From Myxococcota bacterium (GTDB taxonomy: Bacteria > Myxococcota_A > UBA796 > UBA2385), in the NCBI GenBank assembly GCA_044344255.1, contig JBIJDH010000017.1, positions 22,125 through 86,124 of the forward strand: a DNA stretch of 64,000 nucleotides, written 5' to 3'. Positions 1-64,000 of the stretch are shown piece after piece (position 1 is the stretch's first letter; each line of letters begins with the position of its first letter). The notes beneath the pieces are model-generated. The model did no database searches, was not told where the DNA came from, and worked only from the letters and a program-made list of their open reading frames with translations. The translations under genes were made by a program, and so were the position numbers.

Positions 1-1
1 C

Positions 2-751
2 CTCGCGGCCCACCGCATCCGACCCGGCATCCCCTGGGATGAGAATTACCCCCCCGAAGCCACGCTCCCCTTTGAGCTGGCCCGAGCCGACGCCGCCACC
101 GAGCCCGCCCTGCGCCTGCGCCTCCTCCCTCCGCCCGCGGAGATCTGGGTGGACGGGCGGCCCGCCGACACGCGGAGCGAGGAGCTGCTCCTCGGGCCGG
201 GGCGACACTACATCCAGGTGCCGGCGATCGGCTGGTTGCCCCTGGTCGTCGAGCTCCCCCCGCAGCGGGATCGCCCCACCGATGAGCCCCTCCGCCTCTT
301 CCTCCCCGCGCTCGTGGAGGCGGAGACCCTCACCTGGTTCGCCGACGAGCACCGCCGATCCGAGCTCGACGGCCTCCTCCGCGGCGCCGTCGCGCCCGGC
401 ACCCGGCTGGTGATCGACCAGGGGGGGGAGAGCTTCAGCGGCTCCGCCGGCGAGGCCCGGTGGGAGCCGATCCACCTGGAGACACCCCGGCCGGGCCGGG
501 TGTGGCGAGTCGCGGCATGGTCCGGGCTCGCGCTGGCCCTCGACGGCGCCATGCTGGCGGTCGTCGGACAGGCGGGTATGGCCAAGAGCGCGGCGGCGGC
601 CGAGCACAGCGACACCCCCGCCGACTATCGGCAGGCGCGGGGCGCGTTCGACGCCTGGCGCGGCCTCGGCGTGGCGGGGCTGTGGGTGACGGGCGGCGGG
701 GTCCTCCTGTGCGGCGGCGGCGTCATCGGCGACGCGCGGAGGTCGCCGTGA
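2..751 (+). CDS. 5'-truncated hypothetical membrane-associated protein (PEGA-like segment, C-terminal hydrophobic helices)
   Basis: Frame of ORF 149..751 is open back to position 2 (LAAHRIRPGIPWDENYPPE...EIWVDGR). Its TGA overlaps the next GTG (GTGA 748-751). Confidence 0.6.
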   Translation, partial: LAAHRIRPGIPWDENYPPEATLPFELARADAATEPALRLRLLPPPAEIWVDGRPADTRSEELLLGPGRHYIQVPAIGWLPLVVELPPQRDRPTDEPLRLFLPALVEAETLTWFADEHRRSELDGLLRGAVAPGTRLVIDQGGESFSGSAGEARWEPIHLETPRPGRVWRVAAWSGLALALDGAMLAVVGQAGMAKSAAAAEHSDTPADYRQARGAFDAWRGLGVAGLWVTGGGVLLCGGGVIGDARRSP

Positions 752-2601
752 CGGCCACCTCGCGTGTCCCCCTCGCCCTGTGGATGTCGGCGCTGCTCGG
801 GGCCTGCCTCCCCGACTTCCCCGTACGTCGTTTCCCAAGCGATCCCACCGACGACTGGGACGGGGACGGTGAAGACGAGGTGCACGGGGACTGCGACGAC
901 CGAGACCCTGCGATCTCCACCGCCGCCGCCGAGCGCTGTGACGAGGTCGACAATGACTGCGACGACCGCGTCGATGACGCCGATGACGACGTGGAGCCCT
1001 CCACCCAGGTCCTTTGGTTCGCCGACGCGGACGGGGACCACTGGGGTGACAGCAGCCGCGCCGGTCGGAGCTGCGCCCCCCCCTCGATGGCCCTGGTCGC
1101 CGAGGCGGCGGGGGACTGCGACGACACCGACCCCGAGGTGCACCCCGAGGCCGAGGAGCGGTGCGGCAACGGGCTGGACGACGACTGTGACGGTGGTCCC
1201 GGCGACTGCGGCTGGGAGCAGGAGGAGACGCTCGAGAGCGCGACCCTCTCCCTCGTTGGCTCAGAGAGCGGGCAGCTCGTCGGCGATGGACTGGAGTCCC
1301 TCGGTGACATCGACGGAGATGGCCGCAACGACGTGCTGATCGGCGCGGTTGGCGCGAGCGGCGTGGGGGGAGAGGCGGACGCCGGCGGCGTCTGGCTGGT
1401 CACCGGCGCCGAGCTCCAGGCGATGGCCGAGGCGTCGACCGGGGAGGCGGTCGGTGGAGCGCGGCTCCTGGACGAGGCCGCCGGCCTGAGCCTCCGAGGC
1501 ACGGCCGAGAATGGCCTCTTCGGGATCGCGGCCACCCGCACCGACCGCGCGCTCGGCGAACCGGGCTTCGCCGTCGGCGCCCGCTGTGAGTACCCCTGCC
1601 CGCTGGAGGGCGGTCGGGTCTACCTGTTCGGAGGGCTGACGCCGGGCGCCCACACCGCCGAGGAGGCCGAGGTAGAGCTCGCCGCGGCGGCGATCGGCGA
1701 TCTCCTCGGCGTGGTACTGTCCACCCTCGGAGGCGACCTCGTCGCGCCCGCTCCTGGCCACGCGGACGCCGCGGGGCGGGTGTACCTCGTCCGGGAGCCA
1801 CCCTCCGGCACCCACGCCCTCGATCCGCTCCCGGACTGTGTCGTCTCGACCGTCGACGGGGTCACCGAGGGCGACTACTTCGGGGAGGCGCTGTCCGGGC
1901 TCGCCGACCTGGACGGGGACGGCGTGGCCGACCTGGTCGTCGGCGCCCCTGCGGAGCATGTGGGCGGCGAGACCTTGGGCGGCCTTCATGTCTTCCTGGG
2001 GCCGCTGGCCGGCAGCGTTCGGGCCGACGACGCCGACCACATCGTCATCGGCCCGGGGGCCGACAGCCTCTTCGGGCGCAGCTTCTCCGTGGGCGATGAC
2101 CTTGACCAGGACGGCATCCCCGACCTCGTCGTCGCCGCCGAAGAGGCCGCCCCCCACGGGGAGGGCGAGGGGGTGGTCTACCTCCTCGACGGGGGGAGCC
2201 TCGGCACAGGGCCTACGGCGGTCGAGGCCATCACCAGCGGCCGCATCGAGGGCGGCGCTCGCGACCCGGCGGTCGGTCGAAGCGTGGCCACCCTCGACTT
2301 CAACGGTGACGGAGCGCCGGACATCGCCGTGGGCTCCACGCGCTCCGGAGAGGGCCGTGGCGTCGTCGCGACCTTCAACGGGCCCTTCAGCGCTGGCGGC
2401 TGGACCCTGACGACCACCGACGCCGACCAGCGCTTCAGCGGTCTGGAACCCGAGGACCGGCTCGGCCGCTCCATCCTCGGCGCCGGGGACATCAACCTGG
2501 ACGGGCTCGACGACCTCCTCCTCGGTGCCCCCGAAAAGATCGGGGTCACCCCTTCCGGCGCCGGGGCTGTGTACCTCTTCCCGGGAGCCGAGGGGATATG
2601 A
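748..2601 (+). CDS. lipoprotein with 2 DCDD (MopE-like putative metal-binding) repeats and FG-GAP/integrin-alpha beta-propeller repeats
   Basis: Lipobox LLGAC. Repeats DCDDRDPAIS...CDEVDNDCD and DCDDTDPEVHPEAEERCGNGLDDDCDG. FG-GAP motifs GDIDGDGRNDVLIGA, DLDGDGVADLVVGAP, DFNGDGAPDIAVG, GAGAVYLF. Start set at GTG 748. Confidence 0.85.
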   Translation: MTATSRVPLALWMSALLGACLPDFPVRRFPSDPTDDWDGDGEDEVHGDCDDRDPAISTAAAERCDEVDNDCDDRVDDADDDVEPSTQVLWFADADGDHWGDSSRAGRSCAPPSMALVAEAAGDCDDTDPEVHPEAEERCGNGLDDDCDGGPGDCGWEQEETLESATLSLVGSESGQLVGDGLESLGDIDGDGRNDVLIGAVGASGVGGEADAGGVWLVTGAELQAMAEASTGEAVGGARLLDEAAGLSLRGTAENGLFGIAATRTDRALGEPGFAVGARCEYPCPLEGGRVYLFGGLTPGAHTAEEAEVELAAAAIGDLLGVVLSTLGGDLVAPAPGHADAAGRVYLVREPPSGTHALDPLPDCVVSTVDGVTEGDYFGEALSGLADLDGDGVADLVVGAPAEHVGGETLGGLHVFLGPLAGSVRADDADHIVIGPGADSLFGRSFSVGDDLDQDGIPDLVVAAEEAAPHGEGEGVVYLLDGGSLGTGPTAVEAITSGRIEGGARDPAVGRSVATLDFNGDGAPDIAVGSTRSGEGRGVVATFNGPFSAGGWTLTTTDADQRFSGLEPEDRLGRSILGAGDINLDGLDDLLLGAPEKIGVTPSGAGAVYLFPGAEGI

Positions 2602-4349
2602 CCAGACTCACCGCCGAAAGGCCCGCCGGTCTCCAGCAGGCCATCGAGCTCATGGCCGGCCTCCGCGCTTGTGCGGATCGCGCCGCCGCCGCGAGCTGCG
2701 GGCTCGGCGCCGTCGAGGGGGCCCTCCGGTCCGCCCTCCCCGCCGCGGCGCGGATCCGTCGGCTCGTGCTCCACCTCCGCCCGGAGCGGGGCTACACCGG
2801 ACTGTACCTCCGCGAGGCGGGCGCCGCGGAGGCCCGCCTGGCCACGCCGTCCGACGACGCCGCGAGCTCGGCGACCGCCTGGCTCTGGATCGCCCAGACC
2901 GAGCGGTCCGTGCTGTTGGACGTAGAGGCCGACACCGTCTCTCACCCGGACGGCGCCCGACCCGAGGGGGCCGACGCAGGACCGCGCTGGGTGGGCCTCA
3001 CGAGCGCCGCCCTCCGCCGCCGGCGGAGCACTCACACCTTGTCCATCCCCTTGAGACCCCCGCGGGGCAAGCCGATCGGCATGATCGTCTGCGAGGTGGA
3101 CTGGCCGGAGGCGGTCGGTGCGCAGCGCCCCGCCTGGGGAGGGTCGGAGCCCGGAATTCAGCTCCTCGCCGATCTCTTGAGCCCCTTCCTACTGCAGCTC
3201 CCGAGCGGCCCCGACCAGCCCGTGGAGGTCGACCCCCTCCTGCCGGTGGTCGGACGAGCGATGGCGGGCGTGGTGCGCACCCTCTCGGCCTTCTCGCGGT
3301 TCGACGAGACGCTCTTGCTCCGCGGGGCGACCGGGACCGGGAAGTCCCATCTCGCCGCGTGGTGCCACGCCCGCTCGGCGCGCGCGCGCGGGCCCTTCAT
3401 CGTGGCCGATCTGCGGAGCGGCGCCGACGGCCTCGGTGACGCGGCGCTCTTCGGCTGGAAGCGGGGCGCCTTTACGGGCGCGGTCGCAGACTCCCGCGGC
3501 GCTGTGGCCCAGGCGGAAGGAGGGACCCTCTTCATCGACGAGATCGACAAGCTCGACCTCACCGCCCAAGGTCGGTTGCTGCGGCTCCTCGAAGAGCGGC
3601 GCTACCGGGCGATCGGCGAGGAGAGAGAGCGGACCGCCGACGTCCGCTTCATCGTCGGCACGAACGCGGACCTCGAAGGCGCGGTGTCCCAGGGACGCTT
3701 CCTCCGCGACCTGTACTACCGCGTCAACGTCCTTCCCATCGAGGTCCCCTCGCTGTCCGGCCGACGGGACGAGATTCGCCCCTGGGCCCGGCGCATGCTG
3801 CGAATCGCTGGCGAGAGCGGCGCGGTCCTCTCCGCCGCGTTCAACGACGCGGCCGAGGACCTGCTGGAGGCCCAGCCCTGGCCGGGCAACCTGCGCCACC
3901 TTCACAGCGTCGTCGTGCGCGCGCTCGCATTCTGCCTCGCCGACACGACCGATCCCGCACAAGCCGACGCTCCGCCCTGCGAGGTTTCGGAGCGTCATGT
4001 CCGCCGGGCCCTCTCCCTCGACCGCTCGGAGCCGCCGGGCGTCGAGGGCTCGGTGAAGGACGCGCTCGGCACCGTCTCCCGCGCCTTCGTGACCGAGGCC
4101 CAACGACGTCGGCGCGCGCAGGAGCCCTCGCTGGACCTCGACCTGACCGAGGGCCTGCGCGGCCTCGTTCTGCAGGCGGCGCGCGAGCGGATCGGCGAGA
4201 CCCGGGAGGCGTTCAGCCTCTTCGGCCTCGACCAACAACTCCGGGGCGGCAACTACCTCCGGACCTGGCGGCGGGAGGTGGAGCGGAGCGATGAGCTCCT
4301 CGCCGCGCTGGGGATCAGCCGGTCGGCCCCGAGTGAGCGGGGGGACTGA
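2598..4349 (+). CDS. sigma-54-dependent transcriptional activator (bEBP) with GAF-like N-terminus
   Basis: Walker A GATGTGKS, GAFTGA loop, Walker B LFIDEID, DLYYRVNV, WPGNLRHL. ATGA-coupled to the upstream gene. Confidence 0.9.
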   Translation: MTRLTAERPAGLQQAIELMAGLRACADRAAAASCGLGAVEGALRSALPAAARIRRLVLHLRPERGYTGLYLREAGAAEARLATPSDDAASSATAWLWIAQTERSVLLDVEADTVSHPDGARPEGADAGPRWVGLTSAALRRRRSTHTLSIPLRPPRGKPIGMIVCEVDWPEAVGAQRPAWGGSEPGIQLLADLLSPFLLQLPSGPDQPVEVDPLLPVVGRAMAGVVRTLSAFSRFDETLLLRGATGTGKSHLAAWCHARSARARGPFIVADLRSGADGLGDAALFGWKRGAFTGAVADSRGAVAQAEGGTLFIDEIDKLDLTAQGRLLRLLEERRYRAIGEERERTADVRFIVGTNADLEGAVSQGRFLRDLYYRVNVLPIEVPSLSGRRDEIRPWARRMLRIAGESGAVLSAAFNDAAEDLLEAQPWPGNLRHLHSVVVRALAFCLADTTDPAQADAPPCEVSERHVRRALSLDRSEPPGVEGSVKDALGTVSRAFVTEAQRRRRAQEPSLDLDLTEGLRGLVLQAARERIGETREAFSLFGLDQQLRGGNYLRTWRREVERSDELLAALGISRSAPSERGD

Positions 4350-4367
4350 GGGGCGCGCCATGCTCGA

Positions 4368-4394
4368 AGCCGCCGGGTTTTAACGCCGGTGGCT
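4368..4394. terminator. hairpin between convergent genes (possible bidirectional terminator or REP-like element)
   Basis: AGCCGCCGG-gttttaacg-CCGGTGGCT inverted repeat (one G-U pair) between the stops at 4349 and 4394. Confidence 0.4.
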
Positions 4395-5500
4395 CAGGTG
4401 GCCAGGCAGCGGGCCGCGGCCGCGAGCATCTTCGGCCAGAGCGAGGGAGTGCGGAAGAGGGGCGGGCTGTGGAAGCAGTGATGAAAGCAGCCCTCACAGG
4501 TGGGGTGCTGGCCGGTGGAGGCCCGAAAGTGGTCCGCATCGGGCGAGCGCCACAGGCGGCCGAGGTCGAGGTCTACAGCGCGGAGGTCGCCGAGCAGCTC
4601 CTCTCGGGGCTCGCAGCCGCGCAGCACCCCGTGCGGCAAGATGACCGCGGTCTCTCGGCCCGCCGCGCAGGTCACCGGAGAGCGGCCGGTCCGCTGGATC
4701 TGATCGATGAGATCACGCTGCACGAGCTCTTTGACGTCGACGAGCGTGCCGTAGGCGGTCGCGTGGCCGGGGTGGCCGCCGAGCCAGGGGTCATCTCCGC
4801 TGACGACGCGCTCCCACCGCTCCCGGTGCGGGATCTCCAGCGTGCGGGGGTCCTTGGGGCTCCCCCGCACGAGGATCGGCTTGAGCACGTCGATGGGCAG
4901 GTTCGCGCGGGCCCAGCGGGCGGTGGCCTCCGCAGAGGCGTGGTTGAGCCCAGAGACCGTGATCGCGGCGGTGAGGCGGAGCCGCCCGCGCGCCCCCTCA
5001 CGGAGCGCACCCAGGCGCCAGAAGGTGGCTTGGAGCCGCTCGAAGAGGCCCGGCATCCCCCGCAGCCGGTCGTGCTCCTCCCCGAGGCCGTCGAGCGAGA
5101 GCCCGACGGTGAAGGTCTGTTCGGGCATCCGCGCCAGCACATCCTGGATGTGCCTCACGATGCGCTCCGTGTGGTAGCCGTTCATGCAGAAGGTCACGTT
5201 GACCGGACGGGTTCGACGGACCCAGGCCTCGGTCACGTCCGGGAGATCCGGCCGCAGCTCTGGGCTGCCGCCCGTGAGGGTGAGCTGCAAGAGGGGCCCG
5301 AGGCTGTCGGCGACCCGCTCATGCTCCGCCACGCTGAGCTCGTCGCGCACCCGCTGGTTGAGCTCCCGCCAGTAGAAACAGTGCCCGCAGTGTGCGTCAC
5401 AGCGGCTCGTCACGAACATCAAGACGTAGACCGGGCGATGTACGCCCGGCGCGAGCAGCCGGCCCAGGGCCCGCGTCGTATCGAGGGGTCGGCGGATCAT
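4394..5500 (-). CDS. radical SAM protein with SPASM/twitch domain
   Basis: CxxxCxxC (CDAHCGHC), LTGGSP, SLDG. C-terminal CAAG...GCE...CEGCFHHC. ATG 5500 overlaps the stop of the GT2 gene. Confidence 0.9.
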   Translation of the reverse strand: MIRRPLDTTRALGRLLAPGVHRPVYVLMFVTSRCDAHCGHCFYWRELNQRVRDELSVAEHERVADSLGPLLQLTLTGGSPELRPDLPDVTEAWVRRTRPVNVTFCMNGYHTERIVRHIQDVLARMPEQTFTVGLSLDGLGEEHDRLRGMPGLFERLQATFWRLGALREGARGRLRLTAAITVSGLNHASAEATARWARANLPIDVLKPILVRGSPKDPRTLEIPHRERWERVVSGDDPWLGGHPGHATAYGTLVDVKELVQRDLIDQIQRTGRSPVTCAAGRETAVILPHGVLRGCEPREELLGDLRAVDLDLGRLWRSPDADHFRASTGQHPTCEGCFHHCFHSPPLFRTPSLWPKMLAAAARCLAT

Positions 5501-6522
5501 CGGCCGGCCCCGCGGAGGCGCTCGACGCCCATCGAGGCGAGGCCGCCGACCAGCGCGAACCCGCGCACCAGGTCGAGCAGGAACATCGTCGGCGCCGCCG
5601 CGGCACGAAAAGAGAGCGGCTGGCCAGCGAAGGCGCGGGCGAGCTCGGCGCGGCAGATCGCCCACCCGACGAGCGCGCCGCCCGAGCCGAGCAGCGCCGG
5701 CGGGAAGACCGGGCCGAGGAGCGCGGCCCCCAGCGCCGCGCCGCTGAGCCCGACCGCGAGCATGTCGCGCCGGCCGGCGTGTCGAAAGTCGTGGAGACGC
5801 CGACCGCCCCCGAGGATCACCCTCACGGAGGTCACGCCCTTCCGAAGGTCGTTCTCGACGAGGGAGCGGAGGCTGTGCTCCTTTAAATGGCGTCCGACCG
5901 CTCGAGGTTCGGCCATCACGACCGCCGCAGCCGCCCCGAGGCGCTGCCCGAACTCTGTGTCCTCCCCGGCGGCCCCCTTGAAATCCTCCGCGAACCCACC
6001 CACCCGATGAAAGACCTCCGCCCGCACCGCGCCGAGGGCGGTCCAGAACTCGTCGCGCAGGGGGCCGCTCCGGCGGCTGTAGACGTGGGCGAGGTAGAGG
6101 TGCTTGTAGGCCGCGGCGAAGGAGAGGCCCTCCACGTCAATGCCGTAGCGCCCGACCGCCGCGTCGGCCCCGCCCGAGACCGCCTCGACCAGCCAGCGCA
6201 GCGCGTCGGGCGCGACGACCACGTCTGCGTCGACAAAGATGAACAGGTCGACGGGTTCTGCCCCCTTGACCCCGGCGTTCCGCGCCGCGGCCGCCGAGCG
6301 GAGACCAGGCCCCTCGACCACCCGCGATGGGGGGCCTGGCAGCCAGCTGTTCCCACCCTCATCGACCACGACGAGCTCGCCGTCGAGGCCCTCCAGAGCG
6401 AGGAGCAAGGCCTCGACACAGGGCCGCAATGCCTTGCCCGCCCCGGCCGCGGGGACGATCACGCGCACCCGCGCGGGCGTCGCCTTAAGAGCGACCGTCG
6501 AAGCGTCGGCAGACTCTTCCAT
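5497..6522 (-). CDS. GT2-family glycosyltransferase with C-terminal membrane helices
   Basis: VIVPA, VVVD, AAARNAG, FVDAD, GGFAEDF...GEDTEFG. GGAGG RBS upstream of ATG 6522. Confidence 0.85.
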   Translation of the reverse strand: MEESADASTVALKATPARVRVIVPAAGAGKALRPCVEALLLALEGLDGELVVVDEGGNSWLPGPPSRVVEGPGLRSAAAARNAGVKGAEPVDLFIFVDADVVVAPDALRWLVEAVSGGADAAVGRYGIDVEGLSFAAAYKHLYLAHVYSRRSGPLRDEFWTALGAVRAEVFHRVGGFAEDFKGAAGEDTEFGQRLGAAAAVVMAEPRAVGRHLKEHSLRSLVENDLRKGVTSVRVILGGGRRLHDFRHAGRRDMLAVGLSGAALGAALLGPVFPPALLGSGGALVGWAICRAELARAFAGQPLSFRAAAAPTMFLLDLVRGFALVGGLASMGVERLRGAGR

Positions 6523-6547
6523 GCTCACCCTCCACGGCGCACCCGGC

Positions 6548-6564
6548 AGCAATTGTCGTGCCCA
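6548..6564 (-). promoter_or_regulatory. sigma-54 (-24/-12) promoter of the GT2-radical SAM operon
   Basis: Minus strand tgGGCACGACAATTGCt has exact GG-N10-GC spacing and is near the TGGCACG-N4-TTGC consensus, ~26 nt upstream of the GT2 start. Confidence 0.75.
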
Positions 6565-6648
6565 ACCCGAGCGCCCGCGAGGGGCTGCTGGGATCAGCCC
6601 GGCGCCGCCCTCTCCACGTCGGCCGCACCTGGGCGCCCCCGCTCCGAC

Positions 6649-6685
6649 GCATCCCGCGCAGACGCGGCGCATCCGCGGCGGATGC
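6649..6685. promoter_or_regulatory. paired palindromes, putative bEBP upstream activator sequences
   Basis: Perfect GCATCCGC-G-GCGGATGC (6669-6685) plus related GCATCCCGCGCAGACGC (6649-6665). Period is 20 bp, ~110-150 bp upstream of the predicted sigma-54 start site. Confidence 0.5.
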
Positions 6686-6869
6686 TTGGAGCCCGTTGCG
6701 CGGATCCCCCGAGTCCTCCCCCCCTGCCGGTTAGACGACGCGGGTTCGCCCCAGGAGCCTCCCCAATGGTCGCACGCCCTCCCCTCCTGCCGCCCGAGGC
6801 CCGGAAGCGGACCGAGGTGCCGCGCACCCCGCACACGCGCCGCCCGAGGCCCGAGCTCGAGGCGCGCCC

Positions 6870-7766
6870 ATGCGACCGCTGATCCCCTACTGGGAGCACG
6901 ACCCGAGCATCCCGCTCCCCTTCCGGATCCCGGTCCTGGGGGTCGATGCCATCCACCTGTTCGGCCTCCTGCTGGCGGTGGGCTTCCTGGTCGGCGCGCT
7001 CATCGCGATGAACAAGGCGCGGCGAGACGGCCAGAACCCGGACCTCATCAGCGACGCCCTGCTGCTCATCGTGGTGGCCGTGTTTGTCGGTGGCCATTGG
7101 GGCCACCTGCTCTTTTATGAACCGGACCTGATCCGAAAAGATCCGATGGTGCTCTTTCGGGTCACCAGCGGGCTCTCCAGCATGGGGGGGTTTCTCGCCA
7201 CCATCCTGCTCTGCACGCCGTACTTCTGGCGAGAGATACAGAAGGTGGAGCGGACGAACCGGGAACGGGCGCGGAAGGGTGAGAAGCTCCTCACGCCAGT
7301 CAGCTATTGGGGGCTGGTGGACTGCTGCTGCTACGGCTTCACGATCGCGTGGACCCTCGGCCGCCTCGGCTGTTTCGCGGCCCACGACCATCCGGGCACG
7401 GCCACCAACTTCTGGCTCGGTGTGCCCGGAATGAACCCCTCCGTGGGATGCACGAAGGACGTGGCCTGCCATGACCTCGGCCTCTACGAGGCGATCTGGT
7501 CGCTGCTCATGTATTTTGTGTTTCGGGTGCTGGACCGGAAGGCGCGTTTTCCAGGCTTCTTTGCTGCCGTGTGGTTGATTTCATACGGGATCACCCGCGT
7601 CGTGCTCGATGTCTTTCGGAACCCCGACCTCGACACCCGATACTTCGGCCTCACCCCCGCCCAGTACGGCTCGATGATCATGTTCGGGATGGGTGCGGCG
7701 ATCTATTGGACCCGTCGCAAAGGCACGCCCCTGCGAGACCTCCAGGCTCGCGAATCACAGCCTTAA
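6870..7766 (+). CDS. lgt: prolipoprotein diacylglyceryl transferase
   Basis: Multi-TM protein with [49 protein letters not shown]. Confidence 0.85.
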
Positions 7767-7833
7767 GCTGAGGGGGATCGGCCCTGTCGCCGAGGGCCGC
7801 GTCCAGATCGAAGGGGAGGCGGCGCGCTCCAAA

Positions 7834-8709
7834 CTAGGCCCCCGGCCGCTCACCCTCGGTGCCGAAGCGCCCCTGCGCGTCCCGGGTGACACGCGCGCTG
7901 CCGACCTCCGGGTCATGGGTGAAGAAGAGCCGCCCGCCGCGGGCGACGAGGCCCTCGAGCAGCGCCGTCTTCTCGTCAATGAGGAGCTCGGGGAAGCGGT
8001 CGTAGCCCATCGTGATCGCCCGGTTGACCCAAGCCTTGCCGGGGATGAGGTCGGCGGCGAAGACCAGGGGGCCCTCTGCGGTGTCGAGCTCGGTGAGCAG
8101 CAGGCCGGGCGTGTGGCCGTGGGAGACGTGGAAGCGCCAGGCGGGCCCGAGGGTGGGGCTGTGGTCGATGATGCGCTCGAGGCGGCCGCTGGCGGCGAGG
8201 AGCGCGTGCAGCGCCGGGATGAAGCTCTGGCGGTCGCGGCTGTGGGGCGCCAGGGCCCGCGCCCAGGCCGCCTCGCTGACAACGTAGGTGGCGCGCGGGA
8301 AGATGATGCGCGGCGCCTCGCCCTCGGCCCAGGCGGAGAGCAGGCCGCCGGCGTGGTCGAAGTGGAGGTGGGAGAGCACGACGACGTCGATGTCGGCGTC
8401 AGTGAGGCCGAGCGCGGCGAGGCGGTCGAGCAGCACGTGGCCAGCCTCCACCACGCCGAAGCGCTCGCGCAGCGCGGGCTCGAAGAAGGCGCCGATGCCG
8501 GCCTCGAGCAGCACCCTGCGGACGCCGCCGTCGGGGAGCGGCTCTTCGATGAGCAGGCAGCGGCAAGCGAGCGGGATGCGGTGGAGGGCGTCGGGCGCGA
8601 TCCAGCGCGACCAGAGGGCGCGGGGGGCATTGCCAAACATGGCGCCGCCATCGAGCTTCTGGCTGTTTCCGAGGAGGGCGGTCAGGCGGAGCGGCGCAGG
8701 ATGGGGCAT
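7834..8709 (-). CDS. MBL-fold metallo-hydrolase (YtnP-like)
   Basis: [38 protein letters not shown]. Confidence 0.9.
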
Positions 8710-8777
8710 GAGGCGGTGGGCCTTTGAGGGGTGCTGCGTCCGGGGGGGCGCGGTCGGGCGCGGTCCGGGGGGGGACC

Positions 8778-9608
8778 TCAGGGGGCGGGCTGACCCGGAC
8801 GACGCCCGACGCCCTCGGTGCGGCAAGTGTGGACGGTGTCGGTTGGCGGCGGCGTGAGGGCGGCGAGGCCCCAGGCGCGGCCGTCGTAGCGGAGCTCGAC
8901 GCGGCTCGGGCCATCGACCCAGGTGGCGGTGTCGCCGGACCAGGTGAAGCCGCGATCGACCAGGGCGCAGAGGGCGAAGCTGTTCGTGCCCTCGGGGACG
9001 TTCTTGCCGCCCGCCCAGCCCGCGCGGAAGCGCAGGATGGCCACGAGCGGATCCTCAGAGCCGCCCGGGTGGCCGGCGGCGCGGACCGTGCCCAGGGGGA
9101 GCCAGCCCTCCGCGCCCTCGGCGGCGCCCGTACAGCCGGCGCAGCGCACCCGCATCCGCGCCTCGAGCACCTGCACGACGTCGACCCGCACGCCCTCATA
9201 AGCGAGCACGGCGAGGTTCGTGCCCCCCGGGCCGACGAGGGTGAGCGGCACCTCGGTGGTCCAGGCGGTGAAGGGCGGAGCGGGGAGCTCGGCGGTTGGG
9301 GTGGCCTCGACCTTGGGCGAAGATCGAGGCGGCGCGCCCACCGCCGAGGGATCGGCGGGGCCCTGACCCGAGGCCTCTCCCGGCGGGATGGGCTCCCCGC
9401 CGGTCGACGGCTCCGGCGGCGGCGCGGAGGGGGCCGACGGCGGCGGCGCGGGGGTGGCCGCAGGCAGGGCCTCGGCGGCGGGGCCGGAGGGCTCTGGAGG
9501 CGGGAGATCGGCGATCTCCGGCGCAGAGCAGGCCGCCGACCAGAGACAGAGGCCGAGCGACCAGAGGGCGCGCGGCGACCAGAGCGGGGGGGATGAAGGG
9601 GTGATCAC
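8778..9608 (-). CDS. hypothetical lipoprotein: Pro-rich linker plus possible SH3-like domain
   Basis: Lipobox WSAAC, Pro/Ala-rich linker, then [18 protein letters not shown]...EGWLPLGTV. Confidence 0.55.
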
Positions 9609-9646
9609 GGGATACCGATAACGAGCTCTTCGCCGGGAGGCTGGAC

Positions 9647-10513
9647 GTGCTCAAGCCGGGATCGCTCGTGATGGTCATCGCTCCCGCGGGGGTGCACGAC
9701 GCCGCTCGCCTCGAGGCGGGCATCCGCCTCATCGAGGGCTGGGGCCTGCGGGTGCGGCGCGCGCCCCACCTCGGTGACCGACACCGGTACACCGCTGGCA
9801 CCGACGCCGACCGCGCCGCCGACCTCCGGGCTGCCCTGCTCGATCCCGAAGTCGAGGCGGTCTGGTTCTCGCGCGGCGGCTTCGGCACCGTGCACACGCT
9901 GGCCAGCGTCCCCTGGCGGCGCCTCGACGAGCGGCCCATCATCGGCTTCTCGGACGCGACCGCGCTGTTCTCGGCGGGCCAGCGCCGGGGCCGCGGGCGC
10001 TTCGTCCACGGGCCGGTGCTGCACTCCCTCGCCGACACGCCGGACGCGGAGAGCGTGGAGGCCCTGCGCGCGCTGCTCTTCGAGGGGGCGCCCGCCCGGC
10101 TCGTCGGCCGCCACCTCTGCGGGCCCGCCGCGCCGGTAGAGGGCCCCGTGGTGGGTGGCAACCTCTGCGTGCTGGCCAGCCTCGCCGGCACCCGCTGGGC
10201 AGCCCGCAACGAGGGCCGTATCCTCCTCCTCGAAGACCTCGGCGAGCCCGCCTACAAGCTCGACCGCCTGCTCACCCAGCTCCAGCTCTCCGGCGCCCTC
10301 CGGGGGGTGGTCGGCGTCGCCCTCGGCGACTTCCTCCACGCCGATCCGCCCGCTGACGCCGGCTGGACGCTCGACGAGCTCTTCATCGATCGGCTCGGCC
10401 CCCTCGGCGTCCCCGTCCTCGCCGGCCTCCCCGTCGGCCACGCGTCCCGCAACCACGCCTGGATGGTCGGCGCCCGGGGCCGCCTCGCAGGGGGGGTGCT
10501 CCGTGTCGGCTGA
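9647..10513 (+). CDS. ldcA: LD-carboxypeptidase (peptidase S66)
   Basis: LKPGSLVMVIAPAG, SRGGFG, IGFSDAT, GGNL, LLLEDLGE, PVGH. GGAGG RBS. Confidence 0.9.
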   Translation: MLKPGSLVMVIAPAGVHDAARLEAGIRLIEGWGLRVRRAPHLGDRHRYTAGTDADRAADLRAALLDPEVEAVWFSRGGFGTVHTLASVPWRRLDERPIIGFSDATALFSAGQRRGRGRFVHGPVLHSLADTPDAESVEALRALLFEGAPARLVGRHLCGPAAPVEGPVVGGNLCVLASLAGTRWAARNEGRILLLEDLGEPAYKLDRLLTQLQLSGALRGVVGVALGDFLHADPPADAGWTLDELFIDRLGPLGVPVLAGLPVGHASRNHAWMVGARGRLAGGVLRVG

Positions 10514-11633
10514 TCGGGTGTCACCCGACCCCGAGTGGGCCGACGTCCGGGCCCTCCTCCAGACCGCCCACCAGCGCGGGGCCTTCGCCGGTTGCTCCCT
10601 CGCCGTCCGCGCCCGAGGCGGCCTCGCGGTGGACCTCGACCTCGGCGACGCCGAGCTCATCCCCCGCCGCCGCCCCGCCCTGCCCGGCCAGCCCTGGGAC
10701 CTGGCCAGCCTCACGAAGGTGCTGGCCACCACCGGCGTCGCCCTCGGCCTTCACCAGGCCGGCCGCCTCGACCTCGACGCGCCGTTGTCCCAGTGGCTCC
10801 CCGACGCGCCCCTGGGGGTCACCGCCGCCCACTGTCTGTCGCACGCGAGCGGCCTCCCCGCCTGGAACCGGCTCTACGACGCCGTCGTCCAGGCCGGCCT
10901 TCCCTGGGGCGGCGCCGAGGCCCGCGCCCTGGTCTATCGGCTCGCGCGCACCACCCCAGTGGTCGCCGCGCCGGGCGAGCGCCACCTCTACTCCGACCTC
11001 GGCTTCCTCCTCCTCGGCGCGGCCTGCGAGGCCGCGGGCGGCGATCGGTTCGACCGCCTCTATGAGCGCCTCGTGCGCGCCCCCTCCGGCGCCGACCTGC
11101 GCTGGGGCTGGCCGAACGCCGCCTCGACCGAGCACTGCCCCCTGCGGGGCGCCGTCATCACCGGCACCGTGCACGACCTCAACGCCGCCGTGATGGGCGG
11201 CCTCGCCCCCCATGCCGGCCTCTTCGGCAGCGCCGCCGAGGTGGCCGCCCAGGGCCTCTGGTGGCTGCGCGCCTTCGAGGGGGACCCGACCACCGGCCTC
11301 GATCCTGCCCTCGTCCGCCGCGCCTTCACGGCGGTGGGCCCGGGCAGCCACCATCTCGGCTGGGACGGCGTCACCCCCGGCGCCGCCTCGGCGGGCGCGG
11401 CCTGGCCACAGGACGGCGTGGGCCACCTCGGCTTCACCGGCTGCAGCCTCTGGATGGCGCCGCGACAGGGCCTCGTGGTCTGCCTGCTGTCCAATCGGGT
11501 GCACCCCGTGGTCGAGGGCGGGAGCGTGCCCGGCGCGCCGATCTCCGCTCGTTATGAGCTGCTCCGCGCCCTGCGGCCGGCCCTCCACACCGCCGTGCTG
11601 CAGGTGCCCACGGTGGCGCGCTACTTCAAGTAG
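10503..11633 (+). CDS. serine hydrolase, beta-lactamase/AmpC-like family
   Basis: SxxK (ASLTK), LSHASGLP, YSDLGF, VHDLNA, HAGLF, GHLGFTGCSLW, LSNRVHP. GTG 10503 overlaps the end of ldcA. Confidence 0.85.
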   Translation: MSADRVSPDPEWADVRALLQTAHQRGAFAGCSLAVRARGGLAVDLDLGDAELIPRRRPALPGQPWDLASLTKVLATTGVALGLHQAGRLDLDAPLSQWLPDAPLGVTAAHCLSHASGLPAWNRLYDAVVQAGLPWGGAEARALVYRLARTTPVVAAPGERHLYSDLGFLLLGAACEAAGGDRFDRLYERLVRAPSGADLRWGWPNAASTEHCPLRGAVITGTVHDLNAAVMGGLAPHAGLFGSAAEVAAQGLWWLRAFEGDPTTGLDPALVRRAFTAVGPGSHHLGWDGVTPGAASAGAAWPQDGVGHLGFTGCSLWMAPRQGLVVCLLSNRVHPVVEGGSVPGAPISARYELLRALRPALHTAVLQVPTVARYFK

Positions 11634-12076
11634 GAGAATCCGCCGCGCGGCATCGCGGAGACCGCGGAGAAGACGAGCCAGAGCGCGCAGGGCACCGCCG
11701 CGGCGACCCCAAAGACAAGGGCGCCGCTCACGAGGGGCCCGAGCAGCATCAGCGTGTCGAACAGCAGGTGCGCGAACAGGCGGCCGCGCCCGATGCGATC
11801 ACGCCGCCGCTGGAACAGCCGGGCCACGATCTTCGCCTGTCCGCCGCAGTGCCAGGTGTCAAAGTGCTGGCAGCGCCGACAGACCGTGAGGCTCGACTCC
11901 AGCCACCACAGCGCGCCGAGCGCCAGATAGGCGACGAGATAGCCGACACCGAGCTGATAGAGGGAGACGACGCCCACCGACAGGTAGAGCGGCGTGGTGA
12001 TCAGGGCGAGGCGAAAGCTCGTGGGCGACATCCAACGATCGAGTCCGAGGCGGAGGATGCCCGGGCGGTCACTCAT
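11621..12076 (-). CDS. small membrane protein with CxxC-x6-C motif
   Basis: About 4 hydrophobic helices and VCRRCQHFDTWHCGG. Overlaps upstream gene 12069..12599 on the same strand. Confidence 0.6.
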   Translation of the reverse strand: MSDRPGILRLGLDRWMSPTSFRLALITTPLYLSVGVVSLYQLGVGYLVAYLALGALWWLESSLTVCRRCQHFDTWHCGGQAKIVARLFQRRRDRIGRGRLFAHLLFDTLMLLGPLVSGALVFGVAAAVPCALWLVFSAVSAMPRGGFSYLK

Positions 12077-12599
12077 AATAGACGAGCTCCCAGGTGGCGC
12101 CCTGATAGGCGATCAACACCGGCCCCACGCCCGCGGCGTAGACCGCCTCCCCGGCCCAGTCGCCGCCCTCCACCGAGACCGTGAGGGTGTCCGGGAAGGT
12201 GCCATACCAGGTCGTCGCCTCGCCCTCGGCGACCACCTCGCAGCCCTCACCCGCGCCGCCCACGTTCTGGTTCTCGGGGATGAGCTGGTCGTCGTTGAGC
12301 CAGAGTCCATCGTCTGTCGCGTACAGATAGGAGGCGACCGGGGCGGCGTCGGCCCAGCGCTCGCCGAGGCGCAGGGTCCAGGTACCCTCCTCCATGCGGA
12401 GCGACAGGGGAGGCTCATCGGGGAGGCCCAGGGGGGCGAATTCGATGCGGCGGCCCTCGGCGCCCCAATAGGCCTGGGCGCTCACCGGCTCGCGGGGCGC
12501 AGCGGCGCAGCCCGCGGCGAGGAGGGCGGCCGACAGGGTAGCCGACAGGGTAGCCGACAGGGCGGCGCCGAGGCCAGGCGGCCGCCAGACGGGGGTCAC
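12069..12599 (-). CDS. hypothetical lipoprotein
   Basis: Lipobox LAAGC, C-terminal YAAGVGPV...WELV. GTGA-coupled to the upstream gene. Confidence 0.6.
   Translation of the reverse strand: MTPVWRPPGLGAALSATLSATLSAALLAAGCAAAPREPVSAQAYWGAEGRRIEFAPLGLPDEPPLSLRMEEGTWTLRLGERWADAAPVASYLYATDDGLWLNDDQLIPENQNVGGAGEGCEVVAEGEATTWYGTFPDTLTVSVEGGDWAGEAVYAAGVGPVLIAYQGATWELVYYE
12529..12562. repeat. 12-bp tandem repeat (~3 copies) inside a signal peptide
   Basis: (gccgacagggta)n encodes LSATLSATLSA on the minus strand. Confidence 0.6.
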
Positions 12600-14299
12600 T
12601 CTTCCGCCCAGACGGGGATGTGGTTGTTCTGCGCTGGGTCCTGGTTGGGCAGCCAGAAGGCGGGGAAGCTCGGGTCAGCCCCCGCCTCGGCGCGGGCGGG
12701 ATCGAAGGCTGCCACCCACACCTGCGGGATGCCGACGATGACGCCCCCATAGGCGCGCTTCGAGGAGAAGGCGAGCCAGAGGATGTCATCGTCGGGGAGC
12801 GGCCCCCACTTGGGCCAGGAATTGGTGATGCCCCCCACCTGATTGGCGGCTTCGAGGGGGATCATCACCGCGCCGTCGGCGGAGAGCACGTGGAGGGCCG
12901 CGTCTTCGTCGTCATAGGTGTCGCCGGTGGAGGTGTTGAAGGCGATCCAGGCCCCATCGGGCGACCAGGCCGGGTAATAGGCGTTCATCCCCGCGGGCGG
13001 GGTGTAGAGGGTGACCGGCGCGCCGAACTGGTCGTCGCCCAGGTAGTCCATCACCGCGATGCGGTCGCCGGTGGAGCTCCAGTCGAGGGCGTGCTCGGTG
13101 GTGAGCGTCAGGGCGACGGCCCCGCCGTCGGGTGACCAGTCGACGTGCGTGGCGGTGCCGCCGGTGGCCACCTCGGAGATGAGCGCGCCTGTGAGCCCAT
13201 CGTAGAGGAGCAGCGCCCCGTTGTACGTGGTGAGCAGCCGGCTCCCGTCGGGCGAGAAGGCCTTGAAGTTGCCGAGCACACCGGCGTCGTGGCCGACCAC
13301 CGTGGCCCCGCTGTCCATGTCGTAGAGGCCGAGGGGGCCGTTGCCGCCGTCGTAGGTGAAGGCCATGCGGCCCTGGCTCGAGACCACATGACAGGCGACA
13401 CAGTAGCCGCTCGTGGCCGAGGTGTAATAGTCCTCGGCGAGGCCGCCGTACGGGAGCCGCTTGACGCCGGCCGCAGACGAGCTCCAGTAGTAGATGCTGC
13501 CCCGGCCGTCCATCCGGTTGATGTGGATCGTGCGCTGCGGCCCGCCCCAGACCCCGGTGTCGGTGGCGGCGAAGAGCCCCACCTTCACGGTGCCCCCGGC
13601 GTTGGTGCTCGCGATCTCCTGCCAGGTGGCCTCGTCGGCGATCCAGGAGGTGCCGGTGGTGTAGACGCGGAGGTCCATCGTCTCGGATTGGAAGCGGAGG
13701 TACCAGGCCACCACGGGCTCGACGAGGTTGGCGCCGGTCCACTGGAACTCGATGCTCGGCGTGTTGCGGGGGAGGTTGACCCCGTCCTCCGGATAGAGCC
13801 AGAGGGAGGCGTCCTGGGGCTCTCCCTGGAAGAGGCTCGGGTCTGTCCCGGGCTCGACCCACTCCTCCTCGTACTTCACCGTGAGGGTCGACTCCCCCTC
13901 CACGTTGTTCAGGCGGGCCCGCACATACGTTACACCGCCGTTCTCCACAGAGGGAACAAAATAGCCTGTCTCGTCAATCGAGCCGGTGGAGTTGTTGGAC
14001 AGGGTCCACTCGGCGACATCGAGGCGGAGGATGGAGCCGTCGTCGAGGGTGGCCTTGGCCTCGAACTGGACGGGCGCGCCGCCGTCGGGGCCGGTGCTGG
14101 CGGCGGCCGTGCCAGGCTCGACGTGGATCGAGATCAGCGCCCGCTGGCTGTCCTGGGCGGGGAACTCCTCCGAGCAGCCAGCCCACAGCGCAGCGCCGAG
14201 CAGCCCGACCCCCGCGGGGGCGCCCAGACGGCGCACCGGGAGGGTGGTGAGGCGATCGTGTGTTTCACCGGCGGGGCGACCGGGGAGGAGAGCGGGCAT
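12596..14299 (-). CDS. lipoprotein with Ig-like domain and TolB/PD40-like beta-propeller
   Basis: Lipobox LWAGC, Ig-like segment, LYPEDGVNLPRN, GSIYYWS, CVACH, AFSPDG, WSPDG, YYPAWSPDG, NSWPKW, PAFWLPNQD. Confidence 0.8.
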   Translation of the reverse strand: MPALLPGRPAGETHDRLTTLPVRRLGAPAGVGLLGAALWAGCSEEFPAQDSQRALISIHVEPGTAAASTGPDGGAPVQFEAKATLDDGSILRLDVAEWTLSNNSTGSIDETGYFVPSVENGGVTYVRARLNNVEGESTLTVKYEEEWVEPGTDPSLFQGEPQDASLWLYPEDGVNLPRNTPSIEFQWTGANLVEPVVAWYLRFQSETMDLRVYTTGTSWIADEATWQEIASTNAGGTVKVGLFAATDTGVWGGPQRTIHINRMDGRGSIYYWSSSAAGVKRLPYGGLAEDYYTSATSGYCVACHVVSSQGRMAFTYDGGNGPLGLYDMDSGATVVGHDAGVLGNFKAFSPDGSRLLTTYNGALLLYDGLTGALISEVATGGTATHVDWSPDGGAVALTLTTEHALDWSSTGDRIAVMDYLGDDQFGAPVTLYTPPAGMNAYYPAWSPDGAWIAFNTSTGDTYDDEDAALHVLSADGAVMIPLEAANQVGGITNSWPKWGPLPDDDILWLAFSSKRAYGGVIVGIPQVWVAAFDPARAEAGADPSFPAFWLPNQDPAQNNHIPVWAEE

Positions 14300-14337
14300 G
14301 GCTTCCCGGGGGTGGCCCCGCAGTCTATCATCCGGCC

Positions 14338-15342
14338 ATGGCCCCGTCCGACTCCCGCGCCCGCCCCCTTGCCCGCCGCCGTTCGGGCCGCGCCCGCCCC
14401 CTCGCGGTGGGGTTGCTCGGCCTGCACGCGGGCTGCTCGGACTACGAGGTCAAGGAGGTCGGCTTCGGCGACGAGTTCCACCAGGCCGGGGAGGTGGTCC
14501 CCGCCGACATCCTCTTCGTGGTCGACGACTCCGCCTCGATGGTCGAGGAGCAGGCCCGCCTCGCCGAGAACTTCCTCTCCTTCGTGGCCGTGATCAGCGA
14601 CACCACGGTCGACTTCCAGCTCGGAGTCACCACCACCGACGCCACCGCCGCGCCCGGGCTGCTCGGCCCCGTGCTGAGCCCCGAGACGCCCGACATCGAG
14701 GCCGCCTTCCTCGACCAGGTCACCGTCGGCACCCGCGGCAGCCGCGACGAGCAGGGCCTCCAGGCGGCGCTCGGCACGCTCAACCCCACGGTCACCCCGG
14801 GCTTCATCCGCCCCGACGCGAAGCTCGGCATCGTCGTCTTCTCCGACGAGGACGATCACAGCGCGGAGGCGGCCTCCTTCTACGTCACCGAGCTCCGCTC
14901 GCTCGCCGGCAGCTCGGGGGTCGCCATCCACTCCATCGTCGGCGACGTGCCGGACGGCTGCGTCAACGGGGTCTCCGCGGCTGACCCCGGCGCTCGCTAC
15001 CTCGAGGCCACGGCGCTCTCCGAGGGGCTGTCCTGGTCGATCTGCGATGACGCCTACGCCACGATCCTCACCCGGGTGGCCTTCGAGATCTCTGGCTGGA
15101 CCGACACCTTCCACCTCTCCGACCTGCCCGAAGAGGAGAGCATCGTGGTCACCGTCGACGACGTCGAGATCCCGGGCCGCGACGAGGACGGCTGGACCTA
15201 CTCCCTCGGCGACAACGCCATCGTCTTCCACGGCCGCGCCGTGCCCCGCCCGGGGATGATCATCCGCGTGGACTACGAGATCGCCGAGGGCACCCTGTCG
15301 GGCTCGGGCTCGGGCTCGGGCTCGGCATCGGAGGCGCCCTGA
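14338..15342 (+). CDS. VWA-domain lipoprotein
   Basis: Lipobox LHAGC, MIDAS-like DILFVVDDSASM, GVTTTD, VFSDEDD. Ends in a GS repeat. Confidence 0.8.
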   Translation: MAPSDSRARPLARRRSGRARPLAVGLLGLHAGCSDYEVKEVGFGDEFHQAGEVVPADILFVVDDSASMVEEQARLAENFLSFVAVISDTTVDFQLGVTTTDATAAPGLLGPVLSPETPDIEAAFLDQVTVGTRGSRDEQGLQAALGTLNPTVTPGFIRPDAKLGIVVFSDEDDHSAEAASFYVTELRSLAGSSGVAIHSIVGDVPDGCVNGVSAADPGARYLEATALSEGLSWSICDDAYATILTRVAFEISGWTDTFHLSDLPEEESIVVTVDDVEIPGRDEDGWTYSLGDNAIVFHGRAVPRPGMIIRVDYEIAEGTLSGSGSGSGSASEAP

Positions 15343-15387
15343 GGGCGCTCTTCCGGGTATAGAAGGGGCCTTGATCGAGAGGTCCCC

Positions 15388-17964
15388 TTGACGCGTCCCC
15401 AGATCCTCCTGTCCCGCTCGGCTACCCCGACGTCGGCCCTCCTGATCGGGGCGCTCCTCCTCGCGGCCGCCTGCCGGTCGGCGAGCACCGGAAAGGACTC
15501 CGGTGCGCCCGAGGGCGAGCTCGCCGAAGACGGCGACGGTGACGGCGTCCCCGCCTCCGAGGACTGCGACGACGCCGACGCCTCGATCTCCCCCGGCGCG
15601 ACCGAGATCTGCGACGGTGTCGACAATGACTGCGACGGCGCCGTGGACGAAGCCGTGACGGGCACCTGGTACGTCGACGCCGACGAGGACGGCTTCGGGG
15701 ACGAGGCGGTGCCGGTCGAGGCCTGCGAGGCGCCGCCCGGCAGCGTCTCCAACCACACCGACTGCGACGACGAAGACGAGCTCGTCTATCCCGGCGCCTT
15801 CGACTTCTGCGACGAGAAGGACAACGACTGCGACGAGGAGATCGACGAGGACGAACCGCTCACCTGGTACGCCGACGCCGACGCCGACGGCTGGGGGGAC
15901 GCCGACGCGCGCGTCCTCTCTTGCAGCCAGCCCGAGGGCTACACCGCCGACGATGGCGACTGCGACGACACGAGCGACGCCGCCTTCCCCGGCCACGCCG
16001 AGCTCTGCGACGAGATCGACAACAACTGTGACGGCGACGTCGACGAGGGGGTGCGCCAGACCTTCTACGAAGACCGCGACACCGATGGATATGGTCGCCT
16101 CGACGCCACAACCGAGGCCTGCGTCTCCCCCGAGGGCTACGCCGCCCTGTCCGGGGACTGCGATGATGACGACCCCGCCTACAACCCCGGGGCCGCCGAG
16201 GCCGACTGCGCCGATCCGAATGACTACAACTGTGACGGGAGCGTGGGCTACGCCGACGCCGACGCCGACGGCTGGGCCGCCTGCGTGGAGTGTGACGACG
16301 CCGACGAGGCCGTCCACCCCGCCGCCACGGAGGTCTGCGACGGCAAGGACGACGACTGCGACGGCCTCAGCGACGACCTCGACCCCAGCCTCGACCTCGC
16401 CACCGCCCTCTCCTGGTACGCCGACACCGACAGCGACACCTATGGCGATCCGTCCGCCCTCACCGTCTCTTGTTTGGCCCCCGCCGGCGCCGTGGCCGAC
16501 GACCGCGACTGCGACGACGCGCAGGCCAGCGTGAACCCGGCCGGCGTCGAGCTCTGTAACGAACAGGACGACGACTGCGACACGCTCATTGACGAGGGGG
16601 TCGGCACGACCTTCTGGCTCGACGCCGACGCCGATTCCTACGGCGACGCCGCGGCCCCCACGGTCGAGTGTACGCTGCCCACCGGCCACTCCACCAACGA
16701 CGACGACTGTGACGACAGCGACCCCCTCGTCTACCCCGGGGCCCCGGAGCGGGCAGACGGCGAAGACGACGACTGCGACGGCACCATCGACGACCACACC
16801 TGGATTGGCACCGGCGTCGACGGCGCCCTCTCGGTGACCGGGGTGACCGTCCTGTCCGATGCCTGGCCGGTCCTGGCGCTCGGCGCCGACACCGTCACGC
16901 TGGCCAGCAGCCCCGGCCTCTCGGTCGGCGACGAGGTGCTGCTCATCAACATGCACGGCTCCGACGCCGCCCACAGCCACGTCGGCGTGTACGAATTCGC
17001 CTTCGTGGGCGCGGTGTCCGGAGACACCGTCACCCTCGACGCGCCGCTCTCCGGGATCTACGGTGAGGCCACCAACAGCGACCTCTCGGGTCAGGCGCTG
17101 CAGCTCGTCCGGGTCGGACAATACACAGACGTCACCGTGGCGGCGACCGGCCTCCTCACCGCCGAGGCCTGGGACGGCAGCACGGGCGGCGTGCTCGCCC
17201 TCCGCGCCACCGGCACGGTCTCCGTGCTCACCGGCGGCGCCATCTCGGTCGACGAGCTCGGCTACGCCGGCGGCGCGACGGGGACCTGCTCGGGCTGCGA
17301 CGCCTTCCAAGGGGAGTCTTACGCCGGGTCTGGGGACGGCAACCTCCCCTCGATCGCCGGCTATTACGGAAACTATGCCGCGGGTTACTACCTGAACAAT
17401 TACGGTGGCGGCGGGGCGATGATCACGGGCGCGGGCGGCGAGCACGGCGGCGGCGCTACCGACGGCGGCTCCTGGTACCCAGGTATCTACCCCGCCCCCG
17501 AGAGCGGGCAGCCCTACGGCACCGCCAGCCTGTCGACCCTCTTTTTTGGCTCTGGCGGCGCGGGCGTCTGGAACGGCAGCTCATCGCCGGGATCGGGCGG
17601 AGACGGGGCGGGCATCGTCTACGTGGCAGCCCAGGACGTCGTGCTCGCCGGGAGCGCCGCCCTCTCCGCGATCGGCGGCACCACCACCGCATGGGCCACC
17701 GGGAGCTGGACCTACGGCGCAGGCGGCGGGGCGGGCGGCTCCGTCTGGCTGATCGGCGACACGCTGACACTCTCCACCGGCTCCGTGGAGGCCAGCGGCG
17801 GCTTCGGGGAGTCCACCCACATCCGCGTCGGTGGGGACGGCGGCGTGGGGCGGGTGCGCGTGCAGTACAGCAGCCTCAACGGGGCGGCTTACGGCACGAC
17901 CGCCGACACCGTCGAGCAGCAGGCCGCCTGTACGCCCGACGCGGGCTCGGTGGCCGCGCCCTGA
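15388..17964 (+). CDS. large surface lipoprotein: 7 DCDD (MopE-like) repeats plus Gly-rich adhesin-like C-terminal domain
   Basis: Lipobox LAAAC. 7 units of (D/E)CDD-x5-P-x3-E-x-C-x4-(N/D)(D/N)CD with WYxDxDxDG(F/Y/W)G spacers. Then GDEVLLINM...GVYE, WDGSTGGVLA, GGGAGGSVWL, GGDGGVGRVR. Confidence 0.85.
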   Translation: MTRPQILLSRSATPTSALLIGALLLAAACRSASTGKDSGAPEGELAEDGDGDGVPASEDCDDADASISPGATEICDGVDNDCDGAVDEAVTGTWYVDADEDGFGDEAVPVEACEAPPGSVSNHTDCDDEDELVYPGAFDFCDEKDNDCDEEIDEDEPLTWYADADADGWGDADARVLSCSQPEGYTADDGDCDDTSDAAFPGHAELCDEIDNNCDGDVDEGVRQTFYEDRDTDGYGRLDATTEACVSPEGYAALSGDCDDDDPAYNPGAAEADCADPNDYNCDGSVGYADADADGWAACVECDDADEAVHPAATEVCDGKDDDCDGLSDDLDPSLDLATALSWYADTDSDTYGDPSALTVSCLAPAGAVADDRDCDDAQASVNPAGVELCNEQDDDCDTLIDEGVGTTFWLDADADSYGDAAAPTVECTLPTGHSTNDDDCDDSDPLVYPGAPERADGEDDDCDGTIDDHTWIGTGVDGALSVTGVTVLSDAWPVLALGADTVTLASSPGLSVGDEVLLINMHGSDAAHSHVGVYEFAFVGAVSGDTVTLDAPLSGIYGEATNSDLSGQALQLVRVGQYTDVTVAATGLLTAEAWDGSTGGVLALRATGTVSVLTGGAISVDELGYAGGATGTCSGCDAFQGESYAGSGDGNLPSIAGYYGNYAAGYYLNNYGGGGAMITGAGGEHGGGATDGGSWYPGIYPAPESGQPYGTASLSTLFFGSGGAGVWNGSSSPGSGGDGAGIVYVAAQDVVLAGSAALSAIGGTTTAWATGSWTYGAGGGAGGSVWLIGDTLTLSTGSVEASGGFGESTHIRVGGDGGVGRVRVQYSSLNGAAYGTTADTVEQQAACTPDAGSVAAP

Positions 17965-18003
17965 GCGGCGCCCCCTCCGGGCTCCACCGCGGTTGCCCCC
18001 CGC

Positions 18004-18612
18004 TCACCGGGCCAGCAGCCACCGGACGAGCGTGACGAGCGCCCAGAGGCCGAAGGCAGCCGCGAGCAGCTGGACCACCGCCGAGCCTACCATCAGCCGG
18101 AGCGGCACCGGCCGGGCCAACGTGGGCGGCGGCGGCGCACGGGTCCAGGTGCGAGACTCGGCAGGGGGCGGCGGCGGCGCGTCGAGGGGCAGGCGGGCGC
18201 CTCGGCGCTGGAAGAGCAAGCGGCGGAGGGCGTCGGCGCGGTCCGCCTCGGTGTCGAACGAGATCGAGGGAGCCCCCTCGAGGCCCTCGGGGAGCTGAGC
18301 GGCCTCCCCGACGCGCAGCAAGAAGATCCCGACGTCTCCTCGGCGCAGCATGGCGGCGATCAGCGCGGCCTCCCAGGTCCCGGAGGCGTCGTCGGGCTCC
18401 CTCTCTCCGGCCGGCAGCACGAGGCGGAGGATCCCCTCACAGCGGGTCATGGCGAGGAGGCGCTCGCCGGCCGAGCCGTCGACGGGGGGCTCACACCAGC
18501 GATCGAGCCAGACCTCGACGCCCCCCTCGCGGAGCTGCGCCGCGAGGCCGAGCGCGACCTCGGCGGCCCCGGCCGGGTAGCTGAGCCAGACGGTAGGCGT
18601 GGGGAGGCGCAT
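18004..18612 (-). CDS. TIR/SEFIR-like domain protein with C-terminal TM helix
   Basis: VWLSY...ALGLAAQLREGGVEVWLDRW matches a TIR_2-type N-terminus. Pro-rich linker and hydrophobic C-terminus. Confidence 0.6.
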   Translation of the reverse strand: MRLPTPTVWLSYPAGAAEVALGLAAQLREGGVEVWLDRWCEPPVDGSAGERLLAMTRCEGILRLVLPAGEREPDDASGTWEAALIAAMLRRGDVGIFLLRVGEAAQLPEGLEGAPSISFDTEADRADALRRLLFQRRGARLPLDAPPPPPAESRTWTRAPPPPTLARPVPLRLMVGSAVVQLLAAAFGLWALVTLVRWLLAR

Positions 18613-18643
18613 CCCGGCGCTCTAACCGCGGCTCGGACGGAGA

Positions 18644-21094
18644 TCAGCGGATCCAGACCCGCCCGCGCCCGCCGTCGACGGTCACGGTCTGCCCGTCGCT
18701 CAGCAGGCGGGTGGCGCCGGAGACGTTGACCACCGCGGGGCGCCCATACTCCCGGGCGACCACGGCGCCGTGGCTCAACATGCCGCCGAGCTCCATCACG
18801 AGGCCCCCCGCGACCAGGAAGAGCGGGGTCCAGCCGGGATCGGTGGCCCGGGTGACGAGGATCTCACCGGGCTTGAGCGAGGCGGCCTCGGAGGGGGAGC
18901 GGATCACGCGCACGGTGCCCGTGACCACGCCGGCCGACACCCCCATCCCCGTGAGGCCGGCCTCGTGGGGGGCCTCGGCGACGGCCTCATCGCCGACGAG
19001 GAAGTCAGGAGGCTCGTCTCCACGCTGCCGGCGGGCCTCCTCCTCCTGGTGCGCGGCCTCTCGTCGCTCGATGAGCTCGAGGGCGCGCCCGCGGCTGAGA
19101 TCGTCGTCGAGCAGGGCCTCCGCCTCGCGGAGCTCGAGGAATCGCAGGCGGAGGCCGGCCGCGGCCTCGAGGTGGAGCCAGGCCTCCTTCCAGCGCCAGA
19201 GGATGCGGTCGAAGTGGGCGCGCTGGTCTTCCCGGAGCTGGAGGTAGCGTCGGGTGAGGCGCACGACCCTGCGGGCGAGGGGCCCGAGCGCGTCGAGGGC
19301 AGCCTCCCCGTGGTCGCCCTCCGTCAGCGGCGGCGCGGAGGCTGCGGCGCGGGCGAGCGCCCAGGCCCGAGCCGGCTCCTCGCTCCAGCGGGGACTAAAG
19401 AGCTCCCACGAGCTGGTCGCCCGGTGGCCGAACTCAGCGGAGAAGGAGTCCCAGTCGAGCTCTCCGCGGCCGAGGCGCCCGAGGGCGGCGTTGGTGCGCG
19501 CGGTCGAGGTGGAGGCCGGCGCCACGAGCAAGGTGGGGATCAGGGCCTCGTGCCCCTCAGCGACGAGCAGGGCGGAGGCCGCCTCGTAGCCGATGTTGGC
19601 GAAGAGCAGGCTGCAGATGTGGACGCCGACGTAGCGCCCCGCGAGATCCCGGCACCCTTGGATGCGGGCCCGCGCCTCGGCCACACTGTGGAGGGGCGTC
19701 GAGAGCGGGCCGAGCGCCGGCCCCAGCCCGCGCTCGAACTCCTCCCAGGCCCGCCAATTCGTGAGCGGATTCCAACGGAAGCGCCGCCAGCGCGCCTCGG
19801 CGAAGGTCTCGCTCAGGATCGAGCGGTAGACCGCCAGATCGGGGAGCTCGGCCCGGCGCCGCATCCAGCTCGACTCCTCCACCGGCGGGAGGAGCTCCAC
19901 CATGAAGCGGGGCGGGGCGGCGCCCGGCGCCTTGAAGGCGAGGTGCCGGAACACCGTGACGTTGAAGTAGGGGGCGAAGCGGAAGAGGCGGGCCGGCTCC
20001 TCGCCGCCGAGCAGGCGCCGGCTCGTGATCGGGTAGGCGATGAAGGGCTCGAGCAGCGCCCGAATTTCAGACCAGCCGAGGGGGGTGGCGGGCTCCGTCC
20101 AGCGCTCGCCGATGAAGCGCCGCGTCCAGATCACCCGCCCCGTCGGCCGCACGTCGCGGGCCGTGGTGACCGGGCGGGCCTGGAGCAGGGTGAAACGACC
20201 CGCCTCGTCTTGGGCCCACTCGATGTCTTGGGGTCCGCCGAGGGCCGACTCCACCTTCAGCCCGAGCCGGCAGAGGGCGAGGAGGTCCGCCTCGTTGAGC
20301 TTACGGGACACGCGTCGGGCGGCGGGGACGGCTCTCTCGACCTGTCCGCCGCCGGGCGAGCCGATCGGCGCGGGGTGGGCGGCGGTCTCCTGGCGGGCCA
20401 CCGACACCTCGGCCACCCGCAGCCGGACGCGGGCCAGCACCCGCTGGAGCGGCCCCGGCGCCCGCCTCGGGCGGCTCACCTTGTAGAAGTCGGGCTGGAT
20501 CCGCCCGCCCACCACGGCCTCGCCGAGGCCCCAGGCCGCCTCCACGGTCATCTCGCGCCAGGAGCCCGAGTGGGGGTTGATCGTGAAGAGGACGCCGGCG
20601 CAGCGGGGATCGACGAGGGTCTGCACCAAGACGGCCATCTCGGGGAGGGCGGCCGAAGCTCGGTAGGCGCGGGCGGTGGCCGAGAAGGCGCTGGCCCAAA
20701 CCTGGAGGATCGCGCGCTCCAAGGGCTCCCCGGCAGTCACCCCGATCACGCTCTCATACTGTCCGGCGAAGCTCGACTCGCCGCCGTCTTCGTCCGCCGC
20801 GGAGCTGCGGACGGCGAGCAGGGGCCCGAGGTCGCGGACGGCCCGCTGCACCGACGCCGAGAGGCGAGAAGGGAAGCGGGAGGCGCGGAGCTCGGCCCCG
20901 AGGGAGGGGTCGGCCGCCTGCGCCCGGTGTGACCAGCCGCGATCGAGCAGGAAGGCCTGGAAGAGCTCGACTGGCAGCACCACGGCGGCGGGAACCGGCG
21001 CGCCTGCCGCGAAGAGGCGGTGCAGGCCCCAGGCCTTCCCGCCCACGCGCGCGCGGTCTTCCGGTCTGAGGTCTTCGACGCGCGGCATCCGCAT
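18644..21094 (-). CDS. PEP-utilizing phosphotransferase (PPDK_N ATP-grasp, central domain, C-terminal His swivel; rifamycin-phosphotransferase-like architecture)
   Basis: VGGKA, AVRSSAADED..SFAGQY, AGVLFTINP, GLGEAVV, QDIEWA, LQARPVT, TDPGWTPLF, GGMLSHGAVVAREYG. Confidence 0.85.
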   Translation of the reverse strand: MRMPRVEDLRPEDRARVGGKAWGLHRLFAAGAPVPAAVVLPVELFQAFLLDRGWSHRAQAADPSLGAELRASRFPSRLSASVQRAVRDLGPLLAVRSSAADEDGGESSFAGQYESVIGVTAGEPLERAILQVWASAFSATARAYRASAALPEMAVLVQTLVDPRCAGVLFTINPHSGSWREMTVEAAWGLGEAVVGGRIQPDFYKVSRPRRAPGPLQRVLARVRLRVAEVSVARQETAAHPAPIGSPGGGQVERAVPAARRVSRKLNEADLLALCRLGLKVESALGGPQDIEWAQDEAGRFTLLQARPVTTARDVRPTGRVIWTRRFIGERWTEPATPLGWSEIRALLEPFIAYPITSRRLLGGEEPARLFRFAPYFNVTVFRHLAFKAPGAAPPRFMVELLPPVEESSWMRRRAELPDLAVYRSILSETFAEARWRRFRWNPLTNWRAWEEFERGLGPALGPLSTPLHSVAEARARIQGCRDLAGRYVGVHICSLLFANIGYEAASALLVAEGHEALIPTLLVAPASTSTARTNAALGRLGRGELDWDSFSAEFGHRATSSWELFSPRWSEEPARAWALARAAASAPPLTEGDHGEAALDALGPLARRVVRLTRRYLQLREDQRAHFDRILWRWKEAWLHLEAAAGLRLRFLELREAEALLDDDLSRGRALELIERREAAHQEEEARRQRGDEPPDFLVGDEAVAEAPHEAGLTGMGVSAGVVTGTVRVIRSPSEAASLKPGEILVTRATDPGWTPLFLVAGGLVMELGGMLSHGAVVAREYGRPAVVNVSGATRLLSDGQTVTVDGGRGRVWIR

Positions 21095-21203
21095 CGCCCC
21101 CCCGTAATCCGGTGGCCCCCCCGGCACGGGGCGCTCTCCCGTCGGCCGCGGGCGCGGGGGCCCCCGTCGGGGTTAGGCCTGCCCATCCGCGATCGGAGCG
21201 CCC

Positions 21204-22832
<1,629 letters not shown>

Positions 22833-22857
22833 GCGTGCCGCCGGCGACCGGTTCACC

Positions 22858-22891
22858 TTGACACCTGTAGGCGCGTCGTTAAGGATAGGCT
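22858..22891 (+). promoter_or_regulatory. sigma-70-type promoter candidate
   Basis: Perfect TTGACA at 22858-22863. The -10 is uncertain (TAAGGA at 16-nt spacing, or TAGGCT further downstream). Confidence 0.5.
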
Positions 22892-23068
22892 CCTGGAAGG
22901 GTTGAAGAGCAATCGCTCCTGCCCTCAGGCCCTCTCCGCATTTCGGCTCTCCCCTGCCCTCAGCTCCCGACCCTCAGAATTCTGAGACGGGCCCCTGAAC
23001 CGGGTGCCAGAACGGCGGATGGCCTGGGAACGTCAAACGGCGTTCGAACGGCACAACCACCAGGCGTC
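22888..23068 (+). ncRNA. ssrS: 6S RNA candidate (long irregular hairpin with central bubble)
   Basis: About 180 nt. Nested pairings CCTGG/CCAGG, GGTTG/CAACC, CTCAGGCC/GGCCTGGG, TCCGC/GCGGA, CCCG/CGGG and apical CTCAGAATTCTGAG. Follows TTGACA. Folded by eye, not by covariance model. Confidence 0.6.
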
Positions 23069-23327
23069 GCGACCTCGTCCCTCTCGGGCGTCCCCGAATC
23101 GGACTGGCTTGTTTGGATAGGTCGCGTGGGTCCGCCTCGTGCGGCCTCGCCGCGCGCGCGGCCCCGGTTGCCCCGCCCTCCCTCCCGGCGTCGATGACGA
23201 CCGTGATGGGGCGTGTCTCCTGGCGGAGCCCCACCTGCGCATTGTTCGATTTCACCCACGATGGCTCCACCCCGGAGGCCCCCGATGCCCGATGCAAGAC
23301 CGCCGACCCCAGCGCGGCTGATGTCCG

Positions 23328-25019
23328 ATGCATATACGGCCTGAAAACCCGATGATCGTCCAGGGGGACGGAAAGGTCCTCCTGGAGACCCGTCACCCTC
23401 GGTACGAAGAGGCGCGTGACTTCCTCGGCCGCTTCGCAGAGCTCGAGGCCTCCCCCGAGCTCCTGCACACGTACCGGATCGGTCCCCTCTCCCTGTGGAA
23501 CGCCGCCTCAGCCGGCATGACCCTCGAAGAGATCACCGATGGGCTCCGGACCTGGTCGAAGTTCGACGTCCCTGCGGAGGTGATCACCACCACCAAGGAG
23601 ACGCTCGAGCGTTACGGCCTCGTCAAGCTGATCCCCCACCCCGAGCAGCCCGGCAAGCTGCTGCGGCTCATCTTCACCACGGGCTACATCGCCAAGCTGG
23701 TCGCCAAGGAGCCCATGCTGCGAGAGCTGCTCGTCGAAGACGGGCGGCGCCACTGGGCGATCCAGGGCGGGCACCGAGGGATCTTCAAGCAGCGCGCGCT
23801 CCAGGCAGGCTGGCCCGTCGAAGACCTCGCCGGCTTCATCCCCGGCGAGCCGCTGCCCTTGGCCCTCCGCACCACCACGGTCAGCGGCCGTCCCTTCATC
23901 GTCCGGCCCTATCAGGCGGAGGCCGCCCGACGCTGGTGGCACGAGGGCAAGCCCTCGGGCGGCTGCGGCGTGGTCGTGCTCGCTTGCGGCGCCGGCAAGA
24001 CGATCGTGGCGATGGCGGCGATGAACCTCGCCCAGACCAAGACCCTCATCCTCGCGACCAACCAGGCCGCGGTGAGCCAGTGGAAGCGGGAGCTGCTCGA
24101 CAAGACCACGCTCACGGAAGACGAGGTGGGCATGTACACGGGCGACACCAAGGTGATCCGCCCGGTGACCGTGGCCACCTACCAGATCCTCACGTGGCGC
24201 CGCCAGAAGGATGAGGCGTTCGAGCACCTTCACCTCTTCGAGGACGAAGACTGGGGGCTGATCATCTACGATGAGGTCCACCTGCTCCCGGCCCCGGTCT
24301 TCGGCGCGACGGCCACGTTGCAGGGCCGCCGGCGGCTTGGCCTCACCGCGACCCTCGTCCGCGAAGATGGCCGCGAGGGCGACGTCTTCGCGCTGGTCGG
24401 CCCCAAGCGATATGACCTCCCCTGGCAGGTGCTGCAGCAAGCCGGCTTCATCGCCGACACCCGCTGCTACGAGGTGCGCGTCCCCTTCCGGCCCCTCGAC
24501 GCCGGGCGCTACGAGCGGGCCGAGGAGAACGAGAAGTTCCGCATGGCCAGCGCGAACCCGGTCAAGATGGACATCATCCGCGAGCTGCTCCTCAAGCACC
24601 GCGAGGACAATGTGCTGATCATCGGCACCTACCTCGACCAGCTCGAAGAGATCGCGAAGCGATTCAAGGCCGCGCTCATCACCGGCTCCACACACCACGC
24701 CGAGCGAGAGCGGCTCTTCGCCGCCTTCCGATCTGGGAAGCTCAAGCTGCTCGTGGTGAGCAAAGTGGCGAACTTCTCGATCGACCTCCCCGACGCCAAC
24801 GTGGCCATTCAGGTGTCGGGCACCTTCGGCAGCCGTCAGGAAGAGGCCCAGCGGCTCGGCCGCATCCTCCGCCCCAAGGCCAAGCCCGCCATCTTCTACA
24901 CGGTGGTGACGGGCGCGACGAAGGAGCAGGAATTCGCCATGAAGCGGCAGCTCTTCCTCACGGAGCAGGGCTACCGCTACCACATCGACGACCGCGCCGC
25001 GATGAAGGCGAGCGCATAG
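23328..25019 (+). CDS. XPB/Ssl2/Rad25-like DNA repair helicase
   Basis: N-terminal NPMIVQGDGKVLLE...FAELEASPELLHTYRIGPLSLWNAA, RPYQ, LACGAGKT, DEVH, LGLTATLVREDG, SKVANFSIDLPDA, EEAQRLGRILRPK. Confidence 0.92.
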   Translation: MHIRPENPMIVQGDGKVLLETRHPRYEEARDFLGRFAELEASPELLHTYRIGPLSLWNAASAGMTLEEITDGLRTWSKFDVPAEVITTTKETLERYGLVKLIPHPEQPGKLLRLIFTTGYIAKLVAKEPMLRELLVEDGRRHWAIQGGHRGIFKQRALQAGWPVEDLAGFIPGEPLPLALRTTTVSGRPFIVRPYQAEAARRWWHEGKPSGGCGVVVLACGAGKTIVAMAAMNLAQTKTLILATNQAAVSQWKRELLDKTTLTEDEVGMYTGDTKVIRPVTVATYQILTWRRQKDEAFEHLHLFEDEDWGLIIYDEVHLLPAPVFGATATLQGRRRLGLTATLVREDGREGDVFALVGPKRYDLPWQVLQQAGFIADTRCYEVRVPFRPLDAGRYERAEENEKFRMASANPVKMDIIRELLLKHREDNVLIIGTYLDQLEEIAKRFKAALITGSTHHAERERLFAAFRSGKLKLLVVSKVANFSIDLPDANVAIQVSGTFGSRQEEAQRLGRILRPKAKPAIFYTVVTGATKEQEFAMKRQLFLTEQGYRYHIDDRAAMKASA

Positions 25020-25065
25020 CTGGCAACCCGCCCCGGGCCTGGCGCCCGGACGAGGACAGGCGACC

Positions 25066-27408
25066 ATGGGTGCAGACGAATTTGAGCAGGGCGGCGAGGG
25101 CGGTGGAGAAGGCGCAGGGCGGCGACGTCGCAGGCGTCGGCGGCGGGGGCGCGGCAATGAGGGCGGCGGCGACCACGCCCCCCACAGCCACCCCGAGCCC
25201 AACAACCGGCGCGGCCCCCCGAGCCGGAACGCCCACCGCGGCGCCGCTTGGGAGGAGGAGAGCCCGCCGGTGAGCCTGCCCCGCTCGGGCCGGATGCCAC
25301 GCCACCGCTCGGCCCTCCACCCGCACCGCGGCTCGGTGGCGAGCGGCCTCGCCCGCCGCCGCCGCATGTCACGCGGGGAGCTCGACGGCCTCGCCGACTA
25401 CATGGCCCAGATGCCCGACGCGCTGGTCGCCGCCCTGTACTCGGGGATGGGCGGACAGCCCGGCCGGGTGGCGGGCGCTGACCGCATGATCCAGCTCGCC
25501 GTCAAGGCCATCGCCCAGGGCAACCGCCTCGGCAGCCTCGTCAAGTCGCTGCACCAGCGCGACCGCCAGGCCCTTGCCGTGCTCGTGCAGTGCGGCGGCA
25601 TCGGTCACCACGAGGAGCTCAAGCAAGAGCTCATCCTCTCTCTCGGTGGCCACGAGCGGGAGTGGAAGAAGGTGCTCTCCACGCTCGGCGATCGCGGTCT
25701 GATCGCCGCGACCGAGGAGCGGGAGGGGGAGTTCTTCTACCTCATCCCCGAACCCCTCATGGACGCGCTGATCGAGCAGCTCCACGAAGACCTCGTGCTG
25801 CCGAGCTTCGAGCACGAGGAGGTCCGGGTCATCGACCCCCGCCCCTTCTGCCCGCCGCTCGACTTCAGTCTCGTCACGCTGGCCACCTACATCGACCAGC
25901 ACCCGCCGCGGCTCACCCAGCGGCACGACATCTTCAAGGTCCACAAAGACGAGATGGACCAGTTCTTCACGCAGCTCTGGACGCCGGACAGCGAGCTGTT
26001 CAGCTTCCACATCCAGTTCTTGATGGTCCACGGCATGGTGGAGCTCAAGGGCGACCGGCTGAGCGTGAACCGCGCCGTGGTGGACGAGTGGCTTCAGCTC
26101 GACGCTGAAGACCAGCGCGACCTCATCTACGCCCAGCTCGAGAAGGTCTTCCCCCAGGCCGAGTGGGTGCTCTGCGCCATCGAAGACGTGGGCGGCGCCT
26201 GGGTCCCCGAGCGGCCGCTGCAGGCCGTCTACCGCCGCTGGCGGCGAGGAGAGGATTGGCGCGAGCGCTTCCACAAGGGCCAGTGGGCGCCCCCCAAGAC
26301 GGCCGCGCGGGAGAGCTACACTTTCGCCGGCCTCATCAACACCGGCATGGTCGAGCTCGGGCAGTGGGGGCAGGAGAAGTTCTACCGCCTCACGCCGAGG
26401 GCCAAGCGCCTGCTCCAGCCGCCGGTAGACGAAGGCTTCACCCAGTTCTACCTGACGCCCAGCTTCGAGATCATGGCGCCCGCCGGCATGGCGCCCATCC
26501 TCTTCTTCCGCATCGGCGAGCTGGCCGAGCTCACCGCCTGCGATCGCGCCAACACCTACAAGGTGACCGAAGTCGCGATCGAGCAGGCGCTGGAGAAGGG
26601 CTGGCGTCGTGACGACGTCATCGAATTCCTCCGGGAGAACAGCCAGATCGGCCTCCCCGAGAACGTCGAGTCCACGCTCCGCGGCTGGATGGGCCACCAC
26701 GGCGACGTCGAATTCCACGACGTCGTGCTCCTCACGGTGCACCGCAGCCAGATCCGCCGCTTGGAGAGCCACCGCAAGCTCAAGCCCTACCTGCTCCACC
26801 GCTTCGTGCCGGGGATGTACGCGGTCGATCGGTCTCGGCTGGCGGAGATCCACGCCGCCCTGCGCGAAGTGGGCTTCAGCCCCGGTAATCAGCTCCGCAA
26901 ATACCCCGATGATCCGCAGCAGGTCGACGCCCGCGAGCGGCTGCTCGAGCTCGTGTCGAACGCCCGGGAGATCCGGGAGGACATCCTTGGGCGCGCCCAC
27001 GCGGCCGACACCCGCCCCGACACCCTCCACCCCATCCCCGGCTCGGGCGCGCACCAGAAGGCCCAGGGCGGCGGCGGGAAGAAGAAGAAGCGGGACGACC
27101 TCCCGCCGCGTCGGAGCCCGCGCGAGGTCAAGGAGATCTGCGAGAAGGCCATCTCCTTGAAGCAGCAGCTCGACATGCTCTACGTGACCCGCGACGACAC
27201 CCGCAAGCTCGTGCGCGTCGCCCCAGAGCGGATCGCGGTCAACCAGCAGGGCCAGCAGGTGCTGGTGGCCACCGATCTCGCCAAGAACGAGCGGCTGTCC
27301 TACCAGCTCATCCAGATAGAGCGGCTCGCCGCCCTCGAAGGGCCCCCGGAGAAGTCCGAGAAGGGGCGGCCTGAGGGGCGTTCGGGCTCGGGCCAGGGGG
27401 GCGGATGA
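25066..27408 (+). CDS. helicase-associated (XPB N-terminal-like, Helicase_C_3) domain protein with C-terminal WYL-like domain
   Basis: LTPSFEIMAP...AELTACDRANTYKVTEVAIEQALEKG...LPENVESTLRGW. C-terminal AISLKQQLDMLY...VAPERI...ERLSYQLIQIERL. Arg-rich N-terminus. Confidence 0.75.
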   Translation: MGADEFEQGGEGGGEGAGRRRRRRRRRGRGNEGGGDHAPHSHPEPNNRRGPPSRNAHRGAAWEEESPPVSLPRSGRMPRHRSALHPHRGSVASGLARRRRMSRGELDGLADYMAQMPDALVAALYSGMGGQPGRVAGADRMIQLAVKAIAQGNRLGSLVKSLHQRDRQALAVLVQCGGIGHHEELKQELILSLGGHEREWKKVLSTLGDRGLIAATEEREGEFFYLIPEPLMDALIEQLHEDLVLPSFEHEEVRVIDPRPFCPPLDFSLVTLATYIDQHPPRLTQRHDIFKVHKDEMDQFFTQLWTPDSELFSFHIQFLMVHGMVELKGDRLSVNRAVVDEWLQLDAEDQRDLIYAQLEKVFPQAEWVLCAIEDVGGAWVPERPLQAVYRRWRRGEDWRERFHKGQWAPPKTAARESYTFAGLINTGMVELGQWGQEKFYRLTPRAKRLLQPPVDEGFTQFYLTPSFEIMAPAGMAPILFFRIGELAELTACDRANTYKVTEVAIEQALEKGWRRDDVIEFLRENSQIGLPENVESTLRGWMGHHGDVEFHDVVLLTVHRSQIRRLESHRKLKPYLLHRFVPGMYAVDRSRLAEIHAALREVGFSPGNQLRKYPDDPQQVDARERLLELVSNAREIREDILGRAHAADTRPDTLHPIPGSGAHQKAQGGGGKKKKRDDLPPRRSPREVKEICEKAISLKQQLDMLYVTRDDTRKLVRVAPERIAVNQQGQQVLVATDLAKNERLSYQLIQIERLAALEGPPEKSEKGRPEGRSGSGQGGG

Positions 27409-27653
27409 CGATGGGAGCCGAGATGACACGCAACCGCAGCTTCGAGGCGGCCCTCGCCGAGCTCGAGGATCGGGTCCGCAAGCTGGACGCTGGCGATCTC
27501 CCTCTTGAGGAGGCGCTCCGCCTCTTCGAGGAGGGAGTGGCTCTGCAGCAGGAGTGCCAAGACCTGCTGGAGGCGACCGAGCAGCGGATCTTGGAGCTCG
27601 TGGACGGGCCCGGCGGCCCCACCGAGCGCGACCACAGCGGTGGGCGAGGTTGA
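27405..27653 (+). CDS. xseB: exodeoxyribonuclease VII small subunit
   Basis: SFEAALAELEDRVRKLDAGDLPLEEALRLFEEGVAL...LEATEQRI. The start may be ATG 27423. Confidence 0.9.
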   Translation: MTMGAEMTRNRSFEAALAELEDRVRKLDAGDLPLEEALRLFEEGVALQQECQDLLEATEQRILELVDGPGGPTERDHSGGRG

Positions 27654-27805
27654 TTCTTCGCGGATCGCGTCAAGGTGGTGCAAGCGACGGCACCGCCGAC
27701 CGTCTGTCAGTTACTATCCGCGGCGGCGCCGGATGTCCGTGACCCTGCGGTTCAGGCCTCGGGCGTAGCCCCCCGAGGGGACCCTCCCAAGAGGAGCAGA
27801 ATTCG

Positions 27806-28561
27806 ATGTTCGACACGGTCGGACGAACCAAGAAGCAGGACCCTGTGCGTCAGGCGAGCGCGGCTGTCATGTCGCTCTTGCTGTACGCCGGTGGGATCGG
27901 CGCCGCGGTGGGCCTCTACATGGCGGGCAAGACCGTCGTGGACGTGGTCACCGAGGGCGACAAGCCCATCGAGGTCTTCGTCGACTCGGCGCCCCCCCCG
28001 CCACCCCCCCCGCCCCCGCCCGCAGGCGGGAGCAAGCCCAAGACCGAGAAGAAGAAGCCCGATGAGGTCAAGCCCGACCCGGTCCAGGTCGAGCCCGATC
28101 CTACCCCGCTCTCGGTCGAGACCCCTCCCGAGGAGGAGGTCGCCTCGGCGGACGGTGGGGTCGAGGGCGGAGTGGAGGGCGGCGTCGAAGGCGGCGTGGT
28201 CGGCGGTGTCGTCGGCGGTGTGGTCGGCGGCGTGATCGGCGGCCAGCTCGGCGGCACGGGCACCGCCATCCGCTCGGTGCACTGGTCGCAGGTCAAGGTC
28301 AAGAAGCAGGTGCGCCCCGAGTTCCCCGAGGCGGCGAAGTCCCTCGGCATGACCGGCGAGCAGCGCTGCATCGCCCACTTCACGATCGACGCCAAGGGCG
28401 AGCCGAAGGAGGTGCAGATCAAGAACTGCCCCGAGGTCTTCGAGAAGCCCGTCCGCGAAGCCGCGCTGCAGTGGCGGTTCTTCCCCGCGAAGGACGAATC
28501 GACCGGCAAGGCCTTTGAGCAGCAATTCGACCTCGCGATCACCTTCAAGCTCAAGGGCTGA
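27806..28561 (+). CDS. tonB: energy transducer TonB
   Basis: N-terminal TM, poly-Pro, GGVEGGV repeats, C-terminal PEFPEAAK..G...FTIDAKG...AALQWRFFP. GAGGAG RBS. Confidence 0.85.
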   Translation: MFDTVGRTKKQDPVRQASAAVMSLLLYAGGIGAAVGLYMAGKTVVDVVTEGDKPIEVFVDSAPPPPPPPPPPAGGSKPKTEKKKPDEVKPDPVQVEPDPTPLSVETPPEEEVASADGGVEGGVEGGVEGGVVGGVVGGVVGGVIGGQLGGTGTAIRSVHWSQVKVKKQVRPEFPEAAKSLGMTGEQRCIAHFTIDAKGEPKEVQIKNCPEVFEKPVREAALQWRFFPAKDESTGKAFEQQFDLAITFKLKG

Positions 28562-28606
28562 CAAGCTCAAGGGCTGACAAGCTCACGGACTGACAAGCTC
28601 ACGGAC
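28547..28606 (+). repeat. 16-bp tandem repeat (~3.8 copies) spanning the tonB stop codon
   Basis: aagctcaagggctgac x2, then aagctcacggactgac, then aagctcacggac. Confidence 0.85.
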
Positions 28607-28720
28607 CGCGCGCGCCGGCCTGCCGGTTGAGCCCCGCCCCCTGAACCCCGCCTTCGGACCGAACCACCCCGAACCGCCATACATCGCCCGCCGAACTCGG
28701 AGTCGGCCGCAGAGGAGACC

Positions 28721-29404
28721 ATGGAGCTCAGCTTCTCACATGTCATTTCGCAGATCAGCGTGCCGGTCTGGTGCGTCATCGTCACCCTCGCGGTGATGGT
28801 GCTGTGGTCACTCTATGTGCTGGTGGAGCGGATCCTCGCCCTGAGCAAGGCCGGCAAGCAGTCGCGCGCGCTGGCCGAGGCCATCGGGAAGCCCCTCGCC
28901 GCCGGTGACGCAGCAGGCGCCCTCGCCATCGCCAAGAAGGCTGAGTTCGAGGCGAGCTACCTCGGGCACATGCTCATCGCCGGCCTCACCGAGTTCGTAG
29001 GGCGCCCCGACCGCCACGGCATCGACTCCGTCGGCCGCGCCCTCGAGCGCACCTCGATCAACGAGGGCCAGGATCTGCGGCGCGGCATCGCGATCCTCGC
29101 CACCACCGGCTCCACCGCCCCCTTCGTTGGTCTCGTCGGCACCATCTTCGGCATCATCAACGCCTTCGGCGGCATGGCCGAAACAGGCGGAGGCGGTATC
29201 GCGGGCGTGTCGGCGGGCATCGCCGAGGCTCTCGTGACGACGGCCATCGGCATCGTGATCGCGATCATCGGCGTCTGGTGCTACAACTTCTTCAACGGCT
29301 GGATCGAGCGCATCACGAACGACATGACCGTCTCTTCCCAGGAGCTGATCGACTGGGCCGAGAAGCAGGTCTTGCCGCCTTTCGACGCCTCCGCGAAGCA
29401 CTAA
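28721..29404 (+). CDS. exbB: MotA/TolQ/ExbB proton channel
   Basis: LATTGSTAPFVGLVGTIFGIINAF, GIAEALVTTAIGI. Confidence 0.9.
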   Translation: MELSFSHVISQISVPVWCVIVTLAVMVLWSLYVLVERILALSKAGKQSRALAEAIGKPLAAGDAAGALAIAKKAEFEASYLGHMLIAGLTEFVGRPDRHGIDSVGRALERTSINEGQDLRRGIAILATTGSTAPFVGLVGTIFGIINAFGGMAETGGGGIAGVSAGIAEALVTTAIGIVIAIIGVWCYNFFNGWIERITNDMTVSSQELIDWAEKQVLPPFDASAKH

Positions 29405-29419
29405 TCGGGGTCGACGCCC

Positions 29420-29875
29420 ATGGGCATGCAGGTCGGTGGCAAAAAGGGCGGCCCGATGGCCGACATCAACGTGACCCCGCTGGTCGACGTCGTGCTCGTG
29501 CTGCTCATCATCTTCATGGTGGTCACCCCGATGCTGTCGTCTGGCGTGGACGTCTTCCTGCCCGAGTCAAAGACGGCGGAAGAGGCGGCAGATAACGGGC
29601 ATCACCTCGTGGTGTCGATCAAGCAGGACGAGTCGGTCTACGTCGAGACCACGCGGACCTCCAAGGAGACCCTCATCGAGGATCTCAACGCGGAGTGGAA
29701 GAAGAAGGCCGATCGCGCCCTGCTCATCAAGGGAGATCGACGGTTGACTTGGCGACAGGTCCACGGGGTGCTCTCGGTGGTGCAGGAGAACGGGCTGACC
29801 ACGATGTTGCTGGCGACCGAGGGCAAGAAGGGCGCTGAAGGTGCCGCGGCTCCCGCGGCTGGCGGTGCGCCTTGA
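29420..29875 (+). CDS. exbD: ExbD/TolR biopolymer transporter
   Basis: [28 protein letters not shown]. Confidence 0.9.
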
Positions 29876-30378
29876 GCGCCAAGAAGAAGGGGCTCAACCT
29901 CAAGCTCTCTGATGGCCAAGGCGCGGTCTCGGACATCAACGTCACGCCGCTCATCGACGTCGTGCTGGTGCTGCTGATCATCTTCATGGTGATCACGCCC
30001 ATCATGCTGCACCAGATGGCGATCAACCTCCCCGAGAAGACAGAGGCCGTGCCGGAAGAGAACGTCCCCCAAGACCAGCTCGTGGTCGCGGCCTGTAAAG
30101 ACGGGACGGTCTCCCTGAACCGCACCATCTTCAAGACCCTGCCGGAGCTGCACGACGAGGTGGCGAGGCGGATCCGCAGCAAGTCGGAGAAGGTCGTCTT
30201 CGTAGACTCCGATCCGGACGCCGCCTACGAGGCGGTCGTGGCCCTCATGGACAGCGTCCGCGACGCCGGTGTGACGCGCATCGGCATCGCCTCGCTGAAG
30301 GAGGGGGAGGACTTCATCGCCTGCACTCCCGTGGCCGCTGCTCCGCCCCCCGCTCCCGCAGCGCCCGCTGCCCCCTGA
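29872..30378 (+). CDS. exbD: second ExbD/TolR biopolymer transporter
   Basis: [43 protein letters not shown] overlap with the first exbD. Confidence 0.9.
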
Positions 30379-30402
30379 GCCGCTCCCCCGCGGAGGTGCT
30401 GC

Positions 30403-31146
30403 TCAGGGCACGATGAGCTCGCCCCCCTCCTGGGGCGGGCCTTCGTCGATCCAGCGCGCATACTGATCGTGGAGGGTCGATGCCTCGGCGCGTGCGCCCT
30501 CGGCCGTCCACCCGCGGGGATCAATCTCCGGCTGGATCACCAGCACCACCTCCCCCGGGACCACCACGGGAGCGCCGGGGCGGATGAGCCTGAACGCGCC
30601 GTGGCAGACCACCGGCAGCATCGGCGCGCCGGTCTCGCGGGCGAGGTGAAAGGCGCCGAGCTTGAAGGGCTGGAGTTGCCCCGTCCGGCTGCGGGTGCCC
30701 TCCGGGAACACACACGCGGTGCGCGGCCGCTCCCGGAGGAGCTCCCCGATGCGCCGCACCCCCTCTCGGGCCTTCACGGGGTCCTTGCGGTCGATGAAGA
30801 CCATGCCCAGGAGCCAAAAAACGAGGCCGATGAGCGGCATGTAGAGGAACTCCCGCTTCACGAGCCCGGTGAAGCCTGGGGGGTTCAACGCCGCGATCAC
30901 GATGAAGTCGAGGGTGCTCGTGTGGTTCATCACGAAGATGCGGCTGCGCCCCTCCATCACCCGCTCCCGCCCGATGACCCGCAAGCGCACACCGCCGATG
31001 CGGAGCACGGTGCGGGCCCAGACCGGCGCCCAGCGGTTGATGAAGCGGGCGCCGAGCAGCCCCCCCGACAGGATCACCACCGCCGAGAGGAAGCTGAAGT
31101 AGACCGCGGTCCACAGGACCGCGAGGGCTGTGCGAAGGGGGGCCAT
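30403..31146 (-). CDS. plsC: 1-acyl-sn-glycerol-3-phosphate (lysophospholipid) acyltransferase
   Basis: NHTSTLD (HX4D), FIDR, FPEGTRS, FKLGAF. Confidence 0.88.
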   Translation of the reverse strand: MAPLRTALAVLWTAVYFSFLSAVVILSGGLLGARFINRWAPVWARTVLRIGGVRLRVIGRERVMEGRSRIFVMNHTSTLDFIVIAALNPPGFTGLVKREFLYMPLIGLVFWLLGMVFIDRKDPVKAREGVRRIGELLRERPRTACVFPEGTRSRTGQLQPFKLGAFHLARETGAPMLPVVCHGAFRLIRPGAPVVVPGEVVLVIQPEIDPRGWTAEGARAEASTLHDQYARWIDEGPPQEGGELIVP

Positions 31147-31215
31147 CTCGCCTTTGTACCGCGGATCGGGGCGCGCCGACGTCGCTGCGATAGAGGCGCC
31201 CGCGAGGTGCCTGCG

Positions 31216-32067
31216 ATGGATCCCTGGCTCGCCCTTTGGACCGCCCCCCGCCGTGAGCGGCTGGACGCATGGATGACCGCTCGGTTCCGCGAGACGTCGC
31301 CTGCCCGCTTCGGCGAAGCCTGCCGGTACCCCATCGAGACCGGGGGGAAGCGCTTTCGCCCGCTGCTCACGCTGGCCGCCGCCGAGTCCCTCGGGGCGCC
31401 CTTCGTCGAGGCGGAGCTCATCGCGGTCGGGGCCGCCGTCGAGCTCGTCCACACCTACTCGCTCGTCCACGACGACTTACCGGCGATGGACGACGACGAC
31501 ACCCGACGGGGGCGCCCCACCGCGCACAAGGTCTATGGCGAGGCGCCCGCGATCCTCGTCGGAGACGCCCTGCTCACCGAGGCCTTCGCCGTCCTCGCCG
31601 GTCGTGCCCTCCCGCCCACGGTGGTGATCTCACTCGTGGCCGAGCTCGCCGCCGCCGCAGGACCGGACGGCATGGTCGGCGGGCAGGCCTTTGACATCGG
31701 CATGGGCGGCCCGATCACCACGGTCGACGGCCTCTTGCGCCTCCACGCCGGTAAGACCGGCGCCCTGATCCGCGGCGCCGTCCGCCTCGGCGCCCTCGCC
31801 GCGGAGGCCGACCCCGAGGCCCTCGCCCGGCTCTCCACCTACGGCAGCGCCATCGGCCTCGCCTTCCAGATGGCGGACGACGTGCTCGACGCAGAGCAGG
31901 ACGCCGGCGAGGACGGCCCCCCCTCCTACGTGAAGCTGCTCGGCGTCGAGGGCACCCGCTCCCGCGCCGCCGAGCTCCTCGAAGAGGCCCTCGCGGCCAT
32001 CGCCCCCCTGCCCGAACCCCACGCCCTCGCGGCGCTGGCCCACCATGCGGTCGAGCGCAGCGTTTGA
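31216..32067 (+). CDS. ispA: polyprenyl (FPP/GGPP) diphosphate synthase
   Basis: GGKRFRP, ELVHTYSLVHDDLPAMDDDDTRRGRPT, GMVGGQAFD, KTGAL, GLAFQMADDVLD. Confidence 0.92.
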   Translation: MDPWLALWTAPRRERLDAWMTARFRETSPARFGEACRYPIETGGKRFRPLLTLAAAESLGAPFVEAELIAVGAAVELVHTYSLVHDDLPAMDDDDTRRGRPTAHKVYGEAPAILVGDALLTEAFAVLAGRALPPTVVISLVAELAAAAGPDGMVGGQAFDIGMGGPITTVDGLLRLHAGKTGALIRGAVRLGALAAEADPEALARLSTYGSAIGLAFQMADDVLDAEQDAGEDGPPSYVKLLGVEGTRSRAAELLEEALAAIAPLPEPHALAALAHHAVERSV

Positions 32068-32806
32068 GGCCGATCGCCTCGACCGCGTGCTCGTGGCGCG
32101 CGGGCTGGCCCCGTCCGTGGAGCGAGCCGCCGCCTTGATCCTCGCCGGGGAGGTGCTGGTCAACGACGCGCCCGCTGACAAGGCCGGCTCCAAGGTGCCA
32201 AAGGGGGCCGTGCTCCGGCTCCGGAGCGCCCCCTCGCGCTACGTCGGCCGCGGCGGGCTGAAGCTCGAGGCGGCCCTCGACGGCTTCCCCTTTGATCCCG
32301 CCGGCCTCGTCGCCGCCGATCTGGGCGCCAGCACGGGCGGCTTCACCGACTGCCTGCTCCAGCGCGGGGCCCGACGGGTCTACGCGATCGACGTCGGCTA
32401 CGGTCAGCTCGACTGGCGGCTCCGAAAGCACCCCGATGTGGTGGTGATGGAGCGCACCAACGCCCGCACGATGGCCGCCTTGCCCGAGCCCATCGACCTC
32501 GTCGTGGGCGACCTCTCCTTCATCTCCCTCCGCCTGCTCCTACCGGCCATCTGCCGCCTCGGCCGCCCGGGCGGGGCCGGGATCTTCCTCGTGAAACCTC
32601 AGTTCGAGCTGCCACGGGGCGCGCTCGGCCCCGGGGGCAAGGTCGAGGACCCCGCGAGGCGACAGGAGGCCATCCAAGGCATCCAGGCCGAATTCCGGGA
32701 GGCCGGCTTCACGGTGCGGGGCTCGCTCCCCTCCCCCATCGCCGGCGTCAAGGCAGGCAACGTCGAGGAGCTCGTGTGGGTGCGGCTCCCGGAGGTGTCA
32801 CCCTGA
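32045..32806 (+). CDS. tlyA: TlyA-family rRNA 2'-O-methyltransferase
   Basis: S4 domain RLDRVLVARGL, YVGRGGLKL, DLGASTGGFTDCLLQRGA, DVGYGQL, DLSFISL, VKPQFE, GNVE. Confidence 0.93.
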   Translation: MRSSAAFEADRLDRVLVARGLAPSVERAAALILAGEVLVNDAPADKAGSKVPKGAVLRLRSAPSRYVGRGGLKLEAALDGFPFDPAGLVAADLGASTGGFTDCLLQRGARRVYAIDVGYGQLDWRLRKHPDVVVMERTNARTMAALPEPIDLVVGDLSFISLRLLLPAICRLGRPGGAGIFLVKPQFELPRGALGPGGKVEDPARRQEAIQGIQAEFREAGFTVRGSLPSPIAGVKAGNVEELVWVRLPEVSP

Positions 32807-33180
32807 GCTGGCTCCTGCTCCTGCTCCTGGCCTGCGCCACCGAGCCGCCGCCCGCCCCCCTGCCGCCCTCGGCCCTCGAGGTGGCCGCCCCGATCGGCCG
32901 CATGGCCCGCCTGGGCGACCTCGAGGGCTACATCGCACGACCAGCCGACGATGATCCGCACCCCGCCTTGCTCCTCTGGGTCGGTGACCTCGAGGGCCCC
33001 ACGCGCGAGCGGGCGATGACCGAGGCGAGGTCTGGCCAGATCGTGCTCGCCGCGCCCCCGCTGGCCGACGCCGCCCGCAGCCGCGCCTGGCTCCAGGGCA
33101 TGCGCGGCGCCACCACCGTCGCGGAGCGCTGCCTCCGACCGAGCTGTCCTGATGCGCCGCCGACTCCAGCAGGCCCGTGA
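32776..33180 (+). CDS. hypothetical lipoprotein (start uncertain, likely near 32803)
   Basis: WLLLLLLAC lipobox. Fills the gap between tlyA and the phosphoesterase with overlaps. Confidence 0.5.
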   Translation: MGAAPGGVTLSWLLLLLLACATEPPPAPLPPSALEVAAPIGRMARLGDLEGYIARPADDDPHPALLLWVGDLEGPTRERAMTEARSGQIVLAAPPLADAARSRAWLQGMRGATTVAERCLRPSCPDAPPTPAGP

Positions 33181-34051
33181 CGCCTGGACCTTCGTGCGCG
33201 GCGTCTCCCGGGGCGTGCGCAAGGGAGACCTCTTCCCCGCCGCCGGTCGTCGCGGCCCGGCGGCGGCGCCCGGGGGCACGACCGAGCCCGAGACCCACGG
33301 CGGCCCCTGGCGACGGCTGCGGGAGGAGGTGGGCTGGTTCGTCCAGAGTGAGCACCGGATCGAGCTCCCCGGCCTGACGGCCCCCCTCCGCGTGCTGCAC
33401 CTGACCGACGTCCACCTGCGCGCCGAGGGCCCCTGGCTCGACGCCCTCTGCGCCCGCCTCGCGGCGCTCCCCGCCCCCGACCTCGTCCTCCTCACCGGCG
33501 ACGTTGTCACCCGCGGCTGGACGGAGGCGGCCGTGCTGCGCTTCCTCGGCGCTCTCCCTGCGGCCCGCCTCGGCCGCTTCGCCATCCTCGGCAACTGGGA
33601 GTGGTGGGCCGGCGCGCCGCCCATCCGCTGGCGGCCCTTGCTCGAGGGCGCGGGCGTTCGACTGCTCGTCAACGAGGTGGTCGACCTCGGGGCCCTCATC
33701 CTCGGCGGCACCGACGACCACCTCGCCGGAAAGGTCGACCTGCCCGCCTTCCGCGCCGACCTCCCCGTGGGTCGGCCCACGGTCGTGATGTCCCACAGCC
33801 CCGCCGCCTTCGCCGCGCTGGCTGGCCCGCCCGTCCACCTCGTCCTCGCAGGCCACTCGCACGCAGGTCAGCTCCGCCTGCCGATCCTCGGGGCGATGTG
33901 GGTGCCGAAGGGCACCGACCAGTGGATCGCCGGCTGGTACGAGGCGGAGGGGAGCCACCTCTACGTGGGCCGGGGCCTCGGCTGGTCGATCGCCCCGGTC
34001 CGCCTCCGCTGCCCGCCCGAGCTGGCGCTGATTCACCTCCTCCCTGGCTGA
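33152..34051 (+). CDS. calcineurin-like metallophosphoesterase (YkuE-like)
   Basis: LHLTDVH, LTGD, LGNWE, MSHSP, LAGHSHAGQ, GRGLG...PVRLRCPPE. Confidence 0.88.
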   Translation: MRRRLQQARDAWTFVRGVSRGVRKGDLFPAAGRRGPAAAPGGTTEPETHGGPWRRLREEVGWFVQSEHRIELPGLTAPLRVLHLTDVHLRAEGPWLDALCARLAALPAPDLVLLTGDVVTRGWTEAAVLRFLGALPAARLGRFAILGNWEWWAGAPPIRWRPLLEGAGVRLLVNEVVDLGALILGGTDDHLAGKVDLPAFRADLPVGRPTVVMSHSPAAFAALAGPPVHLVLAGHSHAGQLRLPILGAMWVPKGTDQWIAGWYEAEGSHLYVGRGLGWSIAPVRLRCPPELALIHLLPG

Positions 34052-34069
34052 TCAGCGCGCCGCAGGGGC

Positions 34070-34501
34070 TCAGGCGAAGGCGGCCTGCATCGCCGCCGTG
34101 TCACTGTACTCGTGATAACCGTACACGAGCCCGTCACGAACGGTCGCCAGCGCCGCGTACTCGTTCTCGCAGATCCGCCCCGTCGCCCGCACCCGAAAGC
34201 GCTCCCGGGCGCGTAAAAAGACGTGATCCCCCGAGGGCCAGAAGCCGAGCACTCGGATCTCGAGGTAGTCCGTGTGGTCGATGATGTGGTCGATGAAGCG
34301 GCGGATCTCCCGCCCCCGATACGGCCCCGCCCATGGGATGACCCGCGGGTCTCCCGGGAAGCTCCACGTGCAGTCTGGGTGGGTGAGGGCCTCTATACCC
34401 TCCCGATCGGCGAGGAGATAGCAGGCAAATGCCGCCTTGACGACATCGATCGGCGAGGCCGCGATGGCAGGATCACTTGGAGCGGACGATGCGGAATTCA
34501 C
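34070..34501 (-). CDS. NTF2/SnoaL-like protein
   Basis: HPDCTWSFPGD..IPWAGPYRG...GDHV...ATGR...VRDGLV...EYSDTAA. Overlaps the end of the upstream megaenzyme. Confidence 0.85.
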   Translation of the reverse strand: MNSASSAPSDPAIAASPIDVVKAAFACYLLADREGIEALTHPDCTWSFPGDPRVIPWAGPYRGREIRRFIDHIIDHTDYLEIRVLGFWPSGDHVFLRARERFRVRATGRICENEYAALATVRDGLVYGYHEYSDTAAMQAAFA

Positions 34502-37500
34502 GTCGGACCTCCGGGTTGCGCACCTTGCGGGTCACCTCGAAGGAGGCGGTCTGTCGGCCGACCCGACTGTCCATCTTCCACCATCGGCCGCCCTCCTTCC
34601 GCTCGATGTCCACCTCGATGTCGCCGTTGTAGGTGATGTGCGTGTACAGGAACTCGTCATCCGGCAGGGGGTGGACGATGAGGATCTGATCCTCGGGCTT
34701 GGCGGCGACCCGGACGACGAAGCGGAGGTCGCCCCGCTCGGCCTGGAAGCTCCAGGTGGTCAGGTCGGCGTGGTGCTCTCGGTTGAAGTAGAAGGCCTCG
34801 ACCAGGTTGCTGCGATAGACCTCTCCCCGGTAGACGAAGGTGGCCCAAGTAGTGGCCTGAGACCAGTCGTTGAAACGGGCGCCGATCGCCTCCATCATGA
34901 ACTCGGGGTCGCCCTCGAACTCGCCACAGTGGGCCCACGACCAGGCCTTCAGGTGCCGGGTGTTCCAGTAGTGGCCGTCGCTGGCGAGCTGATCGGTGAT
35001 CGTGTAAGGCTCTCCGTTCACGACCACGGTTCCGGAGAGGCGGTGCCGCACCGCGTTCGACTGGAAGTGGGGGTAGAGCTCGAAGGCGTCCATCCCCGTC
35101 ACCCGCTCGACGCCGATGGCGTCCCGCTTGTCGAGCTGGAGGTCCCAGTCCACCGTGCCCTCGGGCCCCTTCACGCGGCCCCAGGTGCGACTGTCGCTGT
35201 AGCCCGAGGGGCCGATCCGCAGCAGGATCTGCTCGTCGTTGATGACCTCGGCCCGCCCCACCGGGTATCGCTGGCGCACCGCCACGTCATTCGTGGGGTT
35301 ACGGCGATCGCGGAACCAGCACCAGACCTCGGCGATGCGCGCCTCCTCGATCGGACCGTTGTGGAGCACGTACCGAATGACCATCGACCGTTCGAGGACA
35401 GGGTCAGTCCAGAGGATGTAATAGGCCTCGGTGGCGTTCACCGTGGACAGATCGAAGCGGACCCGGTCGTCCACCCGATCGCCGACGATCGGGGCCTTCG
35501 CGACCCGCTGGTGGAGGCCGGAGAGCGAGGGGGGCCGGCTGGTCCCCTTCATCGTGTGGGAGCGGCGGCTCTGCGGGCCGCTCGGCAGGTTCTCGTAGAA
35601 GGCGTTGTCGACGAAGTAACGGGTGTATCGGCCGAGCAGCTCGAGGGGCGGCACGAGCTCGTGGTCCAGATCGGCGATGGCCTCCATGAAGGCCGTCTTC
35701 TCGGTCGGCGGGAAGTAGATCTGCTCCTCGGACAGGGCGCGGATGAAGTCCACGAAGGGGAAGAGCGCGTTCTTTCGGAGCCGCTCGGTGCCGAGGTTCA
35801 AGAACTCGCGCTTCCAGACGTCCCAGGGCAGGCCGCGGAGCTGGTAGCCCTGGGCGCGATGCCACTCGATGTAGTCCACCACGGGCTTGCTGTCGGGGTG
35901 GAGCACGAACCAGGCCCGGTTCAGGTTGGCCTTCCGCTTCGCGATGTGGACGATCGCCTTGGAGACAAAGTCGATCGGCGCCATCTCCCACAGGGTGTCG
36001 AGCAGCGGCCAGCTCCCGAGCTGGAGGCAGCCCTTCAACATCTGGGGCAGGAACTCGTCGAGCTTCGGGTATCGGCCGTCGGAGGGGCCGCCCACCATCC
36101 CCGGGCGATAGACCCCACCGGGGATGCCCCGCTCGCGAAAGGCGGTCCACACCATCTTGTCGCTGGCGTACTTGGTCTGCTCATACCCGTTGAGCAGGTC
36201 GTCGGCGTAGAGCAGCGGGTCGGCCTCGCGGATGAGGGTGCTCCGACCGTATCCGGTCGACATGATCACGCCGAGGGTGGAGACGAAGTGCACCTGGATG
36301 GGGTTCGGCAGGTCGGCGATGGCGAGCCGGAGCACCGTCTCGGTTGAGTCGACGTTGGTCGGCTTGAGGTGCTGATAGGGATAGACAAAGTTCACCCAGG
36401 CCGCGGAGTGGACGATGGTGTCGATCCGGGCCGCGAGGCCCTTGAACTCCGCCTCGGAGTGCCCGAGGCGGGGCTCGAGCAGGTCGCCCAGCACCACCTC
36501 GACGCGGCTCAGGTCCACCCGGTCGAGCAGCTCGTAGCGACGCAGGTTGGCGATGATCCGCAGCAGGCCGTCTTCGGGGGTGGCCGAGCGCACGAGGCAG
36601 AGCACCCGGGCGCTCGTCTGCTCGAGCAGCTCGACGAGCAGGTAGATGCCGATGTAGCCGGTGACCCCGGTGAGCAGCACCGAGCGCATCGGCCGGTCAT
36701 AGGTGGAGACGTCGAAGCCGGGGTGACAGATGTCGGGGGCGAGCTGCCCCTCCTCGGCGAGGGAGAGCTGGTCGGAGAGCAGGGTGGGGGCGCGACCGGC
36801 CTTCACCTCCTCGATGGCGTGGGCGAGGCCGGCCACCGTAGGCTCGGGGATGGTCTGCAGCGAGATGCTGTCCGGGACGCCCTGATCCCACATGCGGGCG
36901 AAGGTCTCGGCCGCCTTCAGGCTGTCGCCGCCGAGCTCGAAGAAGTTGTCGTAGATGCCCACCCGGTCGATGCGGAGCACGTCTCTCCAGATGGCGGCGA
37001 TCTTCTTCTCCCAGGCCGAGCGCGGGGTGACATATTCGGTGGCGAGGCTCGGGCGGTGGATGCGGGAGGAGGCCTCGACCGCGGCCTGGAGGGCCTGGAG
37101 GTCGTGCCCATAAGCGGCGATGCGGGCATACCCCTCCGCCGCGGCGGTGCGGGGGGTGGTGTCAGTCCCGCCCTCGACGGCCGGCTCCTCGGCCGGCGCG
37201 GCCGCCGCGAGCAGGGCCTCGGCCTCCGCGGCGTGGAAGCGGACCCGCCCCTGTCCGGCGGCCGTCTCCTCCAAGCCCAGCCCCGCGTAGAAGCCGCGGG
37301 CGACCGCGTTTCGGGGGGCGGCCTCAAAGCGCAGGTGGACGGTGGACAGTCCGGCGGCGACGGCGGCGGCGGTGATGTGGCGCACCATCTCGTGCTCGAC
37401 CCGGCGCCCGAGCACCCGGCAGCTCAGGAGGAAGAGATCGGCCTCCATCACCGGCTCACCCTCCGTGCCCACGCATCCGACCGGGCGGGCCGAGAAGAGT

Positions 37501-39128
37501 CCGACCATGCCGTAGTCGCCGAACCGATCGGCCACGCGCACCCGGGAGAGGACCCGCCCCGGCTCCGCGGCGAAGACCCGCAGCTCACCCTCACCCATCG
37601 GGCGGCGGGCGGCGTTGAACTGGTTGGTGCGGTGGGTGAGCTGGGCGGCGCGCGCCCACTCGTCCGGGGCAAGCGGGCCGATGTCCAGGCGCAGCTCCAG
37701 CCGGGCCAAGAAGTCCTCGAAGGTGGAGGCCACCGCCGCCACCGCCGCCCGCGCCTGGCCCTGCTGGTATTGGGCCGTGCGCCCCCGGTCCTCCTCGGTG
37801 ACCACCGCGCTGTCGAAGGCCCAGTGGTGCGCGACGAAGTCCGTCAGCCGCGCGGGATCGCCGGGGAGCTCGATCGCGAGCACCCCGGGCAGCGCCTCCC
37901 GGACGAGCGCACACTCCATCGGGCTGTCGTCGAGGAAGAGGAAGCTGTCGAGGCCGAGGTTGAGCTCGCGGGCGAGGCCGCGGAGGTTGTCGGACTTCGG
38001 CTCCCAGTTGATGCGCCAGCCGACGAGGTGCTCACGTTGGAGCGGCATCTCGGGGTGTGCGTCGAAGACCCGCCACACGAGCGCCTCGTCGTTCTTGCTG
38101 GCGAGGCAGAGCAGCTTGCCGGACGCCTGCTGGGCCACGAGGAAGCGCTGCAGGGCCGCGTACGGCCCGCTGACATCGACCCCCTCCGGGCCCTCCTCCC
38201 CCACGACGCCGCCCCAGATCGTGTTGTCGCAGTCCACCACGATCACCTTCGCCGGGCTCGTGTGGAGCGCGGCGACGGCGCGGGCGATCTCCGCCCCGAT
38301 CGCCGCGCAGGCCGGCGGGGTGAAGGGGATGTGGCCGAGGCGGTCACGGGCCTCATCCCACATCCGCGCGATCGGGAAGCGGTCGTCGACGTGCCGCAGG
38401 TCCAGCAGGTGAGCGCCGGGGGCGGCGGACACCGCCTCGATGATGCGCTGGTTCAGTCGGCCGAGCTCGGTGGACAGCCCGAGCCGGCGGACGGCCCCGG
38501 GCGAGCTCGGCGCCAGCGCCACGATCATCGGCGGTCGGCCGCGCCGCTGGAAGGCGTCGAGGGCCCGACAGAGATCGTCCACCGTGCGCTCCACCTCACC
38601 GAGCTCCACCGCGGCTCCGTATCGGAACCAGTCCTCGATCCGCAGCAGCAGCACGCTCACGCCGGACTGGGCGGCGGAGAATGTGCTGGCGGGGCTCATC
38701 AACTCCTGGAACACCTGATTGTAACGAGAGAAGATCACCTCCGGCTCGAAGCGCAGGAGGCCGAGCAGGTGCCGGAGGGCCTCCTCGATGGGCTCGGCGG
38801 TGAAGGTGGCGGCGATGCGAACCGGCAGGCGCGCGGCGGCAGAGGCGGCCCTGGCCGCTCGGTTCTCGCGCATCCGGAGCAAGGTCTCGACCATGTCGTC
38901 GAGGGTGGGGAACTCATAGAGGAGAGTGGGCTCGAGCTCGATCTCGAGCACCTTCTCCAGCTCTCCGGTGAGGCGGACCACGTGGACCGAGCTGATGCCG
39001 AGCTCGGAGAGGGCCATGGTGAAGTCAATCCGAGTGTAACCGAGGTCGGAGGACTTGGAGAGCTCGTGGTGGAGCCAGTCGCGGAAGCCCTGGACGCTGC
39101 TGCGGGCGGTGGAGAGGAGGGTGCTCAT
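34473..39128 (-). CDS. multidomain biosynthetic enzyme: ACP - FkbH (HAD-IIIC glyceryl transferase) - carrier protein - thioester reductase - tocopherol-cyclase/lipocalin-like domain
   Basis: ACP ELGISS. FkbH KVIVVDCDNTIWGGVVGE, SKN, FLDDSPMEC, RTNQFN, DRFGDYG, LLSCRVLGRRVE. Carrier FFELGGDSL. Reductase LLTGVTGYIG, YEQTK, RPG. C-terminal EAYY...WCWF...GHYWNTRHLKAWSWAHC. Confidence 0.88.
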   Translation of the reverse strand: MSTLLSTARSSVQGFRDWLHHELSKSSDLGYTRIDFTMALSELGISSVHVVRLTGELEKVLEIELEPTLLYEFPTLDDMVETLLRMRENRAARAASAAARLPVRIAATFTAEPIEEALRHLLGLLRFEPEVIFSRYNQVFQELMSPASTFSAAQSGVSVLLLRIEDWFRYGAAVELGEVERTVDDLCRALDAFQRRGRPPMIVALAPSSPGAVRRLGLSTELGRLNQRIIEAVSAAPGAHLLDLRHVDDRFPIARMWDEARDRLGHIPFTPPACAAIGAEIARAVAALHTSPAKVIVVDCDNTIWGGVVGEEGPEGVDVSGPYAALQRFLVAQQASGKLLCLASKNDEALVWRVFDAHPEMPLQREHLVGWRINWEPKSDNLRGLARELNLGLDSFLFLDDSPMECALVREALPGVLAIELPGDPARLTDFVAHHWAFDSAVVTEEDRGRTAQYQQGQARAAVAAVASTFEDFLARLELRLDIGPLAPDEWARAAQLTHRTNQFNAARRPMGEGELRVFAAEPGRVLSRVRVADRFGDYGMVGLFSARPVGCVGTEGEPVMEADLFLLSCRVLGRRVEHEMVRHITAAAVAAGLSTVHLRFEAAPRNAVARGFYAGLGLEETAAGQGRVRFHAAEAEALLAAAAPAEEPAVEGGTDTTPRTAAAEGYARIAAYGHDLQALQAAVEASSRIHRPSLATEYVTPRSAWEKKIAAIWRDVLRIDRVGIYDNFFELGGDSLKAAETFARMWDQGVPDSISLQTIPEPTVAGLAHAIEEVKAGRAPTLLSDQLSLAEEGQLAPDICHPGFDVSTYDRPMRSVLLTGVTGYIGIYLLVELLEQTSARVLCLVRSATPEDGLLRIIANLRRYELLDRVDLSRVEVVLGDLLEPRLGHSEAEFKGLAARIDTIVHSAAWVNFVYPYQHLKPTNVDSTETVLRLAIADLPNPIQVHFVSTLGVIMSTGYGRSTLIREADPLLYADDLLNGYEQTKYASDKMVWTAFRERGIPGGVYRPGMVGGPSDGRYPKLDEFLPQMLKGCLQLGSWPLLDTLWEMAPIDFVSKAIVHIAKRKANLNRAWFVLHPDSKPVVDYIEWHRAQGYQLRGLPWDVWKREFLNLGTERLRKNALFPFVDFIRALSEEQIYFPPTEKTAFMEAIADLDHELVPPLELLGRYTRYFVDNAFYENLPSGPQSRRSHTMKGTSRPPSLSGLHQRVAKAPIVGDRVDDRVRFDLSTVNATEAYYILWTDPVLERSMVIRYVLHNGPIEEARIAEVWCWFRDRRNPTNDVAVRQRYPVGRAEVINDEQILLRIGPSGYSDSRTWGRVKGPEGTVDWDLQLDKRDAIGVERVTGMDAFELYPHFQSNAVRHRLSGTVVVNGEPYTITDQLASDGHYWNTRHLKAWSWAHCGEFEGDPEFMMEAIGARFNDWSQATTWATFVYRGEVYRSNLVEAFYFNREHHADLTTWSFQAERGDLRFVVRVAAKPEDQILIVHPLPDDEFLYTHITYNGDIEVDIERKEGGRWWKMDSRVGRQTASFEVTRKVRNPEVRREFRIVRSK

Positions 39129-39132
39129 CGGT

Positions 39133-42100
39133 TCACTCGACGGGGAGGAGAGGGTGGAAGGCGTGGAGGAGCCAGCGCGCCAGGACGCCGAGCTCGGGCG
39201 GTGGACAGGGCTCGGCGAGGCCCGGAGCGACCCGCAGCGGGAGCCCGTCGAAGAGCTCGAGCAGCGTCTCGGTCGCCCCGCTCGGCCGCTCGAGCAGGAA
39301 GGTGTGGACGGGGAACAAGGGGTTGTCGAGCGGGAGGCCGGCGCGCAGGCGGTCGAGCCAGCGCGGCAGCGCCTCCGGGGAGAGGCGGGCGCCCTCGGCC
39401 TCGAGCGCCGCCATCAGCTCGGACAGGCGAGTCGGGCGGGCGGTGGTCCAGTGATAGTAGTCTATCGTCTCGATCGGGCGGCCGATTGAGGCGGCGATGC
39501 CCTCTGCCACGTCGTCCACCGCCACCAGATCGAGCTCGATCTCGGCGTCCGGCCAGCGGCCGAGCGCCGCGCAGCCGAGCAGGAAGCGGCTCAGGAAGTC
39601 ATCGAGGTGCCCGACCCCCGTCTCGCGCGCCCCGACGATCAAGCCCGGGCGATGGATGACGAGAGGGATGGCGCAGTGCCCGGCCACGCGCAGGAGAGAC
39701 TCGGCCACCCACTTGGTGCGCGCGTATCCCGAATAGAGAAACTCCGGCTCCAGGACCCGGTCTGTCGCGAGCACGAGGCGCTGCTCCCGCCGGTTGCGGG
39801 TGTTGAACACCGCCGTCGTAGACACGAAGTGGAGAGGCCGCGCCGCGCCCCCCGACAGGGCGAGCGACACGAGCACCGGGATCGGCCCCACGTTTACGGG
39901 GGCGAGAGCGGAATAGGGCGCCACGAAATTCACGTCGGCCGCGTTGTGAAGCAGTCCGCCGAGCTCCTCCCCCTGTCGGGCCCACTCCGCGCTGGACAGG
40001 CCGAGGCCGGGCGCCCGGAGGTCTCCCGGCAGGGCGACGACGCGCCCCGGGAGGCCCAAGGCCTGGAGACGGTCATTCAGGCCCCCCGTCGCCGCGGCGT
40101 CGGCCTGTCCGTCCAGCCCAGGCAGCGGGCCGTGGGCGAGGGCCCGGAGGAGCCTCCCCTCCGCCTCAACGGCGTCGGCCGCCCGGACGAGGCAGCGCAC
40201 CTCCCCGCCGCGGCGCAGCAGCGCGGCGAGGGTGTGCGCGCCGAGGAAGCCGGTCGCACCCGTGAAGAGCAGGGGGCCCTCCGTCGCCCGCTCCGGCGGT
40301 CGCTGGTGGGGGAGGGCCCGGGTGAGGTCGCGCACGGCCTCCCGCCAGCCCGGGACGGCGTCGAGCTCGACCTGGCGCGCGCGGCCCGCGCCTCGCATCG
40401 CCTCCGCGAGCGCCACGGCCACCGCGCCGAGCGAGCTGCCGTCAAAGAAGGCGCGGAGGGGCGGCTCGACGCCGAGCAGGCCGCGGAGGGCGGTGATGAG
40501 GGTGGCGAGATCGAGCGAGGAGAGGCCGAGCTCGAGGGGCGGGCGCTCGAGGGCCTCGGGGCCTGCGCCGAGGCGCTGGAGCAGAACAGCGGCGATCGCG
40601 TCGACCAGGAGGGGGCCCTCGAGCCCGACCAGCGAGGGAGCGGGGCCCGCGGCGGGGGCCGACCCGCGACCGAGGTCCGCGCGCTCCCCCCAGGTGCCGG
40701 CGTGGGCCAGGGCGGCACAGGCGGCGCGGGCGAGCTTCTGGGTGGGGGTGCGCGGGATCGCGCCCGGCGGCAAGAGGTAGAGGGCGGCGATGGCGAGCCC
40801 GTGGCGCTCCGAGACCGCTCGCCGCGCCGCGCGGCGCAGCGCCCGAGCGCCCGCCTCGCCGTCCTCGGCCGGGGGCTCCGTCGCCCGGCGCTCCATCGCC
40901 AGCCCGAGGGCCTCTTCACCCTCTTGGAGCACGGCGAAGGCGGCCACCTCCACGAGGCCGTGCTCGTCGCAGGCGACGCGCAGGGTGGCCTCGACATCGA
41001 CCGGGTCGTGGTTCTTACCCCGGACGATGATGAGCTCCTTCAGCCTCCCGGTGACATAGAGCTCCCCCACCTCCCCCACCTCCCCCACCTCCCCCACCTC
41101 CCCCGCTGCTCCGCGCTCCACGACGCCGAGGTCGCCGGTGCGAAACCACTCCCCCTCCGCGCCCTCGAGGGTGGCGGCGCAGCGGGCCCGAGAGTCCTCG
41201 GCGGGGCCGGTGTAGCGGCGGATGACGCCGGGCCCCTGGGTCCAGAGCTCACCCACCCGCCCGGGGGGCAAGGCGACGCGGCGCTCGGGGTCGACGGCGA
41301 TCACGCGGGTGTCGGGGCCGAGCGGCGGGCCGTTGCTGATCAGCCAGCGCGTGTCGGCGGTGTCGAGGGGGGCCTGGAGCCTCCCCGAGGCCAGCCCCGC
41401 GCGGCTCACACTGAGTCGGGCGGGCGGGCGACCCTGGGGGATGCTGGTGCAGAGCGTCTCAGTCAGGCCGTAGTAGGGGTGGAGCGCGGCCGGGCGCAGG
41501 CCGGCGGGGGCGAGGCGGCCGAAGAAGGCGTCCACCGTCGCCGGGCGCACCACCTCGCCGCCCGAAACGGCCATGTCCAAGGCGGAGAGGTCGAGCGCGG
41601 CGATCGCGTCGTCGGTGAGCAGCTTCGTGACGAGGGCGTAGGCGAAGTCCGGGGCCGCGGTGACGGTGGCGCGGGCGCGAGACAGCACCTCGAGCCAGAG
41701 GGGGGGCCGCTGTAAGAAGGCCTGGGGCGAGAGGATCACCCCCTCGGCGCCAAGGAAGACGGGCAGCAGCCGCGTGTAGAGGCCGGCGACGTGGGCCCAG
41801 GGCAGCCAGGTGCAGACCACGTCCGCGGGGCCTCGCCCGCAGCACCGCGCCAGGGCGGCGAGGTTGTGCGTGAGGGCGCCGTGGCGGAGGACCGCCCCCT
41901 TCGGCGAGCCGGTCGAGCCCGAGGTGTAGAGGAGGACGGCGGTGGCCTCGGGATCATCGGGCAGGGGCCGCGCGTCTCCGGGGGTCTCGGCCTCGGGCTC
42001 CACCCTCAGCTCCACCCAGCGCAGCGGCCGCCCGTCGGCGCGCAGCAGGGGGAGCAGGGGCTCGGCCAGGGCCCGCGGGGCGAGGAGCAAGCGGGCATCG

Positions 42101-42453
42101 GCGTCCTCAGCCACCCGGAGCAGTGCGGCCCGGCCCGCCTCATCGGTCGGGGGATAGAGCGGCACGGCCACCGCACCCGACACCGCACAGGCGAAGAGGC
42201 CGACCGGCTGCTCGACCCCCGGGCCGGTGACGAGCAGGACCGCGGCCCCTTGGACCGCGCTCTGGCCGTCTGAGAGGGCCTCCGACAGGGCCGCCGAGAG
42301 GGTCGCCCCGAGGGCGCGGGCGGCGCGGGACAGGCCGCGCGCGCCGAGTCGGGCGGCGGGCTCCCCGTGCAGATCGAGGAAGGTGTAGAGCGGGCGGTCG
42401 GGCGCGGCCGGATCGGCGAGCAGCGCGGCGAGGCTCCGCGGTCGCGCGGTCAT
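39133..42453 (-). CDS. fatty acyl-AMP ligase-like adenylation domain - carrier protein - thioester reductase (A-T-R)
   Basis: YTSGSTGSPKG, APDFAY, YGLTE, FRTGDLG, GRLKELIIVRGKN. Carrier ELGLSSL. Reductase FTGATGFLG, HNAADVNF, YARTKW, RPG. ATG 42453 overlaps the FAAL stop. Confidence 0.88.
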   Translation of the reverse strand: MTARPRSLAALLADPAAPDRPLYTFLDLHGEPAARLGARGLSRAARALGATLSAALSEALSDGQSAVQGAAVLLVTGPGVEQPVGLFACAVSGAVAVPLYPPTDEAGRAALLRVAEDADARLLLAPRALAEPLLPLLRADGRPLRWVELRVEPEAETPGDARPLPDDPEATAVLLYTSGSTGSPKGAVLRHGALTHNLAALARCCGRGPADVVCTWLPWAHVAGLYTRLLPVFLGAEGVILSPQAFLQRPPLWLEVLSRARATVTAAPDFAYALVTKLLTDDAIAALDLSALDMAVSGGEVVRPATVDAFFGRLAPAGLRPAALHPYYGLTETLCTSIPQGRPPARLSVSRAGLASGRLQAPLDTADTRWLISNGPPLGPDTRVIAVDPERRVALPPGRVGELWTQGPGVIRRYTGPAEDSRARCAATLEGAEGEWFRTGDLGVVERGAAGEVGEVGEVGEVGELYVTGRLKELIIVRGKNHDPVDVEATLRVACDEHGLVEVAAFAVLQEGEEALGLAMERRATEPPAEDGEAGARALRRAARRAVSERHGLAIAALYLLPPGAIPRTPTQKLARAACAALAHAGTWGERADLGRGSAPAAGPAPSLVGLEGPLLVDAIAAVLLQRLGAGPEALERPPLELGLSSLDLATLITALRGLLGVEPPLRAFFDGSSLGAVAVALAEAMRGAGRARQVELDAVPGWREAVRDLTRALPHQRPPERATEGPLLFTGATGFLGAHTLAALLRRGGEVRCLVRAADAVEAEGRLLRALAHGPLPGLDGQADAAATGGLNDRLQALGLPGRVVALPGDLRAPGLGLSSAEWARQGEELGGLLHNAADVNFVAPYSALAPVNVGPIPVLVSLALSGGAARPLHFVSTTAVFNTRNRREQRLVLATDRVLEPEFLYSGYARTKWVAESLLRVAGHCAIPLVIHRPGLIVGARETGVGHLDDFLSRFLLGCAALGRWPDAEIELDLVAVDDVAEGIAASIGRPIETIDYYHWTTARPTRLSELMAALEAEGARLSPEALPRWLDRLRAGLPLDNPLFPVHTFLLERPSGATETLLELFDGLPLRVAPGLAEPCPPPELGVLARWLLHAFHPLLPVE
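41062..41104. repeat. 9-bp in-frame tandem repeat (~4.8 copies) in the A-T-R gene
   Basis: (ctcccccac)x4 + ctccccc encodes GEVGEVGEVGEVGE. Confidence 0.9.
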
Positions 42454-44177
42454 TCGGCCGCCTCGAGCGCGCCGCCCGACCAGCGCTCCCGACAGAGGCG
42501 CCGCTGCACCTTGCCGCTCGTGGTCTTCGGCACCTGTCCGGCGCGGACCAGCCGGATGTCGACGATGGGCAGCTCGTGGCGCTCGCCGAGGGTCCGGCCG
42601 ATGTGCCGACAGAGGGCGACCCGCTCGGGCGCCGACAAGGGGCTCCGAAGCTCCGCCACGACGACCACCCCTTCTCGCTCGCCTTGATCGACCCCAAAGG
42701 CGGCGACAAAATTGCGCCGGATGGCGGGGTGGGCGTCCTCGACGCTGAGCTCGATGTCTTGGGGATAGTGGTTCTTGCCGGCGACGATGATGACGTCCTT
42801 GTCCCGTCCGGTGATGAAGAGCTCGCCGTCTGTGTCGACGAAGCCGAGGTCTCCCGTGCGGAGGAAGCGCCTCGGGTCTCCCTCGAAGCGGGCCCCGAAG
42901 ACGTCGGCGTCGGGCCGGCCCCAATAGGTCTCGGGGAACCAGGCCGCCGTCGAGCAGATCTCCCCCACCCGCCGCGGGGGGAGGGCGAGCCCGGTCTCCG
43001 TGTCCCGGATCTTCACCGACACACCCCCGAGCGGCTGGCCCGCCGACACGATGGCCCGCGCACCGGGCCCCTCCGAGGCCTGGACCCGCCCGAGGCTGAG
43101 GGCGGAGGGATCGAGGTTCAGCCGGCGGTGCGCCCGACCTCGCGGGGTGCTGGACACCGCGAGGGTGGCCTCGGCGAGCCCGTAGCCGGGCTGCATCACC
43201 TCGGCCCGAAAGCCATAGGGGCCGAATTTCGCCTGAAAGCGGTCGATCGTGGCCGCCCGCACCGGCTCGGCGGCGTTGAGGCTCATCGCCAAGCCAGAGA
43301 GGTCGAGGCCTGGGATAGAGCTGGGATCGACGTCATCGACGCAGAGGTCATAGGCGAAGTTGGGCGCCAGGGTGAAGGTCACCCTGTGTCGCGAGAGGGC
43401 GGCCAGCCACTCGCCGGGCGCCTTTACGAAGGCGGTCGGCCGGGCCAGCAGCAGGGGATAGCCCGTATAGAGCGCCTGGAGGGCGCCGAGCACGAGGCCA
43501 AGGTCGTGAAAGAGGGGGATCCAGCACAGCGCGCGGTCTGTCGCGCGGAGCGAGAAGCTGTGTTCGAGCGCCTCTCCCTGAAAGATGAGATCGCCGTGGC
43601 GCACGACGACGCCCTTGGGCGCGGAGGTCGAGCCCGACGTGTACTGGAGGAAGGCCACCTCCTCCGCCTGGGGATAATGGTCGTCCCAGTCCTCACAGCG
43701 GCTGTCCGGCACCGCCTCGACCGCGATGCCCTGGATCCGGTCGAGCGCCGACGACAGGCCCGCCTCGGACCTCATCCGGGCGAGCAGGGGGGCGTCGGAG
43801 AGGGCGAAGGTCGCTCCGCAGTCCTCGATCACCCGCGAGAGGCGCAGGGCGTGTCGGGCGTGGGCGAGCGGGGGCATCGGCACCGCCACCGCGCCCGCGT
43901 AGGCGCAGGCGAGGAATGACATGAGATAGTCGGGGTCATTCTCCAGGAGGATGAGCACCCGCTGGCCGGCCGCGCCGGTAGCCTGGAGGGTCGCGGCGAG
44001 GGCGCGCACCCGCCGGTCCAAGGCGGCCCAGGTGTAGGGGCGTCCGGGCTCTGTCCAGCGGGGGAGCCCGGTCAGGATCACCCGCTCGGGCTGAGACTCG
44101 GCGCGGGTGCGCACGAGGTCGACGTAGCTGGTCCAGGGCAGACGTGAGAGGTCCGCCCGCGTGGCGCTGTGCACCAT
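42450..44177 (-). CDS. stand-alone fatty acyl-AMP ligase (FAAL)
   Basis: AFLQYTSGSTSAPKGV, WIPLFHDLGL, APNFAY, AEPV, YGLAEATL, LRTGDLG, GKNHYPQDIE, PKTTSGKVQR. GGAG RBS. Confidence 0.92.
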   Translation of the reverse strand: MVHSATRADLSRLPWTSYVDLVRTRAESQPERVILTGLPRWTEPGRPYTWAALDRRVRALAATLQATGAAGQRVLILLENDPDYLMSFLACAYAGAVAVPMPPLAHARHALRLSRVIEDCGATFALSDAPLLARMRSEAGLSSALDRIQGIAVEAVPDSRCEDWDDHYPQAEEVAFLQYTSGSTSAPKGVVVRHGDLIFQGEALEHSFSLRATDRALCWIPLFHDLGLVLGALQALYTGYPLLLARPTAFVKAPGEWLAALSRHRVTFTLAPNFAYDLCVDDVDPSSIPGLDLSGLAMSLNAAEPVRAATIDRFQAKFGPYGFRAEVMQPGYGLAEATLAVSSTPRGRAHRRLNLDPSALSLGRVQASEGPGARAIVSAGQPLGGVSVKIRDTETGLALPPRRVGEICSTAAWFPETYWGRPDADVFGARFEGDPRRFLRTGDLGFVDTDGELFITGRDKDVIIVAGKNHYPQDIELSVEDAHPAIRRNFVAAFGVDQGEREGVVVVAELRSPLSAPERVALCRHIGRTLGERHELPIVDIRLVRAGQVPKTTSGKVQRRLCRERWSGGALEAAE

Positions 44178-44256
44178 CGGTCACTCCGTGTTGGGTGACG
44201 AGGGTGTAGTGCGCCCTGCCCGCGGCTGTGGATTTACATTGGAAAAACTCGCGGCG

Positions 44257-47097
44257 CTATCGCCGCGCGGGCCCCTCATCGCCGGCCAGCGCGGCGAGGA
44301 CCTGCCCCCGCACAGCGCGCTCGTCCAGGGCCCGCGCCGCCGCCCGCTGCTCCGGCGAGGGCGGCGTCGACCGCGGGTCTGACGCCGTCTCCCGGTCGAT
44401 CTGGTCACAGAGCTCCAGAACCTCGTAGACCGGCGCGGCCTGCCGGAACCAGTCGAGGAGGGCGAGGAGCTCCGGCTGCGGGCGGAGGCGGAGGGCCCGC
44501 TGGAGCAGGGCGAGGGCGCCGAGGCGGGAGGACACCAGCAGCGAGGGCTCGGCCGCCCAGGCCAGGGGCTCCGCCGGCCCTGCCTCATCGGATGCCCACC
44601 ACGACAGCGCCCCCATGAGCAGGCCCTGGTCAGGCACCCGGGCGAGCCCCCGCTCCGCCCACGCCCGCTCGATGTGGGGCCTGGCGAGGGCGCGGGGGAG
44701 GCGGAGCCAGGCGATGACCGCCCGGTTGGCGCTGGGGAGGAAGCGCGCGCCCTCATCGCCGAGCTCACGGCCGAGGGCCTCGGCATCGTCCAGCATGCGG
44801 AAGGCCCGATCGAGCTCCCCTTCGAGCCCGAGCACCATGCCGACGCCGAGCAGCGCTCCGTGCTCCGCGCGCCGGTGGCCCTCGTGGCGGCTCAGGCGGA
44901 GCCCCTCCTCGAGCCCCTGGCGCGCCTCGGCGAGGTGACCCGCCGCCCGCTCGACCAGGCTGAGGTTGTTGAGGATCACGCAGGTAGACTCCGTCGTCCC
45001 GACCCGACGGCTGAGGGTGAGGCACTCCCGATAGAAGCGGGACGCCGTGTCGGAGTCACCGCGCAGCCGGGCGATGTTGCCGAGACCGTTGAGCGCGGGG
45101 AGGGCCACCGACGGGTTCTCGATGCGGTCGGCGAGGCGCACCGACTCGGCGTAGAGGCGGCGCGCCTCCTCGAGCTGGTTCTGCTCGTAGAGCGCGGTGC
45201 CCCACGACATCAGCAGGCTCACCACATATCCAGGGGCGCGGGCCGCCCGCGCCACCTCGATGAGCTCCGGCAAGCGCGCCAGGATGCCGGCGGGATCGCA
45301 TCGCCAGCCGCTCTCGCTGAGCTGGTGGACGATCCGCGCCCGGTGGTACGGATCGACCTCGTGGCGGAGGGCCTCGTCGAGCTCGCTCATCGCGTCGGCG
45401 GCCCGACCGCGGTCCATCGCGGTTCGGCCGAGGGCGAGGGCGCGCTCCGTTCGGAGACCGGGGGCCGTGGCGCCCGGAGCCTGGCCGAGGACCTGCAGCC
45501 GCTCCCAGTCCGCGGCGGCGCCGTCGGGGCGCGGGGGGTTCTGGAGAGCGATGTACTCCCAGCGCAGGGCCTCCGGGCGGCCGAAGGTGGCGGCGGCCTG
45601 GGCGGCGGCGAGCAGGGCGCGGCGCACGAGGGCCGACTCCGCGCGGGCCCAGGCCCACGCAGCGAAGCCGGTCGTGGCGCGGGAGAGCAGCGCCCAGTCG
45701 CCCTCCAGCACCGCGTCGTCCCAGGCGGCGAGCAGATCGGCGCGGAGGGGGGCCATGGCGCGGACGGCGGCCCGCTGATCGGGGCCGACAAAGCTCGCCT
45801 GGAGCTCGATGAGGCGCCCGAGGAACCAGCGGCGGTGCCGCTCCTGGACCGCGGGCCTGCCCTCGAGGCGGGCGGCGAGCTGTGTCCGCAGCATGGGGTG
45901 GAGAGACCAGCGGCCGCCCTCTCCGCAGCTCAGGAGCGAGCGGCCGCCGAGGGTGTCGAGCTCGGCGGCGCTGAGGCCTGCGACCTCGGCGGCGGCCTCC
46001 TCATCGAAGGTGCCCCGCAGCACGGACAGCGCGGCGGCCGGCGCCCGGAGGCCCACGGGGAGGCTGGCCCAGGTGCGCCCGAAGGACCCTGCGAATCCTC
46101 GCTGCTCTCCCACGCCGTCGATCACGGCGCGAAGGCCCTGGTCCTGGGCGACCGCCGCCGCGAGCGCGATGCCGAGCGGGAGCCCCCCGAGGCGCTCCGC
46201 GAGCTCGGCGATGGCCATCTCCTCTTCGACGTCGGGGATCCATGCGGGGCGCCCGTGGCAAAGGCGCTGCCGGAGCAGGGAGGCCGCCGCCGCGGGCTCC
46301 AAGGGGCCGAGGCGCAGGAGGAGCTCGCCGGGGAAGTCGAGGCTGGCCCGCGAGGTCATCACGACGCCGAGGCCCGGATCGCGGGCGCAGAGCCGCTGAA
46401 AGACCGCGCCCAGGCCGAGGACGCTCTCGAGGTTGTCGAGGATGACGAGCAGCCGCCGTTCGAAGAGGATCCGCCCGAGCAGGGCCTCGGCGCCCCGCTG
46501 CGAGGAGGGGACGCTGCCGAGGGCCTGCAGGACGGTGAGCAGCGCCTCCTCCTCCTCCCGTTGGGCGCTGAGGTCGACCCAGAGGACCCCCGAGAAGCGC
46601 GGCGCCTGCTCCGCTCGCCGCGCGAGGGCCCGCGCAAGGGCGGTCTTGCCGACCCCGCCGATGCCGACGACGCTCAGCCAGGGCTCATTGCCCGCCAGCC
46701 AGCGGTCGAGGAAGGCCAGCGCCTCCCCGCGGCCGAAGAGCTCGGCGTCCGGCGTGGGGGCCGGGAGCAGCGCCTCCTCGCGCACCCCGGTGAGCCGGTA
46801 GCCTTGGGCGCGGATGGACTGCAAGCAGGCGCCCGCTGGCTCGAGCTTGCGGCGGAGGTTGGACAGCGTGACATCGACCACCCGCGTCCGGGTGGAGGGC
46901 GAGTATTGCCAGACCTCGACGAGCAGCTCGTCGCGGCTCACGTCCTCGTCGCGGCGCCGGGCGAGGTGGCGCAGCGCCTGGAGCTCCTTCGGGCGGAGGA
47001 GCTCCGCCTTGGCGGCCCCGCCGACCAGCCCGCTGTCGAGGTCGACGGTCACGGTGAGGGCGGCGCTGGAGCCGATGTCGAGGCGGAGGATGGCCAT
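44257..47097 (-). CDS. OmpR-type winged-helix - STAND (NB-ARC-like) ATPase - TPR transcriptional regulator
   Basis: LRPKE..VSRDELLVEVW...TRVVDVTLSNLRRKLE...RAQGYRL. LFGR, GIGGVGKT, VILDNLE, TSR, GGLPLGI. C-terminal TPR-like helices. Confidence 0.88.
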   Translation of the reverse strand: MAILRLDIGSSAALTVTVDLDSGLVGGAAKAELLRPKELQALRHLARRRDEDVSRDELLVEVWQYSPSTRTRVVDVTLSNLRRKLEPAGACLQSIRAQGYRLTGVREEALLPAPTPDAELFGRGEALAFLDRWLAGNEPWLSVVGIGGVGKTALARALARRAEQAPRFSGVLWVDLSAQREEEEALLTVLQALGSVPSSQRGAEALLGRILFERRLLVILDNLESVLGLGAVFQRLCARDPGLGVVMTSRASLDFPGELLLRLGPLEPAAAASLLRQRLCHGRPAWIPDVEEEMAIAELAERLGGLPLGIALAAAVAQDQGLRAVIDGVGEQRGFAGSFGRTWASLPVGLRAPAAALSVLRGTFDEEAAAEVAGLSAAELDTLGGRSLLSCGEGGRWSLHPMLRTQLAARLEGRPAVQERHRRWFLGRLIELQASFVGPDQRAAVRAMAPLRADLLAAWDDAVLEGDWALLSRATTGFAAWAWARAESALVRRALLAAAQAAATFGRPEALRWEYIALQNPPRPDGAAADWERLQVLGQAPGATAPGLRTERALALGRTAMDRGRAADAMSELDEALRHEVDPYHRARIVHQLSESGWRCDPAGILARLPELIEVARAARAPGYVVSLLMSWGTALYEQNQLEEARRLYAESVRLADRIENPSVALPALNGLGNIARLRGDSDTASRFYRECLTLSRRVGTTESTCVILNNLSLVERAAGHLAEARQGLEEGLRLSRHEGHRRAEHGALLGVGMVLGLEGELDRAFRMLDDAEALGRELGDEGARFLPSANRAVIAWLRLPRALARPHIERAWAERGLARVPDQGLLMGALSWWASDEAGPAEPLAWAAEPSLLVSSRLGALALLQRALRLRPQPELLALLDWFRQAAPVYEVLELCDQIDRETASDPRSTPPSPEQRAAARALDERAVRGQVLAALAGDEGPARR

Positions 47098-47143
47098 GGC
47101 GGGGTGGCGCCTAACGCGCCGCGGTCTCGAGGGCGCCGAGCTG

Positions 47144-47159
47144 AAGTTGTATACAACTT
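47144..47159. promoter_or_regulatory. perfect 16-bp AT-rich palindrome, putative operator
   Basis: AAGTTGTATACAACTT in the divergent intergenic region between the STAND regulator and the secreted repeat protein. Confidence 0.7.
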
Positions 47160-47259
47160 GTGAACGGCCCGGGCTGGACCGCCGCAGTACGGAGCGCCAT
47201 CAAAAGCGGCCCCATAATCCCTCCCACCACCCCGGCAGACCCGCGGGGCTGGAGCACCT

Positions 47260-49407
47260 ATGTCTCCGTTCATCTTGCTCGCGCTGCTCCCTGCCCAAGC
47301 TGCAGAGGAGGTCATCTTCAGCAACTCCGCAGGGTGTACGCTGGTGGCCGATGGCACTCGACTGATCGTACGCGGGTGCAATCTTGAGGTACAGAACGGC
47401 TCGGGCTCGACGACCACCAGCAATGGGCTCGGCAACGTCATCGTCGGATACAACACCTCCGACGCCGCTGACCTCCGTACGGGCTCTCACAATGTCGTGG
47501 TGGGCGATCTCAACGACTACCAGAGCACCGCCGGAATCGTCGCTGGCTACGACAATACGCTCAAGGGCACTCACTCCGTGCTCGCAGGCGGCTCGAAGAA
47601 CAAGGTCTACACGAGCTACAGCGCGACCCTCGGCGGCCGCCAGAACACGGTGAGCACCCAGACCTACGCGGTGGCAGTGGGCGGCCGACTGAACACGGTG
47701 AGCGGCCAGTTCGCCACGGTCATGGGCGGCGATACAAACTCCGTGACGGGGAAGTGGGGCACGGCGGTGGGCGGGATGTCCACCGCGATGAGCACCGTCT
47801 CCGGCACGCAGCTCGGCGGCATCACCACCACGGAGCTGGACGACACCGCGTTGGACCTCGCCGTGCTCGACAGCTCGGTGTCGGCGCTGGAGCTCAATGA
47901 CCTCGACCAGGACAGCACCCTCGCCGATCACGAGACCCGCCTTGGCCTCGCCGAGGCCTGGCTCGCCGCGCTCGACGCCACCACATCCACTCTCGGCGAG
48001 TCCTTCTCCGGAGTGACCGCCTCAGTCTCAGCGCTGACCACTGACCTCTCCTCCCTGGCCGGCGTCGTCGGGCAGGTGTCCACCGACCTCTCGGCCCTCA
48101 GCTTGTCTGTCGGTGACGCCCTCCTCGACATCGTCACGCTCCAGTCTTCCGTCGCCGCGCTCGAGAGCGACCTCGCGGCGACAGACCTCTCCGGGATCAA
48201 CGAGCTGCTCGCCTTCGTCCGCGTTGACACCGCCGGAGACGTGGTCTTCGAGGGCACCAACCTTCGTGTCGAGAGCGGGACCGGCAACACCTGGTCGGCT
48301 CCGAATGGGAAGGGGAACCTCATCATCGGCTACGACGAGGACAGCACCCTCGGCGACTGTGCGGGCTACGGCGTCGACAAGACCGGCTCCCACAACCTCG
48401 TGATGGGGGCATGCAACGAGTATGCCGGCTACGCCGGCCTCGTCGGGGGAGCATTCAACCGGATCAGCGATGGATATTCGGCGGTGGTCACCGGCAACTA
48501 CAACGACGCCACCGGAGCTTATAGCGCCGTCCTGACCGGCAACGCCAATGACGCCACAGGGGCCTTTGGCGCGATCGTCTCCGGCTCGGCGAACACCGCA
48601 TCCTCTACCGGAGGCGCCGTCCTCTCGGGCTACGGCAACGACGCGACCTACGGGATCTACAACGCGGTGCTGGGCGGACAGAACAACACAGCCTCGGGCA
48701 ACTACGCCTCGGTCGGGGGCGGGATGGACAACATCGCCTCCGGGACCGCCGCGGCGATCGGCGCGGGCTGGGCCAACACCGCCTCCAACCACACCTCCTC
48801 GGTCACGGGAGGGGCAGGCAACCTCGCGAGCGGGGTGACCTCCGTGGTGGCATCCGGCTCTGGTAACCAGTCAGACTGTGGGCAGTGTGCGGTGCTCGGC
48901 GGCTATGAGAACGACACGACAGGTGGATTCTACGCCACCGCCGCCGTGGTCGTGGGCGGTCGCTCCAACACCGCGGACGGATACTACGCGGTCGCGCTGG
49001 GCGGCTATTTGAACAAGGCAGACTGGACCTACTCTACGGCGGTCGGAGGGACCGAGAACCTCGCGACCGGCCAATACAGCGTCGCGGTGGGCGGCGAGGA
49101 GAACGACGCCAACGGTGACTACACCGTGGCGGTGGGTGGCTTCAACAACACCGCCTGGGGAGCCTACGCATCCACCCTTACAGGTATCTCGAATGACGCG
49201 TCCGGCGCGTACTCCGCGGTCCTCGGGGGGAGCCAGAACGACGCGATCGGCAACTACGCGCTCGTGGGCGCCGGCTTCAGCAATCAAGCCTGGGCAGAGT
49301 ACTCGGCGGTCCTCAATGGAGGTTCCAACATCTCCAACGGATATGCCGCCACGATCCTCGGTGGAAGCGGGGTCAGCACCACCACCTCCTACGCCGTCAC
49401 CCCCTGA
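47260..49407 (+). CDS. secreted fibre/adhesin-like repeat protein (two head modules, coiled coil, 15-residue GGxxN repeats)
   Basis: Signal peptide MSPFILLALLPAQA. Two NG(L/K)GN(V/L)I(V/I)GY...TGSHN(V/L)V modules, a heptad-like central region, and repeats such as GAYSAVLTGNANDAT. GGAG RBS. Confidence 0.8.
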   Translation: MSPFILLALLPAQAAEEVIFSNSAGCTLVADGTRLIVRGCNLEVQNGSGSTTTSNGLGNVIVGYNTSDAADLRTGSHNVVVGDLNDYQSTAGIVAGYDNTLKGTHSVLAGGSKNKVYTSYSATLGGRQNTVSTQTYAVAVGGRLNTVSGQFATVMGGDTNSVTGKWGTAVGGMSTAMSTVSGTQLGGITTTELDDTALDLAVLDSSVSALELNDLDQDSTLADHETRLGLAEAWLAALDATTSTLGESFSGVTASVSALTTDLSSLAGVVGQVSTDLSALSLSVGDALLDIVTLQSSVAALESDLAATDLSGINELLAFVRVDTAGDVVFEGTNLRVESGTGNTWSAPNGKGNLIIGYDEDSTLGDCAGYGVDKTGSHNLVMGACNEYAGYAGLVGGAFNRISDGYSAVVTGNYNDATGAYSAVLTGNANDATGAFGAIVSGSANTASSTGGAVLSGYGNDATYGIYNAVLGGQNNTASGNYASVGGGMDNIASGTAAAIGAGWANTASNHTSSVTGGAGNLASGVTSVVASGSGNQSDCGQCAVLGGYENDTTGGFYATAAVVVGGRSNTADGYYAVALGGYLNKADWTYSTAVGGTENLATGQYSVAVGGEENDANGDYTVAVGGFNNTAWGAYASTLTGISNDASGAYSAVLGGSQNDAIGNYALVGAGFSNQAWAEYSAVLNGGSNISNGYAATILGGSGVSTTTSYAVTP

Positions 49408-49467
49408 TCGCGGAGACGGTGCCGCACGGTGCCGCGGACGCTGATAGCTCGGCACCTGCGGCCGCGC

Positions 49468-52400
49468 TCAGCGGAGCGAGCCGTAGACCCCTACGCGGCC
49501 CCGATTGGGAGAGACGTCCGGGGAGGCCGCCAAGCGTGCCCGGGCGAGCGCGAGGATGCGTTCTGGAGCGAGCTCCGTGACCGTGACGGCAGCGTCGTCT
49601 GACCAGGCGAGGAGGCGCTGGCCGTCGGGGCTCCAGGCGAGGGCGTACACCAAACCGGGGGTCCGTTCGAGGGTCTCCTGCCGCGCCCCGCCGAGGTCAA
49701 AGCGCTCGAGACGGTTGTTCCCCGTCGCCAGCACGAGGGAGCGACCGTCGGGCGTGAAGCGCGCGGCGGTCACAAGCCCCCCGACGATCTCGTACCGAGC
49801 GATCTCCTCTCCGTCGAGTCCCCACAGGCGGGCCACGCCCTCATGCCCGGCGGTGAGCACGTGGGCGCCGTCGGGCGACCGCTGCACATCGACCAGCGCG
49901 CCCTCATGCCCGACGAGCCTCGCGGAGACAGTGCCATCGGGGCGCCACAGCTCCGCCTCGCCCGTCGGCCCGCTGACGAGGAGCAGCCCCCGGTCGGACA
50001 GGGCGAGCGAGGCCGGCCTCACGCTCACGCCGTCCTGCGCCCGAATCAAGCGCCCCCCGAGACCGAGGAGGCGAAGGCTGTGCGCCGCAGTGACGAAGGC
50101 GCCCTCACCGAAGCCACCGATGGCACCGACAGGCTCGCCCGTCGGCGGCGACGCCCAGGCCGGCACACCGCTGGGGGTCCAGGATCGGACTGATCCGTCC
50201 TCGTGACCCGTCCAGAGCTCGCCCGCCCCGCTCCGCCCGATCGCGCCGATCGCGGCGGCCGAGGCCGCGGTCCAGCGGGGTGCCCCCTCGGCGTCATAGG
50301 CGTGGAGCCGACCGTCCCCAGCGCCGACGAAGAGCCCCCCGTCGGCGTCGAAGAAGAGCCGGCGGGCCTCGGGGACCAGGGTCGCGCCGAGGCTCCGACC
50401 CTCCTCCGTCCAGCGCTCGATCCGCCCGTCCGCGGAGGCGGTGACGAAGACCGGCCCCCCCGGCCCAACGGCGGCGTCCCGAAAGGGCCCTCCATTGCTC
50501 ACCAGCGTCGCCACGAGCGCTCCCTGCTCCGTGTCCCAGATTCGAGCGAATCGGTCGCCGGACAGGGTGAGGGCCCGGCGACCGTCGGGGGTGACCAGGA
50601 CACGGTCGACGATACGCTCCGTCGGATAGGAAAATCCGAGCGTGGTCCCGTTCGGGGACCACATCTCTTCGCGTCGCCGATCCACCTCGAGCGAGGGGCG
50701 GACGCCTTCACCGGGGAGGTATCGGCCGAGCGCCACCTCAACCCGACGATCTTTCAACCTCACCAAACTCGCCTCGTCGAGGCGCCACCTCCGGAGCACC
50801 CCGTCCTGCCCGGCCGTGAAGATGCTCTCCCCATCGGATGACCAGACAACCTGGGACACCCACCCCACATGACCGGCCAGCGTCGAGAGGAGGTCGCCGG
50901 AGAGGGTCCACAGGCGCACCCGGGCGTCGTCCGAGGCGGTCACCAACGCGTGCCCGTCCGGAGAGAAGGCCGCGTCCGTGATGCGGCCGAGGTGATCGCC
51001 GAGCGCAGTGGTGGCCACGCCATCCTGCCAGATCCGCGCGGTGCGGTCATAGGCCCCAGTGACGAAGGTCCGACCGCCCGGGGCGAAGCGGAGCAGGGTC
51101 ACGGGCCCAGTGTGCCCCGCGAGCAGGCCCATCGCCCGCCCCTCGGGGCTCCATCGGTGAACGAAACCTTCCATTCGACCGAATGTATACAGGCTCTTCG
51201 AGTCAGAGGAAAACTCAAGATCGACCACGAAGCGGGGAGCGGCCTGAATCCGCCCGATCACCGAACCTCCCCGCCCGAAGACCGTGACCCTGCCTCCGTC
51301 GTCGCTGAGCGCGATGAGCTGCTGATCGGGGCTGACCTCCACCACTCTCCCTCCAGGGCGGTGCACAAGCACCGGACCGCCGACGAGCGAGATCTCCGCC
51401 CAGGCCGACTCTGTCACCGCGAAGACGGAGGCGCCTCCGGGCATCATCGAGAGCCGCAACACGTAGCTTGGAGACGCCCACAGCACCGCCGAAGAACCGT
51501 CCCCGATTGTCCACAGACGCACGGTTCCGTCCGCCCCATTCGACACCAAACGCCGTCCATCTGAGGTGTAAGCGACCTCGAAGACCGCGCCCGCGTGCCC
51601 GCGCAAGACCGCGACCGAGCTGCCCGCCTCTGTCCACACCCGGATGGTCCCGTCCATCCCCCAGGTCGCGAGCTCCCCCCCGCCGGGGCGCATGGCCACT
51701 CCATTGATCAGCCCCTCATGGCCGACCATCGCCCGATCCACCCACGGCACGGCCATGGACTCTCGGAGCGCGGTCAGGCTCGCGGGGGAGCGGTCGGCCT
51801 CCACCGCGGCGAGGGCGAGGGCGAGGGCCTCCCGGTTGTCCCAAGCGAGGGCACCCGAGGACTCGAGGGCGAGGGCCCGGGCGGTGGTCTCCCTCCGCGC
51901 GGACTCGGCCGCGGCGGCGGCCAGCTCGGCCTCCTCGGTGCGGGCCCGATAGGCGATCATGCCGACGGTCGTCAGCGCGGCGAGCAGGAGGGCCCCTGCG
52001 ATGACGCCCAGCCGAACGCGGCGGCGACGGAGCCCGGCTCGCTCGGTCAGGGCCTGCCCCGCGGTGATGAAGGCCACCAGCAGTGGATCGGCGCCGCGCG
52101 CGCGGGAGGTGCTGGCCGCGACATGCAGGGCCTCATCCCGCCACAGCAGCCCGTCGGGTCGCCCTTGGTCATCCCAGTGGCGGGCCGCAGCGGCGATCCG
52201 CTCCCGAATGACCTGTTGGTCCCGATCCTGATCGATCCACGAGACCAGCCGACCCCAGACCCGGACGAGGGCCTCATGGGAGAGCTCGACGTAGGCCCGA
52301 CCCTCGACCCGACGCGCCACCAACAGCCGCCCAGCCACGAGCTGATCGAGGACCCTCCCCGCGGAGTCGGGTGACCCGCTCGCCTCCAGCAGCCGAGCCC

Positions 52401-54210
52401 GGTCAACCTGCCGTCGGGTGCGGTCCGACGTCAACAGGGCACGGAAGAGCTCTCGGGCCAACGCCTCATCTCCAGGCTCGGGCAGCGCGGCGATGACCTC
52501 ATCGGCGTGAGCGGCGAGGATGCCGGGTACGCCGCCCATGGCGTCCAGCGCCGCGCGGGGGAGCAGCCTTCGCCCGGCGTCCCGCCCCTCCCAGAGCTGG
52601 CTGGCGGCGAACTGGAGGAGCGGGAGCGGCGCCGCCTCGCTGGCGACAGACTCCACCATCTCGAGGGCGAGCCCCTCCTCGAAGTGGAAGCCCACTCGCG
52701 CCGCCGGGCCGGTGAGGGCCTCGACCAGCGCCGACTGTTCCGGCGGCGGCAGCACGAAGATCCCCGTCCCGCCTTCGCCTTCGGCGTCGAGCAGCGCCGC
52801 CATGCGAGACAGATAGTCCTCTCGCACCGTGAAGAGCAGGCGGATCGGCCCCTCTCGTGTGTCAGCGGCACCGCGCAGGGCGGTGATGAAGAGCGGCGCC
52901 TCGGCCGTGGCGTCGGCCTGGGTGAAGAGCTCCTCCGCCGCGTCCACCACGATGAGCTGCTGGTATCCGCCCTCCCGAGCGAGGCGACGGAGGCCCCGAC
53001 CCAGGCGCCCCGGCGCCCGACCGAGGTCATCGGCCTCCGCGCCCGCCAGCGCAACCTGGAGGGCCTCGAGCGGTCCGCGCCCCGGCCGGAGGATCACGAC
53101 CTTCCACGGCCCCTCTTGACGCAGCCGCGGGATGAGCCCAGCACCGACGAGGGAGGTCTTGCCGGCGCCCGACGGGCCGACCAGGAGGCAGCAGGGGTGG
53201 TCGAGGACGAGAGAGCGGAGGCGGGAGACCTCCCGGTCTCGGCCGTAAAAATCCAGCCGGTCCGCCTCCCGAAAGGGCTCGAGCCAGCGGTAGGGAGAGC
53301 CCTCGGGGGCCTCGGCGCCTCGCAGCCGGGCCAAGGCCCTCGACAGGAGCTCGAGGGCAGAGGCGGCCGTCGGTCGGCGGTCTCGCTCGATCTGCAAGGC
53401 TCCGTCAATGATCTCAACGAGCGGCGGCGGGAGGTCCGGGCGCCCGATCGTGACGGAGGGCAAGGGTGCCCAGGCGTCCGGGCCAAGCGTCGAGTCGGGA
53501 GCGGCCTCCGGGCGACGGGGCAGCGCCCCGGTGAGCATCCAGTACAGGGTGACGCCGAGCGCATAGACGTCCGTGCGACCGTCCTCCGTGCCACCGCTCC
53601 GCTGCTCGGGGGCCATGAAGCCGGGCGTGCCCGCGGCGCCGCTCCGGACCCCCGCCGCCGTGCGGGCGAGGCCGAAGTCGATGACCTTCACCCGCCCATC
53701 GTTCAGGCACCAGATGTTGGATGGTTTGAGGTCACGGTGGAGCACACCCGCGGCGTGGGCGGCCACGAGCGCCGCGCCGACCTTCAGGCCGACGTCGACC
53801 ACCTCCTCCAGCGAAGGGGGAGCGCGCTCGGCGAGGGTCTGCCCGTTGAGGAGCTCCATCACGAGGTAGGGCCGACCCCGCCAGTCGCCAGCGCGGAAGA
53901 CCGTGACCACGTTCGGGTGGTCGATCTGCGCGGTGGCTTGCGCCTCCTGAGCGAAAGACTCCGCCCAGCCCTCGACATCGGTGATCTCGGGGGCCACCAG
54001 CTTCACCGCGACCATCCGCCCGAGGCGCAGATCGCGGACCCTGTAGACCCTCGCCATCCCGCCGCGGCCGATCGGGCCGACCACCTCGAGGTCTTCGGCG
54101 AGCAGCTCTCCGGCCGCGGGGAGGCCGGCCCCCGGCGAGACCGGCGGGGCGCCCCAACGCGGCGCCCGATCTGCCGGGTTGGGGAGGGTGGGGCTGTCGC
54201 CTGTCGCCAT
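49468..54210 (-). CDS. Ser/Thr kinase - nSTAND ATPase - TM - WD40 repeat protein
   Basis: IGRGGMARVY, VAVK, HRDLKPSN, DFGLA, GTPGFMAPE. PYRWLEPF...FYGRDRE, GPSGAGKTS, VVDAAEELFT, HEALVRVW. TM LGVIAGALLLAALTTVGMIAY. Multiple GH...FSPDG...W repeats. Confidence 0.92.
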   Translation of the reverse strand: MATGDSPTLPNPADRAPRWGAPPVSPGAGLPAAGELLAEDLEVVGPIGRGGMARVYRVRDLRLGRMVAVKLVAPEITDVEGWAESFAQEAQATAQIDHPNVVTVFRAGDWRGRPYLVMELLNGQTLAERAPPSLEEVVDVGLKVGAALVAAHAAGVLHRDLKPSNIWCLNDGRVKVIDFGLARTAAGVRSGAAGTPGFMAPEQRSGGTEDGRTDVYALGVTLYWMLTGALPRRPEAAPDSTLGPDAWAPLPSVTIGRPDLPPPLVEIIDGALQIERDRRPTAASALELLSRALARLRGAEAPEGSPYRWLEPFREADRLDFYGRDREVSRLRSLVLDHPCCLLVGPSGAGKTSLVGAGLIPRLRQEGPWKVVILRPGRGPLEALQVALAGAEADDLGRAPGRLGRGLRRLAREGGYQQLIVVDAAEELFTQADATAEAPLFITALRGAADTREGPIRLLFTVREDYLSRMAALLDAEGEGGTGIFVLPPPEQSALVEALTGPAARVGFHFEEGLALEMVESVASEAAPLPLLQFAASQLWEGRDAGRRLLPRAALDAMGGVPGILAAHADEVIAALPEPGDEALARELFRALLTSDRTRRQVDRARLLEASGSPDSAGRVLDQLVAGRLLVARRVEGRAYVELSHEALVRVWGRLVSWIDQDRDQQVIRERIAAAARHWDDQGRPDGLLWRDEALHVAASTSRARGADPLLVAFITAGQALTERAGLRRRRVRLGVIAGALLLAALTTVGMIAYRARTEEAELAAAAAESARRETTARALALESSGALAWDNREALALALAAVEADRSPASLTALRESMAVPWVDRAMVGHEGLINGVAMRPGGGELATWGMDGTIRVWTEAGSSVAVLRGHAGAVFEVAYTSDGRRLVSNGADGTVRLWTIGDGSSAVLWASPSYVLRLSMMPGGASVFAVTESAWAEISLVGGPVLVHRPGGRVVEVSPDQQLIALSDDGGRVTVFGRGGSVIGRIQAAPRFVVDLEFSSDSKSLYTFGRMEGFVHRWSPEGRAMGLLAGHTGPVTLLRFAPGGRTFVTGAYDRTARIWQDGVATTALGDHLGRITDAAFSPDGHALVTASDDARVRLWTLSGDLLSTLAGHVGWVSQVVWSSDGESIFTAGQDGVLRRWRLDEASLVRLKDRRVEVALGRYLPGEGVRPSLEVDRRREEMWSPNGTTLGFSYPTERIVDRVLVTPDGRRALTLSGDRFARIWDTEQGALVATLVSNGGPFRDAAVGPGGPVFVTASADGRIERWTEEGRSLGATLVPEARRLFFDADGGLFVGAGDGRLHAYDAEGAPRWTAASAAAIGAIGRSGAGELWTGHEDGSVRSWTPSGVPAWASPPTGEPVGAIGGFGEGAFVTAAHSLRLLGLGGRLIRAQDGVSVRPASLALSDRGLLLVSGPTGEAELWRPDGTVSARLVGHEGALVDVQRSPDGAHVLTAGHEGVARLWGLDGEEIARYEIVGGLVTAARFTPDGRSLVLATGNNRLERFDLGGARQETLERTPGLVYALAWSPDGQRLLAWSDDAAVTVTELAPERILALARARLAASPDVSPNRGRVGVYGSLR

Positions 54211-54245
54211 CCCTGCGGTCGTATCCCATCGGCTATGGTGAGGCC

Positions 54246-55181
54246 GTGGGCGCCATTCGACCCCTCCCCGACTCCCTGCCCTTCTCGCTGCCCGGCGGGC
54301 CGCCTTTGTCGGGGCGTGTCCCGCTGCCTCGCCGCCTCCGGATCGGTCGCGCGGCGGACAGCGGCCTCGTCATCTCCCACAGCTCGGTCTCCCGCGATCA
54401 CGCCCTGCTCGGCTGGACCGGCCTCGCCTGGGAGCTCCGAGACCTCGGCAGCCAGAACGGCACCACCGTCGACGGCCAGCAGCTCCCCGGCGGGGGGCGC
54501 GCAGAGCTCGGCCTGGGGAGCCTCGTCCAGCTCGGCGGGGTCGCCGCCTTCGAGCTCGTGGACACCCTCGGCCCCGCGCCCTTCGCTCGGAGCGCCGACG
54601 GCCGTGTCATCGAGGGCAGCCTCGACCTGCTGTGCCTCGGGGCCGAGGAGGCCAGCCAGGGGGAGGAGCCCGAGGCCGAGCGGTCCGTCTGGTTCAGCGC
54701 CAGCGGCGACTGGATCCTCGAAGAGCGCGGGCGCGTGCGCCCCATCGGAGACGGAGAGCGCCTCCACCACCAGGGGGCGCTCTGGACGCTGTCCCTACCC
54801 CCGCCCCAAGCGCTGGACGCGACCGATCGGGCTCCCGGCACCCTCCGGCCGCGCCTGCGCCTCCGGCTGGAGACCGGCACCCTCGACGTCGAGGGGCGGA
54901 TCTTTCAGCGGGAGCAGGGTGGTGAGACCCAGGCCTGTCCGCTCACCCCCACCGAGGCGAGGCTGCTGCTCTACCTCTCCGAGCACCCGGGGCGCACGAT
55001 CTCGCACCGCGAGCTGCTCTCAGCGGTGTGGGGTTACCGAGAGTCCATGGAGAGCCGAACCGTCTATGTCACCGTGAATCGGCTCCGACAGAAGGTCGAG
55101 CAGGACCCTGCTGCCCCTCGCCACTTGCTCGCGGTGGCCGGACAGGGCTATCGATTTGTCCCGCTCCCCCCGTCCAGCTGA
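54246..55181 (+). CDS. FHA domain - OmpR-type winged-helix regulator
   Basis: FHA RIGR...VSRDHA...LRDLGSQNGTTVDG. C-terminal LTPTEARLL...ELLSAVWGY...SRTVYVTVNRLRQKVE...GQGYRF. Confidence 0.88.
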   Translation: MGAIRPLPDSLPFSLPGGPPLSGRVPLPRRLRIGRAADSGLVISHSSVSRDHALLGWTGLAWELRDLGSQNGTTVDGQQLPGGGRAELGLGSLVQLGGVAAFELVDTLGPAPFARSADGRVIEGSLDLLCLGAEEASQGEEPEAERSVWFSASGDWILEERGRVRPIGDGERLHHQGALWTLSLPPPQALDATDRAPGTLRPRLRLRLETGTLDVEGRIFQREQGGETQACPLTPTEARLLLYLSEHPGRTISHRELLSAVWGYRESMESRTVYVTVNRLRQKVEQDPAAPRHLLAVAGQGYRFVPLPPSS

Positions 55182-55209
55182 AACTCTGTCTACCGGTGGC
55201 CCACTCCTT

Positions 55210-58200
55210 TCAGAAGCGCCAGCGCCAATAGAGGGAGGCGTCCGACACGCCGGCGTCCCCGGTCACCATCTCCGCATAGAGCCGGCGGGTGATCAGCCAC
55301 TGGAGGTTCACCGAGAAACGGTTCTCCTCGGTGGTGGAGGTGGTCTCGGCGCTGGCCCGCCACTCGGCGCCGAGGAAGAGGCGATCGGCGCCCGGCACCG
55401 GCCAGCCCGCCTTGAAGGTGCCCTCATCGAACTCGAACTGACCGCCGCGCAGCGAGCTGCCGACCACGCGAGAGAGCTGGTTGCCCGCGAGCGAGAAGAG
55501 GGTGGTGAGCCCCACCTGGCTCTCGTTCTCGGTGAGGTCGGACAGGGGTTTGCCGAGGATGAGGATGGAGAGGATGTCGGCCTGCTCGAGGCCCTGGTCG
55601 CTGGTGAAGGAGAGGATGGGCTCGGCGTCCCCCGAGCTCCCCTGCATGCCGGCGCTCGTCAAATCGCCGAGGTACCCCTTCACCTGGGCTGAGATGTCGC
55701 CGTACTCGCCGGTGTGCCGCACCGCCGAGAAGTCGAAGGTGGCCTCATCCATGTCGTCGCCCACGAAGGACATCGAGCCGCCGCCCACCTCGAAGGCGCG
55801 GTTGAGGATGTTCATGTCGCCGCGACGCACCTCGACAGTGCCGTTGAGGCCGAAGTTGCCGTCCCGCAGCCAGACGTCGAGGGGCTCGGGGCTGTCCAGA
55901 TCAACCTCGGCGGACACGGTTGAGACCTTGGCGAGCTGCCCCCCTTGGAGGGGGACGGTGACGTTGAAGTGCAGGGACTGCTGCAGATCGACCTTGATCT
56001 CGACGTCGATGCCCGTCAGGCTGTCGGTCGGCGCGGGGGCTCGGTCGCCCACCTCCTCGCCGCCCTTCACGCGATGGATGCGGAGGGCGGGATCGACGCC
56101 GAGGGTCTGGTCGGCGAGGAAGAGGTCTTCGCCGAGGATGACCTTGCCCTGGACGAGATCGACGTCGCCCCGCAGGCGGAGCTCAGGGAGGTCGCCCGAG
56201 ATCACGAGCTTGCTGTCGACCTGGATCTTCATGTCGTCGGTGTGCGTGAGCCAGAAGTCGTCGAGCTCGAGGTTGACCTGGAGGCGCTTGGGATCGAGCT
56301 CGTCGAAGGTGAGGTCACCCGAGCCCTCGAGCGAGCCCTTCCCGGCGCCGAGCGCGCCGCCGTACATCGGGCCGTCTTGGATGAACAGGCGATGGAGCAG
56401 CAGGCGCTCCCCGGCGAGGCTGAGGTCGAGGTCGATGTCCTGGTAGCGGGTGCCGAGGGGGGCGTAGGAGAGCGCGCCGTCGCGCAGCTCGAGCTTGAGG
56501 GTGGGCGTGGGCTTCTGGAGCGAGCCCCGGAGGTTCCCCGCCACCTTGAGCCGGCCCTGGGTGTCGCTCACCCCAGGCACGAGGCCCTCGAGCAAGCGGA
56601 GCGGCAAGCCCCCACCGTGGAGCTCGAGGGCGAGGCCGGGGGTGGCCAGCATCGCCTCGGTGCTGAGGTCGGGGCGCAGATCGAAGGGGACGTGGCCGCT
56701 GACGGAGATGTCGCCCTGCTTCTTGAAGCCGAGCCGGAGGTCGAGCTCATAGCCGCCCGGCACGGGGCTGACGCCGAGCACGCCGAGGTCGATCGGCACG
56801 GTGCCCACGCTGCCGTCGAGCAGCATGAAGCCCCCCTCCAGCACCGGCGACTCGGCGCTGCCCTGCACGACCACGCCGCCTGCGAGGTGGCCCGACAGGC
56901 CCGAAGGGAGGTCGAGCCAGCGGGCGAGCTCCTCGACGGCGATGCCCTCGTTGACCGTGCTCATGCGCAGATCGAGGGAGGAGAGCCAGGTGGAGGGGGC
57001 GTCGAGCGGGGGCTCAGGAGCGCCGGCGAGGGCCCAGGCGAAGACCTGCCCGAGCCGGGTCTCGGCCTCCCCGGTGAGGGCGAAGCGGCGATTCCAGCGC
57101 TGCTCCACCGAGGCGTCGAGGTGCAGGTCCCCGCCGCGGCGGTTCACGCGGGCGTCCACCCGCACCCGGTCGCGGCCGTCGTCAAAGGGGAGCCGGGCCG
57201 CGGAGACGAGCTCGACGTCGGGGTCGCAGGCGGGGCCGGTGAGGTGGAGCTCCGCGCTCGCCTCCCCTTCGAGCTCAGGCAGCACGAGGAGGTGACGGTG
57301 CAGCCGCCCGAGCTCGCCGGGCGCGAGGAGCAGGCGCAGGTCGACCGCCTCCCCGCAGGCGAGCCCGGGAGCCTCGAGGTCGAGCGGCAGCCGCCCTTCG
57401 CCGACGAAGAGCAGCCCCTCCTCCGCCGAGACGCGGATCCCGAGCGTGGGCGACTCCACCGGTCCCTCGATCTCCACGGCCACGTCGATGCCCTCGGCCA
57501 CCTCGGGATAGCGGAGGCCGACCAAGGCGCCCGAGGCCTGGAGGGACCAGGCCCCTGCGGCGTCGGCGAGGAGGGTGGCGTCGATGTGGGTGAGGCCGTC
57601 GAGGCCGTCGATGGGCCCGGCCTCCCCCTCCTTCGGCGGCGCGATGAAGAACGGCGCCAGGCCCGCGACGAGGCCGAGGTCGAGCTCGTCCACGACGAGG
57701 TGGAGATCGGTGCCGGGGCGACCCCGGGGGAAGAGGGAGCCCTGCACGGAGAGGGCGCCGAGCGGGCCGGCGAGCCCGATCTCGATGTCCTGCACCCCTC
57801 CGTCGGCGAGGCGGAAGCGCCCCGGGCCGGGCGAGCGCATCGGCTGGGCGGGATCGAGGCCGAGCACGAGCCCGTCCACCTGCCAGGCGCCGCTGCCGAG
57901 GTCTCCGGTCACCGCGCCCTGGAGCACCGGCAGGCCGAGCCGCTGCAGATCGGCCTCGACGGCGATCTGGTCACCGTGCACGGAGGCGATGACCGGCCCG
58001 CCGTCCACCCGATAGCCGGTGGGGGTGTAGGTGATGCCGCGCACCCAGATGGGCTCGCTGTCGACCCTCAGCGCGCCCTGGGGGTCCAGGTTGGCGGCGA
58101 CCACGCCCTCGACCGACTCGACCTCGACCACCCCGCCGCCGAGCCGCAGGCCGTCGGCGCGGAGGCTGAGCTGCCCCTCGCCGGCCCCGGAGCCCTGGGT

Positions 58201-59787
58201 CCAGCGCCCCTCAAAGCCGAGGTCAGCCTTCGTGACCTCGACCTGGTCGCCGTGCACCCCCTCGACGTCGAGGCGGACGGCGCCGCTGACCCCGCGCGCG
58301 TCATAGCGGGCCTGGAGGGGGCCGGAGAGGCGGTCGACCCGGTAGCCGGAGTGGCCAACCCCTGCGCCGCTGAGCCGGCCCTCCACCTCCACCACCGGCG
58401 CCGATGCCCAGTCCGCCCCCACCAGCCCGGAGAAGTGGGCGCGCCCCTCCGCCCCGGTGAGGCCATAGGCCGACAGGGCGCCGAGGCGGGGGACATCAAC
58501 GGCGGCCTGCACCGACGCCCGGCTGCGCTGGAGGTCGATGTCACCGCTGGCCTCCAGGTGGCCGAGGGGGTGCTCCGCTGCGATCCGCCGCACCTTGACC
58601 TGACCGGCCGCGAGCTCGGCCTCCACCTGGAGCCCCCGCAGCGCCTCCCCCGCGAAGCGCTGCTCACCGCCCTCCACCGCCACCCGCGCGGTGATGCCCC
58701 CGGGCCAGTCGGTGCCCTCTCCCTCCACCGCGTATCGACCGGCGAGGTGGATGAGGGCGGGGCTCATCGGGCTCAGGCGCTCGACGTCGAGGCCCGGGCT
58801 GTCGAGCGCGAAGCGCCAGGCGAGGGGGCTCGCGGTGGTGTCGAGCCAGCCCTCGAGGTGAGCGCGGCCCGCCGCGTCGTCGAGGTCGAGCGCGAGCGAC
58901 AGATCGGAGAGGCGGCCGCTCACCGTCCCGGTCGCGGCGAGATCGTGGTCGAGCACGGTCTCCCCGGCGAGGCGGTTGACGTCGGCTGCGGAGACCCGGT
59001 CGAAGCGGGCGCGGAGGTCGAGGGCGAGCTCGCGCTCCACCCCCGCTACCGAGCCCGAGAGCGAGGCGCGGGTCTCGTCTGCGGCGAGATCGAGGCGGCG
59101 GACCGTGAGGTCGCCCCCCTCATAGAGCAGATCGCCGTCGATGGAGAGGTCAAGGGCCTCCGGCGCCGCCATCGCACCCTCCACGCGCAGCCGGGGCAGG
59201 TCGATCCGGGTCCCCTCCACCTCCCCGTTGGCCGCGAGCGCGAGGCCCAGCAGGTCAACCCGACTGCCATCCGCCTCGACGATGTGCAGCGCCCCGCCCT
59301 GCAGACGCAGCTCATCGACGAGGACGTGGAGCGGCAGGCCCGCCCAGGGGCCGGCGGCGGGATCGGGGGGCGTGGCGGGGCCGAAGAGGGCCACGAGATC
59401 GTAGCGCCCGTCGGCGCCAGCGCGCAGGTTCACGGTGGGCCGATCGACAAACAGCCCGGTGACCCGGACTCGCCGCTCGAGGAGGCCGTCGAGGTCCCAG
59501 CCGAGCTCGACGGCCTCGATGGTGACCAGCTCCTCTCCGCTGGCGCCGCGCAGGCGCAGGCCCCGGAGGGTGAGGCCGTGCAGGAGGTCGGTCTCGAGGC
59601 CCTGGAGCTCCACCACCCCGTCCGGCACGAGGATGGCAGCCTGCTTCAGAGCCTGCTGGCGGATGAACTCGTTCCCACGCTCGGTACGGAGCCAGGCCAC
59701 GAAGGCGACCCCACCGAGCAGGCCGGCGAGCCCCAAGCCCAGACCGCCGAGCCCGAGGCCCAGGAGCCAGCGGCGGGCCCGAGTCAA
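55210..59787 (-). CDS. tamB: translocation/assembly module TamB
   Basis: 1525 aa, N-terminal TM anchor, long beta-rich body, DUF490-like C-terminus ending LYWRWRF. TTGA-coupled downstream of an Omp85 gene. Confidence 0.8.
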   Translation of the reverse strand: MTRARRWLLGLGLGGLGLGLAGLLGGVAFVAWLRTERGNEFIRQQALKQAAILVPDGVVELQGLETDLLHGLTLRGLRLRGASGEELVTIEAVELGWDLDGLLERRVRVTGLFVDRPTVNLRAGADGRYDLVALFGPATPPDPAAGPWAGLPLHVLVDELRLQGGALHIVEADGSRVDLLGLALAANGEVEGTRIDLPRLRVEGAMAAPEALDLSIDGDLLYEGGDLTVRRLDLAADETRASLSGSVAGVERELALDLRARFDRVSAADVNRLAGETVLDHDLAATGTVSGRLSDLSLALDLDDAAGRAHLEGWLDTTASPLAWRFALDSPGLDVERLSPMSPALIHLAGRYAVEGEGTDWPGGITARVAVEGGEQRFAGEALRGLQVEAELAAGQVKVRRIAAEHPLGHLEASGDIDLQRSRASVQAAVDVPRLGALSAYGLTGAEGRAHFSGLVGADWASAPVVEVEGRLSGAGVGHSGYRVDRLSGPLQARYDARGVSGAVRLDVEGVHGDQVEVTKADLGFEGRWTQGSGAGEGQLSLRADGLRLGGGVVEVESVEGVVAANLDPQGALRVDSEPIWVRGITYTPTGYRVDGGPVIASVHGDQIAVEADLQRLGLPVLQGAVTGDLGSGAWQVDGLVLGLDPAQPMRSPGPGRFRLADGGVQDIEIGLAGPLGALSVQGSLFPRGRPGTDLHLVVDELDLGLVAGLAPFFIAPPKEGEAGPIDGLDGLTHIDATLLADAAGAWSLQASGALVGLRYPEVAEGIDVAVEIEGPVESPTLGIRVSAEEGLLFVGEGRLPLDLEAPGLACGEAVDLRLLLAPGELGRLHRHLLVLPELEGEASAELHLTGPACDPDVELVSAARLPFDDGRDRVRVDARVNRRGGDLHLDASVEQRWNRRFALTGEAETRLGQVFAWALAGAPEPPLDAPSTWLSSLDLRMSTVNEGIAVEELARWLDLPSGLSGHLAGGVVVQGSAESPVLEGGFMLLDGSVGTVPIDLGVLGVSPVPGGYELDLRLGFKKQGDISVSGHVPFDLRPDLSTEAMLATPGLALELHGGGLPLRLLEGLVPGVSDTQGRLKVAGNLRGSLQKPTPTLKLELRDGALSYAPLGTRYQDIDLDLSLAGERLLLHRLFIQDGPMYGGALGAGKGSLEGSGDLTFDELDPKRLQVNLELDDFWLTHTDDMKIQVDSKLVISGDLPELRLRGDVDLVQGKVILGEDLFLADQTLGVDPALRIHRVKGGEEVGDRAPAPTDSLTGIDVEIKVDLQQSLHFNVTVPLQGGQLAKVSTVSAEVDLDSPEPLDVWLRDGNFGLNGTVEVRRGDMNILNRAFEVGGGSMSFVGDDMDEATFDFSAVRHTGEYGDISAQVKGYLGDLTSAGMQGSSGDAEPILSFTSDQGLEQADILSILILGKPLSDLTENESQVGLTTLFSLAGNQLSRVVGSSLRGGQFEFDEGTFKAGWPVPGADRLFLGAEWRASAETTSTTEENRFSVNLQWLITRRLYAEMVTGDAGVSDASLYWRWRF

Positions 59788-62024
59788 AAGGCCTCCGAGA
59801 CAGAGAAGTGCACGCCGTACCGGGGCTCGAGGCTGAACATCGGCTCGTCGTCGAGGCGACGGGCGAGGTCGAGGCGCACCGGGCCGATCGGGCTCTTGTA
59901 TCGGAGGCCCGCCCCCACGGAGGGGAGGAGCACGGGGGGCCAGGCGGCGGCGAGGTCTTCCCAGGCCATGCCCGCGTCGACGAAGAGGGCCCCCCCGAAG
60001 CCGCCCGCCCCGTAGAGCCGGAGCTCCGCGCTCGTGAAGAGCGAGGCGAGGCCGCCGATCGGCTGGATCTCCTCGGTGGGCTGCTCGGAGCCGAGGCGGC
60101 CGGGCGGGCAGGACTCGAGCGTGTAGGGCGATCCCTCCGGCAGGCCCACCTCTTCGAGGGCCGTGAGGTCGCAGATGTAGGGCCCGAGGTGATCCTGGCG
60201 CCAGCCGCGCACGGTGGTCGAGCCGCCGAGGCGGAGGCGCTCTGCCACCGGCGCCGCCGCCGAGGCTCCTTCGCCGTAGGGCCGGAGCAGGCCGCCCCCG
60301 AGGCGGAAGGCGAGCGCGCCGCGGGAGGCGTTGAGCAGCCGGTTCAGGCCGGGGATTCGCACGAGGCTGAAGTAGACCCGTTGATCGGCCCGAAAGCGAA
60401 CGTAGTCGTAGAAGCCGCCGAAGGGCCCGCCGGCCTCGGAGACGTCGTAGATGCCGTAGAGGCCCGAGCGCGGCGAGAGGATGTCGTCGCGGGTGTCGTA
60501 CTGGACGGACTGTGTCAGGTACGACAGGAGGTATGGGTCTCGAAAGTTAAGGTCAAAACGGCGGAGCGCCTTGCTCGGATCGATCGTGAGGTCGATGTAA
60601 TCAAAGTAGACGAGGTGGTACGAAGAGCCCACCGTCCAGTGTTCGCCCAGGCGGCCGCTCAAGCCAGGCGACCAGGCGGGCGTGGAGAAGCGGTAGCCCT
60701 CCTCGACGCCGAGCTCATAGGAGACGGTGTTCGAGACCTGCCAACGCTTCCAGGGGATCCGCGGCACCACGAGCTCGACGCTGCTCATCACGGTGGGGCC
60801 GTGGGTGCTCGACGCGGCGTCCGCGGCGGGCTCGCTCGTCGCCACCTCCTCGACCACGCTCGTCAGGTCGGACAGGGTGGAGAGCGAGGTGTAGCCCACC
60901 TCATTCGACAGGTTCAACCGTACGAGGTGGTTGCCGACGTTGGCGTGGTCGAAGTCGACGGAGCCGTGCACGTCGAGCTTGCCAGGCGCCACCTCGAAGC
61001 CTCCGCCGAGGCGGAGCTGGCGAGCGAGGCCCTCGACGAGCACCACGCGCACGGGCACGATCTGGTGCAACACCACAGGGCTGCCGTCGGGGCCGGGCTT
61101 CTTGGCGAAGACGGGCGTGGCGTTCTCGAGATCGGGGATCACCCGCACCACCGAGAAGACCCCGAGGCCGAAGAGGCGACGCTGGGTGCGGGCGAGGGCG
61201 CTCGTCTGGAAGATCTCCCCCTCAGGGACGTCGAGCTGATCGGTGACCAGCGCGACCGGGAGCCCGATGTCGCCCTCGACGCGGGCGGGCCCGAAGCGGC
61301 AGAAGTCCCCCCGCGTGACCTCGATGTGCACGTAGGCGGCATGCTCCTCGGGGAAGGACTCTACCGAGGCCGAGACCTTGGCGAAGGCATACCCTCGGTC
61401 TTGGAGGGCCTCGGTGACGAGGGCCACCGTGGCGTTGACCGACTCGAGCTCCAGCCGCTCGCCCTCCTGCACCGGGATCTCCCGCTGGAGCAGGCGGAGG
61501 AAGGCCGAGCTGCTGCCCTCCTCGGGGACCTCGGCCCCCGACGCGTCGAGCCAGCTGAAGCGGAGGCTGCGCACCAGGGTGGCCGGGCCGACGTCGAGGT
61601 GGCCGATCACCTGCACCGAAGGACGGGAGCTCAGGCCCAGCGCCCGACGCCCGCGCCCGACCCCGACCACCTCCCAGCCGAGGAAGCGGGCGTCGAGGTA
61701 GCCGCGGTGGGCGAGCCAGGTCTCGATGCGCCAGGCGTCTGCTTCGAGCTTGTCCTGGTCGAGGCTCACCTTTCTGTGACGGGGCCGCACCCAGGCGAAG
61801 GCGGGGTTCTGGGTCTGCTCCATCGCGGTGCGAAGGTTCACGTCGCTCGTGTCGGAGAAGAGGCCGCCGTCGCCCTCGAAGCGGATCGCCTGCACGGCGG
61901 GGAGCTGCGAGGGCGCCGGACGCCGGGCCGCGCAGCCGATCACCCACAGCGCGAGCAGCCCGCCGAGGCGGAGGCGCGACGGGAGGGCGGGCGGCGGCAG
62001 GGATGGAGAGGGGCGCGGCGGCAT
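59784..62024 (-). CDS. tamA: BamA/TamA-family Omp85 outer membrane protein
   Basis: POTRA-like segments (RGYLDA, RGYAFAKV, LGVFSVV), YDTRDD, GGSTTVRGW, ELR, FVDAG, GAGLRYKSPIGPVRLDLA, C-terminal EAF. Confidence 0.88.
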   Translation of the reverse strand: MPPRPSPSLPPPALPSRLRLGGLLALWVIGCAARRPAPSQLPAVQAIRFEGDGGLFSDTSDVNLRTAMEQTQNPAFAWVRPRHRKVSLDQDKLEADAWRIETWLAHRGYLDARFLGWEVVGVGRGRRALGLSSRPSVQVIGHLDVGPATLVRSLRFSWLDASGAEVPEEGSSSAFLRLLQREIPVQEGERLELESVNATVALVTEALQDRGYAFAKVSASVESFPEEHAAYVHIEVTRGDFCRFGPARVEGDIGLPVALVTDQLDVPEGEIFQTSALARTQRRLFGLGVFSVVRVIPDLENATPVFAKKPGPDGSPVVLHQIVPVRVVLVEGLARQLRLGGGFEVAPGKLDVHGSVDFDHANVGNHLVRLNLSNEVGYTSLSTLSDLTSVVEEVATSEPAADAASSTHGPTVMSSVELVVPRIPWKRWQVSNTVSYELGVEEGYRFSTPAWSPGLSGRLGEHWTVGSSYHLVYFDYIDLTIDPSKALRRFDLNFRDPYLLSYLTQSVQYDTRDDILSPRSGLYGIYDVSEAGGPFGGFYDYVRFRADQRVYFSLVRIPGLNRLLNASRGALAFRLGGGLLRPYGEGASAAAPVAERLRLGGSTTVRGWRQDHLGPYICDLTALEEVGLPEGSPYTLESCPPGRLGSEQPTEEIQPIGGLASLFTSAELRLYGAGGFGGALFVDAGMAWEDLAAAWPPVLLPSVGAGLRYKSPIGPVRLDLARRLDDEPMFSLEPRYGVHFSVSEAF

Positions 62025-62090
62025 TCGGTGCGAGCATGTATCGCCGATCTCACGCGGCGCCCTTGCCTCGACGTGTTCGGCTGCGGCGGC

Positions 62091-63557
62091 TCAGGGTGCC
62101 CCGCCGAAGGTCCAGGTGGTCGCGAGGCCCAGGCGGTGCTCGATCGGCAGGGTCGCGTCCATCGGCATCTCCATCTCGTAGGCGAGGCCGGGGAGCACGT
62201 CGCCGCCCGCGTCGACGGGGAGCGAGAGGCCGAGGCCGAGATCGAGCAGCAGCCAAGCGTCGGCGTCGGTGGTCTCGGCCTGGGGGTCAAAGTAGCCCCA
62301 GCGCCCTGAGAGGACGAGCGCGCCCATCGAGGCGGCCGGCAGCGGCAAGCGCGCCTCCGCCGCCGCCTGGCCGCCGATGAAGGCGACCGCCGCGCCCTCG
62401 ACCCCTGCGGCGCCGTACTGGATGAGCGGCCCGTAGCCGGGGGCCGCGTTGCCCCCGAGGTACTCGCCCAGCACCCTCACCTGCTCGCCCTCCCACTCCA
62501 CCGCCGCCGACACGCCCACGGTGGGGGCCCGGTCGAGGGGCTGCGGGGCGAGCTCCCCGGAGGCCACGAGCTTGAGCTTCGTGCCATAGACGAGGCGGGC
62601 CGACGCCGCGAGGGGGAAGGCGCCCGTGTCGAGCACCGGCCCGGCCTGCCCGTTGCCGAGGAGGACCGTCAGCGCGAGGCCCTTCCCCACCGCGCTCGCC
62701 GAGAGGCCGAGCTCCCGGTGAGGGGCCAACCCGGCCAGCTCCGCCACCGACTGACCGCGCACCGCGAGGGGCAGGTAGGCCCCGTCGGAGACGCTCGCGA
62801 AGTGGCCGACCAGGCCGAAGACCGGGTCCTGTACACCGAGGCGGAGCGAGGCCCCCGCCTCCCCCATCGAGCCGGGCTCGCCGTGGAGGTCGATCCAGGC
62901 GTCGTGGAAGAGGGCCGCCTCTCCCGGATCGAGCTCAGGGCTCCGGCCGTCGGGCGCGCTGAGATCAACCCCGGGGGCCGCGCTCAGCCGGAGCCGGGCG
63001 CGGGCGTGGTCGCCGAGCCGAGCCTCCCCGCCGAAGAGGGCGCGCGGCAGGCGGAAGGAGAGCCCTGGCGAGCTGTCTCCTTCGTGTTCGAGGTCGAAGA
63101 CGAGGTCGGCCTGCAGCTCGGCCTGGACCGCGACACGCCCGAGGGGCGCCGGCTGGGCCAAGGCGGGCGGCGGGGCGGCGGCGGGCAGAGGGGCGGTGAC
63201 GGGCAGCGGGGCGGCGGCGGGCGGCGGGGCGGCGGCGGGCGGCGGGGCGGCGGGCGGCGGCGGGTCCTGCGCGCCGCCTTCGCCAATCCAACCGCCGGCC
63301 CTGCGGATCACGCCCTCGGCCCAGTAGACGTCTGTCTTGGCCCCTCCCTCGTGTACGACGGTCCAGCGGCCGGTGGGGTCCGTCGCGACCGCCTCCCGCA
63401 CGGCCGGTCGGCCCCCCACCGCGCCGTCCACGACGAAGACCCCGTCGGGCTTCACGAGCAGCTCATGCTCCGCGGCCCAGGCCCGGCCCGGGAGGCCCGC
63501 GACCCCGAGGGCGAGGGCCAGCGCGAGGGGCACGTTGAGCAGGGGGGCACGTCTCAT
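62091..63557 (-). CDS. hypothetical secreted protein, possible porin-like beta-barrel after a Pro/Ala linker
   Basis: Signal peptide ending AWA, PPPAAAP linker, amphipathic strands (DAWIDL, LRLGVQDPVFG), C-terminal LATTWTF. AAGGA RBS. Confidence 0.55.
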   Translation of the reverse strand: MRRAPLLNVPLALALALGVAGLPGRAWAAEHELLVKPDGVFVVDGAVGGRPAVREAVATDPTGRWTVVHEGGAKTDVYWAEGVIRRAGGWIGEGGAQDPPPPAAPPPAAAPPPAAAPLPVTAPLPAAAPPPALAQPAPLGRVAVQAELQADLVFDLEHEGDSSPGLSFRLPRALFGGEARLGDHARARLRLSAAPGVDLSAPDGRSPELDPGEAALFHDAWIDLHGEPGSMGEAGASLRLGVQDPVFGLVGHFASVSDGAYLPLAVRGQSVAELAGLAPHRELGLSASAVGKGLALTVLLGNGQAGPVLDTGAFPLAASARLVYGTKLKLVASGELAPQPLDRAPTVGVSAAVEWEGEQVRVLGEYLGGNAAPGYGPLIQYGAAGVEGAAVAFIGGQAAAEARLPLPAASMGALVLSGRWGYFDPQAETTDADAWLLLDLGLGLSLPVDAGGDVLPGLAYEMEMPMDATLPIEHRLGLATTWTFGGAP

Positions 63558-63605
63558 GCGGATTCCTTCGGCCTGGAGCGGGGCCACACGTTAGCCACCC
63601 GAGCC

Positions 63606-64000
63606 GTGACCATCAATGACGACCACTCGCCTGCCCTCGAGCCCCGCGTCTACCGCGGGCTCACCCTCGATCCCTTTCAAGCGCAGGCCATCGGCGCGCT
63701 GGAGGCCGGGCACAGCGTGCTCGTCTGCGCCCCCACCGGGACGGGCAAGACCGTCGTCGCCGACTGGATGGTGGAGAAGGTGCTCGCGCGCGGGCAGCAG
63801 GTGGTCTACACCGCGCCGATCAAGGCCCTGTCCAACCAGAAGTTCCGCGACTACTGCCGCATCTTCGGGGAAGACCGCGTCGGCCTCGTGACGGGTGACC
63901 TCGTCATTCGCCGAGACGCCCCCTGCCGGGTGATGACGACCGAGATCCTGCGCAACATGCTGCTCGTCGGGGATGACCTCCCTGCGCTCGGCGCCGTCAT
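63606..64000 (+). CDS. 3'-truncated Ski2/HelY-like DEAD/DEAH-box helicase
   Basis: Own translation from GTG 63606 (not in ORF track): LDPFQAQAI...VLVCAPTGTGKT...YTAPIKALSNQKFRD...GLVTGD...VMTTEILRNML. Confidence 0.9.
   Translation, partial: MTINDDHSPALEPRVYRGLTLDPFQAQAIGALEAGHSVLVCAPTGTGKTVVADWMVEKVLARGQQVVYTAPIKALSNQKFRDYCRIFGEDRVGLVTGDLVIRRDAPCRVMTTEILRNMLLVGDDLPALGAV

What the first reader, a model, noticed from the sequence alone, without database searches (positions are those of the whole stretch)
34070..44177. KS-less, C-domain-less lipid biosynthetic operon: FAAL + FAAL-ACP-R + ACP-FkbH-carrier-R-cyclase + SnoaL
Seen: four tightly packed minus-strand genes (overlaps at 42450-42453 and 34473-34501, 4-nt gap at 39129-39132). 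They carry two adenylation enzymes, three carrier domains, one FkbH, two terminal reductases, a cyclase-like domain and an NTF2 protein, but no ketosynthase or condensation motif. Established: FAALs load fatty acids on ACPs, FkbH loads glyceryl from 1,3-bisphosphoglycerate, and R domains release aldehydes or alcohols. Known FkbH pathways join the pieces with a C domain (vioprolide) or a FabH-like enzyme (tetronates). Inference: both arms are released reductively and coupled by non-canonical domains into an acyl/alkyl-glycerol, ether, acetal or small cyclic lipid. I do not recognise this architecture; it is the best candidate for an undescribed system here.
Basis: partly seen in the sequence, partly recalled or inferred. 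Interest (0 to 1): 0.9.

Follow-up and report, generated by a model that had tools for sequence, protein, structure and literature searches.

The report
Conserved orphan fatty-acid/glycerate lipid operon
Four tightly packed genes form a compact assembly line that should join two fatty acids to a three-carbon unit taken from glycolysis and release the product by reduction; the same gene set recurs in very different bacteria, and no description of it turned up in the papers searched.

Summary
Four co-directional minus-strand genes (34070-44177) encode FAAL; FAAL-ACP-R; ACP-FkbH(with N-terminal extension)-PCP-R-tocopherol-cyclase-like domain; and a SnoaL-like protein. Domain matches leave no room for a hidden KS or C domain, and neither family occurs on this contig. 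The set is co-conserved. Twelve fetched loci (GC 24-74%; labels include Verrucomicrobia and Planctomycetes) carry both FAALs' genes plus the FkbH protein. The cyclase-like domain is fused or adjacent in 11 of 12, and SnoaL is present in 6 of 12. Within the window's own phylum the cassette is rare (3 of 401 genomes). With an alignment, the C-terminal domain folds confidently (pLDDT 92.9) as the double beta-barrel of CghA/Fsa2 Diels-Alderases, AttH and kievitone hydratase (Z 21-24). Nine literature searches found no description of the cassette; antiSMASH and MIBiG could not be run. Best reading (0.45): a carrier-protein-templated synthesis of a glycerol-level lipid carrying two fatty chains (ester, ether, vinyl ether or acetal), with the barrel domain doing C-O chemistry. 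Main rival (0.25): BurF-like ester formation followed by reductive cyclisation to a butenolide. The product and the coupling catalyst are inferred, not shown.

The parts
44257..47097 (-). Upstream regulator: SARP-type DNA-binding domain + NB-ARC/AAA + TPR (946 aa). It is adjacent to the conserved cassette but not part of it.
   Evidence: Pfam Trans_reg_C 9.1e-16, NB-ARC 1.9e-13, TPR_12 1.8e-16. Only a weak match to an upstream gene in L002.
44250..44267 (-). Terminator-like GC hairpin with a T-run at the regulator's stop codon. It suggests the four genes are transcribed from the 80-bp gap downstream.
   Evidence: Pattern scan, 7 GC pairs; sequence read. A consensus match only.
42450..44177 (-). 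Gene A: stand-alone fatty acyl-AMP ligase (575 aa)
   Evidence: AMP-binding 3.6e-64, PF23024 7.5e-11. The top NCBIfam hits are all FAAL models (FadD32 355 bits; each below its own cut-off). Conserved in all 12 full loci.
40708..42441 (-). Gene B (39133-42453, 1106 aa), FAAL domain, aa 5-582
   Evidence: NCBIfam FAAL models; PDB best hits are FAAL domains (7r7e 9.1e-71, FadD23, FadD32).
40417..40599 (-). Gene B carrier domain, aa 619-679 (LGLSS serine motif)
   Evidence: PP-binding 1.5e-6; sequence.
39157..40269 (-). Gene B thioester reductase domain, about aa 729-1099; TGATGFLG and YARTK motifs are present
   Evidence: NAD_binding_4 4.3e-48; TIGR01746 205 bits (cut-off 213.35); MxaA 4u7w 1.8e-41; motifs read.
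38841..39098 (-). Gene C (34473-39128, 1551 aa), N-terminal carrier ACP1, aa 11-96 (invariant S47)
   Evidence: PP-binding. Resembles the N-terminal ACP of Pks13: NF040607 3.1e-10, 7wrp 1.2e-5. S47 is invariant in A1 and A3.
38259..38792 (-). Gene C, N-terminal extension of the FkbH unit (FkbH_N / 'NEX'), aa 113-290
   Evidence: Part of the match to PDB 3slr BF1531 (aa 113-442, 6e-32). Atlas neighbours carry PF21211 FkbH_N in 20-31% of members. No Pfam hit in the copy used, at E up to 5.
37269..38252 (-). Gene C, FkbH phosphatase/glyceryl-transferase unit, aa 293-620 (DCDNT motif D299/D301/T303; invariant C570)
   Evidence: TIGR01686 7.1e-88, 294.8 bits vs cut-off 146.65; invariant columns. 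It is the only FkbH match in the genome.
36798..37040 (-). Gene C, second carrier (PCP-like, GGDS S736), aa 697-777
   Evidence: PP-binding; PDB PCP domains; S736 invariant.
35598..36761 (-). Gene C, thioester reductase, aa 790-1177 (TGVTGYIG; Y982...K986)
   Evidence: TIGR01746 243.3 bits vs cut-off 213.35; MxaA 4u7w 3.5e-61, 8v1x 1.2e-57; invariant T820 G821 G824 G827 Y982 K986.
34476..35531 (-). Gene C, C-terminal tocopherol-cyclase-family double beta-barrel domain, aa 1200-1551
   Evidence: PF14249 5.6e-6 alone; 52 of 60 aligned relatives hit PF14249. AF2 pLDDT 92.9. CghA Z 24.1, Fsa2 23.1, AttH 22.9, kievitone hydratase 21.2; the next unrelated entry scores 8.3. Foldseek agrees.
34070..34501 (-). 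Gene D: SnoaL-like NTF2 protein (143 aa), an accessory member of the cassette
   Evidence: SnoaL_2 4.5e-11; PDB 3fgy 2e-7, TerC 6d34 6e-5. Present in 6 of 12 full loci.

Best explanation
This is a working, self-contained thiotemplate operon that builds a specialised lipid from two fatty acids and one C3 unit, without any C-C bond-forming enzyme. Steps shown by homology only: the stand-alone FAAL adenylates a fatty acid and loads ACP1 of the megaprotein. The FkbH unit takes D-1,3-bisphosphoglycerate, dephosphorylates it and puts a glyceryl thioester on the PCP next to it. Gene B activates a second fatty acid on its own ACP, and its R domain releases it as aldehyde or alcohol. Steps inferred: the two hydroxyls of the tethered glycerate receive the two chains. 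One chain comes as an ester from acyl-ACP1. The other comes from B's aldehyde through a hemiacetal that is dehydrated, reduced or closed to give a vinyl ether, ether or acetal. The megaprotein's R domain then reduces the glyceryl thioester to the aldehyde or alcohol level. The fused tocopherol-cyclase-fold barrel, whose solved relatives protonate or hydrate C=C bonds in long lipids, does the acid-catalysed C-O step on the released lipid. The SnoaL protein is an optional dehydratase or cyclase. The product would be a diradyl-glycerol-type or glyceraldehyde-type lipid. If D-glycerate is fully reduced, the free hydroxyl would sit at sn-3, the normal bacterial orientation (my own stereochemical inference).
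For: Domain set and intact catalytic motifs. Link from FAAL to ACP1: natural fusions FAAL-ACP-FkbH-ACP-R exist in P0068 and in L047 (1769-aa ORF). ACP1 resembles the Pks13 N-ACP; that this ACP is loaded by the FAAL FadD32 is recalled. Co-conservation: 12 loci hold A, B and the C-core; the barrel is fused or adjacent in 11 of 12, in three arrangements (fused, downstream, upstream). A PPTase gene abuts the cassette in L003, L007, L044 and L046. Only the four genes are shared between the window and the other loci. Lipid context: in the Ca. Uabimicrobium locus the core sits among a CdsA-type cytidylyltransferase, a CDP-alcohol phosphatidyltransferase, an FGGY kinase, a free R protein and SDRs. The first two are extra paralogs (1 of 4 and 1 of 9 copies). 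Membrane fatty-acid desaturases lie beside the cassette in L040 and L047. Both R domains are closest to MxaA, which I recall as alcohol-forming. Barrel fold.
Against: No enzyme for the ester or ether step is identified. The known way to esterify FkbH-loaded glycerate is a C domain (vioprolide; PMC8949500 passages), and none is present. The phospholipid-gene context comes from one locus only. That genome has no tocopherol-cyclase-family protein (0 matches), so the barrel cannot be the universal coupling catalyst. Most loci carry pathway-type regulators (SARP, AraC, LuxR, LytTR), and the cassette is rare (3 of 401 genomes in the phylum). This fits a secondary metabolite as well as, or better than, a membrane lipid. 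Reduced variants without FkbH (FAAL + ACP-PCP-R + PPTase; L011, L012, L048, L049, L051) show that this R domain probably also reduces plain fatty acyl thioesters. No expression data exist.
Confidence: 0.45

Rival explanations
1. A BurF-like route to a small butenolide or furanone lipid. Acyl-ACP1 is esterified to the alpha-hydroxyl of PCP-bound glycerate. The R domain reduces the thioester to an aldehyde. The acyl alpha-carbon then closes on it (aldol or Knoevenagel type, helped by the SnoaL-like protein and/or the barrel) to give a 3-alkyl-5-hydroxymethyl-butenolide. Gene B's aldehyde or alcohol decorates this ring or condenses with it. The product would be a signal or an antibiotic.
For: In the passages of PMC12304814 that I read, BurF merges an ACP-bound chain with a T-bound alpha-hydroxy acid, and its terminal reductase gives an aldehyde that cyclises to a butenolide. 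BurF also carries a remnant of the FkbH N-terminal extension between C and T, so the ACP...NEX...T-Red layout is shared. SnoaL is recalled as an aldol cyclase. The barrel's closest solved folds are CghA/Fsa2/Phm7; I recall these as acting after R-domain release in fungal PKS-NRPS pathways. Regulators typical of secondary metabolism flank many loci, and the distribution is patchy.
Against: BurF needs a C domain for the ester (a His-to-Ala mutant is inactive, same paper), and none is present here. A plain fatty acyl ester lacks the activated methylene used in the Knoevenagel step. SnoaL is missing in 6 of 12 loci. This model gives no obvious role to gene B, which is present in all 12. It does not explain the CdsA/CDP-alcohol transferase paralogs in L010.
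Confidence: 0.25
2. Two parallel fatty-acid reductase arms that mainly supply fatty aldehydes or alcohols (for wax esters, alkyl chains or signalling aldehydes). The FkbH unit would be a side activity or only make a glyceryl or glycerate ester of the alcohol, and the barrel and SnoaL proteins would modify the chains.
For: The FkbH-less relatives FAAL + ACP-PCP-R + PPTase persist in at least 5 loci (L011, L012, L048, L049, L051). This shows that the C-type reductase arm can stand alone as a fatty-acid reductase. Gene B on its own is a CAR-like A-T-R enzyme.
Against: The FkbH catalytic residues are invariant across 16 distant homologues. FkbH is kept in every locus that also has gene B (12 of 12). 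Keeping a 1,3-BPG-loading unit between two carriers would be hard to explain if it were unused.
Confidence: 0.12
3. The cassette is already characterised under a name that I could not find (for example in MIBiG, in a subscription journal or in a supplement), so it is not new.
For: The searched library lacks most subscription-journal papers, supplements were closed, and antiSMASH/MIBiG/cblaster were not available. A full-length homologue (56% identity, cluster of 97 sequences) carries a Mycobacterium marinum label, and that is a well-studied organism.
Against: Nine full-text searches found no paper that joins FkbH with a FAAL and a reductase in this way. All 26 papers listed for 'FkbH' since 2020 (29 hold the term) concern PKS/NRPS contexts by their titles and abstracts. 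A 2025 FAAL review has 0 occurrences of FkbH, glycer-, reductase or aldehyde. Source names of homologues are generic, such as 'thioester reductase domain-containing protein'.
Confidence: 0.1

Closest known systems
Vioprolide loading modules (VioA): FAAL - carrier - FkbH - carrier - ester-bond-forming C domain
   Same: A FAAL-activated fatty acid on one carrier and FkbH-loaded glycerate on the next (PMC8949500 passages). Proteins with C + FAAL + FkbH + carriers appear as 41-43% identical partial hits (P0075, P0076, P0096, P0100).
   Different: There is no C domain and no downstream NRPS. The line ends in a reductase plus a tocopherol-cyclase-fold domain, and a second FAAL-ACP-R protein is always present.
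BurF end module of malleicyprol biosynthesis (ACP - C - NEX - T - Red)
   Same: An acyl carrier, a remnant or full FkbH N-terminal extension, a carrier for an alpha-hydroxy acid and a terminal NAD(P)H reductase that releases an aldehyde (PMC12304814 passages).
   Different: BurF has an essential ester-forming C domain, has lost the FkbH phosphatase and acyltransferase parts, takes polyketide chains, and has no barrel domain or second reductase arm.
Tocopherol cyclase / CrtC-AttH-kievitone hydratase / Fsa2-CghA pericyclase double beta-barrel superfamily
   Same: The fold: Z 21-24 over 270-291 residues, Foldseek probability 1.00. Family membership: 52 of 60 relatives hit PF14249.
   Different: Sequence identity to solved members is 6-14%. 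Here the domain is fused to, or encoded beside, a thioester reductase in a fatty-acid/glycerate line. No catalytic residues could be mapped, and the substrate is unknown.
ElbD-based ether-lipid pathway of myxobacteria (CoA-ligase-ACP-reductase-acyltransferase); recalled, not read here
   Same: A carrier-bound fatty acid is reduced by an R/FAR domain on the way to a glycerol ether lipid in the same kind of bacteria.
   Different: There is no acyltransferase domain in any of the four genes. The glycerol source here would be FkbH/1,3-BPG. No sequence comparison with ElbD was made.
Carboxylic acid reductases (A-T-R)
   Same: Gene B has the same A-T-R logic and matches CAR structures in its R part (5msc 1.5e-23).
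   Different: NCBIfam carboxyl_red scores 108.6 bits against a cut-off of 1300. The adenylation part is FAAL-type.

Membership tests
FkbH (TIGR01686) glyceryl-transferase/phosphatase | Score over the curated cut-off | tested here: met
   294.8 bits vs 146.65, aa 293-620.
FkbH (TIGR01686) glyceryl-transferase/phosphatase | HAD motif DxDxT and conserved Cys of the transferase part (the roles of these residues are recalled) | tested here: met
   D299, D301, T303 and C570 are invariant in 12 and in 16 homologues.
FkbH (TIGR01686) glyceryl-transferase/phosphatase | Loads glycerate from 1,3-bisphosphoglycerate onto the neighbouring carrier | not testable with these tools
   Needs a loading assay.
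Fatty acyl-AMP ligase | Best matches are FAAL models and FAAL structures | tested here: met
   Gene A: PRK12476 361.8, FadD32 355.4 bits. Gene B: PRK05850 254.5 bits. All are below the subfamily cut-offs. Gene B PDB hits are FAALs.
Fatty acyl-AMP ligase | FAAL-specific insertion that blocks CoA use | not tested
   Not examined.
Thioester reductase (TIGR01746) | Curated cut-off and the TGxxGxxG / YxxxK motifs | tested here: met
   Gene C 243.3 vs 213.35. Gene B 205 vs 213.35, just below. Motifs are present in both.
Tocopherol cyclase family (PF14249) | Pfam gathering score | tested here: inconclusive
   22.4 bits in the whole protein and 26.1 bits for the domain alone, against 26.6. 52 of 60 aligned relatives match at E <= 0.01, best 6.7e-17. 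Atlas neighbours are named tocopherol cyclase.
Tocopherol cyclase family (PF14249) | Double beta-barrel fold of the CrtC/AttH/Fsa2 group | tested here: met
   Z 24.1-18.5 for six entries; the next scores 8.3.
SnoaL_2 (PF12680) | Pfam gathering score | tested here: met
   43.7 vs 27.
VioA-type or BurF-type ester-forming module | Ester-forming condensation domain | tested here: not met
   No PF00668 in the four proteins. The only genomic C-domain match is on contig C17.
Tetronate-type FkbH pathway | FabH-like ketosynthase joining glyceryl-ACP to a beta-ketoacyl chain | tested here: not met
   No KS or thiolase family in the four proteins. 0 of 33 genomic KS matches are on contig C24. One foreign locus (L037) has a FabH gene next to the cassette.
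ElbD-type ether lipid enzyme | Acyltransferase (AGPAT) domain fused to ligase-ACP-reductase | tested here: not met
   No PF01553 in the four proteins. A separate PlsC-like gene at 30403-31470 is not conserved with the cassette.

The most novel reading that the evidence does not exclude
The cassette is a previously unknown route to bacterial ether-type glycerolipids. The glycerol backbone is built on a carrier protein from 1,3-bisphosphoglycerate instead of glycerol-3-phosphate or DHAP. Fatty aldehydes made by thioester reductases are joined to it through hemiacetal chemistry. A tocopherol-cyclase-fold domain makes the vinyl-ether, ether or acetal bond without oxygen or flavin. The result is sn-1,2-diradylglycerols that, in some lineages (Ca. 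Uabimicrobium), feed dedicated CdsA and CDP-alcohol transferase paralogs. This could account for some non-isoprenoid alkyl glycerol ethers seen in environmental samples whose makers and pathways are unknown (that such lipids exist is recalled).
Probability: 0.2. Interest if true: 0.9.

Novelty: new variant of a known kind. Interest (0 to 1): 0.72.

Why it matters
All known uses of FkbH feed glycerate into PKS or NRPS lines, and the pieces are joined by a KS, FabH-like or C domain. Here a compact, widely scattered cassette lacks all of these. It pairs FkbH with two reductive release domains and a lipid-binding barrel from the tocopherol cyclase/hydratase/Diels-Alderase superfamily. Either reading would add a new biosynthetic logic and assign a first function to a large bacterial 'tocopherol cyclase' family (425 representative clusters). 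One reading is a carrier-templated glycerolipid with a new C-O bond-forming step. The other is a C-domain-free route to butenolides. The cassette is small (about 10 kb, four genes plus a PPTase). It also occurs in a locus labelled Rubritalea marina DSM 17716, which I take to be a cultured strain, so it can be tested directly.

Tried and rejected
Single-sequence AF2 of the C-terminal 375 residues failed (pLDDT 39). It was repeated with the 60-row alignment A2.

Hidden coupling domain. Residues 97-292 gave no Pfam hit at E up to 5. They proved to be the known FkbH N-terminal extension, so I rejected them as a novel domain.

The one genome-contig scan did not return a mycobacterial locus. A search with gene B listed no Mycobacterium entry among its best 120. 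I therefore cannot say whether the cassette is complete there.

Expression. No RNA holder was listed for the stretch.

Promoter scan. The only promoter-like site lies on the + strand inside gene C, and I did not use it.

Literature. Searches returned 0 papers. One search found 3 papers (2 listed). One search found 29 papers holding 2 of its 3 terms; none of the 20 listed was relevant by title or abstract. One search listed 26 FkbH papers since 2020. One search listed 20 of 378. Of these I opened only PMC12304814, PMC8949500 and PMC11837247, and read only 'find' passages. Supplements were closed, so Tables S1-S3 and Figure S16 of PMC12304814 (the NEX-domain similarity network), which could include relatives of this protein, were not seen.

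Flanking genes were checked for a shared accessory gene between the window and other loci; none was found beyond the four.

Full report
**What is there**

The window has about 72% GC. Its other genes include TamB/Omp85, a TonB-ExbBD set and a STAND kinase-WD40 protein. A same-family genome (G007) is identical over the fetched stretch to a record labelled 'Deltaproteobacteria bacterium' MAG. I therefore take the host to be a Gram-negative bacterium, probably Myxococcota (inference). Near-identical DNA is held by 20 freshwater (lake or river) metagenome runs from 16 studies; two of these runs are marked as possible sources.

- an ATGA overlap at 42450-42453;
- a 4-nt gap at 39129-39132;
- a 29-nt overlap at 34473-34501.

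All four genes show the third-position GC bias of real genes (0.80-0.93). A GC-rich hairpin with a T-run sits on the stop codon of the upstream SARP/NB-ARC/TPR regulator. The next gene downstream is convergent (a metallophosphoesterase at 33152-34051 on the + strand). The four genes therefore look like one transcription unit. This is an inference from spacing; no RNA data are available.

**Domains**

- Gene A is a stand-alone FAAL.
- Gene B (39133-42453, 1106 aa) is FAAL-ACP-R.
- Gene C (1551 aa) reads ACP1 (11-96) / FkbH N-terminal extension (113-290) / FkbH (293-620) / PCP (697-777) / thioester reductase (790-1177) / C-terminal domain (1200-1551).
- Gene D is SnoaL_2.

The catalytic motifs are intact and invariant across homologues:
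- HAD motif D299/D301/T303 and C570 in FkbH;
- S47 and S736 in the carriers;
- TGxxGxxG and YxxxK in both reductases.

The matches tile both large proteins and leave only linkers, so there is no room for a hidden 400-aa KS or C domain. In the whole 8.18-Mb assembly, the single C-domain match and all 33 KS matches lie on other contigs. FkbH occurs only here.

**The 'extra' parts**

Residues 113-290 had no Pfam hit in the copy used. However, they align with PDB 3slr together with the HAD part. Their atlas neighbours carry PF21211 FkbH_N in 20-31% of members, which is only a lead. A 2025 paper describes this N-terminal extension ('NEX') of FkbH-like proteins (passages of PMC12304814). So this region is canonical.

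The C-terminal domain is the unusual piece. It scores just under the Pfam cut-off for Tocopherol_cycl. It belongs to a family of 425 representative clusters, mostly free-standing proteins of about 330-350 aa, and 52 of 60 sampled members hit PF14249. With that alignment AF2 gave pLDDT 92.9 and pTM 0.89. The single-sequence attempt had failed.

Both Foldseek and an independent all-against-all aligner put the domain with CghA, Fsa2/Phm7 and related [4+2] pericyclases, AttH, kievitone hydratase and 25-phosphosteroid lyase. These score Z 24.1-18.5, rmsd 3.4-4.1 A over 260-291 residues; the next entry scores Z 8.3. As far as I recall their functions, these enzymes enclose long hydrophobic substrates and do acid/base or pericyclic chemistry at C=C bonds.

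**Conservation**

Gene C has 25 listed homologue clusters that cover 99-100% of it at 53-72% identity. One cluster, of 97 sequences, is labelled Mycobacterium marinum. Many forms of about 1200 aa lack the barrel, and some forms have the FAAL fused in front (P0068 domain order).

In fetched DNA, 12 loci carry genes A, B and the C-core together (L001-L004, L007, L008, L010, L037, L041, L043, L044, L046). Their GC content runs from 24% to 74% (for 8 of the 12). Their labels include Rubritalea marina, Ca. Uabimicrobium, a 'Cyclobacteriaceae' MAG and several proteobacterial MAGs. Within these 12 loci:
- The barrel is present in 11, either fused, as the next gene, or as the preceding gene.
- SnoaL is present in 6.
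- A PPTase gene adjoins in at least 4 by Pfam (L003, L007, L044, L046). There are weaker tblastn signs in L001 and L008.

Nothing else is shared between the window's flanks and the other loci.

The cassette is rare among relatives. Strong matches to the barrel occur in 3 of 61 related genomes and in 3 of 401 genomes sampled from the phylum, the window's own genome included. A wide but patchy spread points to horizontal movement of an accessory trait (inference).

**Clues to the product**

- The fusions FAAL-ACP-FkbH-ACP-R (P0068; L047) tie gene A to ACP1.
- ACP1 also resembles the N-terminal ACP of Pks13. I recall that this ACP is loaded by the FAAL FadD32.
- In Ca. Uabimicrobium the core genes lie among a CdsA-type cytidylyltransferase, a CDP-alcohol phosphatidyltransferase, an FGGY kinase, a free reductase, three SDRs, a FAAL-ACP-P450 and an A-PCP-TE.
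- That genome has 4 CdsA-family and 9 CDP-alcohol-transferase matches. The cluster copies are not the best-scoring ones, so they look like dedicated paralogs.
- Membrane fatty-acid desaturase genes sit beside the cassette in L040 and L047.

These points favour a lipid with a glycerol-like head. From textbook stereochemistry (my inference, not a tool result), full reduction of D-glycerate carrying substituents on O2 and O3 gives a 1,2-disubstituted sn-glycerol with a free sn-3 hydroxyl. That is the orientation bacterial phospholipid enzymes use.

**Evidence against, or limiting**

- The phospholipid context is a single locus.
- That same complete genome has no tocopherol-cyclase-family protein (0 matches with the A2 profile). 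The barrel therefore cannot be the universal joining enzyme.
- No catalyst for an ester or ether bond is identified. The known solutions use a C domain (vioprolide, passages of PMC8949500; BurF).
- Regulators of the secondary-metabolite type flank most loci.
- Reduced relatives without FkbH (FAAL + ACP-PCP-R + PPTase; L011, L012, L048, L049, L051) show that the C-type reductase arm can probably work on plain fatty acyl thioesters.

**Mechanism I commit to (0.45)**

The operon makes a two-chain lipid on a C3 head at the glycerol or glyceraldehyde level.
- Shown by homology: two fatty-acid activations, three carriers, glycerate loading and two NAD(P)H-dependent releases.
- Inferred: acyl-ACP1 esterifies one glycerate hydroxyl. 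Gene B's aldehyde reacts with the other hydroxyl through a hemiacetal. The barrel catalyses dehydration, addition or ring closure at the resulting oxocarbenium or enol-ether stage, by analogy with alkene protonation in its superfamily. The reductase of gene C then frees the head group.

**Rivals**

- A BurF-like ester-then-reductive-cyclisation route to a butenolide (0.25).
- Plain fatty aldehyde or alcohol supply (0.12).
- A pathway already described somewhere I could not search (0.10).

**Comparison with known systems, and novelty**

The cassette works most like the VioA and BurF 'acyl carrier + hydroxy-acid carrier' modules. It fails their defining test, an ester-forming C domain. It also fails the tetronate test (no FabH-like KS) and the ElbD test (no acyltransferase domain).

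Nine full-text searches found no description of it. A 2025 FAAL review never mentions FkbH, glycer-, reductase or aldehyde. MIBiG, antiSMASH, supplements and most subscription journals were out of reach.

I rate it a new variant of a known kind: a thiotemplate lipid line built from known domain types in an undescribed, conserved combination. There is a real chance (about 0.2) that it encodes a new way to make ether-type glycerolipids.

Noticed in passing
window 41062-41104: A perfect 9-bp tandem repeat (4.8 copies, CTCCCCCAC on the + strand) inside the FAAL part of gene B. It encodes a run of Gly-Glu-Val repeats. It may be a length-variable surface loop.
   Followed up: no
L011, L012, L048, L049, L051: A reduced relative of the cassette in records partly labelled Ramlibacter/Comamonadaceae: FAAL + ACP-PCP-R with the FkbH core missing, followed by a PPTase gene where the DNA extends that far (L011, L048, L049, L051). 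L011 keeps remnants of the FkbH N-terminal extension and of the barrel. It looks like decay to a simple fatty-acid reductase.
   Followed up: partly
L010 1-25421 (Ca. Uabimicrobium sp.): A large lipid-type cluster around the core cassette: three near-identical SDR genes, FAAL-ACP-P450, CdsA-like and CDP-alcohol transferase paralogs, an FGGY kinase, a free reductase and an A-PCP-TE. The genome has no tocopherol-cyclase-family protein.
   Followed up: partly
L040 7762-8853; L047 14018-15085: Membrane fatty-acid desaturase genes lie directly beside the cassette in two metagenome loci. L047 also has a PLP decarboxylase and a GH3-family amido synthetase downstream, and its FAAL is fused to the FkbH protein.
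   Followed up: no
L041 (GC 24%), L044 (GC 34%): The cassette also occurs in very AT-rich genomes. L044 has an integrase and an F-box-like protein just downstream, which hints at a mobile or host-associated setting.
   Followed up: no
window 49468-54210 (-): A 1580-aa protein with a Ser/Thr kinase domain, an nSTAND1 NTPase and WD40 propellers.
   Followed up: no
window 55210-62024 (-): A TamB-like gene (1525 aa) and an Omp85/POTRA gene, overlapping by 4 nt: a translocation-and-assembly-module pair.
   Followed up: no
window 27806-30378 (+): TonB-C, ExbB and two ExbD genes in a row. At 30403-31470 (-) there is a PlsC-type acyltransferase that is not conserved with the cassette.
   Followed up: no
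window 47200-49407: It is unclear which strand is coding. The + strand ORF 47260-49407 gives only a weak beta-roll (LbR_Ice_bind) hit, and the - strand ORF 47200-47931 gives none. Neither passed my GC3 filter.
   Followed up: no
window 34200-44177: The same DNA (64-100% of sampled words) is present in 20 lake, river or freshwater metagenome runs from 16 studies. Two of the runs may be the source. The host seems to be a widespread freshwater bacterium.
   Followed up: no
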